A stretch of DNA of 64,000 nt, taken from positions 1 to 64,000 of the forward strand of contig JAUCBJ010007299.1 of the NCBI GenBank assembly GCA_032718475.1. Reading direction: 5' to 3'. Both the position numbers and the translations under genes were made by a program. This DNA comes from Nemertoderma westbladi (Eukaryota; Animalia; Xenacoelomorpha). Of the stretch, positions 1-64,000 are shown piece after piece. A model generated the notes under the pieces. The model had not been told where the DNA came from and ran no database searches. It saw only the letters and a program-made list of their open reading frames with translations. The first letter of the stretch is position 1. Each line of letters opens with the position of its first letter.

Positions 1-3000
1 CTCGCTGGTATTCGACCTTCCTCCACTCCCGACGAAGTCGATGGTGGAGTCGTCCTATGATTTTTAATAGGACTGTAGGGGTATTTCCGTAATCAAGTTG
101 TCCAATTGATCTTAAGGTAGTGATAGCGTTCTTGATTTCGTCAGCTAGTTTTAGTAAGTCGACGGGTTTAGTGATAGCCCCTCCCTTACAGAGTTCTTCT
201 ATTACTGACCTGGCCATACTCACTGTACCTCCGTATATCGAAGTCAAACGATCGTACGCTAGTTCGAAAGCGTCTGGTACACCGACGAAAGTCTCCGCCA
301 AACGTTTAGGTTCTCCTGACAACGTTTGGAGCAGGTAATTGAACTTCTCCCGTGATGTAAAGGCGCACACGGCGATCTGGGATTCGATATAGTCTACGAA
401 GGTATGCCAGTGTTTTGAGCTACCGGAGAACTTCGGTGGTTGTTGTACCGGCAATCCCTGTCTGGCTGCGAATTTCGCTATCTCCTCGGCAACGTTCAGA
501 GTTTCGCGTCCTTGGTTGGTAGTCTGGTTGATGTTCTCCCTTCTTGGCGCTTTTCCCTGATACGATGTGGGGTTTGAAGGTACCGGTCTTTGTGGTCCCT
601 TCGGGTGTCTATTGTGTTCGAATTCGGAATTTCTCGAACTGTCGGTGTAACCTTCCTCCAGACGTTCCTCAATCCGGGCCAACTTGTTGACAATGTCGGC
701 GAACTGTTGCGCACCGATCGCGCCCGCTGGTGGTAACGCCTTCTGTGTCGGTGTATTCTGTGGAGGATTGTCTGCAAAGGAGTTGTCTGAACGCTCGCGT
801 TTATATTCATCGGCCGCCCCCGTTCTAAATACCTCGCGTATCGGGTAATCCGATTCGCTCGAAGTACTACTATCATCTGGATATGGTGGTCGACGTGCTC
901 GCGTTCGTTGCGTCGTACGAATTCTAACGGTTCGTTTCGGAACATCGTCCACTGATCTCCGTTGTTCGGTAGGCTCACAAGTCTTCCTCGAAGTCGTAGA
1001 TTGCGATGTAAACTGGTTGAACGGTCGCGTCTCCACTGTTCTCCGTTGTTCGGTAGGCTCACAAGTCTTCCTCGAAGTCGTAGATTGCGATGTAAATTGG
1101 TTGAACGGTCGCGTCTCCACTGTTCTCCGTTGTTCGGTAGGCTCACAAGTCTTCCTCGAAGTCGTAGATTGCGATGTAAACTGAACCGGTGGGCGAATGA
1201 CAGCATTTGAAACAACTGGCCTTGTAGGTCGAAACGTCATTGGGTAAGCGTAATGTGTAACGGGTTTAGGTGTCAAAGGTGGACTCACCTGTTTTGTCGT
1301 CAGTAGCGCAGGTCCGGTCAATAAACTACTACGATCTGTAATCGGTGGGTTACTTACCTTGACTCTCGGAATAGGCGACGACGTTGCTCTTGGTGGTATA
1401 AACTCGTTCGGAATAACAAACCTGTGTTCCGTCGCACCATGGATAGGAGAAATATCACTACTACCCGCAATCGAAACAGGTTCCTTAGTCGTAACCGGTG
1501 CAAACATATGAGTTACCTGTGGGAATCGTTGACACACGTCTTTTACTAATTGTCGTTCCCGTCCGGGTGCTCCTACGCTTCCTTCCTTCTTCCGTTCCTG
1601 AATTTGGCGATGTCTTACCTCTAACTGGTCCAAATCATGTCCGTCGCGAGATCTCATCGATCTATCGCGGGCTAGAAGATCCAGATTTTCCTTAGTTTCG
1701 GCTAATTCTCTCGCCCTCTTCTCAAGTTCGAAACGAAGTTTAACTTCCTTTTCTCGTTGTTCCGTTTGTTGTTGTTGCGCCTCGAACTCTGCTTGTCGTA
1801 TCGCTTGTTGGGCTTTTATTTGCCGTGTCTTCATCTCGACTCTGGCTTCCGAAACTACTCTTTGTCGCTCTAACTCTGCCGCAGCCGTTTGTCGCTCTAA
1901 CTCTGCCGCAGCCGTTTGTCGCTCTAACTCAGCCGCTGCAGCTGCCGCTGCCGTTTGTCGCTCTAACTCGGCCGCTGCCGCTGCCGTTTGTCGCTCTAAC
2001 TCGGCTGTTGCCGTTCGTTGCGCTAACTCGGCCGTTGCCGCTTGTTGGGCAATGTCCAACTCTAACCTTTCCATTTCGGCCGCTTCGAGTTCGGCTTGTT
2101 CCTGCAGATGAGAGATTCTCGCTACATTCGCAACACGTATTTTCTCTTCCTCTACTGCTGTTTGTATCATTAGAAGTTGAGCTTGTTCTTCTATCTCGTG
2201 TTGCTGTCTGTAGAACTGCTGCTGTTGTCGAGCAACTTCTGACGTGACTATACTTCCTTCGCAGATTTCGCTACGAATACTTACCAATGATTGATTTAGT
2301 ATTCCCGGTGCCGATTCGATTTGTGCGAATGAAGTTTCCCTCGTGTATTCCGGCACGGTTTCCAAATCGCCGACGTCTTCGCCGCACATGCGTAAGTGGT
2401 CCGTCAGATGTTTCAATTGTCCATCCAGTCGGTACAATTCCTGTTCTTCCTCGGGTTGTAATAATTCGTCCGAAACTGACTCACCTAACAACTGGTCCGC
2501 TTGTTCCTGTTGTATCTGTCTAATCGTCGACTTAAACTGAATCAGTTTCTCTCTAGTGATCATTAGTTTCTCGAGGATTCTAAGTTGAGTATCCATGTCC
2601 TGTCTCTGTCTAGCTAGATCTTGTAGGCCAACTAGATTATCTACGGACTTATATACTTTACTCTGTACTCTAACCTGGAGGGTGTAGAACTCGAATCGAG
2701 ACATCGGAGCGGTCAACCCGTCTAATATGCGTTGGCCTTCTCCAATACTCCTGGTTATATGCGCCATGTATCCACCGACGCTTCTAACCACACTTTCTGT
2801 GCTTCCTGCTGAACTTACCAATTCCGTTTCCCTATATCTAGGTTGCGGAACAGTTAGAAAGTCCTCGGTCCTGCCGTCGCCTCGTACTACGGCATCCGGT
2901 ACTCCCGTTGGATGTACTGGTGACGCACACGGTGTAGGTTCGGTAGGCTCGCGAGTCTTCCCCTGTGGTTCTTCCGCTGCTGACTTATCCGCGTCACATG

Positions 3001-3049
3001 AGTCATAGTCGGTTTGTGTATTCTTCGTATAGTCTTGTTTGTCACTCAT
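1..3049 (-). CDS. Gag(-Pol) polyprotein N-terminal part of element A, open to the window edge
   Basis: ATG at 3049 (MSDKQDY, as in B). Frame stays in register at position 10 (..EYQR). Contains Ala/Glu coiled-coil repeats, 28-aa repeats and the PPKFSGSSKHWHTF Pao gag motif. Absent from the ORF track, presumably because no stop falls inside the window. Confidence 0.85.
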   Translation of the reverse strand, partial: MSDKQDYTKNTQTDYDSCDADKSAAEEPQGKTREPTEPTPCASPVHPTGVPDAVVRGDGRTEDFLTVPQPRYRETELVSSAGSTESVVRSVGGYMAHITRSIGEGQRILDGLTAPMSRFEFYTLQVRVQSKVYKSVDNLVGLQDLARQRQDMDTQLRILEKLMITREKLIQFKSTIRQIQQEQADQLLGESVSDELLQPEEEQELYRLDGQLKHLTDHLRMCGEDVGDLETVPEYTRETSFAQIESAPGILNQSLVSIRSEICEGSIVTSEVARQQQQFYRQQHEIEEQAQLLMIQTAVEEEKIRVANVARISHLQEQAELEAAEMERLELDIAQQAATAELAQRTATAELERQTAAAAAELERQTAAAAAAAELERQTAAAELERQTAAAELERQRVVSEARVEMKTRQIKAQQAIRQAEFEAQQQQTEQREKEVKLRFELEKRARELAETKENLDLLARDRSMRSRDGHDLDQLEVRHRQIQERKKEGSVGAPGRERQLVKDVCQRFPQVTHMFAPVTTKEPVSIAGSSDISPIHGATEHRFVIPNEFIPPRATSSPIPRVKVSNPPITDRSSLLTGPALLTTKQVSPPLTPKPVTHYAYPMTFRPTRPVVSNAVIRPPVQFTSQSTTSRKTCEPTEQRRTVETRPFNQFTSQSTTSRKTCEPTEQRRTVETRPFNQFTSQSTTSRKTCEPTEQRRSVDDVPKRTVRIRTTQRTRARRPPYPDDSSTSSESDYPIREVFRTGAADEYKRERSDNSFADNPPQNTPTQKALPPAGAIGAQQFADIVNKLARIEERLEEGYTDSSRNSEFEHNRHPKGPQRPVPSNPTSYQGKAPRRENINQTTNQGRETLNVAEEIAKFAARQGLPVQQPPKFSGSSKHWHTFVDYIESQIAVCAFTSREKFNYLLQTLSGEPKRLAETFVGVPDAFELAYDRLTSIYGGTVSMARSVIEELCKGGAITKPVDLLKLADEIKNAITTLRSIGQLDYGNTPTVLLKIIGRLHHRLRREWRKVEYQR

Positions 3050-3882
3050 TTCGGTAGTTGTAAGTCAAGTGAAGTGAGTGTAAAAGTATCGAGTTTACCG
3101 TATTTGTATAAAACGGTACTAATTACAGTCATATAAAATTAGCCTACCGGCCGATTTTATAGCAGATGGATAAAATTAGCCTAAACGGCCAATTTTACAG
3201 CAAATAAATGTCACGGAATAAGTATATAATAAAATTAGCCTAGCGGCCAATTTTACAACAAATAAATCGGATAACGATATGCGTTATCAAAAGGTAAATT
3301 AAATACAATAATACGGACTAATTCAGCAATGAACAAAGAAATCATACGGAATGCATAAATACTTGAGACAGTGGAACCCACAATAATTTTAACTAATACG
3401 GTAATGCCTAACTTATTTATGCAACTTTTCGAACTCACCCACTCCAATAATTCTCCAGAAAAACAGATTCCCAGATACAAACCGGACGTGAACCTTTCCG
3501 TTTTTAACGTTGCGGACGAAACGCGATTTTCCCAACCAAAGTTGTTGGGTTATCTATCTCCCAAACTTGCTAAACACGGTCTTGCTCCCGTTACAGTCTA
3601 GAAATGAGTTCTGAATCCTGAAAAACAAAAGAGTTAGGTTTTACTTTACGAAATTTTGTACCGGTACAATATGGTATTTAAACCCTTTTAAACACCGGTA
3701 TTCAATTCCAAAATATTTTACACGCGGTTCAAATCAAATTTTATTTCAAAAAATTAGCACTTAGCTAATCAAATATAAATTTTTACCTCAAAATACAAAA
3801 TTTTCAAATAACTTTAGTCCTACCGAACCGTAGTTCAGTAAAACATATTCCTACTAAATTGGAGAGATACGCCTATTCCTAC

Positions 3883-5764
3883 TATCGGAAGAGACGGTAA
3901 CAATACCTGCAATATCCTACTGTAAAGTTTGTAAATCAAATCATAAATCCGACCTTCTCACCAAAACAGTAAACCCCAAGTAAGCGAATATATTGCAGTA
4001 TCGATCTCTTTTAACCGGTGAGGCAGAAAACAGTCTACGAGCAGACAAACTTCGATAAAACAAAATCCCGCGCAGCGAATCCTAAAATCAGGCTGACTCA
4101 CTGACGGACTAAGGGGCTCGTATACTTTGCCGCGGTGTGATTTATATGGTTGGGCAAAGAGACGCTAGCTAGGTACAGAGGCAGATATTTGGAGGTGTCT
4201 AACTAGCGAGCAAAGTGCAGTAAGGACGAAAGTTAATTTTATATATTTTGAGGTGTAAATAATTTCTAACGCGCGTGTGTTAATTCTGAACGGTCAAAAG
4301 CAGTTTTGCTCCTTCACATATATAATTACTGGGTACGGTGTGCATTTTACGAATATTCTAATTTGTAACTTGTAGGTCCAATACTCACGAATGATAAGGT
4401 TCCTTCCCCTCTTGCGTATTTCCAGGACTCAAATTCAGGCATAAGGTTAATACTACGCCCAGAATTCGGCAATTTTAGGTACCAGGTCCCTGATACTAAG
4501 AAGAGATGTGTTAGTTTACTACTGTAGGCGTACGGGTACTAATAGCTATCCTGGCTCCTATCTAGAATTTTAGTCACCCAGGTAGTCCGGGTAACTTCCT
4601 ATTAGGGCGTTGGCGGGACACGGTAGATGTTAGTATATCCCTGATAGCCTCAATTTATTTGCGCCTAGCGTAAACTGCCCTACCGCCTGAACGGTACAAT
4701 CCCAATTCAGGTGAAAACACAGCAACCCCCTAGCCTACAAGTTCTGATGTAACGGACACCGTTGTACGGCAAATAGTCGCACACACACCTGTACTTAGCA
4801 AGAGTTAAGCGTACAGTTTGCTGCACCCTAACCAATGTGTATGCCTTGTACCGGTGTGCCTACGTCCTATCTGCGTACTAGTATCTGCTCTCTCTCCCTC
4901 TCCCCCGTAGGAATATGAAGGTCTACTGCGGTTTTTCCCTGAATCAAGACAGTACAGTCCCTATGATGTAATTTTGGGCTCACAGCGTGTCACTACGTCT
5001 ACCTTTGATCTTTTGGTCTTACACTTAGGTAGCAAGGATCGAACGCTGTCTAACCTTTCAGGCGATGGGCGAATAACGCTAGATGGTATTGCGGGTTGTC
5101 TCTCGTCTACATTCCCGTGATGTTCCCGTTCATTGCTGTGGCCCGATCTCTAGCTGGCCATCCTGTCCCTGAGTTTGTTCACCGTAGTGAAACCATATTA
5201 AAACAGATAGAAAGGCTGAGAGATGTGACTAGTATTTCTGACTTTATTACAAAACATATAATAACTATTATACAATAAACAATGTAATCTGAAATAAGAC
5301 AGAAAGTGAATGATGGAAAATTGAATAACTAATGAACGAATCGCACCTTTATATACTAAATTTGTGCCGCAATCAATCGAGAAAATTCTCGATTGTTCTA
5401 TAGATTCTAACAAGGTTTTAAAGATAGCTATTGGTCCAGCTAATATATAACTTGCACGACATTGGTTACAATCAAATAACTACAGCCTTATTGGTACAGA
5501 CAAATGCAATTAATTTGTAGCGGTTAATTTAAATGAGTTGAAATTCTACACAAAAAATAATTCGCACTTACTAGGATTTGAACTCGATACCTACTATACT
5601 TATAATTTCCAACGCTCTACCAACTGAGCTACTGAACCACTTGACCGATAGATGCATAATAGATAGAACCAATACGAATGAGAACTCAAAGCAATCTTTA
5701 CAAAGTTAATTCGAATAAAATAAATTTTTGAAAATCCACGGCATTTAGGGAATATAATTCTATA
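3883..5764 (-). repeat. 5' LTR of element A (1882 bp, TATAGAA...CCGATA)
   Basis: Aligns end to end with the two 1881-bp LTRs of B. Confidence 0.92.
5552..5638 (-). ncRNA. tRNA-like Pol III cassette in the U3 of element A's LTR
   Basis: A box TAGCTCAGTTGG, D-arm GCTC/GAGC, B box GAGTTCAAATCC, followed by T6. Confidence 0.6.
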
Positions 5765-5960
5765 CCCAATGAATTCTTTCTCTCAATTCGAGCGTTATGT
5801 TCACCACCCCATAACGCTAATTATTATTGTTCCCCACTACACAGCTACGTATTTCCAATTATAGCTGCTTGATCCCCATTACAGTTGCTTGTTTGCAAGA
5901 AAATTGTGACGGGCTTTTTATACTATACTGCATATAGCTGGATTCCTGCCAGTAACTTAC

Positions 5961-6087
5961 CACATAATAATATAAGTCATTGTTAAGGATACAGAACTTA
6001 GAGCTGTAAAGAAGTCTTTAACCGGCTTAGCTTTGTCACCCAATGAGCTACATGTTGCACCGAAGACAATGCTGAAGACGAGGAGAC
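5961..6087 (-). CDS. SLC1A/EAAT-family amino acid transporter, coding exon 4
   Basis: Acceptor tacag, donor gtaagt. Encodes GLLVFSIVFGATCSSLGDKAKPVKDFFTALSSVSLTMTYIIMW (TM5 region). Phase matches exon 3. Confidence 0.9.
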
Positions 6088-7639
6088 CTGTACGAGTATA
6101 TCGTAAGTATAATCAATGAGAAAAAAAATCGAGAAAAAATAAAATGTTTTGCCTAATTCGACATTTAATGACGAAAATATTTTTTTAGAAAGTAAATGTA
6201 AAAAGTAGTTATTGAAAAAAAGGAACAATAGTATCAAAAAGGTCTTGACTGTTAATGTATGTGGGCAGTTGTGTGGCTTCAATTTTGTACAGTATGTGTA
6301 TTGTAAGGTACTTTTGCGATCTTGTTTAAATGTTTAATGTTTAACGTATAGAAAGCCAAAGCTTGTTGTACCTGTACAAGTAAATTAACAATTTAACCCT
6401 AAAATTTATATTACTAATAAAGCTAATTATCTAAAACTGTTTAGATATTGGTACTGGTAATTAAGTGGAGTGAGAACTGCACTATTTAAATTAAAAATAC
6501 GAATGAAATGAATTTGGTCGCCGTTTAAGATTAAAAACACACACGAACTTAAAATAAAATAAGGGGTGATTTAAAAGAAAGGAAGGATCGTTAGAGCATT
6601 ACAGATAATACGTACAAAATATCTTGTATTTATATAAACTGAAAAAATAAAAATAAATTATTTAAAAATAAAAAATATAATATAATATAAAAAATAATTA
6701 TGTTAAAACAATGATAATGAGTGATAGAAGGGCATTATTATTTATTTAATTCAGGCAACAATTAATTTATTTATTGCACAAATTAATATCAACCCATAGT
6801 AAAAAAGACAATAGCACATTAATATTACAAAGTGTAAAATATGTATGTAATTATGTTGCCATTTTTAGAAATAAAGTTTGACTTTCTTCATTAAAATAGG
6901 TAATAATATTTAATTATATATATTTAATTATTATATATAATAATTAATAATAATATTTATCTAGGTTATCATAGCACAATTAATTGATCATTTCTAATAT
7001 TCTGGATGTAATACATGTCGCATGATGCACTTGATGAATAAGTTTATTGGTGGACTCAGTTATTCTGGTAAATAAGCTACTAATACTTCTATGCCGTATA
7101 TGAATTATGAATAGTTCATGTGGGGTTCCACCACGATGATTTAGTCAATCCAGAGGTAAATGTTTATATAGTTCGTATTCAGGCTGAATATTATCTATAT
7201 CTGAATATACCTCGTATTTAACGAGGGTGAGGTGAGTACATCATTGGTCAATTGCATCTACATCATTGCAGCCAGCAGGAACAGCCATATAACAAATGTA
7301 TCAAGCTCGCCTTCAGCTAGCAGCATGGTTCAGTGAAATCCCTCCTTTAAGAATGGTGCGGCTGAATCATTAATTTTAAAATGATGTATAAAATCAACAA
7401 ATGCATTTGGTGTAATATCACTTAATGATCATCTTTATCTTTCTTGCACTTCTCGCTTGAGAAACAAAATCATTTGCTGCATAGCGCTGTCTTGTACTAC
7501 TAATATCAATGCTGTTAAACTTTTCCGATGATGTAAATCTTACACTTGTTTTCCTCGTGAACTATACCTAAACCTACATGAATACACAACAAATGCTACT
7601 TTTCCATAATGAGTTACATTACCTTTCAATAAAACTCAC

Positions 7640-7749
7640 CCATTATGTTTGATCCTGGCATATAAGTTGGCGTTGGTAATTTCTCCTTAACAACCACATT
7701 CTTCTCTGTTGTATTCTCATTTGTAAAGTTCGTCATATCAACTACCTGC
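7640..7749 (-). CDS. SLC1A/EAAT-family transporter, coding exon 3
   Basis: Acceptor tgtag, donor gtgagt. Encodes QVVDMTNFTNENTTEKNVVVKEKLPTPTYMPGSNIMG (loop with N-glycosylation sites plus G-x-N-[IV]-x-G). Phases are consistent with flanking exons. Confidence 0.88.
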
Positions 7750-8104
7750 CTACATGAAGCAAGAATTAATAAACATTGAACTCATTATTAAATCAGAATG
7801 ATGTATTTATAAGGGGGAAAGCAGAGGCCCTCCTTCAGATATTTTCTACAATGGAGTAGAAAAAGTTTTATTCCAGGAAATTCCTCTTTAATGGATTTAA
7901 ATCTGGAGTTTCAGGAGATTATTCCTACAAATCCATGAATGAAAGCGAAATAAAGTGAAACTTATTTTTTCAAAGTGTCATTGGGAAAAAAAGTATATTT
8001 GTTTTCCATGTAATAAATAAATACAATTAAAATCGTTTCTTTTCTTTAATTATATTTTTCAAATTAAAACAATTAACTACACTAGGATTGATATATATTT
8101 AATA

Positions 8105-9993
8105 TCTATCCACTCTCCAGTGAGTTAAAATATGCTTTATAAATTTAATATAATAAATTACTGTTTAAATAATGTAGTGGAAGATTTATAAATATTCTAT
8201 CAATAATGTATCAATCTACGGCAATCAATCAATCAATAATCAATCTTTGGCTCCAAACTAACGGAACAGCAATGGGACCAAAAAACGCTTGTTCACATGC
8301 ACATATAGTCCCTTAAAATGTAGATAATAAAGTTGAGTTATCTAAAGATAATTATACTGAAATGTGTGTTTTTCTGTTATGCCCCCCCCCCCCATTCCTG
8401 TTACCCCCCAGAATTTCCTCTTACCCCCTCGACCATTCCTGTTACCCCCCCCCCCCCCATCACACTTGTTAGTCCTGCTACCCCCCCCCCCCATCACACT
8501 AGTTAGTCCTGTTACCCCCCCCCTCCCACAGTGCTGTAACCCCCCATTCCTTTTACCCCCCCTTCAAACTACTGATTCCTGTTACTCCCCATATTGGATA
8601 TTATTTGGAGGATATATGCGCTAGTGATATTGATATTTTTACATACGATATAAAACAAAGGTTATTGTTTTGGTTAGAAAAAGCCGTCTCTGTAACCTGT
8701 TCCTTTCCCTCAATTCGTAACAACATCGTTTATTGTTTTGGTTAGAGAACCCGTCTCTGTAACCTGCTCCTTTCCCTCAATTGGTAACTAAAATGGTTAC
8801 TAACATGAATCATTTTCTGTCATTTCTGTCATATCTGTCATTTCATTGGTTGATTCACTAATTAATAACTGTGCATTTTGTAGAACAACATAATTCAAAC
8901 ATTGAAGTAGGGTGTCTCCCGTTTCAGTTGATAGACCAACTTACTAATAGTAATTTGGAGTTAATACGAAAGTGTGATACTTTTTAGATAGGCACATTGT
9001 TAACTAATGTAAGCGTTTTAAACCTATACCGGTACCTTAATTCATCGCACGACTTCGCTCAACAATAAATGTTGGTGAACTGATAATGCCGACTTTAGGG
9101 TGTTGAGTGATTACAAAAATTGTATTTATGCGATTTTTATTAATATGTTTATGATTTATGTAGTACTTTTAATTGCTGTTTGGTTGAATTTTTTTATTGA
9201 TATTCCCTGCTGATAGTCCTAAAGTCAGATATATTGATCGGACAAACAAAACCTAAACAATATTAGTGTTTTATTTATCTCTATAATTGGGAATTGAATT
9301 GTCGATACATATTTGTTAAATCTGTCTGGATTAATATGAAGTTGGATGCTAACAGTTGTAGTTTGGCCTTGCGTGAGACATCGTTGATATATCGTTGTAT
9401 ATTTTCGGTGTACAATGGAAGATGCAAAATTATGATTATACATTATTTCACTCAAAGGTATTTTTTGTCTACATTTTAATTTGTGAGAAACTAACATTTT
9501 CTCAACAAGTGTACTGTACCTTCGGTAATACAAGTAGGCCTATATCTTGGTGTACACTTTTTCTACCAATATATACGATTATCATGTTTGCTTATATTTT
9601 TTGTGTACACTCGAATATGCTAAATTATGATTATACAGTATTTCAATTCGAGGTATTTTTTGTCTAGAGTGGCATATGTGAAACTAATATTTTCTCAATA
9701 TGTTTTTTGTACTTTCGATAATATAAGCATGATTTAGTCTGCACTATTGCGAACAATATACATGACTATTATGTTTAACGTAAATATGGTAATTTTGGGA
9801 TTCTAAGTAATTAGCATATGATCAAATGTTTTTGGTCCCATTGCAGTTCCTTCAGTTTGGAGGCAAAGTTCCCCTTGGTAGATTGATACATCGTTGTTTA
9901 GAATATTTTAAATCTTCCACTACAATATTTAACATTTATTTATTATATTAAATTTATAACGCATATTTTTTAACTCACTGGTGTAGTGGATAG
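8105..9993. mobile_element. Non-autonomous foldback/TIR DNA transposon relic
   Basis: About 200-bp degenerate inverted repeats at 8105-8300 and 9814-9993 (tctatccact..cagtgagttaaaa / ttttaactcactgg..agtggataga). Internal C-rich and short direct repeats; no ORF. Confidence 0.6.
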
Positions 9994-10589
9994 AGCCGAA
10001 TATATATATATATATAAAATATATCATTTAATTACTAACACATTTATATTGCACAGTTTTATGACAAATTTTATACAATTTAATATTGGTTCAGTGTATA
10101 CTGTACTACCGGTACTTATATTAATATAACGCGCCTATATTTTTTTTAGTTCACGCTGGCGATGCTAAATTATGATAATGAAGATTTACAAGGTAATTTT
10201 TGTCTACACCAGCATGAGTGAAACTAACGTTTTCTGAAATACAGTATTTTATTTCAAGGTATTTTTTGGTCTACACTAATATTTTCATAGTTTAATATTT
10301 TTTGCAATTTAGTTTTCTACCTCGCACTGGCTAAACGCTAAACTATCATTATACTGTATTTCTTCCAAGTTATTGGTAATCTACTTCAGCAAATAATTGA
10401 ATGACCAGGCAGCATACTCAGCACGCGGTTGCTGGCAAGGACTGAATACCACACATGACATTCCCTAGTCCCAGAGGGCTGTTATCTCATACTACGTGTA
10501 GTCAGTCAAGTCAGTCAAGCAACTGCAAATATTAATATTTTACATTATTATTGAGAAAAGCAGTTGTTGAACGTTGAAACAATACTTAC

Positions 10590-10752
10590 CTGTAATCAGT
10601 TTTATATTGTGTAAATGCAGCTTCAATAAGATTATCAGGAACAAGATTTCTAATGATATCCAATAGACTATCTACTGTGTCAATGGGTGGTGTTGGACCT
10701 TCATCAAATTCTCCCATTCCTCCAGGAATATGCAAACCTGGATTACGCGATC
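10590..10752 (-). CDS. SLC1A/EAAT-family transporter, coding exon 2
   Basis: Acceptor tgcag, donor gtaagt. Encodes ..DTVDSLLDIIRNLVPDNLIEAAFTQYKTDY, the DLIRNxxPxNLVxA family motif. Phase 1 start matches exon 1. Confidence 0.92.
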
Positions 10753-10822
10753 CTGCAGTTAAAAGCATAAGCTTAAACTTATGTATAAGAAAGTTGAACC
10801 TAATAATATATACTACCACTAC

Positions 10823-12010
10823 TGTTCGCGCTTTCAGACCTTTGGCAGTTTAACCCGCCAAATTAGGATGTCTTCTAGATAATAATTCGCTTTTAGCCTA
10901 TGACAAGTATTTGATTCACTACACTAGTCGAAACCAATCTGTGCGCGATCATTCACCCGCTGGATATACCCGGGAGATTGGGTTCGACGGCTTAATCGTA
11001 TTGCTATGTAGGCCTAATGTATTATTCGACTGACAGTATTATATAATCTCTGACAATATTATTCACCTTCGGGAAATATTAACAGTTCCTTTTGGACGTG
11101 GCGCTCTATCTATATAAACAGAGCTATGACTTAAACTACATGCAACGATATGGCTTAGTTACAATTCACATATATGGCGCATTCTTTAGGAAATGCTTCG
11201 TTATCAGTCTCACTCATACACAATGCTGCACAATACTGCACACTGATCTGCCGATCGTCACTGATTTTAGTCACATATAAAAGGAACACGGACCGAATCA
11301 TGTAGGGTCTATCAAATAACATTAGATTCACTTCAAACCACTTTAACATAAGTCACAATCGTTATATGTAACCTTTCTCTCTTACCTTCGGTATATCAAG
11401 AATATTGGGTTTTCGGGGTTATTTATCGTTATTCCAAATATAATAATTCATCAACCATATTATAAAGAACTGACAGTAAATAGCAGTATAACAATATAAA
11501 AGTATGCACAGGTTGTTTGATTAGGTATGGTATGTTATGAGTTGAGGTATGTTTAGTTCATTAGTGTGATAACGGATATATGTCCTTATAATTAAGCCTA
11601 CTAGTGTAAGACTAAAAACTGAAAACACGGAGGTGCCAAAAGCCGGTTCTTAGGCTCTGGGCAAAACATAACACTGAACTACTGAGTTTCTGTATACACC
11701 TCCAACACAGAGACAACAAACGCTCTGATTGGTCAACCTGAACAACGATAGAACAAAGAAACAAAGAAACGTCGACGTGGCAATATCAGCTGTTAGCCGT
11801 CGTCATGGTAGCGCCACTGTTTTCAAGAGTATCCAGCTATTGCGTCACGAAATTACGGATTATGTCCTTTAAAGTACACATACAGAAGAAATGACTTTTA
11901 TGTCCTCTAAAACACCAGTACAGTAAGGACACGGCCTTTTTATGCCTGGTAAACCAACTACAGAGTACTTTACGGGAAAATAACCGGCTAATTACGCAAA
12001 AGCTTTTACA
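10823..12010 (-). repeat. 3' LTR of element C
   Basis: Direct repeat of 39525-40712; about 4 substitutions seen by eye. Confidence 0.95.
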
Positions 12011-12113
12011 CCGCTCCCAGAAAATGGGATTTAAGTCTATAAAATATAACAAATCACAGTTTCTAAAATATAAAGATACTCTAAACAGTTAGTCTTTCTT
12101 ACGCAGACGGCGT

Positions 12114-13334
12114 TTACGAGGTTTTTGAGGCTAGCAAGAGGCTTTTTCTCTTTGGGGGGAGCCACTTTACTAGGAGGGCCATAACTCCTGGGTGAAGGGT
12201 GCAATATGATTGCATCAGAAGGTGTAGAATTATGGTCGAGGTATCTGCCGTTTCGATATGCTTCTCCTCGAGCTGATTTTCCTCCGCTCGTAGCTGGATA
12301 CGTTCATCCAAAAACTCTCGCAGAGAATAGGATCGTCCAAGCTCGATAACTTCTTAGAGATTCTGGATTTCCCAATCGAATTGAGATAAGGCCAATTCGT
12401 TTATCGATTGGACTTACTGTTATAACTTACGTTTATCTGAACAAACGCAGGTTTCTTTTTTGATCTTTATAGAATAGCGTTTAACTCGTTTCGTACAACG
12501 CTCTCCTTCACCTTGATGAGGGGTTGTATCGCGTTAAACGGGGACGACCATACGGTTGGATAGTGATATTAGGTGTCCGCGTCACAATCCGGCTAGGTAA
12601 GATGGGCGGCTAGCTAGAAATCACTGTCGGAGTGTTACCGATTAATTGTTAGGGTAGCACTAGATCTTTGAACAGTGAATACAGTCCGCGAGGATCCGCG
12701 ACACCACCAGGATCGCAGGTCTGAGGTCCAACTAAGGAATGAGGAGATTTGACCGAGTATTCCGGGACTCTGATCGTAGGTTTACTCCAGGATCGTTCGA
12801 GCCGAGTGAGCATAGGTGATACGTCAAACAAGTTTCGCTCGAACTCCAGTAAATATAACGAGCACAACTGTGTTTAACACAACGTTTCCGTGGATGTTTA
12901 TGTCTTTCCGTTTATTGGCTGGGTCTAGGACATTTATCGTAATAATACCAAAGACGCACGTCTGGTAGGGGAAACGCGGATGATATTTATTTGTTGTTAC
13001 AATGCTTCTATCAAGAATTCCAAATATATGTTGGAGTTACCGCGTTTATTTGTTTCTTTAATGTCTTTTCTTTCGAGTCGATTTCGAATAGGATTTTCGC
13101 ATTAGAATTTTGGTTTATCGTTTCGACTCCTCTGGGTAGGATATGTTCGACATAGTCCGTATCGTGTAAATCGATAGAATGGCCAATGGTGAAGAAGTCC
13201 ATATACATACCATTACAATGCGTGTAGCGAGCGGTGAATTTTCCATAGTCCAATTCACGCGTAAGTTACTTCCAGGAAATCGTAGGTTCGATATAACGAC
13301 CATCATCCTTCGTAGTAGTTGGACTAGTATCACC
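12114..13334 (-). pseudogene. Degraded 3' accessory ORF of element C, split by insertion of B (continues at about 31151-31230)
   Basis: Protein-like fragments with stops and frameshifts (e.g. LTRELDYGKFTARYTHCNGMYMDFFTIGHSID). Same position as the accessory ORF of B. Confidence 0.4.
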
Positions 13335-13339
13335 GCGTA

Positions 13340-15220
13340 TATAGAATTATATTCTCTAAATGCCGTGGATTTTCAAAATTTTATTTTATTCGAATTAACT
13401 TTGTAAAAGATTGCTTTGAATCCTCATTTGTATTTGTTATATCTATTGTACGCCTATCGGTCAAGTGGTTCAGTAGCTCAGTCGGTAGAGCGTTGGAAAT
13501 TATATGTGTAGTAGGTATTGAGTTCGAATCCTAGTAAGTGCGAATTATTTTTTGTGCAGAATTTCAACTCATTTAAATTAACCGCTACAAATTAATTGCA
13601 TTTGTCTGTACCAATGAGACTGTAGTTATTTGATTGTAACCAATGTCGTGCAAGTTATATATTAGCTGGACCAATAGCTATCTTTAAAACCCTGTTAGAA
13701 CCTATAGAACAATCGAGAATTTTCTCGATTGATTGCAGCACAAATTTGCTATATAAAGGTGCGATTTGTTCATTAGTTACTACTTCTCAGATTATCTTAT
13801 CAATATTCTGTCGTGCTTAGTTTATTTCAGATTACATTGTATTATAATTATATCTTCTGTAATAAAGTCAGAATTATCGCTAATCTGCCTTTTCTATCTG
13901 TTTTACCATGATTCACTACGGTGAACAAACCTAAGGGACAGGATGGCCAGCTAGAGATCGGGCCGCAGCAATGAACGGGAACATCGGGGGAATGTAGACC
14001 AGAGACAACCCGCAATACCATCTTGAGTTATTCGCCCATCGCCTAAAAGGTTAGACAGCGTTTGACGCCTTGCTACCCAAGTGTAAGACCGAAGATCATA
14101 AGGTAGAAGTAGTGACACGCTGTGAGCCTAAAATTACATCTTAGGGACTGTACTGTCTTGATTCAGGAAAAACCACAGTAGACCTTCATATTCCTACGGG
14201 TAGAGGGAAAGAGCAGGCAGATACTAGTACGCAGATAGGACGTAGGCACACTGGTACGAAGCATACAAATTGGTAGGGTGCAGCAAACTGTACGCCTAAC
14301 TCTTGCTAAGTACAGGTGTGTGTGCGACTATTTGTAGTACGACAGTGTCCATTGCATTAGAACTTGTAGGCTAGGGGGTTGCTGTGTTTTCACCTGAATT
14401 GGGATTGTACCGTTCAGGCGGTAGGGCAGTTTACAGCTAGGCGCAAATAAATTGAGGCTATTAGGGATACTAACATCTACCGTGTCCCCGCCAACGCCCT
14501 AATAGGAAGTTACCCGGACTACCTGGGTGACTAAAATTCTAGATAGGAGCCAGGATAGCTATTAGTAACTGTACGCCTACAGTAGTAAACTAACACATCT
14601 CTTCTTAGTATCAGGGACCTGGTACCTAAAATTGCCGAATTCTGGGCGTAGCATTAACCTTATGCCTGAATTTGAGTCCTGGAAATACGCAAGAGGGGAA
14701 GGAACCTTATCATTCGTGAGTATTGGACCTACAAGTTACAAAATTAGAATATTCGTAAAATGCACACCGTACCCAGTAATTATATATGTGAAGGAGCAAA
14801 ACTGTTTTTGACCGTTCAGAATTAACACACGCGCGTTAGAAATTATTTACACCTCAAAATATATAAAATTAACTTTTGTCCTTACTGTGTTTTGCCGCTA
14901 GTTAGACATTTCCAAATCTCTGCCTGTACCTAGCTAGCGTCTCTTTCGCCCAACCATATAAATCACACCGCGGCAAAGTATACGAGCCCCTTAGTCCGTC
15001 AGTGAGTCAGCCTGATTTTAGGATTCGCTGCGCGGGATTTTGTTTTATCGAAGTTTGTCTGCTCGTAGACTGTTTTCTGCCTCACCGGTTATAAGAGATC
15101 GATACTGCAATATATTCGCTTACTTAGAGTTTACTGTTTTGGTGAGAAGGTCGGATTTATGATTTGATTTACAAACTTTACAGTAAGATATTGCAGGTAT
15201 TGTTACCGTCTCTTCATATA
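13340..15220 (+). repeat. 5' LTR of element B
   Basis: Near-identical to 29265-31145. CCAAT boxes at about 13610-13675, TATATAAA at 13750-13757, AATAAA at 13861-13866. Confidence 0.96.
13467..13553 (+). ncRNA. tRNA-like Pol III cassette in the 5' LTR of B
   Basis: A box TAGCTCAGTCGG (13474-13485), D-arm GCTC/GAGC, B box GAGTTCGAATCC (13520-13531), T6 (13548-13553). Acceptor and anticodon stems do not pair. Confidence 0.6.
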
Positions 15221-15231
15221 GTAGGAATATG
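15221..15231 (+). promoter_or_regulatory. Non-tRNA primer-binding site of B (GTAGGAATATG)
   Basis: Abuts the LTR, has no TGG, and is the exact complement of LTR-internal CATATTCCTAC (14187-14197). Confidence 0.75.
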
Positions 15232-16020
15232 TTTTACTGAACTACGGTTCGGTAGGACTAAAGTTATTTGAAAATTTTGTATTTTGAGGTAAAAGTTTGT
15301 ATTTGATTAGCTAAGTGCTAATTTTTGAAATAAAATTTGGTTTGAACCGCGTGTAAAATATTTTGGAATTGAATACCGGTGTTTAAAAGGGTTTAAATAC
15401 CATATTGTACCGGTACAAAATTTTTCGTAAAAGTAAAACCTAACTCTTTTGTTTTTTCAGGATTCAGAACTCATTTCTAGACTGTAACGGGAGCAAGACC
15501 GTGTTTAGCAAGTTTGGGAGATAGATAACTCAACAACTTTGGTTGGGAAAATCGCGCTTCGTCCGCAACGTTAAAAACGGAAAGGTTCACGTCCGGTTTG
15601 TATCTGGGAATCTGTTTTTCTGGAGAATTATTGGAGTGGGTGAGTTCGAAAAGTTGCATAAATAAGTTAGGCATTACCGTATTAGTAAAAATTATTGTGG
15701 GTTCCACTGTCTCAAGTATTTATGCATTCCGTATGATTTCTTTGTTCATTGCTGAATTAGTCCGTATTATTGTATTTAATTTACCTTTTGATAACGCATA
15801 TCGTTATCCGATTTAAAATTGGCCGCTAGGCTAATTTTATTATATACTTATTCCGTGACATTTATTTGCTGTAAAATTGGCCGTTTAGGCTAATTTTATC
15901 CATCTGCTATAAAATCGGCCGGTAGGCTAATTTTATATGACTGTAATTAGTACCGTTTAGATATAAATACGGTAAACTCGATACTTTGACACTCACTTTA
16001 CTTGACTTACAACTACCGAA

Positions 16021-18300
16021 ATGAGTGACAAACAAGACTATACGAAGAACACACCTACCGACTATGACTCGTGTGACGCGGATAAGTCAGCAGCGGAAGA
16101 ACAACAGGGGAAGACTCGCGAGCCTACCGAACCTACACCGTGTGCGTCACCAGTACATCCAACGGGAGTACCGGATGCCGTAGTACGAGGCGACGGCAGG
16201 ACCGAGGACTTTCTAACTGTTCCGCAACCTAGATACAGGGAAACGGAGATGGTAAGTTCAGTAGGAAGCCAGGAGAGCGTAGTTAGAAGCGTCGGCGGTT
16301 ACATGGCGCATATTACCAGGAGTATTGGAGAAGGCCAACGCATATTAGACGAGTTAACCGCTCCGATGTCTCGGTTCGAGTTCTACACTCTACAGGTGAG
16401 AGTACAGAGTAAAGTATATAAGTCCGTAGATAACCTAATTGGTCTACAAGATCTAGCTAGACAGAGACAGGATATGGACACTCAGCTTAGAATCCTCGAG
16501 AAACTAATGATCACTAGAGAGAAACTGATTCAGTTTAAGTCGACGATTAGGCAGATACAACAGGAACAAGCGGACCAGTTGTTAGGTGAGTCAGTTTCGG
16601 ACGAATTATTGCAACCCGAGGAAGAACAGGAACTGTACAGGCTAGATGGACAATTGAAACACCTGACGGATCACTTACGCATGTGCGGCGAGGACGTCGG
16701 AGATTGGGAAACCGTGCCGGAGGCTACGAGGGAAACTTCACTCGCACAAATCGAACTGGCACCGGGAACACTAAATCAATCACTGGTGAGTATTCGCAGC
16801 GAAATTGGCGAGGTGAGTATGGCTACGTCAGAAATTGCTCGACAACAGCAGCTCTACAGACAACAACAGGAGATGGAGGAACAAACTGAACTGCTAATGG
16901 CACAAGCAGCAGTACAAGAAGAGAAACTACGTGTTGCGAATGTTGCAAGAATCTCTCATCTGCAAGAACAAGCCGAGTTGGAAGCAGCCGAGATGGAAAG
17001 ATTAGAGTTGGACATTGCACAACAGGCAGCGGCAGCGGCAGCGGCAGCGTCCGAGTTAGAGCGACAAAGGTTAGCTTCAGAAGCGAGAACCGAAATGAAA
17101 AAACGGCAAATAAAGGCTCAATCAGCTATACGACAAGCGGAGTTCGAGGCGCAACAACAACAGACGGAACAACGCGAGAAGGAAGTTAAACTTCATTTCG
17201 AACTCGGGAAGAAGGCGAGAGAATTAGCCAACGCGAAGGAAGATCTGGATCTACAAGCCCGCGATCGATCGATGAGATCTCGTGACGGACATGATTTGGA
17301 CCAGTTAGAGGTAAGGCACCGTCAAATTCAGGAACGAATGAAGGAAGGAAGTGTAGGGGCACCTGGGCGAGAAAGACAACTAGTAAAGGACTTATGTCAA
17401 AGATTCCCTCAAGTAACTCCTATGTTTGCACCGGTTACGACTAAGGAACCTGTTTCGATTGCTGGTAGTAGTAATATTTCTCCTATCCATGGTGCGACGG
17501 AACACAGGTTTGTTATTCCGGACAAGTTTACACCGCCAAGAGCAACGTCATCGCCTATTCCGAAAGTCAAGGTAAGTAACCCGCCGATTACAGATCGTAG
17601 TAGTTTATTAGTCGAACCTGTATTACTGACGACTAAACAGGTGAGTCCACCGTCGACACCTAAACCCGTTACACACTACGCTTACCCAATGACGTTTAGG
17701 CCTTCAAGGCCTTTAGATTCAAACGCTGTCACTCGACCACCGGTTCAGTTTACATCGCAATCTACGACTTCGAGGAAGACTTGTGAGCCTACCGAGCAAC
17801 GGAGACCAGTGGATACGCGACCGTTTAATCAGTTTACATCGCAATCTACGACTTCGAGGAAGACTTGTGAGCCTACCGAGCAACGGAGACCAGTGGATAC
17901 GCGACCGTTTAATCAGTTTACATCGCAATCTACGACTTCGAGGAAGACTTGTGAGCCTACCGAACAACGGAGACCAGTGGATACGCGACCGTTCAACCGG
18001 TTTACATCGCAATCTACGACTTCGAGGAAGACTTGTGAGCCTACCGAACAACGGAGATCAGTGGACGATGTTCCGAAACGAAACGTGAGAATTCGTACGA
18101 CGCAACGGACGCGAACACGTCGACCACCATATCCAGATGATAGTAGTACTTCGAGCGAATCGGATTACCCGAAACGCGAGGTATTTAGAACAGGGGCGGC
18201 CGATGAATACAAACGCGAGCATTCAGACAACTCCTTTGCAGACAATCCTCCACAGAATACACCAACACAGAAGGCGTTACAACCAACGGACGCAATCAGT
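16021..18300 (+). CDS. Gag-Pol of B, exon 1 (760 codons; long coiled-coil/low-complexity N-terminal extension)
   Basis: ORF 16021-18306; its last codon and TAA stop come from the insertion. Homologous to the uninterrupted ORF of A. Confidence 0.9.
17742..18066 (+). repeat. 84-bp (28-aa) coding tandem repeat in gag, about 3.8 copies (about 2.8 in A)
   Basis: FTSQSTTSRKTCEPTEQRRPVDTRPFNQ repeated. Confidence 0.95.
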
Positions 18301-19523
18301 ACCTAAAGAGGTGAGGTCTCTATAAGGGTGCTGATAGCAGGCGGCGGCGGACTCGTGAGGGTCTGGGGACACGTTAAAACCTGCGTCCGTAAGTGCAAGG
18401 GAGATACTTAAGGCCCTCGTGTCTAACGAACCATGAATTGTCATGGTGCCGTGGTACCGTCTAGTCGGCCTGTTGCCGTACTGCCAGTCCTGTACACAGT
18501 AGGGGTGGTGGCATGGTGTGATTTGTGGTTCATGTGGCGTGAACTATGTTTTGTATGTGGGCGATCAGTGGCAGTTTGCTTGGGGCTTGGATGGTTCCAT
18601 TGGCCATCAGCTGTTCCGTTTTTTTGATACTATATGTTATTGTCTCCATGTTCAGCTGATTGGTCTTTGGTGGCATTGGAATAAACTGTCGGGTCTTGAG
18701 CTTTCTGTTGCTGTGGGTACGTGAGTACACGTGATTGTATGTGTGGCCACTGCGAGTGGGTATGGGAACCCTTGCCAGTTGGACAAGACGCCGCTGGTAT
18801 TAGTAGGACCATACTTTACTGCGCCCCAGCATACTTTGTGCACACAAAGTTATTTTACCCTGTCGGTAAAATAAGGTACTCTCGATTTTGCCGTTTGTCG
18901 ATACAATTTTGTCCCCTCTGATTTTGTCTTTCTCGATTTTGACCCCGATTTTGTCTTTACCCGATTATGTCCTCTGTGTGTGCATGGTATGTGTCAGATT
19001 TTGTGTTTACCGTAGTGTACTTGATTTCGTGAACATCTGTTGAGTACACGTGTACAGGACGGGTAAGTGGTTACTTGTTCCTAGCTTTCGAGCTAGTCAG
19101 TATTGTTGAGGAACGGTGTCCCCTCAATACTGCCGGCGAGGCAGGTGAAAACGTGTCAAAATTCCATGTTGGGTAGCGCAAGCCCACATGGGACAAGACC
19201 GTCGGTTAGGCCCAAGGGCGACCTTGGTGCTCGATCGCTATCGACTGGTCCACCTGCCGGTTGACTCTTTGTTATACTTGGAGTTGGCTCAATGTACAGT
19301 CAGGCCACAGTAAGTTGACAGTAGCCGCCCATCTGGCTACACGTTCGACGAGCTGTGCTGGTGTGATCGGGGGACCGAAAACAGAACCCGGGAAGCATCA
19401 GGCCACCCTCCGGCCCGGTCTGATAATAACATCAGTCGGACTGGCCCCAGAGGTGGTGGAACCACGTCCGCCTCGTGGGTGCGCCTCGGAGTTATCGGAG
19501 AGGAGCCCAAAAGGACGAAAGTG
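18301..19523 (+). ncRNA. Group I self-splicing intron (1223 nt) in the gag of element B
   Basis: Follows exon T18300 and ends in G19523. P1 18292-18300/18330-18338 with U.G. P3 19140-47/19251-58. P4 19151-57/19197-202. P5 19162-68/19187-93. P6 19203-07/19233-37. P7 19241-47/19297-302. P8 19259-67/19281-89. J8/7 CAATGTA. Absent from A; excision is in frame. Confidence 0.88.
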
Positions 19524-22500
19524 ACACAACAGTTCGCCGACATCATGCGACCAGTTGTTAACAAGTTGGCTCAGATCGAGGAGCGTCCGGAGGAAGTTCA
19601 AACCGATAGTTCGAGGAACACTGAATTCGAACACAATAGACACCCGAAGGAACCACAAAGACCGGTACCTTCAAAACACCCATCGTATCAGGGAAAAGCG
19701 CCAAGAAGGGATATCAACTAGTGTACCAACCAAGGACGCGAAACTCTGAACGTTGCCGAGGAGATAGCGAAATTCGCAGCCAGACAGGGATTGCCGGTGC
19801 AACAACCACCGAAGTTTTCTGGTAGCTCAAAACACTGGCACACTTTCGTAGACTATATCGAATCTCAGATCGCCGTGTGCGCCTTTACATCACGGGAGAA
19901 GTTTAATTACCTGCTTCAAACGTTGTCAGGAGAACCTAAACGTTTGGCAGAGACCTTCGTTGGTGTACCGGACGCCTTCGAATTAGTGTACGATCGTTTA
20001 ACTTCGATATATGGAGGTACAGTCAGTATGGCCAGGTCAGTAATAGAGGAACTCTGTAAGGGAGGGGCTATCACTAAACCCGTCGACTTATTAAAACTGG
20101 CCGACGAGATAAAGAACGCTATCACTACTTTAAGATCCATTGGACAACTTGACTACGGGAATACCCCTACAGTCCTATTAAAGATCATAGGACGACTCCA
20201 CCATCGACTTCGTCGGGAGTGGAGAAAGATCGAATACCAGCGAGAAGAGCGGGGTGGATTCTTAAAACTAGAGGATGTGTACCTTTTGATATCCAGGGAA
20301 GCAGTTGTAGAAACTCGATCCAACTACACTGACCAGCACATCGTAGCAGAAGGGATCACCTTGCCATCCTCCAACCGACAAAAACCTCAGACAACATCCA
20401 CCAAGACGGCCACATACGCCACATCGACGGAAACCCGACAATTCTCGGACGGTAGTAGAGTATCTGCGCCCATTGGGACAAAACAGACGAGACAACAACT
20501 CAGTACCGACTTCAGCGGCTGCCAATACTGCGAGCATTTGGGCAAGCGGTATATCGGTCACAAGTTGAGAGGTTGTCGACAGTTTCGCGAGTTAAACTCG
20601 GAAGAACGACGGCTGCAGATACGGCCATTGGACTCTTGTTGGCGGTGTACGCGACACGGACACGTCCGTAAAGATTGCCCAAATACCGACACTTGTCCAT
20701 CCTGTGGACGCAACCACAACGGTCTGCTCCACACAGACAGCCACACACCGACAAAACGCTTCGCCAGGGAACACCCGGAAGCAGCAGCGAGATGTGATGC
20801 GGCCTACAGAAAACGAGAATCGAAAACGACTCCGACCTTCGTGACCCATATTGAGGATTGCTTCTCTGAACAACCCGGATCGTCGGACGAAGAGTCAGAA
20901 GACGACGACGTATATTCGGATGGAGATGAACAGCCATCGATCGCGCTTCTGACTACTGACCAACTGAAGGGATTCAGTGTAATTCCGATTAAGATTACTG
21001 GCACAAAGGGGAGTAAGAGAATCTACGCTATTCTAGATTCAGCCTCTTCTCACAGTTACGTGGATGAAAAGATAGCTGACGTCGTGACGGATCTCAGACA
21101 AGGTAAGCGCGTCAGTTATACCGTAAGTAGTATGCACGGACAGCGTGCAATACCAGTGACACGAGTCAAGTTAAACTTAGACTCTCTTCTTCCGAAATCG
21201 CAACACAGCGAGAGGGAGAGGTCTTTGTTACCCTTCAAGGATTTGACCTTTGCGGCCACCAAAGACTTTAGTAACTTACTAGGTCCGGTCCCAGAACAAT
21301 CCTTGAAGGACCGTAAGTATTTCAGACACCTTGGTGTACTCGAATGTCCTGTCAATTATAGATCGGTAGCCATGCTGATCGGGACAGACCAATTCAACCT
21401 ACACCAAGTGTGGGAAACCAGACCATCGGCAGTCGTAGCGGGAAACGCATACGCCTGTAGAACGCCGATAGTGTGGTATACTCGAGCGCCTGTGCGCACA
21501 CTAGACGTAAGTGACGAGGAAGACGATGTACAAAGTACATGTAGTTTATTAACTACAAATTCAATTCATTCCTTCTCACACGACGTGAACCATACTACAC
21601 TACAGTCGACAAAACGTGACAGACGTGTGACTAGTATGATAAGTCACAAGGAGCAGCTAATCCACCAGCGGAGTTTAGAACTTGGGGAGAAGACGAGTCA
21701 GCTAGAGATTCCATCGATGACAGATGATAACGCCGGAAGGCTTGCGAGTCTACCTACCCCAACGACATCAACAATGCACGTCGATATCGATGATGACGCG
21801 TTGAGAAATCATCAAATGGAACAAGCTGCACTGGACAAAGAATTAACGGAGAAGACTATCAGGTGGTTAGAACAAGATACAGCTGAACCTGGTAGCTATG
21901 AACCTTGTATGTCAGAACAGGAGAAACAATCTCTGAAGATCATGGAAGATACTATCCGCCAGACGGAGGACGGACATTATGAGGTAGGGATGTTATGGCG
22001 TAGCCAAAGTCCTAAACTCATAAATAACTACCCACTGGCTTTAAGACGTCTACACTCAATCCGACAGCGTCTATTAAAGGACGAGAAAGCCCATCTGCAG
22101 TACAACACTCAGATGGAGACATATTTGACCAAGGGATACGCTATCCGGATGACTAACCCAGAGATAGTGACTGACCAGACGTACTACTTGCCACATCACT
22201 ACGTGAGACACCCCGACAAACCAGACAAAGTACGTGTAGTCAATGACTGTGCGGCTCTGTTTGAGGGAATGTCCCTCAATAGCGAGTTGATGGATGGACC
22301 AAACATGAATAATTATCTTATGGGGGTGATTATGCGCTTCCGTCAGCGTCAAGTAGCTTTTACTTGTGACGTTGAAGCGATGTTTCACCAAGTGAGAGCG
22401 TTAGAGCGAGACAGAGACAGTTTGCGGTTCCTCTGGTACCTGGAAGGAGACTTAAGTCTACCACCGGCGACTTACCAAATGCAAGTTCGCGTTTTCGGTG

Positions 22501-25500
22501 CCAGGGACAGCCCAAACTGCACGATGTACGCCCTAAAACAAGCCGCTAGGGATCAGAAACACCTGTATGACCCAGAGATAATTAGGATTGTGGAGCGTGA
22601 CTTTTACGTTGACGACGGTTTACAGAGTTGCGACACAGTAGAACGTGCTACAACAGTAGCACATCAATTACGGGACTGCTTAGCGGGCGGAGGTTTTAAC
22701 CTCACCAAATTCGCCTCAAACAGTGCCGAATTAGTAGACTCATTCGGAACGACTGAGCGTGGAGGTGGTGACATAGACCTAGAGTTCGAACCACTACCGA
22801 CGACCAAGGTGTTGGGGCTCTTTTGGGACCCAAACACAGACAACTTTCGAGTGAAAGTGAGACTGGACAGTCAAGAAAACACACTGACAAAGAGATCATG
22901 CTTGTCAAAATTGAGCCGATTGTTCGATCCGTTAGGATTCATCAGTCCAGTAATACTGCAAGCCCGCATTTATATGCGCAGTATTTGGAAGGATGGACTG
23001 ACATGGGACGAGCCGATCTCATCAGACCAAGTGGACTTATGGAAGACCTGGGAGGCGGAATTATCTTCGCTAGAGGATTATTCCATACCCAGAGTTTACT
23101 TTCCATTACAAACAACATTCCCTGACAACTTGGAATTACACTGTTTTTCTGACGCCAGTGACAACGGTTTTGGTGTGGCAGCGTACTTGCGCAGACAAGT
23201 AGACTCAGAAGAATTCGACGTTTCGCTCATTACTTCTAAGGCAAAAACAATGCCTACTAAGTATATGACGACACCACGAGCTGAGCTACAAGCCGCAACA
23301 CTGTCAACCACCATCGTGAACCTCATACAGACAGAACTACAGTCAAGTTTACAGATATTTTATTGGACTGACGCGACGTTGGTTTTATTTTACATAAACA
23401 ACGACACACTTGAATTCAAGACATTCGTAGCTAACCGTCGCGCAGAAATTCTAGACCGTTCAATAAAAGAGGATTGGCGACATTGTCCCGGACCACAAAA
23501 CCCAGCTGATATTGCGTCGCGAGGAATGATGCCTGAGGAATTCTGTAAACCGGAAAACAAAGAATTTTGGCAACACGGACCCCAATTCTTGCAGAAATCG
23601 ACGCAAGATTGGCCACCGTTATACGACAACAAGTCTAACACTATCCCTAAGGACGCCGAAATCAAGAAACCAAAAAAGGGGAAGGCAAAGAAAAAGACGA
23701 CGGCGGCAAAACTCAAGAAAAAACCGAAGGCGAAATGGAAAGATATAACTTCAAAGGTCAAGAGAGGAAGACTTGCGAGCCTTTCTACACCAGACATATC
23801 GCCAGACGGTCAACCAGACACGTTACTAGACGGTCAACCGGACGTTTTGCCAGACATGTCACAAAATGTTCTACCAGACACTAGTAACACATTGACAAAT
23901 AGTAAAGCCGCAGTTTCCCTATTGGAGCGGCCTTCTATTGACAAACAACCAGATACGTTACCAGACGTATCGCCAGACACATTACTAGACAGTCGACTAG
24001 ACATTTTGTCAGAAACATCACAAAATGTTCTACCGGACATTAGTAATGTATCGACTAACAGTAAAGCCGCAGTTTCCCTATTGGAGCGGCCTTGTATTGA
24101 CAAACTACCAATTTTGACACACTTGAGCAACCATAAGCACGGTGAAACCTCATGTATTACAGATGTGGGTAGTACCTACGCTAATGTAAATACAGGTGTT
24201 ACTTTGCGCTCAAGAGACATACCGAACTTGCAACCTATGGTGAAACCTGGGATTAATGTCGGCAGAAAAATAAGTTTACCGAAACCCAGTGACCCCATAG
24301 AGTTCAAACCACCATTAACGATCGACTTACAAAGTACTGACAATCAAGGTAAGAAGACGAAGAAGGACAAATTACTTGTAGACCCGGACGGATCAACAGT
24401 CAACAAGGGAATACTTACCGGCGGACCCGTGGGCCCTTCTAGTAAATCAAAACCTTCCAAAATCTCTATTGACTTACCTGATGACGTCACAAATACTCAC
24501 GTAGATCATATTGTAAACCTAACAGATTCTTGGACAAACTCTTGCCGAAAATTAGCGTGGATTGTACGTTTTGTACAATACGTTAAAGGCAAACGCGACT
24601 TTACACGTCGACTTACATTGGCTGAGATTGACAGGTGTGAGATTAAATTAGTTCGCCATTACCAACTGCGATATTTCGCGCGCGAATTCACATCTATAAA
24701 TCAAGGTCAACCAATCAAGTCGTCACCAATACTGAGTTGGAGTCCGATTATTTATAATGGCTTAATTTGTCATAAATCTCGGCTTCAAAACATTGACTTC
24801 AACACAAACTTTAGATACCCAATAATAATACCGCAACATCACGAACTACAACGTGCAATGATACTGGACGCACATTTACATCTGAAACACGCTGGAAGAC
24901 ACCACTGTCTTTCCTACTTACGTACAAGATTTGTATTGATTAGACCTAGTAAAGCATTAAGTTCAGTGACACGTACGTGTATTATTTGTAAAAAGGTACA
25001 CTCTAGAATAGGTACCCAAGAAATGAGTGAACTTCCACAAGCACGACTTCAAGCATTCAGACCACCTTTTACAGAGACTGGAATTGATTGCTTTGGTCCT
25101 ATACATACGAAACGTGGACGTATACTAGTAAAACGCTGGGGACTGATTTTCACATGTATGTCCAGTAGGGCAGTTCATATTGAACGTGTGATGGATCTTT
25201 CCACCAACGCGTTTATACTAGCACTGCGGCGATTTATCGCTAGACGCGGACTAGTGAAATGCTTGTACTCAGACCAAGGGACAAACTTTGTTGGTGCTCG
25301 GAATGAGATTGCTAGAGCCTTTAAGAAATTAGATCATGATCAAATCTCGAACGAACTACAACCTCACAAGATTGTTTGGAAGTTTAATCCTCCAGATAGT
25401 CCTTGGAGAGGCGGAGTCTGGGAGAGACTGATTAGATCTATAAAGACAGCCATGGCAAAGGTCATTCCAGTAAACCACATATTGACAGACGACCAACTGA

Positions 25501-26009
25501 CAACATTGTTTGTTGAAATCGAGGCAATACTAAATACTAGACCAATAGTATTAGTACCCGATGACAAACAATCTCAGTTTGCTTTGACACCGGCACACCT
25601 GCTAATGCAGGCACCGACCACATTGACGCCGATTTCTATTCCAATAGAAAGCGATAGCTACGGTAGAAAAGCGTGGAAAATCACGCAACTACTGGCTAAC
25701 AAATTCTGGGAAATATGGCAAAACCATTATTTGCCCTCTATTTCTGCCAGAACAACTTGGTATAATAACACCCGCGCATTGAAGCCGGGAGATCACGTGC
25801 TATTAGCGGAAGTGAATCTAAAAAGACGCTTCTGGATAACAGGTGTAATTTTAGCCACACATCCATCTATGGATGGAGTGACAAGAACTGTGACGGTACG
25901 GACAATTGACGGTCGTACAGTAGACAGACCGACTCAACGTCTCGTACTTCTTGAAGAGACTCGTAACGAGTCTGGAGACTACAAATCTCCACCTAATACT
26001 AGTAAATAA
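19524..26009 (+). CDS. Gag-Pol of B, exon 2: gag core, three zinc knuckles, protease, RT, RNase H, integrase (one in-frame TAG at 19719-19721)
   Basis: Gag PPKFSG; knuckles CWRCTRHGHVRKDC and CPSCGRNHNGLLH; protease ILDSASSHSY; RT YLPHH and YVDD; RNase H FSDAS, PRAELQAA, NPADIASRG; integrase GIDCFGP, SDQGTNF, GGVWERLI. Confidence 0.95.
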
Positions 26010-26669
26010 TTAGGAGTTTACAAATAGATTTCCACGTACCTGTACACCGTAGTAAGGACAGCGGTAGAATTCCATTGTCTTTATATGTGAACATTGAGGG
26101 TGGTACCCTTATGTGTCACATAGGAGCGGGATTTGTAGGTATAAGAAATGGAATTCTACTTGGAACTCACAATATTGAGACATTTTCGAAATTTTAGACA
26201 ATCCATTTGGATTTGAAAAATTTTTAAAATTTTCTCCAGTGAATAGATTTCAGGGTACTGTCGGGTGGAACTTAAAATTAGAGAAACAAGAGAGGAAGAC
26301 TTGCGAGCCTTTCTTAAAATTTTAATTAAATTTTACACGGTCTTGTTTCAATAAGTTACGTCAAAATAGACTCCCCTATATTTATTACTAATTCTTGACT
26401 GCTTATTTTCTGATAATAGTTTGGGATCAAAAAGTGAGTATTTTAGACTCACAGCCAGTTTAGCCCAAAATTCGTTTTTATTTCGGCAAAAAATTTTAGA
26501 TAAGAAGCAGCGTGTCATTAAAGAAACCCTAGATCTTAGGCTATGGGTAGGAGGTTAGAGCGTTGTCGAGCCCAAAGGGCAGACGAAACTCTCACGTCTC
26601 CTCACAACTAACTACAAACTCTGTTGTATTCCCTCTAGTAGTAATGATTATGTAACTACACCTCTAATT

Positions 26670-28372
26670 ATGGAGAAGGAGATACAAGGAGAGCCGAGAT
26701 GGGGATATGATATCCAAGAGGAGGCAGCAGCGCCATTCGAAAGATTTGGAGCCAAGGACTACACTATATTTGGTATAAAGGAATTATCAGAAAGTACAGC
26801 GAAGCTCGCAAAGACAGTAATGCCTTTACTCGAGCAGGATTTAGTATATTTCGAGACGTGTATCTTTGCTGTGCAGGATCTCTTATCGAAAGACCATCTA
26901 TGTTTACATTGTTACCCTATGAAGGAGAACGTATCGTGGAGATTACGGAAGAATCACGGCAGACGCGCGCGCCTATCGGTCACCTTGGTGATGATTTCGA
27001 AGTAACTACTACGATCGCCGACGATCCTTTAGAGGAACTTCTTGAGATAGAAAGGAACCTCCCGAAGAAATCTCAGACGGAGATTCGACAACTTGAAGCA
27101 ACAGATGCTATAGTTTGTATACAACCTTCAGAAACCTACCAACCCATAGACCCAGATGATTACGATTATAGTGTGGGAGGAAGCGCTCGACCGATTGGAG
27201 ATCTTATATACGAACAAGTGTGGTACCCTGCCAATACGATGTGTAGTAAATGTGGCGTCGCTGGACATCATATGACAAAGTGCAGTGGAAAGCACATTAC
27301 TACGACTCAGCTAATCTGTGGATGGTGTGGGGATCAAGGGTCTCATACCTTTTATACTTGCTGGAGATTTATGGCTCAATGTACTTATTGCAATATAAAA
27401 GGACATCGAGCATCTGAATGCCAACTAAGAGACATACCTTATGAACACGAATCTGTAAAACTCGTGAGGAAGTTATTTGATGAGTGGGAAGATTTAGCCG
27501 ACGAACATGTATCAGCACAAAGAAGACGGTTTCCGATGAGAGCGCATCTCGGATTTTGGGCGGTAAATCCTCAAACGATGATGTCGGAAGGATATATCTC
27601 CGCTATGCCCCAATATGACGAACTTATCGAGGTAGTCGATATTTTGCCCCACGACAGTGGATTCCGAGTGGTGCGCGAGTATCTACTACAGATTCACCCG
27701 GATAACAAAAACACGTGGAATTTTCAGAAAGTCGTTAACCGCATTACGTATGGTGAATTCGATCGTTTCCGAACTGAAAAGCGGAATAAAGGAGCTTGGT
27801 TAACCGTCGCATGGGCGTACCGAGCCGCGTTTTACCATAAACGTATACGAGCGAGCGTATTCGAGGAAGAGGAGGTCCTAGAGGCGACAAATATACCAGC
27901 CACTCCGGTTGCGCCGTCTGCACGTCACCCTCGGGAGGACGGACAGGGTAGGATCATACGGGTCCAGAAAGTGGGCCAACAATTAAAGAAAATTATTAAT
28001 GTAGAAGAACGCAAGGGAGTTGAGCCGACCATTCGAGTTACTCGGGATACGGTATCGCTTCCAAGAGAACCAGTAGGAGGATCGGGACATACACCAGCTG
28101 ATCAACAGGGGGCGCAAGCTACTCTTGGGTCTGCGTCGTCCGCCTTTCGCGCGTTCCCAGACGTTCTACCAACTGTAGTGACAACTGATCGGTCACGAGG
28201 AATCGGTCGAGGTTTTGGGATGCCAAATAGACGAATTTGCGAGGAAATAGTCGCACCGTCTCTCAACGTCCAAACGAAACCAGTGACTCGCCCCACGAGT
28301 CCCATATCGCGAGCAAAGTCACCTGTGCGCAGTTTTCGAGGACGCGGCAGGGCTCGATCAACTAAGCGATAA
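26670..28372 (+). CDS. Accessory ORF downstream of integrase with three CCHC zinc knuckles (two overlapping frames, probably one frameshifted ORF)
   Basis: CSKCGVAGHHMTKC, CGWCGDQGSHTFYTC, CTYCNIKGHRASEC; Arg-rich C-terminus; no evident TM or signal segment. Confidence 0.7.
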
Positions 28373-29264
28373 AAGGGAGGGCAAGGGTGGACGGAAGACT
28401 CGTGAGCCTTTCTTGTGAATTTGTGATTTATTTGAATTTATATTTATATTTGTGTTTATTCCGAACTTAAGCAATTTGTATTGTTCCGAATTTATGAAAT
28501 TTAGAAAGTTTATATTTAGAAGGAACTTATATTTGAAAGATTTATGTTTCATATTTGAGATGCAAAGGAGTTTATATTATTCTAAACTTATGCAGTTTAT
28601 ATTTATATTTAGTAAAGATTTATATTTAGTAAGAATTTACATTTTATATTTGTGATTATTCCGAACTTATGCAATTTATATTGTTCCGAATATTATGCAA
28701 TTTACATTTCATAGGCAGTATTTACAGTGAAACAGAAAGTAAGAGTAGATGGAAGACTCGTGGGCCTTTCTTATAGTTTTATTTGTAAAGTGTTATATTT
28801 TGTATTTAGAAAGTATTATAGTCAGAAAATTTTGTGCTTAGAAAGACTCATATTTGTAATTATTCCAAACTTATGCAATCTACATTTAGGTACGAAAGTA
28901 TTTGTAATTACTTGAATTTATGCAATATTTGAGATGCAATAGTAGATGGAAGACTCGCGAGCCTTTCTTATTGTTTTCATTTATTTGTATTTGTAATTGT
29001 TTGAATTTATGCAATATTGAGATGCAATAGATTTATATTGGTGAATTTAATTTAGATTTATATTGTACTTACTTAGTAAAGCCTTAAATACGTAAAGTTT
29101 GAATTTGTAATTATTTTTGTATCGAATCATTACGTAGAAAGGAAGTATTATTTGAAATTTAATTTGTAAATATGTAAGTACGCCCTAAGTGTTCTATAGT
29201 TTGATTGATTATTGGTGAAAACCGTATATTTTATGCACGATAATATCCTGTTTTCATGGAGCGG

Positions 29265-31145
29265 TATAGAATTATATTCTCTAAATGCCGTGGATTTTCA
29301 AAATTTTATTTTATTCGAATTAACTTTGTAAAAGATTGCTTTGAATCCTCATTTGTATTTGTTATATCTATTGTACGCCTATCGGTCAAGTGGTTCAGTA
29401 GCTCAGTCGGTAGAGCGTTGGAAATTATATGTGTAGTAGGTATTGAGTTCGAATCCTAGTAAGTGCGAATTATTTTTTGTGCAGAATTTCAACTCATTTA
29501 AATTAACCGCTACAAATTAATTGCATTTGTCTGTACCAATGAGACTGTAGTTATTTGATTGTAACCAATGTCGTGCAAGTTATATATTAGCTGGACCAAT
29601 AGCTATCTTTAAAACCCTGTTAGAACCTATAGAACAATCGAGAATTTTCTCGATTGATTGCAGCACAAATTTGCTATATAAAGGTGCGATTTGTTCATTA
29701 GTTACTACTTCTCAGATTATCTTATCAATATTCTGTCGTGCTTAGTTTATTTCAGATTACATTGTATTATAATTATATCTTCTGTAATAAAGTCAGAATT
29801 ATCGCTAATCTGCCTTTTCTATCTGTTTTACCATGATTCACTACGGTGAACAAACCTAAGGGACAGGATGGCCAGCTAGAGATCGGGCCGCAGCAATGAA
29901 CGGGAACATCGGGGGAATGTAGACCAGAGACAACCCGCAATACCATCTTGAGTTATTCGCCCATCGCCTAAAAGGTTAGACAGCGTTTGACGCCTTGCTA
30001 CCCAAGTGTAAGACCAAAGATCATAAGGTAGAAGTAGTGACACGCTGTGAGCCTAAAATTACATCTTAGGGACTGTACTGTCTTGATTCAGGAAAAACCA
30101 CAGTAGACCTTCATATTCCTACGGGTAGAGGGAAAGAGCAGGCAGATACTAGTACGCAGATAGGACGTAGGCACACCGGTACGAAGCATACAAATTGGTA
30201 GGGTGCAGCAAACTGTACGCCTAACTCTTGCTAAGTACAGGTGTGTGTGCGACTATTTGTAGTACGACAGTGTCCATTGCATTAGAACTTGTAGGCTAGG
30301 GGGTTGCTGTGTTTTCACCTGAATTGGGATTGTACCGTTCAGGCGGTAGGGCAGTTTACAGCTAGGCGCAAATAAATTGAGGCTATTAGGGATACTAACA
30401 TCTACCGTGTCCCCGCCAACGCCCTAATAGGAAGTTACCCGGACTACCTGGGTGACTAAAATTCTAGATAGGAGCCAGGATAGCTATTAGTAACTGTACG
30501 CCTACAGTAGTAAACTAACACATCTCTTCTTAGTATCAGGGACCTGGTACCTAAAATTGCCGAATTCTGGGCGTAGCATTAACCTTATGCCTGAATTTGA
30601 GTCCTGGAAATACGCAAGAGGGGAAGGAACCTTATCATTCGTGAGTATTGGACCTACAAGTTACAAAATTAGAATATTCGTAAAATGCACACCGTACCCA
30701 GTAATTATATATGTGAAGGAGCAAAACTGTTTTTGACCGTTCAGAATTAACACACGCGCGTTAGAAATTATTTACACCTCAAAATATATAAAATTAACTT
30801 TTGTCCTTACTGTGTTTTGCCGCTAGTTAGACATCTCCAAATCTCTGCCTGTACCTAGCTAGCGTCTCTTTCGCCCAACCATATAAATCACACCGCGGCA
30901 AAGTATACGAGCCCCTTAGTCCGTCAGTGAGTCAGCCTGATTTTAGGATTCGCTGCGCGGGATTTTGTTTTATCGAAGTTTGTCTGCTCGTAGACTGTTT
31001 TCTGCCTCACCGGTTATAAGAGATCGATACTGCAATATATTCGCTTACTTAGAGTTTACTGTTTTGGTGAGAAGGTCGGATTTATGATTTGATTTACAAA
31101 CTTTACAGTAAGATATTGCAGGTATTGTTACCGTCTCTTCGAATA
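29265..31145 (+). repeat. 3' LTR of element B (includes a tRNA-like cassette at 29392-29478)
   Basis: Direct repeat of 13340-15220; at least 3 internal substitutions plus a 2-nt difference near the end. Confidence 0.96.
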
Positions 31146-32917
31146 GCGTATCAAGCTATCAACAAACGCTTGAAAGTAGAGTATATAGCTCCCTGATACC
31201 AAGACCATCTTCTATCAACTCCGTCATATCTGCTATATATGAGTTTATTAATATTATAATGAGTTTATATTTAGGCTAGCGAGCGTCGCTGCCTACCCCC
31301 ATCAGCCCCTGGACAGTGCGAGATCCTCAGCGCCGATGTGTCGTAGCCGCTGTACTTTCGCCAACGACGTAGCCGCACAACGACAACGACAACCGGCACA
31401 AGTCACTCGACTGTCCGTCCCAAAGGCTTAGATACACCTCAGGTTCTTACTGGAGAGTTAGGGTTACTTTCACAATTGCGACTCGCTACTGTAAACACAC
31501 CTTAGTAGTAACATTCGCCTATAAACTCACAAATACCACACACACAACTTGTCACAAATTACACACACTCGGGCCATTTGTCCGTTAGTCAATGCCTTCC
31601 AGAATGTCACTGTATTATTATGTATCCTTGGATACTAGCAGTGCGCTATTTATTCCCTATGCTATTCAATGGGACAAGCTTTCTATTGTTCTTTTAACTC
31701 AATTCTAATTCTAGCGTGGTTGTTGCTATGGTGACATTATGCAAAGCTAGCGGTAGAATTAGGGTAATTCCAATGCATACAGATCTGGGATGTTATTTAA
31801 TAGTAATTCTTTAATGATCAATGTTCTGTTTTATACATGACTTTATGAATTTTATCGGCTATTGACTATGTTTGGGAGACTTTCGCACACTCATACGCAT
31901 GATAAGATAAATCTCCGCTCCCGTGATCTATTAATTAATGGAATTTTGGGAATGTTATAAATTGCGTAAAAATGGCAATTTATTAAATTCATTAAAAGGC
32001 ATGAATTTAAATTATTCCCTGAAATTTTATTATTTAATAATTAAATGGACATATTTTGATTCTAGAATATGTCTGGGGACACAAGATCCTTAATTCTATG
32101 ACAATTGTCTTTTTAAGAATATCGGTAAATGCTACGATATCTTAATTGACTAGAATTGTTGAAGGATCTGAATTTTACAGATTTTGATTTATTAGATTTG
32201 CAAATATTAAATAATTAATATTTGAGATGGGCACCAATTTATTCCAGAACTTGTCTGGGGACGTTAACCACTGATTCTAAAATTTGTCTTTCAAGTATAT
32301 CGGTGGGTGCCGCGATATCTTAATCGACTAGAATTACAGATGGTCAAAGGGTTTAACAGATTTATTTTGCGTTATACGCTACTGTTAAAGGGACATCACG
32401 CTACTATATGTATTATTTAATATACGGTATGAGAGCAATATCGCACGAAGCAATGTCAGTGTGAAGAGGCAAGTCGTTTCCAAGGTCTACCCAGAGCTTG
32501 GTTTAGCCGAGACACGAGGATCTGAACTTTGCATTCCTAATACTCTGCCTACCAATAATACTTGAATATAGTAGTGGCTTTATTGTACTTTAATAAGTAC
32601 GGACATTTCATCTTACTGTAGTTACGTATTTGTAATGTAATACGGACAGTAATGAAAGAGGAAAAGAATTATTTCTTGCCGTCGCATTAAATATAATATA
32701 TACGTAATTAAGTAATAAACGCGAATATATATTGCACTAATCTACTAAATAATCGCTAAAATAACATTCTACTGAATAAAATTAAAGAAAACGATTATAA
32801 TAAAATTACATAATAATACATACAGAAATATAAAAATAATAAAATAATATAAAATAATAGAGTCACACACCCACTCCATATGTTGTTACGTTATGGAGTC
32901 CCTAGATGTTTGAAGGA

Positions 32918-35900
32918 TTAGGAGGTGGTCGTGGGAAGAGAATCTTGCCTTCCACAGTTTCCGGAGAGTCCTCCATTCCCTTCCGGTAAACACAAACGAC
33001 CGACTGGGTGATTGAGTCGCTGCATCCCGAATACAATTCCAGGTTTCCTCTTCGTCCTGGAATAGTGACGATAGAAACATCGCTCTAGGTACACGACGGC
33101 CTTACAAAGCCGATTCCAGGAGCTATAGTGGTCCGTCGCTCCCTGCAGGAGAGGTGAGAGTCCCTGCGAGACGTCTGATGTTCCAGAGCTCCAATCGCTC
33201 TCTCTGATCTTCATGAAGGATCCACTTGCGGTGGGGAGGTCCAGATCCACGGCGTCGTCCCTGGCAATATGTAATACCGACAGATCTATCCCGGGTTCAA
33301 ATAACTCCGATCCACCCGTCCTGGTTTTAGGTTTGACTTTTTCCGCTCCCTTGGCTGGTCTAATCTCAGTCGGAGTAAGATGGGGAGGCCATTCATCCTC
33401 CTTACTCAGGAAGTCGGGTTCACCTAACCGGTCTGTAGTATCTGTCAGTTCTTGAGGAGTTGCTCCTCTGGAAGCGATGTCAGTTGGATTAAACTTCTTG
33501 GGGCAATATCTCCATTGATCTACATTGGAGCTAATATCGTCATTATCTGAGGAGTATGGTGTTCCCTCAGTTGGGTCGTCTCCCTCACTAGTATCATCTT
33601 CCCATTCACTCACCTGGCAGACGCGATCTTGAAGCAGTCTTTCTCTGAGCATTCTTCGGGAAGGTCCAGTAAGGTACCAACCTACTCTAGTTCTTACCGC
33701 ATAGGTCTGAAGTGGTTGCGGTTGAGCAGGTCGTTTCTCCAATGTCTCCAGCGCCTCATGCGCGTTTTGACCGATTAATATTTGTACTCCAGGATAATCG
33801 GTGTCGAATCTAGGAATGTTAAGTTGTTGGGCATGATCATCTTCGTCCCAATTATAAGGTTCCACTTGGGTGGTAGCGAAGTTCTTTATTGCCACCATTT
33901 TGACTGACCTTATACTGTGTTCTCCTAGTTTATTCTGTGGAGTGGACAACTCACCTATATAATAGTCGGCAGCCACAGCAGATTTCCAAACCTGCATGAT
34001 CCCTGACATGTTTAGCTTGGTTCGGAACTTGGGTTGTCCAGCAAAGATGTCTTCGGCTAGTTCTTTATCGATGAATGTTCCTGTGCTGCCGGAGTCCAGA
34101 AGGGCGTTCACTATATAGCTCTTCTGAGGTCCGTGGACCCGTAACTGGACTACAGGAAATTCTCGGATTCCTACATTTGAAGTTGGCGCTTTCCAAGATT
34201 GTTGTGGATCTGAAGTAGTTAGGGTGAGGTCGCTGTCTGTGTCTTTCTCATACATGAGTGCTCGATACACTGCGGTGGTGTTTATTAAGTAACAGGATTC
34301 GTTTTGGTCGGAGAATTCGTCCGTATAGAATCCTTCCATCTCAGAACTTTGGTCAGTGTCGTTCACATCACTGAATTGGACATGTAGTTGTTCGGACTCA
34401 CTTACCTGACTCGGGCTGCTTCGTTCGAATTCAGTGTGCAACAAGATATGATATTTTGCACCGCACTTTGCACACCTTGCGTCGGAGTAACAGGTTCGCC
34501 GTTGGTGTCCTCGTCTGAGGCAATTATAACACAACCGCTTATCCCACATGACTTCACGTCTATCCTCGAGTGATTTCCTCAGGAATTCATCACACACATT
34601 CAAGCGGTGGGGCCCGTCGCACAGCACACATTTGGGTTTGATGTTACTTACTTTAACCTGTGCTGTGTGGTGCACACTTGTTCTTTCCTCGGGCTTTCTC
34701 ACCTGAATTCTTTTAGGAGACGTAGGAGGGGTTTTTTGTACCGGTTCCCTTCTGTCATTGGGTCGAGACTTGGATTTACTTACCTGATCTTTAGGCATTT
34801 TATTGACATAATAAGACCTGTCAGTGGCTTTTCCGCTATCTTCTCCTTGAGAAGTCTGGCTTTCGCCGTCATCTGTATAACACACTGGTGTTACCTTTCT
34901 CCTAGAGACGGGTTTTTCACTTACCTTGTTTTCCGATGTCTTCTCTCTGGACAGTTTCAGGAGCTGTAATTTCACTTCTCCATCTAGGAATGACATGAGA
35001 TCAGCCATGGTAGGGTCTCGTCGTTGTCGTTCCATCATATATAACACTTTCTTATCCCAGCGTGTACCTACTCCACCCTTGGGCAAAGTAGATGCTAAGG
35101 CTCCTACAACCATAGAATTCTGGTATTCATGAGACTTACCTAGCCAATCTAATTGTCTACAGATCTCCTGAATCTCATCGGAAAACTCTATGATCCCGCT
35201 GCTAAGAAACTTTCGGGGCGCCATTAATTTTGCATACAAATACCTAGCTATATTATTCCTATTACCATACCTGATGTTTAGTGTATCCCAAACTTGTCTT
35301 AATCCGTCTGGATGTCCAATAAACTTTAACGCCATTAACTTGGGAGATCCTTCCAAGCACTCGATGAGGAATCTAAGTTTCTCTCCATTAGATAGTACAG
35401 AGTTCTGTATGTTATCTTTGTAATATTCATTAAAAGGTAACCATTTCATCTCATCTCCATTGAACTTGACGATCTCTCCCACCTTTACCGCTTGACGGGC
35501 TTCGGTTCTAGCCATTTGACGCGTAAAACTTTCTTGAGCCATCGTATTATTGAATAGAGAATTATCGGTATATAAGTTTCTCGGATTATTATCAAGTCTA
35601 GATGAGATATCATTATCAACAGGTTTATAATTACCCTTGATAGGGTTTACTATAGGAGTTTCTATTTCGCTAGCAGTATAGATGCGTGTAGGCTCCACAC
35701 CTTGCGCATGGGATACTTCAGACCTAACGGGTTGACACATTGTTACAGGGGGTGGTGGTATACTCTTTTGTGTGTTCACTAATTTATCGCGCTCTAGCGC
35801 GATACTTTGCTGCACTTCTTGCAACTCTAGTCTACTTTCCCTTACTGTGCCCTTGAATTGCTGAACAGTCTCCTGCATCTGCCCGAGCAGGAGATCCATC

Positions 35901-36997
35901 CCCAGCCGTCTCTCGTCCACCCATTCGACCGCCGAAGCGGGAGTCGCCAACGTTGTAGCGGGCGGACGAGGGACAACGGGCGACAAATTATGAATATTTC
36001 GCTCGGGGTCCAGGACTTGAACTGTCTCCTGGGCAGTTCTACGGGGCACAGGTAGCTTAGTGCTATGCAGAGGGAATTTAGAGGTAACTTCAGGGAGTAC
36101 AGGTGTGTCTATCACCGAAGGGGTGATTTCGAGAACAGGCCTAATTATTTCAGGCTCATCTACTATAGTAGGGAGTCTTTCTATTTTAATTATTTGGTCT
36201 GTGGGTTCTGTACTGCCTAAGTTGGTGTTATTTAGTTGCCTTCTAACAGCTGGAGGCAAATCAGGCAATTTCTGACGGTGGAATGTTCTTTTACGTCTGC
36301 TTAGACGAGATCTATTTCCTTTGCCTTCAGTATCGGTGGTATCGCCTTCCTCAGATGATGTATAACCTTGTCTTTTGGGAGTAGATCGATTCATCATCTG
36401 CATATTACTAGCTGTTAACTGTTTATTTATGCAGTCTTGATTCTCTTGAAGATTTTCCAACTCCAGTTGGGTGATCTCTTCAGCCGCTCTCCGTTCTGCA
36501 TCCGCCACCGCTGCCGCTTTTGCCTCTGCCGCTGCCGCTTTTGCCTTTGCCTCGGCTTCTGCTGCTGCCGCTTTTGCCTTTGCCTTGGCTTCTGCTGCTG
36601 CCGCTTTTGCCTCTGCCACTGCTTCTGCCAAGGTCGCTTTTCTTTCTGCCTCTGCCACGGCTGCTATCTTTCTGTCTTCTATACGTTTTTTCTTTACTTG
36701 TTCTTCTTGGACTCGTGTGATGCGGAGTTGTTCATCAAATTTAGCCTGGTTCGCCGCTAACATTTCCGCATCGATGGCATCCAACACAAGCTTGGTTCCT
36801 TCACTATTAGGGCTAAGCCCCTCCAGCCTTCTCCTCAACTCTTCATCTCCTACAAAGCGTTGATAGTCTGACAGATAGATGTCAATAGCATCCCTCTTAT
36901 ACGGTTTCTCTGCTGTCACTTCGCTTTCTTCTTGAGAAGAAGTGGCGTCGGTTGATTCTTCATAGGTTGGCCGCTCATCATAAACCTTATCCACCAT
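32918..36997 (-). CDS. Gag-protease polyprotein of C; RT, most of RNase H and integrase deleted
   Basis: IVKFNGDEMKW, CVLCDGPHRLNVC, CYNCLRRGHQRRTC, CAKCGAKYHILLH, ALLDSGSTGTF, then a jump to the RNase H tail QWRYCPKKFNPTDIASRG. No YVDD or DDE motifs. Confidence 0.9.
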   Translation of the reverse strand: MVDKVYDERPTYEESTDATSSQEESEVTAEKPYKRDAIDIYLSDYQRFVGDEELRRRLEGLSPNSEGTKLVLDAIDAEMLAANQAKFDEQLRITRVQEEQVKKKRIEDRKIAAVAEAERKATLAEAVAEAKAAAAEAKAKAKAAAAEAEAKAKAAAAEAKAAAVADAERRAAEEITQLELENLQENQDCINKQLTASNMQMMNRSTPKRQGYTSSEEGDTTDTEGKGNRSRLSRRKRTFHRQKLPDLPPAVRRQLNNTNLGSTEPTDQIIKIERLPTIVDEPEIIRPVLEITPSVIDTPVLPEVTSKFPLHSTKLPVPRRTAQETVQVLDPERNIHNLSPVVPRPPATTLATPASAVEWVDERRLGMDLLLGQMQETVQQFKGTVRESRLELQEVQQSIALERDKLVNTQKSIPPPPVTMCQPVRSEVSHAQGVEPTRIYTASEIETPIVNPIKGNYKPVDNDISSRLDNNPRNLYTDNSLFNNTMAQESFTRQMARTEARQAVKVGEIVKFNGDEMKWLPFNEYYKDNIQNSVLSNGEKLRFLIECLEGSPKLMALKFIGHPDGLRQVWDTLNIRYGNRNNIARYLYAKLMAPRKFLSSGIIEFSDEIQEICRQLDWLGKSHEYQNSMVVGALASTLPKGGVGTRWDKKVLYMMERQRRDPTMADLMSFLDGEVKLQLLKLSREKTSENKVSEKPVSRRKVTPVCYTDDGESQTSQGEDSGKATDRSYYVNKMPKDQVSKSKSRPNDRREPVQKTPPTSPKRIQVRKPEERTSVHHTAQVKVSNIKPKCVLCDGPHRLNVCDEFLRKSLEDRREVMWDKRLCYNCLRRGHQRRTCYSDARCAKCGAKYHILLHTEFERSSPSQVSESEQLHVQFSDVNDTDQSSEMEGFYTDEFSDQNESCYLINTTAVYRALMYEKDTDSDLTLTTSDPQQSWKAPTSNVGIREFPVVQLRVHGPQKSYIVNALLDSGSTGTFIDKELAEDIFAGQPKFRTKLNMSGIMQVWKSAVAADYYIGELSTPQNKLGEHSIRSVKMVAIKNFATTQVEPYNWDEDDHAQQLNIPRFDTDYPGVQILIGQNAHEALETLEKRPAQPQPLQTYAVRTRVGWYLTGPSRRMLRERLLQDRVCQVSEWEDDTSEGDDPTEGTPYSSDNDDISSNVDQWRYCPKKFNPTDIASRGATPQELTDTTDRLGEPDFLSKEDEWPPHLTPTEIRPAKGAEKVKPKTRTGGSELFEPGIDLSVLHIARDDAVDLDLPTASGSFMKIRESDWSSGTSDVSQGLSPLLQGATDHYSSWNRLCKAVVYLERCFYRHYSRTKRKPGIVFGMQRLNHPVGRLCLPEGNGGLSGNCGRQDSLPTTTS

Positions 36998-37341
36998 CTT
37001 CGCTCCGCGTTCGGGCGCCCGCTCAACAGTATCCGAACTACTGGAGCTATCGGGCCGTTGAGAAGTAAGTTCTTGGCTCGCGGGTTGTTGCGGTCCGCTG
37101 CTTCTTGGTCCCGCTTGACCTGAGCTCGAGTGCCTATGATAGACCTACGATGTTGGACTAGCCTAGGGTCTGAGATTACTACAGTAGGGATGGCCTTTCT
37201 TACAGCAGGAGGTGACTTAGACTTGGATCTATGATGTTCTATACTTGGATCTGGGTCACTGATCTTTTTAAGACACTGTCTAACAGTCATTCTAACACTA
37301 TCTAGGAGACTATCCGACAGTGATTGGGTTGTGTCAGACAT
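36916..37341 (-). CDS. Probable true N-terminus of C gag (MSDTTQ...), frameshifted relative to the main ORF
   Basis: Overlaps the 1359-aa ORF, starts MSD like the gag of A/B, and has the same base composition. Confidence 0.5.
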   Translation of the reverse strand: MSDTTQSLSDSLLDSVRMTVRQCLKKISDPDPSIEHHRSKSKSPPAVRKAIPTVVISDPRLVQHRRSIIGTRAQVKRDQEAADRNNPRAKNLLLNGPIAPVVRILLSGRPNAERRWWIRFMMSGQPMKNQPTPLLLKKKAK

Positions 37342-38674
37342 GTTTGATGGTACAGTTGAATGCCTACTGCTATATTACAGTTAAAGCAAGTCTAGTAATT
37401 CAGTATCACTGTTAGCCTAGTAATTAATTACCGATACTGCTACTCAGTGTAGCGTGATATATATATAATATATTAGAATACCGGTATGCTTATAGTATAT
37501 ATATAAGTATTATTACAGACTAGATTTGTCCAGAGTACCGGTATATAATTTTAGCACAAATATATATAAATATATAATAGGCCTATCATGAATACCGGTA
37601 TGCAGTTTACACTTATAGTGTATATATATAAGTATAATTACAGACTAGAATTAATTACAGAGTACCGGTATGATTTCAACCTAAAATTTATAGAAATAAA
37701 TATAATAAGCCTATTGTAAATACCGGTATGTCAATTATTTTAAATAATTGAATTTCTGAATTTTAAGGGTTACTTGGTTACTTTAACTTACTTTATTACC
37801 GTTATTTAAGCAGTAGTCCAACTGATATTGAGACCTAATTGTTGTATGGCAGGCCTACTATTTATAAATCGTTTGAGTTGATTTATAATATATATATACC
37901 CGTTGAAATGGGTTTTTGTCAATGTTGAAATAAATGTTATTATTTCTGGGGGAGTCACTACACATAAGCTGTGCGCTCTCAGTGGAGTGCTACTTGTTAG
38001 ACACTAAAACAAATAATTCTAATTTACCTAAGTTACTTAATACTACAAATTACGTACAATTCGGGTTGAGATTACAATCTCTAAATAAACACAAAAATTT
38101 ACAAAAAACACAAATACGAATTTTTAGGGTAATTTTACAAGAAGTCTACAAACCAGCCTAACAAAGGGTTAGAAATCTGGTTATTACAACGGACAGGGTA
38201 CTGCGGTATTTGAAAATAATACGTAGTAGTAAATACACTGCGTTGTCCAGATAGGAAAATACCACCGCCTGACGACCTATAGCCGTATCGCTATAGGTAC
38301 TACGTTATGTATCACGGAGTGTTCCTACCTAGAAGTTAATAGAGCTAATCGAACGTGCCTATCAACCACTTTACAACACAAATATAATGCCTACACTAAT
38401 TACTTTCGGAAAGCACTGTACACTAAACCCTAAATTAGGTACGAGTACTTGTACAACATATAATCAGTAGTTAAATATACTTGAACAGCCAAAAGAACCA
38501 CGGTATCTGCTGGAGTGACCGATGCACAAAATCACCAGTCTTTACCTACGCCAAGCAGCCCGTGTAGTACCGGGGTTAATTTAACTATAGCGGTATGTAT
38601 AACAAACACAATTACTGTAGGAACAAACTTGGGGAATGAATGTTGCGAATAATCGCATAAACTCTGAATAATAA

Positions 38675-39245
38675 ATATTACGCTACGCGTACAGACCATT
38701 CAAACAAAATGCAGACCAAATACTGACAGACTACTATCAAGCCTAAACAAACTACGGTATATGCAGACTCCGAAATGATTAGGTAGTATGCGTTCTAACC
38801 CAGTAGTACGACTTGTTCTTTAATTGGGGGTTTACCTTACAGCATTCGCTGCCCCTACTTCCTAACCGTTCTTTATCGGACAAGTGATCTACACACGCTG
38901 CAATCCGTTCAGACCTAATAACAGCCAGACAACTATCCAGCCTACAAATTATCTAAATAAATATTATACGCTACCCGTACAGACTTACACAAACAAAGTA
39001 CAGACTCAACGATGGCAGACTACTCTCAAGCCTAAATAAACTACAGGACATGCAGACTCCGAAATGATTAGGTAGTATGCGTTCTAACCCAGTAGTACGA
39101 CTTATTCTTTAGTTGGGGGTTTACCTTACAGTATTGGCTGCCCCTACTTCCTAACCGTTCTTTATCGGACAGATGATCTACACACACTGCAATCCGTTCA
39201 GACTTAACAACAATCAGACAACAGCTCAGCCTACAAATTGTCTGT
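38675..39245. repeat. About 289-bp tandem duplication in the 5' UTR of C
   Basis: gcagactccgaaatgattaggtagtatgcg occurs at 38763 and 39052. Confidence 0.85.
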
Positions 39246-39512
39246 ACAATCTGATCAGGCTTACACGCCTTCTGTTCAATACTGGCCTACAAACAAATAA
39301 AACTTGACAGAAATAAGTAAAAATCTCAATAAAAAACCAGGGCGGGCCCTCCCTGATTAATTATTAAGGCCTACCGGTATATAATTATCAAAATCGAATA
39401 ATACTGCTGTACCTGTACTGCTGTAGGTACCGGTCCGGGTGGTTAGGTAGTCAGGCCTACTGGGTACCGGTTGCCGGTACTTCAGCTTTATTGCCTACTG
39501 CAATACAGAAGC

Positions 39513-39524
39513 TATATCCGTTAT
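39513..39524 (-). promoter_or_regulatory. Non-tRNA primer-binding site of C (ATAACGGATATA)
   Basis: Abuts the 5' LTR and is the exact complement of LTR-internal TATATCCGTTAT (40282-40271, minus). Confidence 0.75.
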
Positions 39525-40712
39525 TGTTCGCGCTTTCAGACCTTTGGCAGTTTAACCCGCCAAATTAGGATGTCTTCTAGATAATAATTCGCTTTTAGCC
39601 TATGACAAGTATTTGATTCATTACACTAGTCGAAACCAATCTGTGCGCGATCATTCACCCGCTGGATATACCCGGGAGATTGGGTTCGACGGCTTAATCG
39701 TATTGCTATGTAGGCCTAATGTATTATTCGACTGACAGTATTATATAATCTCTGACAATATTATTCACCTTCGGGAAATATTAACAGTTCCTTTTGGACA
39801 TGGCGCTCTATCTATATAAACAGAGCTATGACTTAAACTACATGCAACGATATGGCTTAGTTACAATTCACATATATGGCGCATTCTTTAGGAAATGCTT
39901 CGTTATCAGTCTCACTCATACACAATGCTGCACAATACTGCACACTGATCTGCCGATCTTCACTGATTTTAGTCACATATAAAAGGAACACGGACCGAAT
40001 CATGTAGGGTCTATCAAATAACATTAGATTCACTTCAAACCACTTTAACATAAGTCACAATCGTTATATGTAACCTTTCTCTCTTACCTTCGGTATATCA
40101 AGAATATTGGGTTTTCGGGGTTATTTATCGTTATTCCAAATATAATAATTCATCAACCATATTATAAAGAACTGACAGTAAATAGCAGTATAACAATATA
40201 AAAGTATGCACAGGTTGTTTGATTAGGTATGGTATGTTATGAGTTGAGGTATGTTTAGTTCATTAGTGTGATAACGGATATATGTCCTTATAATTAAGCC
40301 TACTAGTGTAAGACTAAAAACTGAAAACACGGAGGTGCCAAAAGCCGGTTCTTAGGCTCTGGGCAAAACATAACACTGAACTACTGAGTTTCTGTATACA
40401 CCTCCAACACAGAGACAACAAACGCTCTGATTGGTCAACCTGAACAACGAGAGAACAAAGAAACAAAGAAACGTCGACGTGGCAATATCAGCTGTTAGCC
40501 GTCGTCATGGTAGCGCCACTGTTTTCAAGAGTATCCAGCTATTGCGTCACGAAATTACGGATTATGTCCTTTAAAGTACACATACAGAAGAAATGACTTT
40601 TATGTCCTCTAAAACACCAGTACAGTAAGGACACGGCCTTTTTATGCCTGGTAAACCAACTACAGAGTACTTTACGGGAAAATAACCGGCTAATTACGCA
40701 AAAGCTTTTACA
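39525..40712 (-). repeat. 5' LTR of element C
   Basis: Direct repeat of 10823-12010; TG...CA termini. Confidence 0.95.
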
Positions 40713-41150
40713 ACTACTACTACTATCGGCATGCTGCATTGCAGCTGCATTATATAAATTACATATATATCAGGGATGATGTGCCGGCTTGTCGACAAAA
40801 TTGCGCCGCCACAACTCCCCATCACCCATGACATTTGCCAGATTATCCGTATCTTCAAAGCCAATTTCCTTTAAGAGACTTCTCAAGAAAGTCATGAGCT
40901 AATACATAAATGCAACATTATTGTGAACAATAAGATCCCACTATATGCGGAAATACATAATATCGGCCAAATAAATTGGATGTATTGGCGTCTGGCCCTG
41001 CAACGAAACACCTCCACAGATCGTGATCAACATGTAACTCCCCCTTATCAGGACTTGTCGTATAGCTGCATTTCGGGAATTTCAATGCTGACCATCTCGT
41101 TTCCTTTCGCGAGCCCTCTGCAATAGACGAGCTCAAGCACGGATTTATCA
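40713..41150 (-). mobile_element. Possible decayed LINE (RTE-like) 3' ends with a (TAG)n tail
   Basis: Fragments TFLRSLLKEIGFEDTDNLANVMGDGELWRRNFV and DHDLWRCFV resemble the DRxxWRxxV C-terminus. A TAG microsatellite follows. Confidence 0.35.
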
Positions 41151-42192
41151 TTTCTACAGTGGCTGGTCAATCACTTCTGTAGTACTAGTGAGATTGTACA
41201 AGCGTCATTTGTAAAGTGAGGATTGTATTTTATATGCCATGAACCTCGTGCAGCATCCTGGTGGTGTTTGTACCGTAAAGGAATCTGGCGTCTTCTACAC
41301 TGATAACCCAATAGGGACTGCCATCTATTATTGCCCAAACTCTACTGCTGCCGGAATAATTTCCTTGCCCTTTCGTGATCGAATTCTTCAACAGATCTCC
41401 GAATCCAAGATTCTAGACAGGATAAGTCATGACGATTTATACGACGAGCCATCCTACAAATGAACATACTAGACTGGACAAAATGTATACTAATTATACT
41501 ACCATTCACAGGTGGTATTGACGAACCGTTAGGTCACTGACTTTAATGACTTTCTGTTGTAGTAATACTAGTAGTAAGAATAATTTTGAATGGACAGAGT
41601 CCTAGAGATTCCGGGTGATGCCATTAGGATTGGGATCTAAAAATAGTCAAACGAAAAGTCACATAGGCACAATGATGAAGACATATATTATTATTGTTTA
41701 TGTAGGGAAAGCCACATACTAGTATTATTAAAGACGTATTGCATTGTTTCCAGTTACTTATGAGATAAACAAAATGTATCCAGAATATGATGTATTAGAA
41801 TAAAATAGCATTGTGTGCAAAATCACGTTATTCCTCAAAGGAAATTCAGATTGTGTTACATACTTGGAATCCTTGCACGGCCAGCTTTCTAGCATTAGCA
41901 ACAAATCACTATAAGGGTGAAGAAGAATTACCGCGGCGTAACAAGTGCAACATCGGCGGAGACACCTTTTTCAAACGCTTTTAGCTAAAATAAAAATTAT
42001 GACTCTCCCACGGAGGCAGAGTGCAACTATATCTGTCTCAAATTTCATGTAATCTACTTAAGATTTGTAGAAAAAATTGGTGGGGGGGGGGGGGGGGGGG
42101 GGGCACATGTACCCTAATTACGACACTATATTAGGATGTGGTGTATACGTACAAATGCTCATACAAAAATTGTCATATAATGCGTTTCTAAC

Positions 42193-42601
42193 CTGGCTGT
42201 ATTACTAATGCAAACAGCATGCCCTCTCCAACACTGATCAGAGCAGTTGATAGATAGTAAATGGCAATTCTAGAACCAATGAATCCAGATTGACCGGGAG
42301 CAAATGAAGCACAGGCCGATATAATATTGGAAACGAGCAAGGGCAAAATGATTAACTGGAGGGCACGGAGCAGGACTTCGCCAGGGAATGAAAGGTAAAT
42401 GATCTGTCGGTCAGTAATGTTGGAAAAATAGCGAACAATGAGTCCCATTGCTATACCGATACCGATTCCACACATTGTCAGCACCAACATCAAATTCCGT
42501 TGAACCATTTCGGAAAAGTAATCTAGTCTACTCTTCCTAACTGCACTCTTCTTAGTTTCGCTTTCATTGTTGGATTCCACCAACTTCTCAATATCGGACA
42601 T
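42193..42601 (-). CDS. SLC1A/EAAT-family transporter, coding exon 1
   Basis: YLSFPGEVLLRALQLIILPLLVSNII and AIYYLSTALIS..LVIQPG (TM1-3). Donor gttaga; gccaccATG context. Confidence 0.93.
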
Positions 42602-43072
42602 GGTGGCGGAGTATTTTATTATAATAACAAATTGTTATGTATCAATAAACGTTATTGAAAACGTTTATATAATTTCCTTATTGATGTGATAATTAATTAA
42701 ATGTTTCAAATTGATTCGAATATATAATTATTTCCATTGGTTTCCATAATCAAATACAAATCCCGATACCTAGGTTTTAGTAAAATAAAATGAAAAAATG
42801 TAGGCCTACTATAAATTAGTAATAATATAATTGAAAAAAGGTGTCGTCAATTATAGAACAATGTACCATATAGCTCCTACATAGGATTGAGCTAATTTAA
42901 TGTTTATATCTATAAATTATATTTAATAAACTATTTTTGGAGACACACCTCTTAGTTTTTGGAAGATTACAAGAGTTTTGTTTGTATATGAATTGAAATT
43001 ATACTTATATACAAAATGTATTATGTATGAATAAAAATTATGAAATTAATGAAAATTATGAATATTATGTAA

Positions 43073-43292
43073 TTTAATTAAAATGTATAAATTATTAAAA
43101 TGTATTAATTATTAAAATGTATTAATTATTAAAATGTATTAATTATTAAAATGTATTAATTATCAAAATGTATTAATTATTAAAATGTATTAATTATTAA
43201 AATGTATTAATTGTTAAAATGTATTAATTATTAAAATGTATTAATTATTAAAATGCATTAATTATTAAAATGAATTAATTATTAAAATGTAT
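43073..43292. repeat. 17-bp AT-rich tandem repeat (aattattaaaatgtatt), about 12-13 copies
   Basis: Direct inspection. Confidence 0.9.
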
Positions 43293-44007
43293 GTACTAGT
43301 AAGTTCTCATCTCATAATATTTTTCATGGAAGAAAATGAAATTTGAATTTCCTGCAAATTTTATTTAGATATTTTCAAAAAAAGAGGTACAATTTTCCAA
43401 AATGTAACTACTATTTACTACTATAACTATTTTGCAATCAATTCGTTTGAAATTCTCAGTGAATGGTATATACACACAATATTGATCATTAAAACTTGTA
43501 GACTTAATTTTGAAATTTTGATTAAAAGTGTAATGTTATCTAAAAAATAAAATAATTTTAAATTAAATTAAAATTTAATTTTTAAATTATTAGTCCAAAA
43601 CATAACTACACTCAAAATTTCAAAATTTTGCCTACAATTCAAAAGTTCATATAACACACGTTATTGATCAGATAACACACGTTATTGTTCAGATACAATT
43701 TTGTCTACTAGTTTTAATGTTTGATATGTCAAGACTATTCACTGAAAATTTCAAACTAATTGATTTAAATATGATGGAGTAAAATCTGAGTAAAATGCAT
43801 TTAGTTGGACCTTCCCGGACAGAATCGTCTGTCTCTATGTGATTGCCAATATGAATAATTAATTAAAATTATAATAGTGATTTATGAATGTTATTATTGA
43901 AGCATTAGATAATTGGGTAGATAAAGGGTCTTCTTTCCCGCTAATTTAAATAAATGGTGATTACTGATGCATTTCTCCCTTAACGGGCTTCTTCAGAGTA
44001 ATTTAAA

Positions 44008-44089
44008 ATTTAAAATAATAACAACACACAACCGCAACCGGTATCTAGCTTGATACCGGTTGCGGTTGTGTGTTGTTATTATTTTAAAT
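44008..44089. repeat. 82-bp near-perfect palindrome
   Basis: 38-bp arms atttaaaataataacaacacacaaccgcaaccggtatc and its reverse complement around a tagctt centre. Confidence 0.9.
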
Positions 44090-45397
44090 CCCACAAACAC
44101 ACACATTCTAAGGTAAAATGTTCATTGTGGGTTTTTCGGGGTCGCTGATTTCCTGATGCAGTTTTAATGTTTGGCAAAATCTAGTCTGCCTGATGTCAGG
44201 AAACGCATATTTTCGGAAAAATAAAATATTAATTTTATTTAACATGCCATGTTGTAAAATCGTAATACCTCCAAAACGAAACATATTAAGATGACATAAC
44301 TTACATATTCGGAATCGCCATTAAATTCTGCAAAAAAATCGACCAAAATAATGTTTTTTATTTTTTTATCCTATAAAATGTAAATCCCCCCTTAAATTCA
44401 TTGCTTCTCTAGAGCTGCTTCCTGTAGCTATTATTTTTATTTATATTTGGATGGCTTAGGTACTTGCTTTGTGTTACTTTTTGTATATAGAATTTGTTCA
44501 ATGTAGTATAACATCTTATTAAAATTGACGTAAATCTTCAATTTGTGCCACATTTGTAAAGTTCTTTTACAATTATATAATAGTATATCAATTATATAAT
44601 GTATACTAGACCACCATTATTGTGCTTTTTGAGGAATGCAACGCTGCATGTAAATGCCCTATGGACCTTGGATATAGGATAGATTATATCTCAGAGGCGC
44701 TTTGGGTTGCCCTGGAGTTTATGTCACACGATCACTGTTCACGGATCAATTTACTTTCCTTATCTAAAATATTTTTATTTAATGCTGCCTTGAAATCATG
44801 GGTCAAAATTCAAACCATTTGGGGGTTAACATAGTTAATTATCTATTGCTAATTATCAAGAAATTCAACAGCTTTATTTGTTCTTATCACATATAAACAT
44901 TAATTAATATACTCTTACTTATACTTCAATACACTGTTTGAAAGCAGTTCATTGAGACTCACCCACCCCACCATCACTATAAGTTTGTTGTCCTCACAGT
45001 AATTGGTTAAAATAATCATGTGAGCTATTATTACGTGGTTCCAAATTCCATGTCTACTAAGTTAATCATAAATTAACTTGATGCGACATCAGACAATATT
45101 GTTTTTTTAGTTTGTTCACAGGCAAAGTTATAGTAACTCCACAGGCAAAGTTATAGTAACTCCTGTTTTTCCATTGGCAATTTTTTTTGTTTTATTGGTT
45201 CTGATGTGTGATAAATTATATATCTTATGTAGTTAATAATATCTTTTTATAATAGTTTAGTAAGGATTGGTCGTTGGTTGTGTCATTTTAATTTAAATAA
45301 ACAGTGGTATTGTCATTTGGTATTTTTCACTGTTACCTTAGGCTTGGATTATAAGATGAAATACACATAATTTAGGTATCTTGATATCTATAACATA

Positions 45398-46003
45398 ATG
45401 CAAGCTCCTACACCTAGCAAAGGGGCTCAGGTACGCCCTGGCAGGAGTGATGGCAGATTCATTCGTCACGGAAGTACGGACTTCCCACGCATTGACATTA
45501 ATAACGATCGCCCTCTTTCTGGTGGATTCGTGTCTACTGAGAGAGATTCTAAACTATCCCGATACGGGAGTCTGGAGTTCCCTCGTATTGGTAGTAAGAG
45601 CGATCGTCGACTTTCTGGTGGATACGAAGCTGCATTGGCTACCGATAGTGATAATAAGAAATTTATAAGACAGGGTAGTATGGACTTTCCTCGTTTTGAA
45701 TGCAAGTCTAATGTAAGTCGCAAGCTTTCAGGTGGAGCACTGTCTCCATTAGCTGTCGGGAGTTCAAGTGGTGGGTCATTTCATTACACCAGTAGTGATG
45801 GTAACACAGTGCCCACAGTGAGAAAAACGGATTCCCTGACATCGCAGGGAGATTCCGAGGATCCTGATGGAATTGAGATACGATTTCGTTCAGGCAGTAC
45901 GGATTACCCAAACCAACGTCAAGATGGAGTGCAGCCAGAACCACCAGTACCTGTTGATGTCGACGACTCACATTGCAACAAATTAGATCAAGACAATCCA
46001 TGA
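45398..46003 (+). CDS. Hypothetical 201-aa disordered protein with repeated RxGSx[DE][FY]P and RxLSGG motifs
   Basis: GC-richer open frame in AT-rich DNA. Repeats are conserved at protein level while diverged in DNA. ataATG context like TBCCD1. Confidence 0.55.
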   Translation: MQAPTPSKGAQVRPGRSDGRFIRHGSTDFPRIDINNDRPLSGGFVSTERDSKLSRYGSLEFPRIGSKSDRRLSGGYEAALATDSDNKKFIRQGSMDFPRFECKSNVSRKLSGGALSPLAVGSSSGGSFHYTSSDGNTVPTVRKTDSLTSQGDSEDPDGIEIRFRSGSTDYPNQRQDGVQPEPPVPVDVDDSHCNKLDQDNP

Positions 46004-46409
46004 AATGTTATCGTATTGATAACTCAATGATTGGGATGAGTTAATAACTCTATTGTTTTGTTGTTTATAGATTTTATTTTTTGCTGTTGTATCGTATTTG
46101 GTCTATTAATTGTTAATGTTGTTTTTATACTGTTGTATCGTATTTGGTCTATTAATTGGTAATGGTGTTGAAAATAATGGTATATCACCCTTAATTTTAG
46201 ATATTTGTGATTTGTGCGGTCTGCAACATTATGACAGTGACTAAGGATGCATTTTGCAAGTGTGGTACCATGTATTCTCGACTTTTCTTGTGAGATAATA
46301 TTAATTACCCTTCCACCCACCTTTATATATCCCTCAATCTCAAAAATCAATATAATAATAATTATACAGAAACATATGGGTGAAGCCACAGACCATTGAC
46401 CAAATGACC

Positions 46410-47376
46410 ATGCATTGCCAGCCTGCTCCACAGCATATCAACTGCGACCACTCACGGTCACCCATGTTACTCTACAATATGCATTGCCAGCCTGCTCCAC
46501 AGCCTATCAACTGCGACCACTCACGGTCACCCATGTTACTCCACAATATGCATTGCCAGCCTGCTCCATAGCATATCAACTTCGATCACTCACGGTCACC
46601 CATGTTACTCCTCAATATACATTGCCAGCCTGCTCCACAGCATATCAACTGGGATCACTCACGGTCACCCATGTTACTCCACAATATGCATTGCCAGCCT
46701 GCTCCACAACATATCAACTGCGATCACTCACGGTCACCCATGTTACTCCTCAATATACATTGCCAGCCTGCTCCACAACATATCAACTGCGATCACTCAC
46801 GGTCACCCATGTTACTCCTCAATATACATTGCCAGCCTGCTCCACAACATATCAACTGCGATTACTCACGGTCACCCATGTTACTCCACAATATACATTG
46901 CCAGCCTGCTCCACAGCATATCAACTGCGATCACTCACGGTCACCCATGTTACTCCTCAATATACATTGCCAGCCTGCTCCACAGCATATCAACTGGGAT
47001 CACTCAAGGTCACCCATGTTACTCCACAATATGCATTGCCAGCCTGCTCCACAACATATCAACTGCGACCACTCACGGTCACCCATGTTACTCCACAATA
47101 TGCATTGCCAGCCTGCTCCACAGCATATCAACTGCGATCACTCACGGTCACCCATGTTACTCCACAATATGCATTGCCAGCCTGCTCCACAACATATCAA
47201 CTGCGACCACTCACGGTCACCCATGTTACTCCACAATATGCATTGCCAGCCTGCTCCACAGCATATAAACTGCGATCACTCACGGTCACCCATGTTACTC
47301 CACAATATGCATTGCCAGCCTGCTCCGCAATGTATAAACTGTGATCACTCTCGATCATCCATGTTACTCCACAATT
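46410..47376. repeat. 69-bp minisatellite, about 14 copies
   Basis: Unit tgcattgccagcctgctccacagcatatcaactgcgatcactcacggtcacccatgttactccacaata. Confidence 0.95.
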
Positions 47377-48440
47377 CTCATCTGCATTATCTAGACTATA
47401 GAATGTTTCAACAGACATTAACGGAATATTAATGGATGACCAGAACGTTTCTTCTCACCAGCCGAGTGCCTATAGAACAAGATCATGCATAGCCAGATCA
47501 GGTGTCAAGTCTCATACATTTTCGTACATGTAGAGTGGTGCTGCAATAATACTACCGAGATTGCACAATGCCTTCTTAGTTAGTTAAATGAGCTATTTTT
47601 TACCATGAACCTTGTGTAACATTCTTGTGTATGTAGCATCAAGCTTTTATCTAACTTGATAGTTAATTAAAATATTTTTAATTCATTCAATTTTAATTCA
47701 TCCTGTTGTTGCCCAAACTAACATTTAAAAATGTTAAATTTTGTTTTTTAATAAAAAAAAAACAGATTTGGGTACCTTCCTCTGTATGGAGAATGTGGTT
47801 GGGGTTCATATATGTCAACTTCAGTTATACATTTGTGGTGCCTAGATCCCTGCACTCTTCTGTACCAAAATGACTAAATTTCAGGAATATTAGTAGCTTT
47901 GAAGAACACTCAATTTTGAAAAAACTCTATGCACCCTATTGTTATCATTGAAATTAAATTAAATGAAGAGTCCTCCGTCGCTATTGGCATGGGTGTGTTT
48001 ATGCTTTCTGGTGTCTTTCGTTTGATTTCTGTAAGACCCCTCGACCACGATGACTAAAAATGCAATTTTGAAATAAGGTCAATTTCATGTAAAAAATATG
48101 CAAACAACATTAAAAAGTGTAATATGTGGATTTGAAATAATAAATGAACCTAGTTTGAAAAACTGAGAGTGAGAATGTCATAATTTACATTGCCGTATTA
48201 TTTATGTATTTTGTGTATTTAAAAAAAAATAATAGAAATCTAGAAACCTAGTTGAATATTTCCCCATCAAATATTTTATTAGTTTATATATTTGTGTTTC
48301 TGTCATAGTAAGTCTGCCTACGGTAGGTAAATCTGTTTATAAATAATGTTAATGTATGCAGCAGATGGAGCATTTTCCTTGATTCTAATAATAATAAAAT
48401 ATAGATCGAATGCGTTTTTAATGTGAGTCACTTATTTTAC

Positions 48441-48570
48441 TTCCCTCTCCTCTACAGGCAGTCAGTCAAGTTGGGATCTAAATTCCCTCTATAAGTATAA
48501 AAGAAACTGTTTCTTTTATAAGTTTAGAGGGAATTTAGACCCCAACCTGACTGCCTGAAGAGGAGAGAGA
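48441..48570. mobile_element. About 130-bp hairpin/MITE-like element
   Basis: Inverted arms ctctcctctacaggcagtcag..aaattccctcta..tataaaagaaac / gtttcttttata..tagagggaattt..ctgactgcctgaagaggagag. Confidence 0.65.
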
Positions 48571-48599
48571 ACTGATAATGTATGACGAGGGTAATAAAT

Positions 48600-48992
48600 A
48601 AGCCAATGACGACAGCGACTAAATTTAATACGTAGAGAACTACAATGAACCCCGACTTGGAACCACACCCCATTTACTCCTGTTTAAATCCGCTTATCCC
48701 CGATTACAACAGAAAACATTTCACTAAATTGCGTCTAATGTCCCACAGACTTAAGTTTAAAACGGGTCGTTGGAGTCGCATCCCTCCTGAGCTACGTATC
48801 TGCTGCTGTAACACGAACCTAGTACAAGACGAGCCTCACGTACTATTATTTTGTCACCTGACGGATGATATACGAATAGAATACGGACTAAAATGTAATA
48901 GTTTGATAGACTTGTTTAAAGAAACGTACAGTACACCGTTACTACTATGTAAATTTATTGAAGCAGTATTAAACGTTTATTCGAATAATTAA
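48600..48992 (+). mobile_element. 5'-truncated LINE (L2/CR1-group-like) ORF2 C-terminus
   Basis: LRLMSHRLKFKTGRWSRIPPELRICCC..VQDEPHVLLFC matches the C-terminal Cys/His motif of such elements. AT-rich tail follows. Confidence 0.65.
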
Positions 48993-51565
48993 TTAATAAG
49001 AAATAATAATATTAGTAAGTGTTATTTATTTTATATTTACTTAGTTTGTGCAAAAATTATACTGATTATATTAATATTGCTGTTTGTTGCGATTGTATTA
49101 CATTATTATTAGGCTATACTGTAGTGTGCAAAATATGATTTGGCGGAAATTAAAGCTGAACGGGCCAGTAAACCGTTCACTACTAAAAAACTACTATGTT
49201 TCAAATAATTCCCTGAAGTCGGCTTGTCAACGTTGAGAAACTTATCAACTGTTATATTGTCTTTTATTATTAATATTGTTAGCTTTTACAGTACCAACTT
49301 CGATTAATATGTCAATCGAATCGAATCGAATTAAGATTCCCAAGAAAATTAAAAATTAAATTCAAAATAAAAAATATTACTTTAAAGGATCTCAAAAGCG
49401 CACCAGACACTCAATATAATTGAGTCTGGTGCAATCTATCTCCTACTTAATATGGACCAAGTATATATATCCATTCATTATATCGGGTCAATAACAGCAG
49501 ATGAACAGAATTATATGGGAATGTTATAGATCGTGCACCACACCACCACTTCTGAGTATCTTATCGAGTTAAGGATACGGTATCAAATGAAAGTGTGCTA
49601 CATAAGGGGGCAAGTTTATAACTTTATACAGAAATTTGGTAATGGAGGTCCATCTGCAATAATGAATCGGCTTAAATATGCGAAACAAGTTGAGAATATT
49701 GTAAATTATAAAAGGAGGATATACTGTTCTACACAGAATGTTTAGTACAATCTTTTTGAATTAGTAGTACTGCAACTTCTTAGAAAAATTATCAGTCATC
49801 GAAATGTCCATATATATTTAGTATCTCGTGAAACAATCACTAATTGTAAAGCTGTTGTTCGGTATTCAAGGGGCAAATCGATGTTTATGTTCTATGATAT
49901 CACATTAGTATTGCAGAATTATTATTTGTCACTTGAATAGCATATTGTTGCACTATGATGGACAGTGAAACCTATTATACCACTCTTATTTTCTACATGA
50001 ATTCAAGGATGCTACGTTTCATGATGACTTTTGGCAGTACATGAGAACTGAGTTTCTCATGTTTTTAGATTAAGCGAAAGTAAATATAGTTTCCGATTGT
50101 GAGTACAAGTTAGACAATTTATTGTTTTGCTAATAGTTGTTATATATATATATTGCTTACAACCATTTAAAACGTAATTTGCTTTTACATATGAAATCTA
50201 GCCGGTCATTCGCAAATGAACAACTAGATGAGGCCAAATGGATTTACAATACTGGCAAATTAACATTGTAGTATATTTCCGTTAGAAACCAAATATTTGG
50301 AAATGGAAACAGTCGTTTTGGTTTAATAACAAGGATTTACAGGAATACTTATTCACACATTATTTGCAGTCAAGAATTGTAGAGGTTGCTTCTTGTGTTC
50401 TAGTGAAGTAACGAATCATAAACAATGCTTCAGAGAGATCCAATGCAGTATTGCATCGGTTTACAGTGTGTCATGTGTGCCTTATAGATCATTGGTGAAA
50501 TAAGGTGGTTTCCTAAAGGGGGGTTCTCTGATTGTGTAACATTTCTATGTTGCAACAAGTGTTGCACTGATGGAGTGAATCAGCATGCATTCTTATCTTT
50601 CCTGTGTAAATTAATGCCAGTCTCCATCGCTCCTCAACATCATCATGGGTCTACATACAGCAATAGTGTCAACCGAAATTCCGTCCATCTTCAGGATTTT
50701 ATCTTTGGTATGGTAATGGATTGTTTTCGGCTGGGACCCAATTCCAGAACCAAACTGGAAAGCTGTAGACACATACTGGACCTAGTGGTCACAAGTCACA
50801 GGTAACATTATGTTTCGTAAGAACTACAGGAGATCTATACATGACTGTACAGGATTTTCTCTTCACACCTTCACCAGTGATCATCGTCTGATTGTGGCGA
50901 AGAATAAGACTTAGTCTCCGCGCTAGCAGAACTTGCCATGATTGGTCCTCTCTATTGCAACAGCCCAGTGTCATATCCAGCTCCACACTAGAGCTGAGCA
51001 ACAGGTATACTGTTACTATTTGCGGTGAATACTTGCGAATATTAAATACTATTTGCAGTGAATACTTGCGAATATTAAATACTGTTTGTGGTAAATACTT
51101 ATATTTAAGTTTTAATTGCTCTTATCGAACAATAATATCCATTAGATATACAGATTTTGTTAAATCATTGTTGTTATTAAATTACTTATATTTCAGTTTC
51201 AATTATTGTTTTCGAAAAATAAAACCTATTTAGATTAGACTTTGTAAAATTGTATTATTTATAAATTAGGTTATCACTGTTGTATGAACAGACATAAGAA
51301 CATGGGAGATCAGAACCACAACACCCCCCCCCCCCCCCCCCACCCATCAATTTGATGAATATAATTTGGCGAATTCAAGTATAAATTATTAGAGTTTCCA
51401 GCTTTAGATTGAAATCAACTTTTGCGAAGATGATGTGAATTCCATAATACACATAAATTATCTAGTTCTCTTTGTACCCAAATATACAAATCGTATTATC
51501 TCTATAATGCATAAGATTTTTTGTATCAATGTAGCCATCAATGTCCAGTATTTCAAAGTGTTTAA

Positions 51566-52314
51566 GGGATAGTTATAAACCCCGAAAATACCGAAAAAGA
51601 CTAAATTATTAACGAAAATATCGAAATTATATAACTTCAAATAAAATCTCAATTTCCAGTGAGATCGGTATTATTAGAAGGCACACTTTACGTTTCGACC
51701 CTAAAATTTAATACCAAATACTGTCTCTGCTGATTGGTTATTAGGGGTAATCCAATGATGGCAAAACACCACAAGATGGCGCTCAAATTAGGACAGCGCA
51801 GTCAGAGTGTAGGCCTACTGCATTGCGACTGCTGCACAGTAGCACAGTAGCTCTGTGTAGTTACGTTCACCATTCAGCCTGTTCACATCGTCACTTGCCT
51901 GGCAGTCACTGTACAGTGTACACCTGTAACGCGGAGGTACCGTACGCCGTAATGCATATGCAGTGTTGGGTTAGGGTACCGGCTGACCGGACCGGTTCCC
52001 TTAACTTTATCCCTTCAGGCTGTGACATGCTTGTAATACACTAGAACACTGATCAGCTGATGCTGAATTGATTAATCCAAGCCGCCATTGGTCAACACCC
52101 AACAACCAACTAGCAGACAGTATTTGGTATTAAATTTCTTTTAAGGTCGAAAATGGGGCGAAATTTTCGGATTTTATTAATTAAAAACTGTAAAGTGTGC
52201 CTTCTAATAATATCGATCTTACTGAAAAGCGAGATTTTGTAGATTGTTTAATAATTTCGATAGTTTCGTTGATAATTTCGCCTTTGTCGATATTTTCGGG
52301 TTTTATAACTATCC
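51566..52314. mobile_element. Non-autonomous TIR element (TTAA-GGG left end, Kolobok-like)
   Basis: About 190-bp degenerate TIRs (ggatagttataaaccccgaaaata / tattttcgggttttataactatcc). The right end abuts a Gypsy LTR. Confidence 0.6.
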
Positions 52315-52315
52315 G

Positions 52316-52518
52316 TGTGTAAGTTATTGATACATTCCCAGTTGTATCTGTGTTCTATTCGTTACCAGAATAAACGGTAGGTACTTCAGTACTTAATAAG
52401 CCATATATTTTCCTGTCTCAACACAACACAACAGCTACCGGTAGAAGATAGTCAGTCCATACAATACTGATAAGTTACCAATAGTAACAGTATAGAGTTA
52501 GATACAGTACAGATCCCA
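52316..52518 (-). repeat. Putative 3' LTR of the Gypsy relic (203 bp)
   Basis: TG...CA on the minus strand, preceded by the purine tract AGAAAGAAAAGAAGGTGA. No partner LTR in the window. Confidence 0.55.
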
Positions 52519-52565
52519 TCACCTTCTTTTCTTTCTGAGTTTAAAACATCAGGTTAAAACTGAAA

Positions 52566-55112
52566 CTAAACTTTGAATCTAACCACGGATTTTATCTCTC
52601 CGCAACTGCGTCGCAAAATAGGTTTAAGAATCGAACGAGTAATAACACGTTTTACAGGTAATACTGGAACTGGAGGTGTGAGTATCTCGTGATTTAAAGG
52701 AGTCACTGATTCGACTCGGCGATGCAAGAAACGACGTAATATGCGACCGGATGGGAGTTTGACTTGGTAGTCCCGGTGTTGTCCCTTCTCCACTATCACA
52801 CCAGTCCTCGACCATAGTTTCGACCGTTTGTTTTGAATAACGACCTTTGTCCCAACCTCAAGTTCTGATAGAGTTCTTGCCGTGCGATCATAACGAAGTT
52901 TTGCTAACTTTGACGCACGCCACACAGTTTCGTCTGCTTTGTCAGCATTTACCTGCCAATTTTTATCAAAGGCACGGTGGTGCATTGGTACGCTGGATCG
53001 CATTGGATGACCATATACGATTTCACTAGGAGAATGGCTATCCTCCGTGGGGTATTCCTAAGTTCTAATAGTCCTTGAAGGAATTTTTTGGTATCGATTC
53101 TTCTAGCATCAGCCTTTCCAACAAGTTGCTTCAATATCTGCACCGTTACTTCGGTGTGGCCATTTGATTGACTATATTCGGGAGAGGATAGTACCAATTC
53201 CACATTCCAAAAGAAAAGAAAATCTCGGAAAACTTTTGAATCAAATTGAGGCCCGCCATATGTCCCGTAGTCCCAAAAATATAAAATATTTACGAATCTT
53301 CGTCCCAACCTGCAAAGAAGTAGGATCATCACGCCATTGCGTGACAAATGGAAAGCCTGATAGCCTATTGAGTAGATACGTTTTACCCCCGAAGTAAAAT
53401 AGATCCGCTGAAACGGGTTCAAAAATTCTGGAGGGGATAGGCTCTGATACTAAGGGCTCTTTGATGTTGCTAGGCAACCGATATTGACAATTTTCACATG
53501 ATTCTACAGTTTGTTTGATTTCATTATCAATTCCAGGCCAATAAACCGATTGTTGCGCTCGTCGTTTCGTATGCTCTATTCCCTGATGAGAGGAATGTAG
53601 GTGTTTCAAAACATCAGCCCAACAGCCTTTGGAATTATTATACGTTGACCTATAATGACCACGCCGTCCTCAACTGATAACTCATTCCACATTTTTTTTA
53701 CTTGCTGCACGAAATAATTATCACTTTCAGGTGTTTGAAAATCTTTCTCAATTGCATTTATCAATACTTGATAATCACTATCCTCTCTAGCAACAATCTT
53801 GAATTGTTCTAGAATTGGGTCTTTATAATATTTATTTTCTTTCTTAGGTTTGGAAAATTCATCATTAATATTGTCAACAGCTGTTTGAAACACAGCTGTG
53901 GCCACATCTACTGGGAATTCGTCATCGTCGACGTCATCACTGTGTGGGTCGAAAACTGGGGCCCTGGATATTGCATCTGCAATGCAATTATCTTTGCCTT
54001 CTTTCCACTCAAGAGTATAATTGTAAGCAGACAATTTCATTTTGTAGTTCAATATTCTAACATTATCGATCATGTCGTAGGTGTATTTTTCATAATAGGA
54101 AGTAAAGGGCGGTGGTTTACTACCACAGTAAAATGCTGTAAACCCTGTAGATACAACCGACATTATGTTTATTGCCCATTGTATCCCAAGACATTCAAGT
54201 TCAATAACAGCATATCAACTCGCAATCTCGCAAAAATCGGGACCCGCATTGGACCAATCTAAAATCGTCATCTGTTTTACGTTTTTGCAACAGCGAAAAA
54301 CCTAGTCCGCCAGGTTTCTTTGCGGCGTCCGTTTCCAGTTTAATCTCTGCCGTTTTATCAAAATTCGCTAACAAAGGGAGTGTCACAAGAGCTAACTTAA
54401 CGTTTTTGAAAGCAATCTCGTGCACCGGGGTTCAAACCAACACATTCTTTACTTTCAATATATCACGTAGTGCAATATATCACATAGTGGACTAGCCATT
54501 GCAAACTAATTTTTCGAGTAAATTGTGATAGCTGTTGAACTAAACCTAAGAAAGATATGAGCTCCATACTATTGGTAGGGGATGGGAAGTCTGCTATAGC
54601 ACTGACCTTGTCAGGGTCCGCATTTATACCATTAGCCGATATTAAATAACCACCGAATTTCACTTATTATGCCCCAACTTGAATTTCTTTGGATTTATTG
54701 TAATATCAAATTTTGCGCATCGTTCTAGAATATCACATACTAAATTTATGTGAGTTTTAAAGTTGCTACTAGCCAGAACCATGCCGTCTGCTAGTCTATA
54801 GGTTTCTTCAGTTAGACCTGTTAATGCCATATCAATGCACAAATTATACGCATCACCCGTGGTAATGTAACCCTTGGGAGCACGGTTATACACAAATCTA
54901 CCCCATGGTGTAATAAAACACGTGAGGTCACGAGCCTCTGTGGCCAAAAGGGGATCTGCCAATACGCCGTTTTGGCATCCAGGGTGCTAAAATAATTGCA
55001 ATCTGGAGGGATTTCGGCCAGCACCTCACTGGGAGAAGTACTGGGGAGAACAACTCTTTTTACTTGACGATTTAAATTAGTCAAGTCGACACAGATTCTA
55101 AGGCTGCCATCA
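52566..55112 (-). pseudogene. Decayed Ty3/Gypsy pol (RT-RNase H-integrase), 5'-truncated, many frameshifts
   Basis: RICVDLTNLNRQVKR, FSTLDAKTAYWQIP, ETDAAKKPGGLG, NCIADAISRAP, HSSHQGIEHTKRRAQQSVYWPGID, GGPQF, SPEYSQSNG. Confidence 0.9.
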
Positions 55113-56009
55113 TATATATCCGTATAAGGAATCGTGGACAGCCAACAGGAATTTAATGAAATAAATAATTATCTAACTAGACATCTCAAACTTGTATTTT
55201 TCAGAAGTGGGTGCAAAATTTGGTGCTAGCACCAAATTTTGAACCACCGAACACCAACAAATATATCAATTGATTGTTTCACATTGTTTCTTGCGTTATA
55301 CGGGTTTGTAAGGGTTCTGAATTCAATGGAATATGTAAATATATGAATGGAATTGAAAAGTTGAAAATATGAAAAATAAATTTATATAATTTAATGTTGG
55401 CCAGTAATCTACCAAGTTTCTAAACGGATTGTAAATAACAAAGTTGGGGAAAATGTTCTCTTTCAGACATTTTGCCCCCTATCAACAGACTGGAGAAACG
55501 CAGACTGGTAGGTCCTTCTAAACTTATGATCAGGTATATATATCTGCAAAGTGTCAGTTACAACAGACTGAGTCTGATGGTGCAACTGCTGAAATAGGCC
55601 TACAGTAATACAGTTTCTTGCCAGTTGACCAGCAATTTGGCCGAAAACGACTACAGAATAGCCCAATTTGACCACAACTACGCATTCACCAAGGGCTTAC
55701 TCCACTCCACAGGCATCTGGGCTGGGCAATACGTAAAATTACCTTCGAGATAATGACGGTTCATGCTCACGTGCTTACGACGATATGCATCAAATAGACG
55801 TGCAAGATAGTGACAAAATAAGCCCCAATCTGTAGAGTGACAGACTACAGGACTACAGGTCTACCTCGACCTCACGCAAACAATAAACGTGCAAAATAAC
55901 ACCCGGAGACAGTGACAGCTGTCTGCATCGTGTTATTACGCATCGAATAAGCCACAAAGCAAGGAATGAGAGCGAAATCTGACGACGTGAATCGATGGAC
56001 ATACATACT

Positions 56010-57976
56010 GACAGCGGATCGGAGCTCCGGCCTCCGGCTCCGGCTCCGGCCATTTTGGCACCTCCGGCTCCTGCTCCGGCTCCGGTAAAAATATTGCCGG
56101 AGTTAATTTTTTAATAAAGTATTATATTTCGTGCGGGTTTGACTAAATACGCCACCGACAACCACCGACACCTTTCGCATACCACCGACAACCACCGACA
56201 ACAAAAGACACAAACCGACACAAACCGACAGGTAAAATCACAAACCGACAGTATACTGACAACTTCGGCAATGTTAGTAAACTATTTCAGTACATGATTA
56301 TACAATTTTTATTTCCAGTCCTAATATTTATAACAAATTATACCCAGTAAAAAATCCCCATGCGTAACGCATTAGTGCCACATACAACATTCGTAAAAGG
56401 CTGAAAGGTGCGTGGAATGTTATTTAAGATTCGTGAAGCCTTCGTCTGTGGTTCGTCAGTCCGAATAATTTAGGTAACGAATGCGTATAGTATTCGTATC
56501 GCATGTGAGATTTCACTTGTCAGTTGTCAATATATTCGACTCGATTCGTGGCTCATCATTTGTGGCACATGTGATACGAATGCTTGGAAGCATTCGTATA
56601 AAGCAGTATCGCAAAAAATAATTCGTGGTTCATTCGTTCGTGGCACATCATGCATAGCTGATAGCCGCGCCACGCTTAAAATTATTCGTGGTCCATTCTT
56701 GATGTGACGCATGCGATACGCGTGCAAAGCATTCTCAATTAGAGTACATACTGTAATTTGGCCAATCACAATTCGGCAAATAATCGAACATGGTGTTATT
56801 TAGTTAGTATCGTTCAAAGGCGCTTTGAAAGCTTATGTAAACCTGTTCCCTTTACCAACATGCTTTATATAATATCTAGAGGTAATGTACTGCAGGCTAG
56901 GTGAGATAAATAAAATGACAACATAAAACTACTGCAGTAGGCTAACTTACTGACTTAGGGAACTACAGTATGTATGTAGGCACCGACCCCCCCCCCCCCC
57001 CCCCCCCCCCCTGCACCCGTAGTTATACATATTTGTAGTATTAGTAGTCATATTTGGACTGGAAATAAAAATTGTATAATCATGTACTGAACTGCTGAAA
57101 TAGTTTACCTAACATTGCCGAAGTTGTCGGTTTGTGATTTTACCTGTCGGTTTGTGTCGGTTTTGTGTCTTTTGTTGTCGGTGGTTGTCGGTGGTATGCG
57201 AAAGGTGTCGGTGGTTGTCGGTGGCGTATTTAGTCAAACCCATTTCGTGCATATTCTAATCTGAACAATTATTTAACACTATAAGTACTGAAGTACCTAC
57301 TGTACAGCTATAGTACAGCTTCAATATCAAGTATAATCTGATAATACTGCAGTATTTACTTAAAGTCAATGACTGACTGTACTGCAGTACTGGTACTGGC
57401 CAGCTGGCTGACTAGCAGACTATTACTGTATTACAGTTACAGATAGGCCTGTAGGCCCTACTTTAAAAAATTGTAAATGCTATGATTGTACACTGTCAGA
57501 CTGTACCACTGCACACTGCAGCCATTTACTGCTGTCATGCCAGCAGCCAGCATACTGTACTGCAGTACTGGTACACGTACGGTAGGCTACCTACAGTACA
57601 CACCTCTACCACAGTCAGACAGTTAGCGAGTTAGGTACTGTAGGTAATTTTTAGCCGTCAGCGTCAGGCCGTCGCCGTCAGTATCAGGCCGTTGCCGTCA
57701 GCGTCAGGCCGTCTGTCCGTGATAAATTAATTAGGCCTACTTAAATTTTAAATTGAAAATTCGTAAATCTATAAATTATGAAATTAATTAGACCTACAGT
57801 ATGATTGATTATGAGCGATTGGCGAATGATAACCATACTTTATTTTTTTTTTAAATAAATAATTAAATTTTTAAATTTTTTGAAAAACTCCGGCTCCTGC
57901 TCCGGCTCCGGCCAAATTGTCCAACTCCGGCTCCTGCTCCGGCTCCGGCCAAATCCCAACTCCGATCGAGCCCTAA
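56010..57976. mobile_element. hAT-like non-autonomous element with CTCCGG subterminal repeats
   Basis: (ctccgg)n arrays at both ends. Right end ctccgatcgagcccta; degenerate left end gatcggag. Flanks share actgaca. Confidence 0.5.
56135..57241. mobile_element. Mutator-like MITE nested in the hAT-like element
   Basis: About 190-bp TIRs starting gggtttgactaaatacgccaccgac. Perfect 9-bp TSD ATTTCGTGC (56126-56134, 57242-57250). Confidence 0.85.
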
Positions 57977-58239
57977 CTGACATACATACAAACTGAGCAG
58001 ATTTATATATATTAGATTAGATTGGATATATTTTTTTTGGCGCTGGGCTCTGCTAACTTAATTAAAAAACTACCTTCATTATGCAGAGCAATATTATATG
58101 TGAGTGGTGGTGGTAGCATAGGGCCTAACTTCTAAGGTCAATTGGTTATGTAACATTACTGTACCGTAAATTTTGTTACTGCCAACATCTGGCTTTCATA
58201 TTGTATTAATAACAAGTGAACAAACAGTAGGCCTATGCA

Positions 58240-58545
58240 GAAAATGAAATAAAATACTTTCGAAAAAAAATGAAAAAATACTTACTTTTGAAAAAAAATG
58301 AAAAAAATACTTACTTTTGAAAAAAAATACTTACTTCTTTTGAAAAAATGAAAAAAATACTTAATTAAAAAAAAAAATGATAAAAATACTTACTTTTTCG
58401 AAAAAAATGAAAAAAAATACCGGTACTTACTTTTTCGAAAAAAAGGGAAAAAATACTTTAAAAAAAAATGAAAAAACTACTTATTTTCGAAGAAAAAAAT
58501 TAAAAAAATTCTTACTTTCGAAAAAAATGAAATGACTCGAAAAAG
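58240..58545. repeat. A-rich degenerate tandem repeat (aaaaaaatgaaaaaaatacttactttt)
   Basis: Direct inspection. Confidence 0.75.
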
Positions 58546-58969
58546 TAGTACGGTTTCCTCCCACTTCCTTACAGTAGATAATTGTTATTGTTATCTAAAA
58601 TTGGGGGGCTTTTTCTCTGGTATAGATAGATCAGTTTATTAGGTTACAGGTTACTTAATTAAACAGTAATTAAACACTTAAAAAAACAGGTAGCAGCGGT
58701 AGGTTTAGCTGCCACAGTAAAGTACCGGTACCCTAAAACCCAGAAAGAACTGGGTGTATGGGTAGTGAGTGAGTAGGGGGCCTACAGACAGAATGAGTAA
58801 TGGTCTGTGTTTGTCATTATTTTATTTCTGTATTTAATACCGGTACTTTGGTAGTTCGGTACCAAGGACTACTCTACTATCTCAGTACTAGAGTATACTC
58901 TAGTAGAGTAGTCCCATGGCCTACTATATATATAGTAGGCCATGGCCATGGTAGTCCTTGTTCGGTACC

Positions 58970-59333
58970 GGGTGACAGACCGAACGTAATCGGGATCGAA
59001 TGTAACATAGTTTTTACGAATCGAACGTAACCTCAATTATTTACTCAATTATTACCTTTAAATAAAAGTAACCTGCATAATCTTGTAACATGTGTTAACT
59101 TTCGTTTATTGTTTTGGTTCCCCCAACACGCCCCTGTAACCCTGTAACCTGCTCCTTTAAATCTGTAAATGGCAATGTTACATTCGAGCATAGTAATTTG
59201 TAGATCGAATGAAACATAGTTATAGCAGTATAGGGCAGTAGGGTCCAATGTAACATAATTGCGGTTACGTTCGATACGTACAGACGTAATAAATATGTTA
59301 CATTCGATCCTGATTACGTTCGGTCATGTATCC
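58970..59333. mobile_element. Mutator-like MITE just upstream of TBCCD1
   Basis: TIRs gaccgaacgtaatcgggatcgaatgtaacata / tatgttacattcgatcctgattacgttcggtc. 9-bp TSD TTCGGTACC (58961-58969, 59334-59342). Confidence 0.8.
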
Positions 59334-59445
59334 TTCGGTACCGGTACTTACTTGGTTGGTACCGTACTGTCGTCACTATGGTAACTGGTAGGCCAATGTG
59401 GTGGTGATTGATGTCTGTCTGTCTATGCCAACTGTCTAGTGCATA

Positions 59446-61155
59446 ATGGCGTCCTTAAAACTTTGGGTGAACCCTGATCCTTTTGTTATCGGAGTTTTAC
59501 CTTCGCCGCCGCATAATAAACTTTCGCCAAGTTATCTAAAGAAAATCGTTACGTATGTGAGAACCCGTGGGAAGGGGGGTTACCCCATAATGACATTCCA
59601 ATCATGGCGACATATCGCCCTAAATAAATTACAAATACCGGAAGATATCGCCATTACCTACTTCGATATCTACACGCTATTACATTATAAAGATCGATCG
59701 TCCTTAACTGAGTCATCTAAATATTCGAGCAAAGCCGAGCTAGTGGCTGCTCGGCAAAACAAATCAGTTGATACGTTGAAATTTCTTTTGTTCTTATACT
59801 TACAGCAAATATCGAAGATATCATTGCGAACGTCGCTAAACGCCGGTGAGGAGTGGCCCTCCTCCCATCGCCTCTCGTCCCGCTCTACTTCCCCGGACTC
59901 GATGCAATCCAAAGGATCGTCCCCGAAGAACCTCGACGAGCAATGCCAGATCCAATTCGTGTTGGACCACCTCGGGGACATGTGTGAGTTGTTGTTGGAC
60001 CCGGAGACCGCCCCTAGATCCCATCGCGACGCCACCCTATCCGCCGATGGTCTCACCGCTCTCTCCTCCCTCGTCCACTGCTCCAGCGGGCCGCGGAACG
60101 CCCTCATCTCGCTACGGGACGCCGCGACCCAACCCGCGTTAACTCACCGCACTGGATACTCAAAGTCTACCGACTCCTTCCTCCTCCACAAACTCGTCGA
60201 TTGGCTCAAAGACAACCTCTCCGCGAACCCCTACGGCATCGGCTGCTGCATCTCCTCCGGTCGTCGTTTCTCCTGGCCCCTCTTCCCTCCCGCACCCAGT
60301 GATGACGTCATCGCCACATCCAGCAAAAGCAACGGTCGGAAACGGCCCTCCGGTCGCATTGCATCCAACATCAACTACGTCACCAAATCGTCGCAGAAGA
60401 CAACGCTCATCTCGCAGTGGTCGCAAGGAACGCTGGCGCGCTCCTCCGAGGTTCTAGAGGATTCCACCGTGAAGCTACACCGCTCTCACGGCTCCCACAT
60501 TTACCTGCTCGCCCCGATGCGAACCGTTAGTGTAGAGAAGTGTCGCAACTCCACTATAGTTTTGGGCGCCGTTGCCACCGTGGTCGTTGTCACTAACTGC
60601 CGCGGTTGCATCGTGGTTACGACCTGCGGCCAGCTGGTCGCCTCGCATTGCGTCGGCTGTACGTTCCATCTGCTGACTCCCCGACCCCCGTTGCTCCTCC
60701 ATGGCAACGAGGGCCTCCGACTCGCCCCATTCCACACGCACTATCCCTCGTTGGAACGCCACATGGAGCAGTGTGGTGTTCCTTCCAGTTGGAACGTCTG
60801 GGACTCGCCCACTCAGATGGGCTCGGTGGCGGAACTTGCCGTGTGGCAGCCGCTGCCGCCCGGTGAGTTCACCACCCTGGTGGTGCCGTTCCGGGGAGAC
60901 TTCGGGCGCACGGAGGGGCTCACTTCCGGGATTCCGGGGGGGCTGCCCGTCGCGTACGAGCGCGCGCTCACACAGCGGGACAAGGTGGTTCGAACGTGGC
61001 AGCGGGTCGTTTCCGACGCGAAACTCTCTAAGGACGACCGCCGTTGTTTCCAGAAGTTTGTGGAAACCCAGTTCCAACAGTGGCTCCTGGAAACCGGAAA
61101 CAAACGCCAAGTCGACAACCTCATACCCCCTAAACCGCCCACAGACACCCCTTGA
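59446..61155 (+). CDS. TBCCD1: TBCC domain-containing protein 1, single coding exon
   Basis: SWRHIALNKLQI, VDTLKFLLFLYLQQ, and the TBCC beta-helix HIYLLAPMRTVSVEKCRNSTIVLG...FHLLTPRPPLLLHGN..LAPFHTHYPSLERHM. Confidence 0.9.
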   Translation: MASLKLWVNPDPFVIGVLPSPPHNKLSPSYLKKIVTYVRTRGKGGYPIMTFQSWRHIALNKLQIPEDIAITYFDIYTLLHYKDRSSLTESSKYSSKAELVAARQNKSVDTLKFLLFLYLQQISKISLRTSLNAGEEWPSSHRLSSRSTSPDSMQSKGSSPKNLDEQCQIQFVLDHLGDMCELLLDPETAPRSHRDATLSADGLTALSSLVHCSSGPRNALISLRDAATQPALTHRTGYSKSTDSFLLHKLVDWLKDNLSANPYGIGCCISSGRRFSWPLFPPAPSDDVIATSSKSNGRKRPSGRIASNINYVTKSSQKTTLISQWSQGTLARSSEVLEDSTVKLHRSHGSHIYLLAPMRTVSVEKCRNSTIVLGAVATVVVVTNCRGCIVVTTCGQLVASHCVGCTFHLLTPRPPLLLHGNEGLRLAPFHTHYPSLERHMEQCGVPSSWNVWDSPTQMGSVAELAVWQPLPPGEFTTLVVPFRGDFGRTEGLTSGIPGGLPVAYERALTQRDKVVRTWQRVVSDAKLSKDDRRCFQKFVETQFQQWLLETGNKRQVDNLIPPKPPTDTP

Positions 61156-61349
61156 ACCTCCCACACCACTTTTTTTTTGTTTAATACAACTTGTTTTACA
61201 CACATAATATTAATTAAATATGTTAAATTAATTGTTTTCTTAATATTTGCCAATACATTGTGGTTTCATCTTCTCGGCTCGGTGCTATTCTACCTAATTC
61301 TTACGGGGTGCGCAATGTCCAGTATATCGTGATAAATGCGCGCTATTTA

Positions 61350-63656
61350 TCCCATAAACTACGTCGTTTTCAGATAACATTCGTTATAGTTCAAATAACG
61401 ATCGTTATTGTTCGCATAAACTACATTATTGTTCAGATAACACTCGTTATAGTTCAAATGACGATCGTTATTGTTCAGATAACGCACGTTATTGTTCGCA
61501 TAAACTACGTTATTGTTCAGATAACGCACGTTATAGTTCAAATAACGATCGTTATTGTTCGCATAAACTACGTTGTTGTTCAGATAACACTCGTTATTGT
61601 TCGCAGAAACTACGTTATTGTTCAGTTAACGCACGTTATTGTTCAAATAACGATCGTTATTGTTCGCATAAACTACGTTATTGTTCGCATAAACTACGTT
61701 ATTGTTCAGATAACACTCGTTATAGTTCAAATAACGATCGTTATTGTTCGCATAAACTACGCTATTGTTCAGATAACGCACGTTATTGTTCAGATAACGC
61801 ACGTTATTGTTCAAATAACGATCGTTATTGTTCAGATAACGCACGTTATAGTTCAAATAACGATCGTTATTGTTCGCATAAACTACGTTGTTGTTCAGAT
61901 AACACTCGTTATTGTTCGCAGAAACTACGTTATTGTTCAGATAACGCACGTTATTGTTCAAATAACGATCGTTATTGTTCGCATAAACTACGTTATTGTT
62001 CGCATAAACTACGTTGTTGTTCAGATAACATTCGTTATAGTTCAAATAACGATCGTTATTGTTCAGATAACGCACGTTATTGTTCAAATAACGATCGTTA
62101 TTGTTCAGATAACGCACGTTATTGTTCAAATAACGATCGTTATTGTTCGCATAAACTACGTTGTTGTTCAGATAACACTCGTTATTGTTCGCATAAACTA
62201 CGTTATTGTTCAGATAACACTCGTTATAGTTCAAATAACGATCGTTATTGTTCGCATAAACTACGCTATTGTTCAGATAACGCACGTTATTGTTCAGATA
62301 ACGCACGTTATTGTTCAAATAACGATCGTTATTGTTCGCATAAACTACGTTGTTGTTCAGATAACACTCGTTATTGTTCGCAGAAACTACGTTATTGTTC
62401 AGTTAACGCACGTTATTGTTCAAATAACGATCGTTATTGTTCGCATAAACTACGTTATTGTTCGCATAAACTACGTTATTGTTCAGATAACACTCGTTAT
62501 AGTTCAAATAACGATCGTTATTGTTCGCATAAACTACGCTATTGTTCAGATAACGCACGTTATTGTTCAGATAACGCACGTTATTGTTCAAATAACGATC
62601 GTTATTGTTCAGATAACGCACGTTATAGTTCAAATAACGATCGTTATTGTTCGCATAAACTACGTTGTTGTTCAGATAACACTCGTTATTGTTCGCAGAA
62701 ACTACGTTATTGTTCAGATAACGCACGTTATTGTTCAGATAACGCACGTTATTGTTCAGATAACGCACGTTATTGTTCAGATAACGCACGTTATTGTTCA
62801 GATAACGCACGTTATTGTTCAGATAACGCACGTTATTGTTCAGATAACGCACGTTATTGTTCAGATAACGCACGTTATTGTTCAGATAACGCACGTTATT
62901 GTTCAAATAACGATCGTTATTGTTCAGATAACGCACGTTATTGTTCAGATAACGCACGTTATTGTTCAAATAACGATCGTATATTGTTCAGATAACGCCC
63001 GTTATTGTTCAGATAATGCACGTTACTGTTCAGATAACGCACGTTATTGTTCAGATAACGCACGTTATTGTTCAGATAACGCACGTTATTGTTCAGATAA
63101 CGCACGTTATTGTTCAGATAACGCACGTTATTGTTCAAATAACGATCGTTATTGTTCAGATAACGCACGTTATTGTTCAGATAACGCACGTTATTGTTCA
63201 GATAACGCACGTTATTGTTCAGATAACGCACGTTATTGTTCAGATAACGCACGTTATTGTTCAGATAACGCACGTTATTGTTCAGATAACGCACGTTATT
63301 GTTCAGATAACGCACGTTATTGTTCAGATAACGCACGTTATTGTTCAGATAACGCACGTTATTGTTCAGATAACGCACGTTATTGTTCAGATAACGCACG
63401 TTATTGTTCTGATAACGCACGTTATTGTTCAGATAACGACGTTATTGTTCAGATAACGCACGTTATTGTTCAAATAACGATCGTTATTGTTCAGATAACG
63501 CACGTTATTGTTCAGATAACGCACGTTATTGTTCTGATAACGCACGTTATTGTTCAGATAACGCACGTTATTGTTCTGATAACGCACGTTATTATTCAGA
63601 TAACGCACGTTATTGTTCTGATAACGCACGTTATTGTTCAGATAACGACGTTATTC
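61350..63656. repeat. 21-bp satellite (gttattgttcagataacgcac), about 110 copies
   Basis: Direct inspection. Variant monomers in the 5' two-thirds, homogeneous 3' part. Confidence 0.97.
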
Positions 63657-64000
63657 CAATAAATGTTGAGTTTTTCTAATGTTTTGACTAATTATTTACA
63701 AAGGTCGGACCCGATACTTATTATTGAGTACAGACAATATGTGTACCCAACCCATCCGTAATATTGGGTACAGACATGTGTACCCAACCCATCCGTATTA
63801 TTGGGTACAGACACACATGTGTGTACCCAGTACCGTGTTGCCAACAGATGTGTCATTTGGAGTTTGTGCGGATTGAAATTCATTCTTATATTATTTTTAT
63901 AATTATTTAGGCGGTCGTCACCTTATGTTAAATTAGCCACCCAGCTAGATATTGGTACAGACAGATATTTCTGAAATTATTATTTTAGTATTTAGTTTTA

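Follow-up and report, generated by a model that had tools for sequence, protein, structure and literature searches.

The window, meaning the whole 64,000-nt stretch of Nemertoderma westbladi DNA that was analysed, contains nested BEL/Pao LTR retrotransposons. Element B lies inserted inside element C, while element A, a minus-strand relative of B, is cut off by the window start. Their main parts are as follows.

3883-5764 (−): 5' LTR of A, 92% identical to the LTR of B; primer segment at 4907-4917
10823-40712 (−): element C, with target-site duplication (TSD) ACTAC
10823-12010 (−): 3' LTR of C, 99.6% identical to its 5' LTR
32918-37144 (−): ORF of C, with DUF1759, knuckles and protease
39525-40712 (−): 5' LTR of C, 1188 nt, TG...CA
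13340-31145 (+): element B, a BEL/Pao LTR retrotransposon of 17.8 kb
13340-15220 (+): 5' LTR of B, 1881 nt, ends TAT...ATA
16006-18306 (+): ORF1 of B, 766 aa stop to stop, without a Pfam family
19722-26009 (+): polyprotein of B, with DUF1759, Cys-His knuckles, protease DSAS, RT YVDD (22605), RNase H, integrase and DUF5641
26711-28372 (+): extra 3' ORF of B, 553 aa, after pol, with three CCHC knuckles
29245-29264 (+): PPT block of B, ending GGAGCGG, with 17/20 nt the same as in family C
29265-31145 (+): 3' LTR of B, in which the primer segment recurs at 30112-30122

Element B is a young BEL/Pao LTR retrotransposon, with five mismatches between its 5' and 3' LTR copies and the TSD GCGTA at 13335-13339 and 31146-31150. 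Along its polyprotein the motifs DSAS (439), YVDD (962), RNase H (1140-1260) and integrase (1720-1900) stand in the order PR-RT-RH-IN. All four acidic motif residues are present in the RNase H, whose region matches PF05380 with an E value of 1.7e-42; an integrase zinc finger and DUF5641 are likewise recognized by Pfam. DUF1759 (PF03564) is found both in B (E 7.8e-11) and in C (E 3.2e-12), and Cys-His knuckles can be read in both translations. The best protein matches of B reach 39-44% identity and carry the same domains. The domains are thus of BEL/Pao and not of Ty3/Gypsy chromovirus type, and Pfam finds no chromodomain in B. Nor does the 553-aa 3' ORF have a Pfam match; its Atlas neighbours, all below 0.9, are fungal zinc-knuckle proteins.

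The ICTV profile of Belpaoviridae gives an 18-nt PBS for tRNA-Arg or tRNA-Gly, LTR lengths of 0.2-1.2 kb and genome sizes of 4.2-10 kb, and calls the replication of the family poorly understood (PMC8742986). B resembles this family (Semotivirus) in its DUF1759 gag, Cys-His knuckles, PR-RT-RH-IN order, PF05380 and DUF5641 domains, 5-bp TSD and animal host. Unlike the profile, it has an 11-nt self-complementary PBS, its LTR measures 1.88 kb with termini TA...TA, and the whole element is 17.8 kb long. Judged by domains, LTRs and TSD, it belongs to BEL/Pao despite the missing tRNA PBS, because its protein domains place it there, that one trait notwithstanding. The gag-protease region of C has 21-29% protein identity to that of B, and neither RT nor integrase was found in this copy; C is probably an amplified non-autonomous family.

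The primer-binding sites (PBS) of B and C, and the LTR segments that match them, lie at these positions.

15221-15231 (+): PBS of B, GTAGGAATATG, directly after the LTR, with no spacer and no TGG
14187-14197 (+): primer segment of B, CATATTCCTAC, LTR position 848-858, continuous type
39513-39524 (−): PBS of C, ATAACGGATATA, directly after the LTR, with no TGG
40271-40282 (−): primer segment of C, TATATCCGTTAT, LTR position 431-442

According to the original prediction, the PBS of A/B has no TGG and pairs without mismatch to a stretch of its own LTR (14187-14197 in B, 4907-4917 in A), with pairing that ends at the LTR boundary. The letters bear this out: pairing in B stops at G14198/A15220 on one side and at T14186/T15232 on the other. 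The accompanying estimate of about 5e-4 for a chance match also holds, since at least 11 nt are reached by 12/20000 dinucleotide shuffles of the LTR and by 11/14013 internal pseudo-PBS positions. An additional pairing of CAGTA (14176-14180) with TACTG (15235-15239) had been suggested as well; both motifs are where they were said to be and take the duplex from -13.7 to -19.9 kcal/mol, but a gain of this size is not distinguished from shuffles (p 0.18).

Element C shows the same arrangement in different letters: 12 nt, ending at the LTR edge, a length reached by 5/20000 shuffles and 1/8343 internal positions. Two distant families within one window therefore have a common geometry and different PBS letters. 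A spliced primer was considered for both and rejected, the continuous match being longer than the best spliced one.

To see how far the arrangement extends, we built a profile from the B polyprotein and 37 of the at least 120 homologues listed, and retrieved the best 78 of 548 confirmed metagenome stretches (loci and families are numbered with L below); of 349 pattern matches in viral contigs, none was confirmed. The end of the LTR was set by matching upstream with downstream DNA, which gave 15 families; the relatives have 32-43% RT-RNase H identity. Left out of this number were L039, whose LTR end is undefined by homology, L051 and L037, which belong to the family of L044, and L022, L012, L029 and L063, which duplicate counted families.

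In all 17 elements (15 relatives, B and C), the 10 nt that follow the LTR are free of TGG. Each of the 15 relatives has a PBS with a match of 9-15 nt in its own LTR: four matches are continuous (L027, L057, L072 and L077; 10-12 nt) and 11 run across a GT-AG junction. When PBSs were swapped between elements, at least 9 nt matched in 21/272 foreign pairs as against 17/17 own pairs, and 12 of these 21 fall within the clade L013/L017/L018/L070, which has a common primer core. Per family, 0-4 of 2000 pseudo-PBSs reached the observed score in 15/17 cases. The weaker two are L056 (13/2000), with a match of only 9 nt and a 6-nt spacer, and L050 (62/2000), whose donor is not GTRAG; L051 has one primer mismatch in its 3' LTR copy. 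From the primer to the LTR end there are 1023 nt in A/B and 746 nt in C, compared with 91-247 nt in the relatives.

Compensatory changes in PBS and LTR are seen in the sister families L008/L023, L019/L068, L070/L017 and L015/L052. Co-variation across families had been named beforehand as the test on which the proposal could fail, and it came out in favour. The self-priming suggested for A/B is thereby supported by C and by all 15 relatives, each with its own non-TGG PBS matching its own LTR. In the larger set of 29 elements, the PBS begins with GT in 24, AT in four and AG in one, and is 11-12 nt long in 21; its first 10 nt take 25 distinct forms, which argues against one tRNA half as the primer.

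In the split families, the continuous match covers only 6-9 nt and is immediately preceded by a 3' splice acceptor. If the AG of this acceptor is joined to an upstream GT, exact matches of 9-15 nt result in 11/11, with predicted introns of 71-366 nt. The search demanded GT and AG only, and 10 of the 11 donors read GTRAG (the eleventh, GTACGT), against a background of 43/582 in the pseudo-PBS null and 29/679 GT sites. The 11 acceptors have 7-13 pyrimidines in 14 nt. An earlier control with all 256 dinucleotide pairs ranked GT-AG first (10, next best 7, mean 1.5), yet it is weak, as pairs sharing a common true AG are non-independent, and the donor-consensus null replaced it. Four of the 11 split families form one clade with one primer core and are counted once, leaving about eight independent split lineages.

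A blind scan, in which the LTR end was not given, covered 32 of the 44 remaining loci, the other 12 having less than 900 nt upstream. Split matches of at least 10 nt were found at 14/32 loci, compared with 9/320 shuffles and 0/32 reverse complements; among the 14, L031 and L033 are probably chance and two pairs represent the same family. The continuous class stood at noise level (11/32 versus 61/320 shuffles) and is not counted as evidence. At the 10 loci that were checked (eight split, two continuous), where the 3' end shows the position of the LTR start, the match lies downstream of that start, and the implied LTRs measure 277-966 nt and end in ACA.

For none of the 11 split families was an intron-less copy found, and in L021, L034 and L070 the predicted intron is kept in both LTRs. 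The unspliced form pairs more weakly in 11/11 by duplex energies, and in folds its helix has a mean pairing probability of at most 0.16, again in 11/11. On a tree of 83 RT-RNase H sequences, built with FastTree, rooted at the midpoint and without a clade test, split families are mixed with continuous ones: L077, for instance, is of the continuous type, while the rest of its clade, so far as typed, is mostly split, though the tree gives no direction of change. B sits there on a long branch among marine-invertebrate elements.

In the established scheme of LTR replication, the new PBS is a copy of the primer, made during plus-strand synthesis. A PBS consequently records its primer, and for the same reason the two change together. 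The complementarity, its co-variation, the missing TGG and the intact RT/RNase H of B are direct observations, from which we now propose a priming pathway for A/B and C. The RNA would start at or upstream of the primer segment, and this segment would pair with the PBS across a loop of R and U5. The RNase H of the element would cleave immediately 3' of the duplex, at 14197/14198 in B, leaving a 3'-OH that ends in A-C or A-U; strong-stop DNA would copy U5 up to the cut and then jump to the 3' R. Plus-strand synthesis would finally copy the primer and so regenerate the PBS.

In most relatives, the segment appears to be split by a predicted spliceosomal intron, and only the spliced 5' end would pair fully: a PBS that equals an exon-exon junction would point to the spliced RNA as primer. 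The 3' LTR copy would stay unspliced and pass the predicted intron on. As the cut strips the junction from the template, the intron would be inheritable only via this unspliced 3' LTR, whose weaker pairing would also keep the 3' copy from competing. A/B and C would represent the intron-less form.

We estimate the probability of cis self-priming with an RNase H cut in A/B and C at roughly 0.78; that these elements prime themselves in some form is, on the same sequence evidence, highly probable. Among the points that speak against the cis model, B has a strong CCAAT-TATA module at a distance of 437 nt before the primer, together with a conserved upstream AATAAA, and the model gives no account of what would halt plus-strand synthesis on a long primer. 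On the same side count the loss of the helix in folds with long 5' ends, the lack of a poly(A) signal in the LTR of C and the weaker cases L051 and L056. With less assurance, though still on balance, we favour a wider reading. A broad animal lineage of BEL/Pao may have dropped tRNA priming for a primer cut out of an internal stretch of its own RNA. The host spliceosome would, in most families, assemble this primer in the 5' LTR only, licensing reverse transcription and preventing competition by the 3' LTR copy. Forms without the intron, among them A/B and C, would have arisen repeatedly, and A/B would prime across a 1-kb loop.

Where the RNA begins and ends bears on the choice between forms of self-priming. 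The relevant signals in the LTR of B are these.

13611-13782 (+): promoter-like module, with CCAAT at 13611, 13640 and 13671 and TATATAAA at 13750
13861-13866 (+): upstream AATAAA, kept in A within a block 68-70% identical
14446-14451 (+): downstream AATAAA, 248 nt 3' of the primer

Both the TATA motif at 13750 and the TCATATT overlapping the primer segment, pointed out in the original prediction, are present and conserved in A. From the former, transcription of B would be expected to start at about 13775-13782. If priming occurs in cis, the upstream AATAAA cannot end the genomic RNA, and a poly(A) site is needed downstream of the cut, for which the signal at 14446 is the candidate. AATAAA or ATTAAA occurs 13-127 nt downstream of the primer in 13/15 relatives; the LTR of C contains neither. 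For B this leaves three options: a second start near the primer, read-through of the first AATAAA, or priming in trans.

The first option corresponds to strict Tf1 geometry in A/B and C, a sub-case of self-priming in which the RNA starts at the primer (14187/14188 in B), the primer is its first 10-12 nt and the TATA module drives a separate RNA pool. TCATATT fits an initiator pattern, and pairing lengths cluster at 11-12 nt. Folding points the same way: the helix appears in the minimum free energy structure only with 5' ends near the primer. When leaders are folded from the primer start, its mean pairing probability is at least 0.59 in 13/17 (0.99 in B) and it is weak or absent in the other four; shuffled B primers give 0-6 pairs and less stable folds in 8/8. 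In longer RNAs the helix is lost, for B from 4/4 starts at 13340-14000 and for C from 5/5 starts up to LTR position 421. Such folds from the primer start favour end-to-end pairing and are weak evidence.

Promoter motifs and folding point different ways as to whether the primer is the 5' end of the RNA. A TATATAA stands at -31 from the primer in L008, as a start at the primer would have it, whereas the TATA boxes of L072, L077 and L070 lie at -64, -124 and -135. Separate RNA pools have a precedent in BARE, which has two LTR promoters with distinct RNA pools according to the accessible text of PMC3735527. Split relatives, on the other hand, would need a first exon of 4-10 nt, this being all that pairs on the first-exon side. 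On the 5' side of the core, additional pairing shows a weak enrichment (p 0.0009 when 29 non-independent elements are combined; p <=0.05 in 4/29). Since TATA boxes lie 64-437 nt upstream in L072, L077, L070 and B, first-exon pairing is short and extra upstream pairing is weak, we lean towards an internal primer over a 5'-terminal one of the Tf1 kind, and consider strict Tf1 geometry rather unlikely, if the most credible of the alternatives.

Priming in trans is less probable again. Here, a segment cut from a co-packaged second RNA would prime an intact partner, and R could be the block from TATA to AATAAA at ~13780-13885, which would reconcile the conserved TATA and upstream AATAAA of B with the position of its primer. 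An intact spliced template, though, would hand an intron-less junction to the progeny, contrary to what is seen in 11/11 families, and in 13/15 relatives the poly(A) signals lie on the wrong side of the primer for this scheme, that is downstream.

Slightly less plausible still is a helix with a structural role, in packaging, dimerisation or translation control, priming being left to a protein or to a host RNA such as a tRNA fragment. The priming by tRNA-Arg or tRNA-Gly that ICTV gives for the family would agree with it (PMC8742986). The diversity of PBS 10-mers and the absence of TGG described above do not, and a structural helix would have no reason to begin 0-6 nt from the LTR edge with GT or AT, as a primer end must. 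Chance complementarity in a long LTR, which at 1881 nt yields 11-nt matches at ~6e-4 per test in a scan of many tests, is refuted by the co-variation and by recurrence with different letters in C (2.5e-4) and 15/15 relatives, and has next to no probability.

Cis self-priming, our preferred reading, has its closest counterpart in Tf1, whose first 11 bases pair with the PBS and whose RNase H cuts between bases 11 and 12 (PMC7175516 and PMC4600332, in their accessible parts). The available portion of PMC11042837 adds that about half of Tf1 cDNA retains the copied PBS at its 3' end. According to the sections available of PMC6317226 and PMC4600332, Tf1/sushi and Tcn1 are reported to prime themselves, and for TAR copia this has been predicted. 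Like the chromoviruses Tf1/Tf2 of S. pombe, Tj1 of S. japonicus, Tf1/sushi and Tcn1, the elements studied here have a PBS of about 11 nt complementary to their own LTR and probably use no tRNA. They differ from that Ty3/Gypsy group in superfamily, in a primer that is probably internal and in most relatives split by a predicted intron, in a spacer of 0-6 nt and in a primer-to-PBS loop of up to 1 kb.

The TAR lineage of Ty1/copia (Houba, Osr-1) has been called self-priming on a sequence rule, at least 10 nt of LTR complement starting 0-5 nt after the 5' LTR, as given in the accessible text of PMC6317226. B (11 nt) and C (12 nt), both at offset 0, conform to this rule. TAR elements, unlike B and C, are plant copia elements, and that text, as far as available, makes no mention of a split primer. 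Discussion of PBS or priming was not found in the available parts of the BEL/Pao surveys PMC554778, PMC2774666, PMC3118150 and PMC6238403, or in those of PMC9094657 and PMC12440569. A self-priming BEL/Pao element or a splice-built primer was likewise not found in the largely open-access literature that was searched.

If the proposal is correct, self-priming would extend to a third superfamily, after Gypsy chromoviruses and, by prediction, one copia lineage, and would be common in BEL/Pao elements of marine invertebrates. With a splice-built primer, the initiation of reverse transcription would be linked to the host spliceosome. The failure of PBS finders on these BEL/Pao elements would also be explained, and annotation should seek a complement of the element's own LTR, with or without an intron. 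The result bears, too, on whether hairpin priming preceded tRNA priming in LTR evolution, a question raised in the accessible part of PMC3601003.

Several observations concern the ends of the LTRs. Both A and B have termini TAT...ATA instead of TG...CA (13340-13343 and 15217-15220 in B; 5764 and 3883 in A), and the TSD of B is a clean 5-bp one; the relatives L021 and L057 have TG...TA. The two LTRs of B also differ at the neighbouring positions 15216-15217, 4-5 nt from the end; as a result the 5' LTR closes with CTTCATAT, eight letters that also stand at 14184-14191, running into the primer segment. In L018, L013, L021, L034, L070, L057 and L077, a hairpin is predicted in the last 30 nt of the LTR, before the PBS; it resembles the U5 stem-loop that has been named for Tf1. 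The first five letters of the PBS of C, ATAAC, are those with which the Tf1 PBS starts according to PMC11042837, perhaps by chance.

In element A, the junction at 3844-3882 (−) consists of a 9-nt partial PBS plus 19 nt (3855-3882), followed by the full PBS (3844-3854); it has a 17-nt core flanked by an 11-nt direct repeat. The extra nucleotides may stem from a slip at plus-strand transfer or be a repair scar. That the 19 nt copy a spliced 5' primer extension was considered and set aside, no source for them being found in the window. Between ORF1 and the polyprotein ORF of B, about 1.2 kb (18300-19527) is absent from A, and the gag region of B is split there.

The U3 of B contains a tRNA-like A box (13474-13485), a B box (13520-13531) and a T run, together spanning 13474-13553 (+), with the primer lying outside. 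Also present in the 3' LTR and in A, they could serve as a Pol III promoter, or as a TFIIIC insulator, that travels with the LTR. Neither ARAGORN nor Rfam had any match in the window, and at a relaxed threshold the LTR of B gave only one chance match, so that neither a ribozyme nor an element-encoded tRNA primer is supported.

B also has a strong GTGAGT donor in U5 and an acceptor in the leader (15002 and 15460), and C a strong GTAAGA donor in U5, at LTR position 626. Such U5 donors, with the leader acceptor of B, could splice the PBS out of the mRNA, separating translated from replicated RNA. Run X1, which is DNA-contig-like, has holes over the primer and PBS of B and no GT-AG joints, and is uninformative on splicing or expression. 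It holds many variant contigs of C (31151-39524), 537 against 14 for the LTR region of B.

Outside the elements, the TBCCD1 gene (59440-61155) is one uninterrupted frame of 571 aa, with 35-45% identity to the at least 120 matches listed; the named sources are vertebrates and one sea star, and there is no close relative among them. It adjoins a 21-nt tandem array at 61264-63662, and a second array, with a 69-nt unit, lies at 46410-47375.

Follow-up and report, generated by a model that had tools for sequence, protein, structure and literature searches.

A candidate group I intron in a BEL/Pao retrotransposon of Nemertoderma westbladi, with relatives in other retroelements and in giant viruses

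The window, i.e. the whole stretch of DNA that was analysed, consists of 64,000 nt of Nemertoderma westbladi contig JAUCBJ010007299.1 (GCA_032718475.1). Its plus strand carries, between 13340 and 31145, a BEL/Pao LTR retrotransposon of 17.8 kb, indicated as copy B. The element is bounded by a 5' LTR (13340-15220, 1881 bp, termini TAT...ATA) and a 3' LTR (29265-31145), flanked by a target duplication of 5 bp, found at 13335-13339 and again at 31146-31150. The assignment to BEL/Pao is based on this duplication and on a DUF1759 gag, Peptidase_A17, integrase and DUF5641, encoded in one frame between the LTRs. With its 1.9-kb LTRs, B is larger than usual for the class, for which the consulted part of PMC3118150 gives 4.2-10 kb, and LTRs of 0.2-1.2 kb. 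The coding sequence, also on the plus strand, is split in two. Exon 1 (16021-18300) contains 760 codons of the N-terminal gag region; exon 2 (19524-26009), in phase with it, contains 65 codons, a stop at 19719-19721 and then 2095 codons, where DUF1759, zinc knuckles, protease, RT, Peptidase_A17/RNase H, integrase and DUF5641 are found. An extra ORF on the same strand (26711-28372) spans 553 codons between stops and weakly matches a CCHC zinc knuckle. A related element, copy A, lies on the minus strand at 1-5764: its frame stays open between the start codon and the edge of the window, also across the place corresponding to the stop of B, and its intron-free site is located at 704-721, with the joint between 713 and 712.

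Compared to A, B contains 1223 additional bases within the gag region, at 18301-19523, starting after U18300 and ending with G19523. The precise joint of 18300 to 19524 is present in contigs of all four DNA runs. As the sequence-only reading had anticipated, the insert sits in a young copy, as shown by the two LTRs, which differ at 5 of 1881 bases (99.7% identity): this probably reflects a recent reverse transcription of an intron-bearing RNA. The same reading correctly placed the end of the unspliced frame at TAA 18304-18306, one codon past exon 1. The resulting 761-aa product, described as devoid of gag core and pol, has in fact no Pfam match, DUF1759, Peptidase_A17, integrase and DUF5641 being all encoded downstream of the insert. 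A polyprotein of about 2920 codons, expected from the spliced RNA of B, did not stand: the joined frame amounts, by arithmetic, to 2921 codons, but is interrupted by the in-frame stop 19719-19721 at codon 826, and B is therefore not self-sufficient without readthrough. This stop is a minority state in the four runs, surveyed through Logan contigs, which report presence and not copy number: the contig depth lacking it is 6892 of 7846, 10405 of 11618, 16975 of 19456 and 265 of 265.

Sequence and predicted pairing indicate that the insert is very probably a group I intron, for which self-splicing activity is predicted. P1 (18292-18338) is formed by the end of the 5' exon (18292-18300) and an internal guide (18330-18338), with 8 pairs, including U18300.G18330 at the 5' splice site, as expected for group I introns; the guide G sits 8 nt ahead of a CAGG motif, a register common to the homologues described below. 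A P2 hairpin (18347-18485) follows, with a GNRA-type loop, together with a conserved 5' block that is also present, at about 70-78% identity, in homologues from viruses and retroelements. Next comes a peripheral insertion of about 550 nt (18487-19060): it is U/G-rich, none of its ORFs matches Pfam, and its ends pair in a perfect stem of 11 bp (18487-18497/19050-19060). The catalytic core (19140-19302) includes P3 (19140-47/19251-58), followed by J3/4; P4 (19151-57, with a bulge at 19154, paired to 19197-202); P5 (19162-69/19186-93), with an A-rich J4/5 and J5/4 loop; P6 (19203-05/19235-37), followed by J6/7; P7 (19241-47, with a bulge at 19242, paired to 19297-302); P8 (19259-67/19281-89) and J8/7 (19290-96). 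The helices are in canonical order, with the P3/P7 pseudoknot, and all 52 modelled pairs are standard. In P7, the G19243-C19301 pair of the guanosine site adjoins bulged C19242 and has no variant in the four runs. The P9 region and terminal domain (19303-19523) end with G19523 at the 3' splice site, an ending found in 10 of the 11 homologues compared. The J8/7-P7 letters may resemble those of subgroup ID. Two other readings, a hammerhead-like one of the 3' end and a P3 at 18338-18345, were dropped, since the homologues fix the register.

The core descriptor, which was composed after inspection of the sequence, matches this place alone when both strands of the window are scanned; of 119,263 dinucleotide-shuffled versions of the insert, 11 match it. 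No second group I core was found elsewhere in the window, element C included. Rfam model RF00028 (Intron_gpI) has no match in the window, in 20 viral loci (19 of them with homologues) or in record G001: this covariance model misses the whole family. The longest ORF lying wholly inside the intron, or ending at its edge, has 104 codons. No homing endonuclease of the LAGLIDADG, GIY-YIG, HNH or His-Cys types was found in the 14 of 24 listed internal frames scanned, nor was any ORF for TnpA or TnpB, as expected for an IStron, found in the 3' part.

Evidence from homologues is independent of the core descriptor. A search with the core motif led to the identification of true homologues in 27 of 28 viral loci, while 120 metagenome loci were also retrieved. 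Phage records showed no match; of two matches in prokaryote genomes, one (L150) was due to chance, the other (L149) is a true homologue. The latter comes from an assembled bin, where its contig measures 1.3 kb, and is possibly foreign DNA. In 33 cores, 98.8% of cells are paired, against 85.6% after shuffling, with none of 500 shuffles as high; 15 pairs are changed on both sides, and 7 of the 8 P3 pairs covary. Among homologues, covariation is found in P3, P5 and P8, and P3 positions pair in 63-66 of 66 distinct cores. P7, J6/7 and J8/7 are fixed by the search pattern, and their invariance among homologues is therefore uninformative; P4, P6 and P7 feature no two-sided variation, and thus owe their support to order and pairing only. 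Of the 30 distinct sites that were parsed, 16 show U.G and at least five Watson-Crick pairs between the guide and its own 5' exon, and 4 more show C.G; the other ten have neither or are mis-parsed, and include the Gypsy loci L076 (G-C) and L082 (A.G). In a tree of introns (59 rows, 236 columns, L070 and L034 left out), SINE-like and three Gypsy/RT-like introns cluster at 97/70, below the starred level. The intron of the window is left unplaced, and no donor is therefore claimed.

The relatives are hosted by giant-virus genes, by other retroelement loci and by a SINE-like repeat. Those from giant viruses (NCLDV; L001-L028, L030, L071, L083) are found in genes for Capsid_NCLDV, DNA polymerase B, D5-like primase and Rpb1. 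They resemble the intron of B in being hosted by protein-coding genes, in the absence of internal ORFs (in those inspected) and in the homologous 5' block, core and P9 region, with about 70% identity in conserved blocks; the intron of B differs by its host, an LTR element replicating via RNA, by the 550-nt peripheral insertion and by a longer terminal domain. In 10 other loci, retroelement domains are found beside or around the intron, all in the sense orientation. In one of them (L076) the frame remains open, in one phase, over 382 codons upstream of the intron and 340 downstream. A SINE-like repeat carries the intron at a U.G site in one locus (L058), and four flanks show this site empty; the insertion into this non-coding sequence is precise. 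Relatives from metagenomes are known from contigs alone, and no animal or other host is assigned to them. A tblastn comparison of BEL/Pao proteins with the 148 intron loci gave no match, and hence revealed no further BEL/Pao host; viral contigs also contain two distant relatives of gag, neither with an intron core.

These hosts bear on two other explanations. A DNA-level movement, promoted in trans by a homing endonuclease, for example of viral origin, may be suggested by the DUF7487/zinc-finger ORF located shortly downstream of relatives in viral capsid genes (L002, L008, L012), and by LAGLIDADG ORFs in two distant mitochondrial relatives (L061, L074). The latter share P4, P6 and P7 with the family and score 84-95 bits with the family model built here, but are organellar, endonuclease-bearing and AT-rich, and form a long separate branch of the tree. 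Such collaborative homing is very improbable: DUF7487 is a putative nuclease at most, no such ORF was found among the frames scanned of the window's intron, and retroelement and SINE-like sites do not share a long common target, but only sense orientation and a guide match of 5-7 bases. Still less credible is a domesticated switch of the element, controlling Gag-Pol, as the sequence-only reading had suggested, or expression. The unspliced product of 761 aa is well defined and splicing would gate everything downstream; yet the capsid and nucleocapsid regions are also encoded downstream, together with pol, so that a Gag-only product is not generated. Furthermore, open intron-free copies are abundant, and relatives occupy unrelated positions: the genes that they interrupt encode RT, RNase H, integrase, capsid and polymerase.

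In all four DNA runs, forms with the intron and forms precisely lacking it are both abundant, and hundreds of variant contigs cover the intron there. Seven core sites are variant: four of them form two compensatory pairs (P = 0.0016 by position alone), although the contigs are short, and the two halves of the P3 pair, or guide and exon variants, are not seen on one molecule. No variants were found in P7, J6/7, J7/3, J8/7 and P6 in the four runs, and intron indels fall mostly within loops. The abundance of both forms and the compensatory pairs indicate that the intron is neither single-copy nor a decayed relic: the circumstance that would have undermined the sequence-only reading, a splicing-dead intron restricted to this copy, does not hold, the core being near-invariant. 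The same data weigh on the idea of a passive passenger, a once-active intron which lost splicing and persists in non-autonomous copies, moved in trans by intron-free ones. The second stop, present in about one tenth of the depth in three runs, suggests mobilisation in trans; moreover, in the lowest-energy fold of the intron of B, 18368-18384 pairs with the 5' strand of P3/P4, a competing long-range helix, and the core is not formed. This explanation is nevertheless improbable, as shown by the invariant core segments, the compensatory pairs and the prevalence of indels in loops; decay is exemplified, rather, by SINE-borne relatives.

The best explanation as a whole, to which we assign a probability of about 0.6, combines entry by reverse splicing, partial splicing and copying of unspliced RNA by reverse transcriptase. 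A group I intron, lacking an endonuclease gene, would enter BEL/Pao RNA by reverse splicing, and only a fraction of the transcripts would then be spliced. The proteins of the element itself would package, reverse-transcribe and integrate RNA that still carries the intron; the polyprotein would come from spliced RNA, which, if copied in turn, would give rise to elements precisely lacking the intron. Target choice would depend on the guide sequence, whose changes may give access to new sites in the RNAs of other retroelements. The steps that we infer are splicing within the animal, reverse splicing, the choice of the RNA to be packaged and the provision of proteins, either in cis or in trans. 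The competing fold of B, the bulge in P4, the downstream stop and the parsed sites with neither U.G nor C.G count against this explanation. Taken separately, entry by reverse splicing and reverse transcription, a route long proposed, appears likely; retention in unspliced RNA is, with slightly less assurance, the probable main route of persistence. For the former, already proposed by the sequence-only reading, support is genuine, though circumstantial: it comes from the lack of an endonuclease gene, from guide-matched, otherwise unrelated sites in sequences depending on RT and from the SINE-like insertion. Overall, both the observation and the interpretation of that reading were borne out in part. 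Its claim that the empty site of A still pairs with the guide, by means of one additional G.U, agrees with the computed energies: -7.1 kcal/mol, vs -7.8 for the exon of B itself.

Re-homing differs from the explanation preferred here solely in the weight given to re-entry: splicing would be efficient and loss frequent, and excised intron RNA would reverse-splice into empty element RNA before reverse transcription. Empty sites remain pairable, and the guide varies among copies, often at 18331, 18332 and 18335, one variant pairing better with the exon of A (-9.3 kcal/mol). Variant places are fewer in the intron 3' part (22 in 476 bases, vs 202 in 2001 for the whole 2-kb stretch, in run X1), as after a recent spread, although purifying selection likewise predicts lower variation. 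Other sites are hinted at by contigs passing from the intron 3' end into unlike sequence and, in run X4, by a depth about 5-10 times higher on the intron than on its flanks, where summed contig depth is, however, not copy number. Finally, a splicing-dead intron would presumably be retained perfectly, so that selection on the core requires a reason. On the other hand, reverse splicing is called less efficient than homing, and its full path unproven, in the parts of PMC10964413 and PMC3679873 considered. Re-homing into empty family copies, as the prevailing route, is rather unlikely; the data at hand fit both re-homing and retention in unspliced RNA.

Other known systems offer partial parallels. 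Nuclear rDNA introns (subgroups IC1 and IE, such as Tth.L1925 of Tetrahymena and Dir.S956-1 of Didymium) share, according to the consulted text of PMC3679873, the P1 guide-exon pairing, the P3-P9 core, the P7 G-C pair and the terminal G; many lack an endonuclease, and reverse splicing has been proposed for their spread. They are confined, in the same text, to rRNA genes of microbial eukaryotes, while the intron described here lies in a protein-coding gene of an animal retrotransposon, with RT and integrase at hand, and is unmatched by RF00028. IStrons, as outlined in the portions of PMC3984707 and PMC10690162 used here, are group I introns fused to IS605/IS607 genes: they too are self-splicing introns bound to a transposon life cycle, but have their own transposase and move as bacterial DNA, whereas the window's intron is a passenger with no coding found. 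Penelope-like elements, in the excerpts of PMC8557442, keep introns after retrotransposition, so that an intron similarly outlives reverse transcription; those introns are spliceosomal and the elements of non-LTR type, unlike a ribozyme in an LTR element. Group I introns are also reported in Polinton-like viruses (PMC12220804).

Nuclear group I introns are reported in rRNA genes only, as stated in the sections consulted of PMC3679873 and PMC9548176, and in animals are absent except from basal lineages and a few sharks, as stated in those of PMC10964413. In the literature covered, which lacks most subscription journals, no paper was found on such introns in LTR retrotransposons, nor on any in the nuclear retroelements of animals. 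The intron described here, very probably of group I, interrupts a protein-coding gene of a retrotransposon, is present at high copy number and lies in the chromosome of an invertebrate. The passages considered of PMC3679873 and PMC3984707 describe the path from reverse splicing through reverse transcription to integration as devoid of experimental proof; an LTR element gives RT and integrase to the interrupted RNA, and filled and empty copies coexist, which makes the question of mobility testable. The family being invisible to Rfam, many annotated elements with broken gag/pol frames may conceal introns of this kind. There is about an even chance that the intron belongs to a widespread, overlooked, protein-free group I family of parasites of reverse-transcribing elements, able to enter BEL/Pao, Gypsy, Copia, LINE and SINE RNAs by reverse splicing: a few changes in guide bases would retarget them, host RT and integrase would fix them in nuclear chromosomes, and they would be exchanged between giant DNA viruses and the genomes of animals. 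If this is true, the family would represent, for group I introns, the natural and complete path of mobility from RNA to DNA, operating at high copy number in animal nuclei.

The insert at 18301-19523 (+ strand, 1223 nt) in the gag region of element B is, by its anatomy, a group I intron. It is preceded by U18300 and its final base is G19523; P1 contains the pair U18300.G18330, while P3, P4, P5, P6, P7 and P8, with A-rich joints, are found in canonical order within 19140-19302, all 52 modelled pairs being standard. A group I core descriptor, composed after the sequence had been seen, matches nothing in the window apart from this intron, along with 11 of 119,263 shuffles; an Rfam search found nothing for this intron. 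Terminal domain and terminal G are as in 10 of the 11 homologues compared, and the intron may resemble subgroup ID. In the lowest-energy fold of the element B copy, a long-range helix (18368-18384 with 19141-19157) competes with P3/P4 and could make its splicing slow; base 18369 is different in most of the contig depth, a change that, on the folding model, would weaken the competing helix.

Covariation among homologues provides a test independent of the post-hoc descriptor. Homologues were searched by a motif of 20 bases, from J6/7-P7 and J8/7-P7, matching 28 loci in viruses, 27 of which have the rest of the intron too, at least 120 in metagenomes (estimated 400) and only two in prokaryote genomes; the viral locus L019 was rejected as a chance match. 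Cores were parsed in 103 of 149 sequences (66 distinct), with every P3 position paired in 63-66 of the 66. In a 33-row alignment 98.8% of the cells are paired, against 85.6% upon shuffling, and 15 pairs are altered on both sides; covarying pairs are 7 of 8 in P3, 4 of 4 in P5 and 4 of 6 in P8, and none of 500 shuffles reached the alignment on any covariation measure. P7 and the joints were set by the search pattern, and hence carry no weight in this comparison. Held-out retroelement loci receive 52-143 bits from a model built on the alignment, which does not detect the chance loci. The intron tree leaves relationships unresolved: no donor and no direction of transfer are therefore claimed.

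The host, element B (13340-31145, + strand), is a BEL/Pao LTR retrotransposon of unusually large size (17.8 kb), as indicated by its LTRs, target duplication and ORF domains. Its LTRs, identical but for 5 of 1881 bases, have TAT...ATA termini, not TG...CA; the target duplication is 5 bp. The long ORF contains DUF1759, Peptidase_A17, integrase and DUF5641 (Pfam), and shares about 40-44% identity with polyproteins of this superfamily from corals, echinoderms and nemerteans; according to PMC3118150, such elements occur in metazoans only. An additional zinc-knuckle ORF is located at 26711-28372. Element B is nested within element C, a second young BEL/Pao-like element (10823-40712, minus strand; 5 LTR differences in about 1190 bases, 5-bp target duplication), which has a DUF1759 ORF at 32918-37144 and no intron core. 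Copy A (1-5764, minus strand, truncated at the window edge), 90-95% identical to element B, lacks the insert, and its reading frame is open from the start to the edge. The neighbouring TBCCD1 gene (59449-61155) is uninterrupted, its best named hits being bilaterian animals at 39-44% identity; with the metazoan range of BEL/Pao elements, this assigns the window to the nuclear genome of an invertebrate. Tandem arrays with open frames, of 69-bp and 21-bp units, are present at 46410-47375 and from 61264 to about 63600.

Exon 1 of element B has 760 codons and ends at a codon boundary; exon 2 continues in phase. The sequence-only reading correctly placed the stop of unspliced RNA at TAA 18304-18306, with a 761-aa product, for which no Pfam match was found. 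Of its spliced polyprotein of roughly 2920 codons, the length is confirmed (2921 codons), while a single intact ORF is not, because codon 826 (19719-19721) is a stop in the same frame. This stop is absent from copy A and lacking in most of the contig depth of four DNA runs (6892 of 7846, 10405 of 11618, 16975 of 19456, 265 of 265); it makes up roughly a tenth of the depth in three runs and is absent from the fourth. It may be the signature of a non-autonomous sub-lineage that has been amplified, or be a readthrough site. The empty site of copy A can indeed pair with the guide of element B (18330-18338), at -7.1 kcal/mol versus -7.8 for B's own exon. Within the window the guide also matches 17833, 17917 and 18062, with U.G and five Watson-Crick pairs; located inside the 84-bp gag repeats or immediately past them, and all out of phase with the true site, these are, from their sequence, possible cryptic 5' splice sites.

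In the animal, the intron was followed in contigs from the four runs, representing at most three samples. Its occurrence in a single copy only is excluded by hundreds of variant contigs. The exact intron-free joint 18300>19524 is found in all four runs (depth 1232, 7549, 2902 and 131), and the intron is covered in every bin of all four (depth at the guide 2275, 4387, 7959 and 67), summed contig depth not being equivalent to copy number. Guide variants of high share occur at 18331, 18332 and 18335, and the 18332 variant prefers the exon of copy A over that of B (-9.3 against -3.1). Re-homing as the main force of persistence is considered unlikely. A few contigs run out of the intron 3' end into dissimilar sequence and, in run X4, intron depth is far above flank depth: both are weak hints of further insertion sites.

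Seven variant sites fall in the core (19140-19302). 19143 with 19255 changes a P3 pair from A-U to G-C, the two halves never being on one contig, and 19212 with 19227 changes a P6b pair from C-G to U-A; of the others, one changes A-U to G.U, one lies in an internal loop and one is a P5 mismatch that comes with a one-base insertion. Two compensatory pairs among seven sites have P = 0.0016, by position alone. No variants were found in P6, P7, J6/7, J7/3 or J8/7 in the four runs, and core deletions are located in the P8 loop and the P4 bulge. Since an intron unable to splice would never be lost, the conserved core implies selection for activity; a passive relic, carried along by its host, is quite improbable.

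Viral relatives are located in or beside genes for NCLDV major capsid, DNA polymerase B, D5-like primase and Rpb1. In three viral loci (L008, L010, L018) a tandem pair of family introns, 555 bases apart and separated by a few exon bases, interrupts a single NCLDV major capsid gene within its last codons. Downstream of the intron-bearing capsid gene, a DUF7487/zinc-finger ORF (L002:3279-4586, L008:2214-2819, L012:1419-2774) is, by sequence, a candidate free-standing endonuclease. In the window's intron, 14 of the 24 frames of at least 45 codons were scanned and none matched an endonuclease family; mobility by an endonuclease supplied in trans is regarded as very unlikely. The available portions of PMC9587614, PMC11296320 and PMC10748475 deal with endonucleases only.

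Flanks were present at 80 metagenome loci, and 150 of their 175 ORFs were scanned; retroelement domains adjoin the intron in 10 of these loci, all on metagenome contigs and not all independent, and the intron is in sense orientation in 10 of 10. The neighbours are Gypsy-type pol (L076, L082, L095, L038), integrase (L053, L056), non-LTR-type RT (L041, L070), Copia RT (L034) and an env-like F protein (L097). Insertion sites are diverse: the protease-RT motif interval, RNase H, integrase, or ahead of pol. In L076, where the intron lies between protease and RT motifs, one phase is open for 382 codons upstream and 340 downstream. Splicing as a Gag-Pol switch, as the sequence-only reading had suggested from the stop in unspliced RNA, did not gain support from the comparison and is scarcely credible.

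The 5' end could be parsed in 49 rows, 30 of them distinct. The guide matches its own exon by U.G and at least five Watson-Crick pairs at 16 of 30 distinct sites, that of the window among the 16, against a chance expectation, by our own arithmetic, of about 4% per locus; C.G is found at 4, and 10, including L076 and L082, are deviant or mis-parsed. In 38 of the 42 loci listed (e.g. L043, L047, L058, L107), the intron lies inside a dispersed non-coding repeat, probably SINE-like; the family is decaying, sits on host-associated metagenome contigs, and has numerous copies that break off at almost one 5' position within the intron. In L058 the filled junction features a U.G P1, and the empty site is present in 4 flanks. 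Because non-coding retroposed RNA offers neither a need for splicing nor a long DNA target, entry at the RNA level would be the simplest reading. In a further metagenome locus, L055 (minus strand), the 5' end of the intron is off the contig, and its 3' end, some 330 bases away from where the contig starts, directly adjoins the opening codons of an ORF resembling histone H3 (Pfam Histone, E 2e-34); this intron may be inside a host or viral histone gene.

Mobility through reverse splicing and the RT of the element, already proposed from the sequence, is plausible and has gained comparative support. The excised intron would reverse-splice into retroelement RNA that matches its guide over 5-7 bases, to be fixed by the RT and integrase of the element, with a probability of roughly 0.65; PMC3679873 and PMC3984707 describe experimental proof of the complete path as lacking. 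Persistence would, on balance, be due to partial splicing: unspliced RNA would be copied into intron-bearing insertions such as element B, while spliced RNA would be the source of protein and, when copied, of exact empty copies. The competing fold and the second stop in element B, the deviant P1 of some relatives and the lack of resolution in the intron tree count against this model.

In published accounts, nuclear group I introns are confined to rDNA (PMC3679873, PMC9548176), and animals are without them, except for basal lineages and five sharks (PMC10964413). Polinton-like viruses integrated in protist genomes are reported to carry group I introns (PMC12220804), so that the rDNA-only rule already has exceptions, and intron retention is described in Penelope-like elements (PMC8557442). 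In the literature searched, no LTR retrotransposon or animal nuclear retroelement was reported to contain a group I intron; such a report might exist in subscription papers or supplements. The insert is a true group I intron without an endonuclease, belongs to a family missed by Rfam and is hosted by a high-copy animal LTR retrotransposon; selection for its activity would arise either from a need of filled copies for protein of their own, or from re-entry driven by that activity.

Follow-up and report, generated by a model that had tools for sequence, protein, structure and literature searches.

Probable self-priming from its own LTR in an RT-less BEL/Pao element of Nemertoderma westbladi

Self-priming has been demonstrated for the retrotransposon Tf1 and predicted for Tf1 relatives and one plant copia lineage. 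In Tf1, the first 11 bases pair with the PBS, and RNase H cuts between bases 11 and 12 (PMC7175516). In the Tf1/sushi group, which includes Tf1 and Tf2 of Schizosaccharomyces pombe, Tj1 and Tosmo, the PBS is described as lying directly after the 5′ LTR, with about 11 nt complementary to the element's own LTR and no tRNA site (PMC7175516, PMC4600332, bioRxiv 2022.12.06.519325). A published criterion for a predicted self-primer asks for at least 10 bp of pairing at 0-5 bp from the LTR; by this test, self-priming was also predicted beyond the Tf1 group or at its margin, in plant Tcn1 chromoviruses and in the TAR elements (Houba, Osr-1) of Ty1/copia (PMC6317226). Fungal GalEa copia elements and bivalve TRIMs are likewise described as having no tRNA PBS (PMC5445492, PMC6934838). 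We found no report of BEL/Pao self-priming in the literature outside Repbase reports, GyDB and subscription journals, and the terms PBS, priming and tRNA do not occur in PMC554778 or PMC3118150.

We analyzed a 64,000-nt stretch of the Nemertoderma westbladi genome (contig JAUCBJ010007299.1, positions 1 to 64,000), hereafter the window. It holds element C, element B, which is nested in C, and a B-like element, A, which is cut off by the left end of the window (Table 1). C and B resemble the Tf1/sushi group in the position of the PBS, in its complementarity to their own LTR and in having no tRNA site; measured by the published self-primer test, the match is 12 nt in C and 11 nt in B, both at offset 0. 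The PBS of C also starts with the same five letters as that of Tf1, ATAAC (PMC11042837), an identity that may be due to chance. The Tf1/sushi group, however, belongs to the Ty3/gypsy (chromovirus) RT lineage, whereas B carries Pao domains and its relatives are of BEL/Pao type, which places them outside that group. Tf1 takes its primer from the first 11 nt of the RNA, whereas promoter-like motifs suggest that the primer is often internal here, and many of the relatives described below would need splicing to obtain a primer, unlike Tf1. Tf1 also requires a three-duplex "pretzel" (bioRxiv 2022.12.06.519325), whereas the predicted folds of C and B consist of a U5 stem and a leader hairpin. Tcn1 and TAR are plant elements of other superfamilies, for which the available text of PMC6317226 describes no splice-junction primer. 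In GalEa and the TRIMs, a hairpin inside the internal region is described, with no LTR complement (PMC5445492, PMC6934838), whereas here the partner lies in the LTR. Finally, Achilles of the olive fly is a BEL/Pao element with TG..CA LTRs, as in C, but its 18-nt PBS is complementary to tRNA-Tyr (PMC4580426), whereas a TGG site is missing from C, B, A and 15 relatives.

Table 1. Positions of the features of elements C and B in the window
Feature	Position	Strand	Remarks
Element C, 5′ LTR	39525..40712	-	1188 nt, TG..CA; self-comparison of the window
Element C, 3′ LTR	10823..12010	-	primer letters at 11580-11569
Target-site duplication GTAGT of C	left copy 40713..40717, right copy 10822-10818	-	
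PPT-position motif GGAGCGG of C	12011..12017	-	
Single ORF of C, 1408 aa	32918..37144	-	gag (DUF1759) and protease region
PBS of C, ATAACGGATATA	39513..39524	-	adjoins 5′ LTR; no TGG
Predicted self-primer of C, TATATCCGTTAT	40271..40282	-	LTR positions 431-442; putative role
Second partial PBS partner, TATATCC	39664..39670	-	LTR 1043-1049; predicted competing local fold
Predicted leader hairpin directly after PBS of C	39480..39512	-	fold with helix enforced
Candidate promoter of C	40319..40434	-	motif scan; CCAAT box (LTR 279), initiator-like TCAGTT (LTR 389)
Element B, nested in C	13340..31145	+	LTRs 13340-15220 and 29265-31145
gag-pol ORF of B	19722-26009	+	Pao domains
Predicted self-primer of B	14187..14197	+	LTR 848-858
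PBS of B	15221..15231	+	11/11 complementary to own LTR

Structure and coding content of the elements

Element C is a young BEL/Pao insertion, recently mobile yet defective and non-autonomous. Its two LTRs differ at 4 of 1188 nt, and GTAGT stands on both flanks. C and B each have the LTRs and 5-nt target duplication of BEL/Pao elements (TG..CA and GTAGT in C; TA..TA and GCGTA in B, whose LTRs are 1881 nt long), and both encode the Pao-type gag domain DUF1759 (E value 3e-12 in C and 8e-11 in B). After the protease region, the ORF of C jumps straight to the end of RNase H: compared with the pol of B, it is 22% identical over gag-protease and then matches only the end of RNase H. We also performed tblastn with the pol of B and found no match to RT or integrase anywhere inside C. 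An autonomous BEL/Pao element would encode RT, RNase H and integrase, and C does not. Because C lacks RT, it cannot prime alone and requires a partner. B need not be that partner, since the LTR termini differ and B is the 24th match to the gag-protease of C, to which many metagenome elements are at least as close. The same rank and the 22% identity do not mark C and B as sisters. The 2.4-kb leader of C contains two 286-nt tandem copies (window 38670-39243).

The pol of B includes Peptidase_A17, DUF5641, DUF1759 and integrase zinc domains and an RT similar to those of BEL/Pao. Its nearest proteins are about 43% identical, and the named ones are mostly from marine invertebrates. Following pol is a 553-aa ORF that contains three zinc-knuckle-like CCHC motifs and gave no hit in Pfam (window 26711-28372, plus strand). 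A segment of about 1.2 kb in the gag region of B (window 18303-19524, plus strand) splits the frame and is missing from A; we rejected it as an intron because the junction in A is not at GT..AG. Both A and B end in TA..TA instead of TG..CA, and two of the relatives (L018 and L043) also end in TA. In U3 of the A and B LTRs, a tRNA-like stretch with A-box-like and B-box-like motifs followed by a T run (window 13465-13560, plus strand, and the other A/B LTRs) was not called by ARAGORN or Rfam; it is possibly a captured SINE or a Pol III signal.

Complementarity between the PBS and the LTR of element C

The 12 nt that abut the 5′ LTR of C, ATAACGGATATA (39524-39513), are the exact reverse complement of TATATCCGTTAT (40282-40271) within that LTR. 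An earlier note on this DNA, made from its letters alone, had reported this complementarity, and its letters and coordinates were right for both LTRs; the primer letters recur at 11580-11569 in the 3′ LTR, and none of the four LTR differences falls there. The same note stated that pairing ends exactly at the LTR edge, where we indeed found C opposite A, and that the LTR of C is unrelated to that of A and B, between which BLAST detected no similarity.

To assess the chance level of this match, we counted it in three settings. The 12-mer match occurred in 4 of 20,000 dinucleotide-shuffled LTRs at offset 0 and in 12 of 20,000 when the site was allowed to start 0-5 nt from the LTR. Across the window, with obvious inverted repeats masked, 87 of 99,618 positions had a 12-nt inverted match within the upstream 1188 nt; the unmasked count, 0.4%, is inflated by palindromes. 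For a position set beforehand, the match therefore still far exceeds chance expectation, at 2e-4 to 9e-4, and the figure of about 7e-5 first proposed was too low by 3 to 12 times. The PBS of C matches 17 other LTRs over 7 nt at most, and 17 other PBSs match the LTR of C over 8 nt at most. In B, the 11-nt match occurred in 13 of 20,000 shuffles at offset 0 and in 88 of 20,000 at 0-5 nt. At the LTR edge, the PBS of A matches over 9 nt only; an exact copy of the 11-nt site of B lies 28 nt further on, inside a 28-nt diverged duplication of the LTR-end/PBS junction (window 3845-3882, minus strand).

Neither ARAGORN nor Rfam found a tRNA gene or an Rfam family in the window, and Rfam (E value up to 1) found none in the 5′ LTR of B, so that a self-encoded tRNA primer is not supported. 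A splice-made primer was looked for in C and none was found. Run X1, whose contigs are of uncertain kind, spans C and its flank widely and includes many variant contigs. In one of these (depth 16.6 of 20.1), the PBS of C is changed at positions 1 and 5; either the LTR partner has changed with it, as co-variation would require, or the variant speaks against strict pairing. The LTR of C contains AGGACATA three times (positions 105, 143 and 425; window 40281-40608, minus strand), the third copy lying directly before the primer segment and overlapping it.

PBS-LTR matches among BEL/Pao relatives

We aligned the RT-RNase H of B with 24 of 120 listed homologues and fetched 80 metagenome loci; a search of viral contigs yielded 0 loci. 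A direct repeat more than 3.5 kb apart was present in 34 of the 80. The 15 relatives used are those for which the LTR end could be set, in three cases by hand (L043, L047 and L079); they include L032, whose 3′ copy stops at the contig end and agrees with its sister L049. Three loci with a repeat that had no clean LTR end (L034, L046 and L070) and 16 with a 3′ copy running off the contig were left out. The RTs of the relatives are 36-44% identical to that of B. None of 18 elements (C, B, A and the 15 relatives) has TGG, the mark of a tRNA (CCA-type) site, in the first 8 nt after the LTR.

A self-match to the element's own LTR, 10-15 nt long and starting 0-4 nt after the LTR end, was found in 12 of the 15 relatives, and only 1 of 294 mismatched PBS-LTR pairs searched in the same way reached 10 nt. 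Three of the 12 self-matches are contiguous (L031, L036 and L076). The other nine run across a predicted GT..AG junction (L007, L008, L018, L020, L022, L026, L043, L049 and L078, with L007 and L078 forming one group), which points to pairing at the RNA level; LTR splicing in these relatives is predicted from such motifs. The three misses were not counted and seem explicable by eye: an acceptor failed the filter in L032, a 12-nt match lies 9 nt out in L047 and one G-U pair is needed in L079. We also performed a blind search on six loci with an unset LTR end. With 196 candidate ends and a looser acceptor filter, it returned a junction match after an ..ACA end in five of the six, two of them near-copies of counted loci and three new (L012, L013 and L021), and three extra hits that represent background; L069 had no junction match. 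On a quick RT tree, in which rows are unlabelled, B sits on a long branch and the group is not bounded by any tRNA-type element, the contiguous and spliced types are intermixed, with 4 changes for each (a number as low in 255 and 226 of 500 shuffles).

Several sequence features recur around the paired sites. The first two letters of the site are GT or AT in 12 of 13 families, against an expected share of 0.17; the binomial value of 8e-9 is overstated, as the families are related and the offset was picked by best match. After these two letters, the site is not conserved between families. As an R region would demand, the motif A[AT]TAAA follows the primer on its downstream side in 11 of 14 elements; in one, B, it is upstream, and the LTR of C has none. 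A TATA-like box precedes the primer in 6 of 14 elements, at 31 nt in L008, 122-167 nt in four others and 435-437 nt in B, where it is the only such box. The 31-nt spacing would put the primer of L008 at the RNA start; the spacing fits such a start in this one of the six, and the other five place the primer about 90-400 nt inside the transcript. The CCAAT box and the initiator-like TCAGTT in the LTR of C make up a candidate promoter about 40 nt before the primer.

GGAGCGG precedes the 3′ LTR in both C and B, as the earlier note had said in calling it an atypical PPT shared by both. A pyrimidine-containing PPT is, however, the rule among the relatives (GGGGCCGG, GGGGAGCCA, GGCGGGCGGAA) and so does not mark a special clade; the exact GGAGCGG is absent from the 15 relatives used. 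Two unrelated LTRs do have the same geometry, as the proposal of natural co-variation states; what C and B share across deep lineages is the position of the pairing, which differs from co-variation base by base. The proposed self-priming of BEL/Pao elements is supported, with limits on the clade: C and B may not be sisters, the pairing trait is far wider than the window's two families, and no group boundary was found. Of the two outcomes that had been named as refuting, neither appeared: matches are far more frequent than in shuffled and mismatched controls, and none of the elements has a TGG site, although a tRNA fragment may still act as the primer.

Proposed priming mechanism and alternative explanations

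We propose that C, which lacks RT and integrase, primes minus-strand DNA with its own RNA in a Tf1-like manner, likely using the enzymes of a partner, and we give this reading a probability of about 75%. Folding back of the transcript would bring the LTR segment into a duplex with the PBS. This duplex would then be cut at its 3′ edge by the RNase H of a partner RT, behind ...AT in C and behind ...AC or ...AT in nearly all relatives, and the new 3′-OH would prime copying from the LTR edge. An R region, bounded by the cut and the poly(A) site, could serve for strand transfer. Many relatives would gain their primer segment only once splicing had removed an LTR intron, whereas the primers of C and of B would be contiguous, without splicing. 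The primer may often be internal to the RNA, with the leader hairpin replacing the third "pretzel" duplex.

Folding predictions were carried out with different RNA starts. The helix of B had a probability of 0.9-1.0 when the RNA started 0 or 30 nt before the primer and of about 0 with 100 or 420 nt upstream; the only TATA-like box of B is 437 nt upstream. For C, RNA starting at the primer gave probabilities of 0.97, 0.33, 0.14 and 0 with 20, 60, 120 and 200 nt of leader, and the value fell below 0.01 once at least 20 nt upstream of the primer were included. Folding thus favours a transcript start within about 10 nt of the primer in C, whereas the motifs imply a start about 40 nt upstream in C and about 400 nt in B. 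In the predicted fold, the U5 segment holding TATATCC competes for the PBS of C, and in a fold of 39440-40300 the PBS-LTR helix does not form. Both C and B are predicted to form a U5 stem and a leader folding on itself, though long-range folding is unreliable. Folding support for the helix of C is fragile, and these predictions neither prove nor exclude a helix in the particle.

The competing folds bear on another explanation, in which the LTR-leader helix is real and acts in packaging, dimerisation, translation control or a conformational switch, and priming falls to something else, such as a protein, a tRNA fragment or a small RNA of the host. The second partial partner in U5 and the leader hairpin fit such a role, as do the TATA-like boxes that, unlike in Tf1, place the primer inside the transcript in five of six elements. 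We nevertheless consider it unlikely, as in all positive cases the helix begins within 0-4 nt of the LTR end, the point at which a minus-strand primer has to stop, and the helices resemble known primers in their 10-15 bp, with the first two letters conserved, the rest not and no TGG. The match in C could instead be due to chance or be vestigial, the trait being real in the relatives and the copy in C not under selection. The defectiveness of C, the related contig that differs at 2 of 12 PBS positions and the recurrence of TATATCC and AGGACATA in its LTR, which raises the local chance, can be read in this way. Against this stand the low chance, 2e-4 to 9e-4, of a match at a predetermined site and the geometry shared with B and 12 relatives; given the recent transposition of C (4 of 1188 differences, intact duplication), its cis-signals should also have worked, and we judge an accidental or vestigial match very improbable.

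Fold-back copying during reverse transcription might also leave complementarity as a functionless scar, and the diverged LTR-end/PBS duplication in A indicates that copying errors do occur. A scar would decay, however, whereas the match is perfect in many families with RTs 36-44% identical to that of B, and it spans a predicted splice junction in nine relatives. Persistence across families largely refutes this origin, to which we assign almost no weight.

Priming of C by its own RNA may be part of a wider pattern. We see slightly better than even odds that a large and widespread branch of animal BEL/Pao elements does without tRNA priming and uses an internal primer from its own RNA that always ends in AC or AT, most often by way of a host-spliced LTR intron, such that the spliceosome would act as a replication licence; the lineages of C and B would have switched to an intron-free primer more than once. 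If true, this would add a third superfamily, common in marine animals, and make tRNA-free priming a repeated solution. It would bear on which came first, self-priming or tRNA priming, a question raised in PMC3601003, and would explain the failure of PBS-based annotation on such elements. It would also imply escape from tRNA-fragment control and offer, as a substrate for testing, a short RNA with a conserved dinucleotide at the cut site. The pairing is kept in the defective C and in this respect behaves as a cis-signal.

Elsewhere in the window, TBCC-domain protein 1 is encoded in one uninterrupted frame (59440-61155, plus strand) with at most 44% identity to database relatives; from 61264, about 99 copies of a 21-nt unit follow in tandem. 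A further tandem array, at 46410-47375, consists of about 14 copies of a 69-nt unit.
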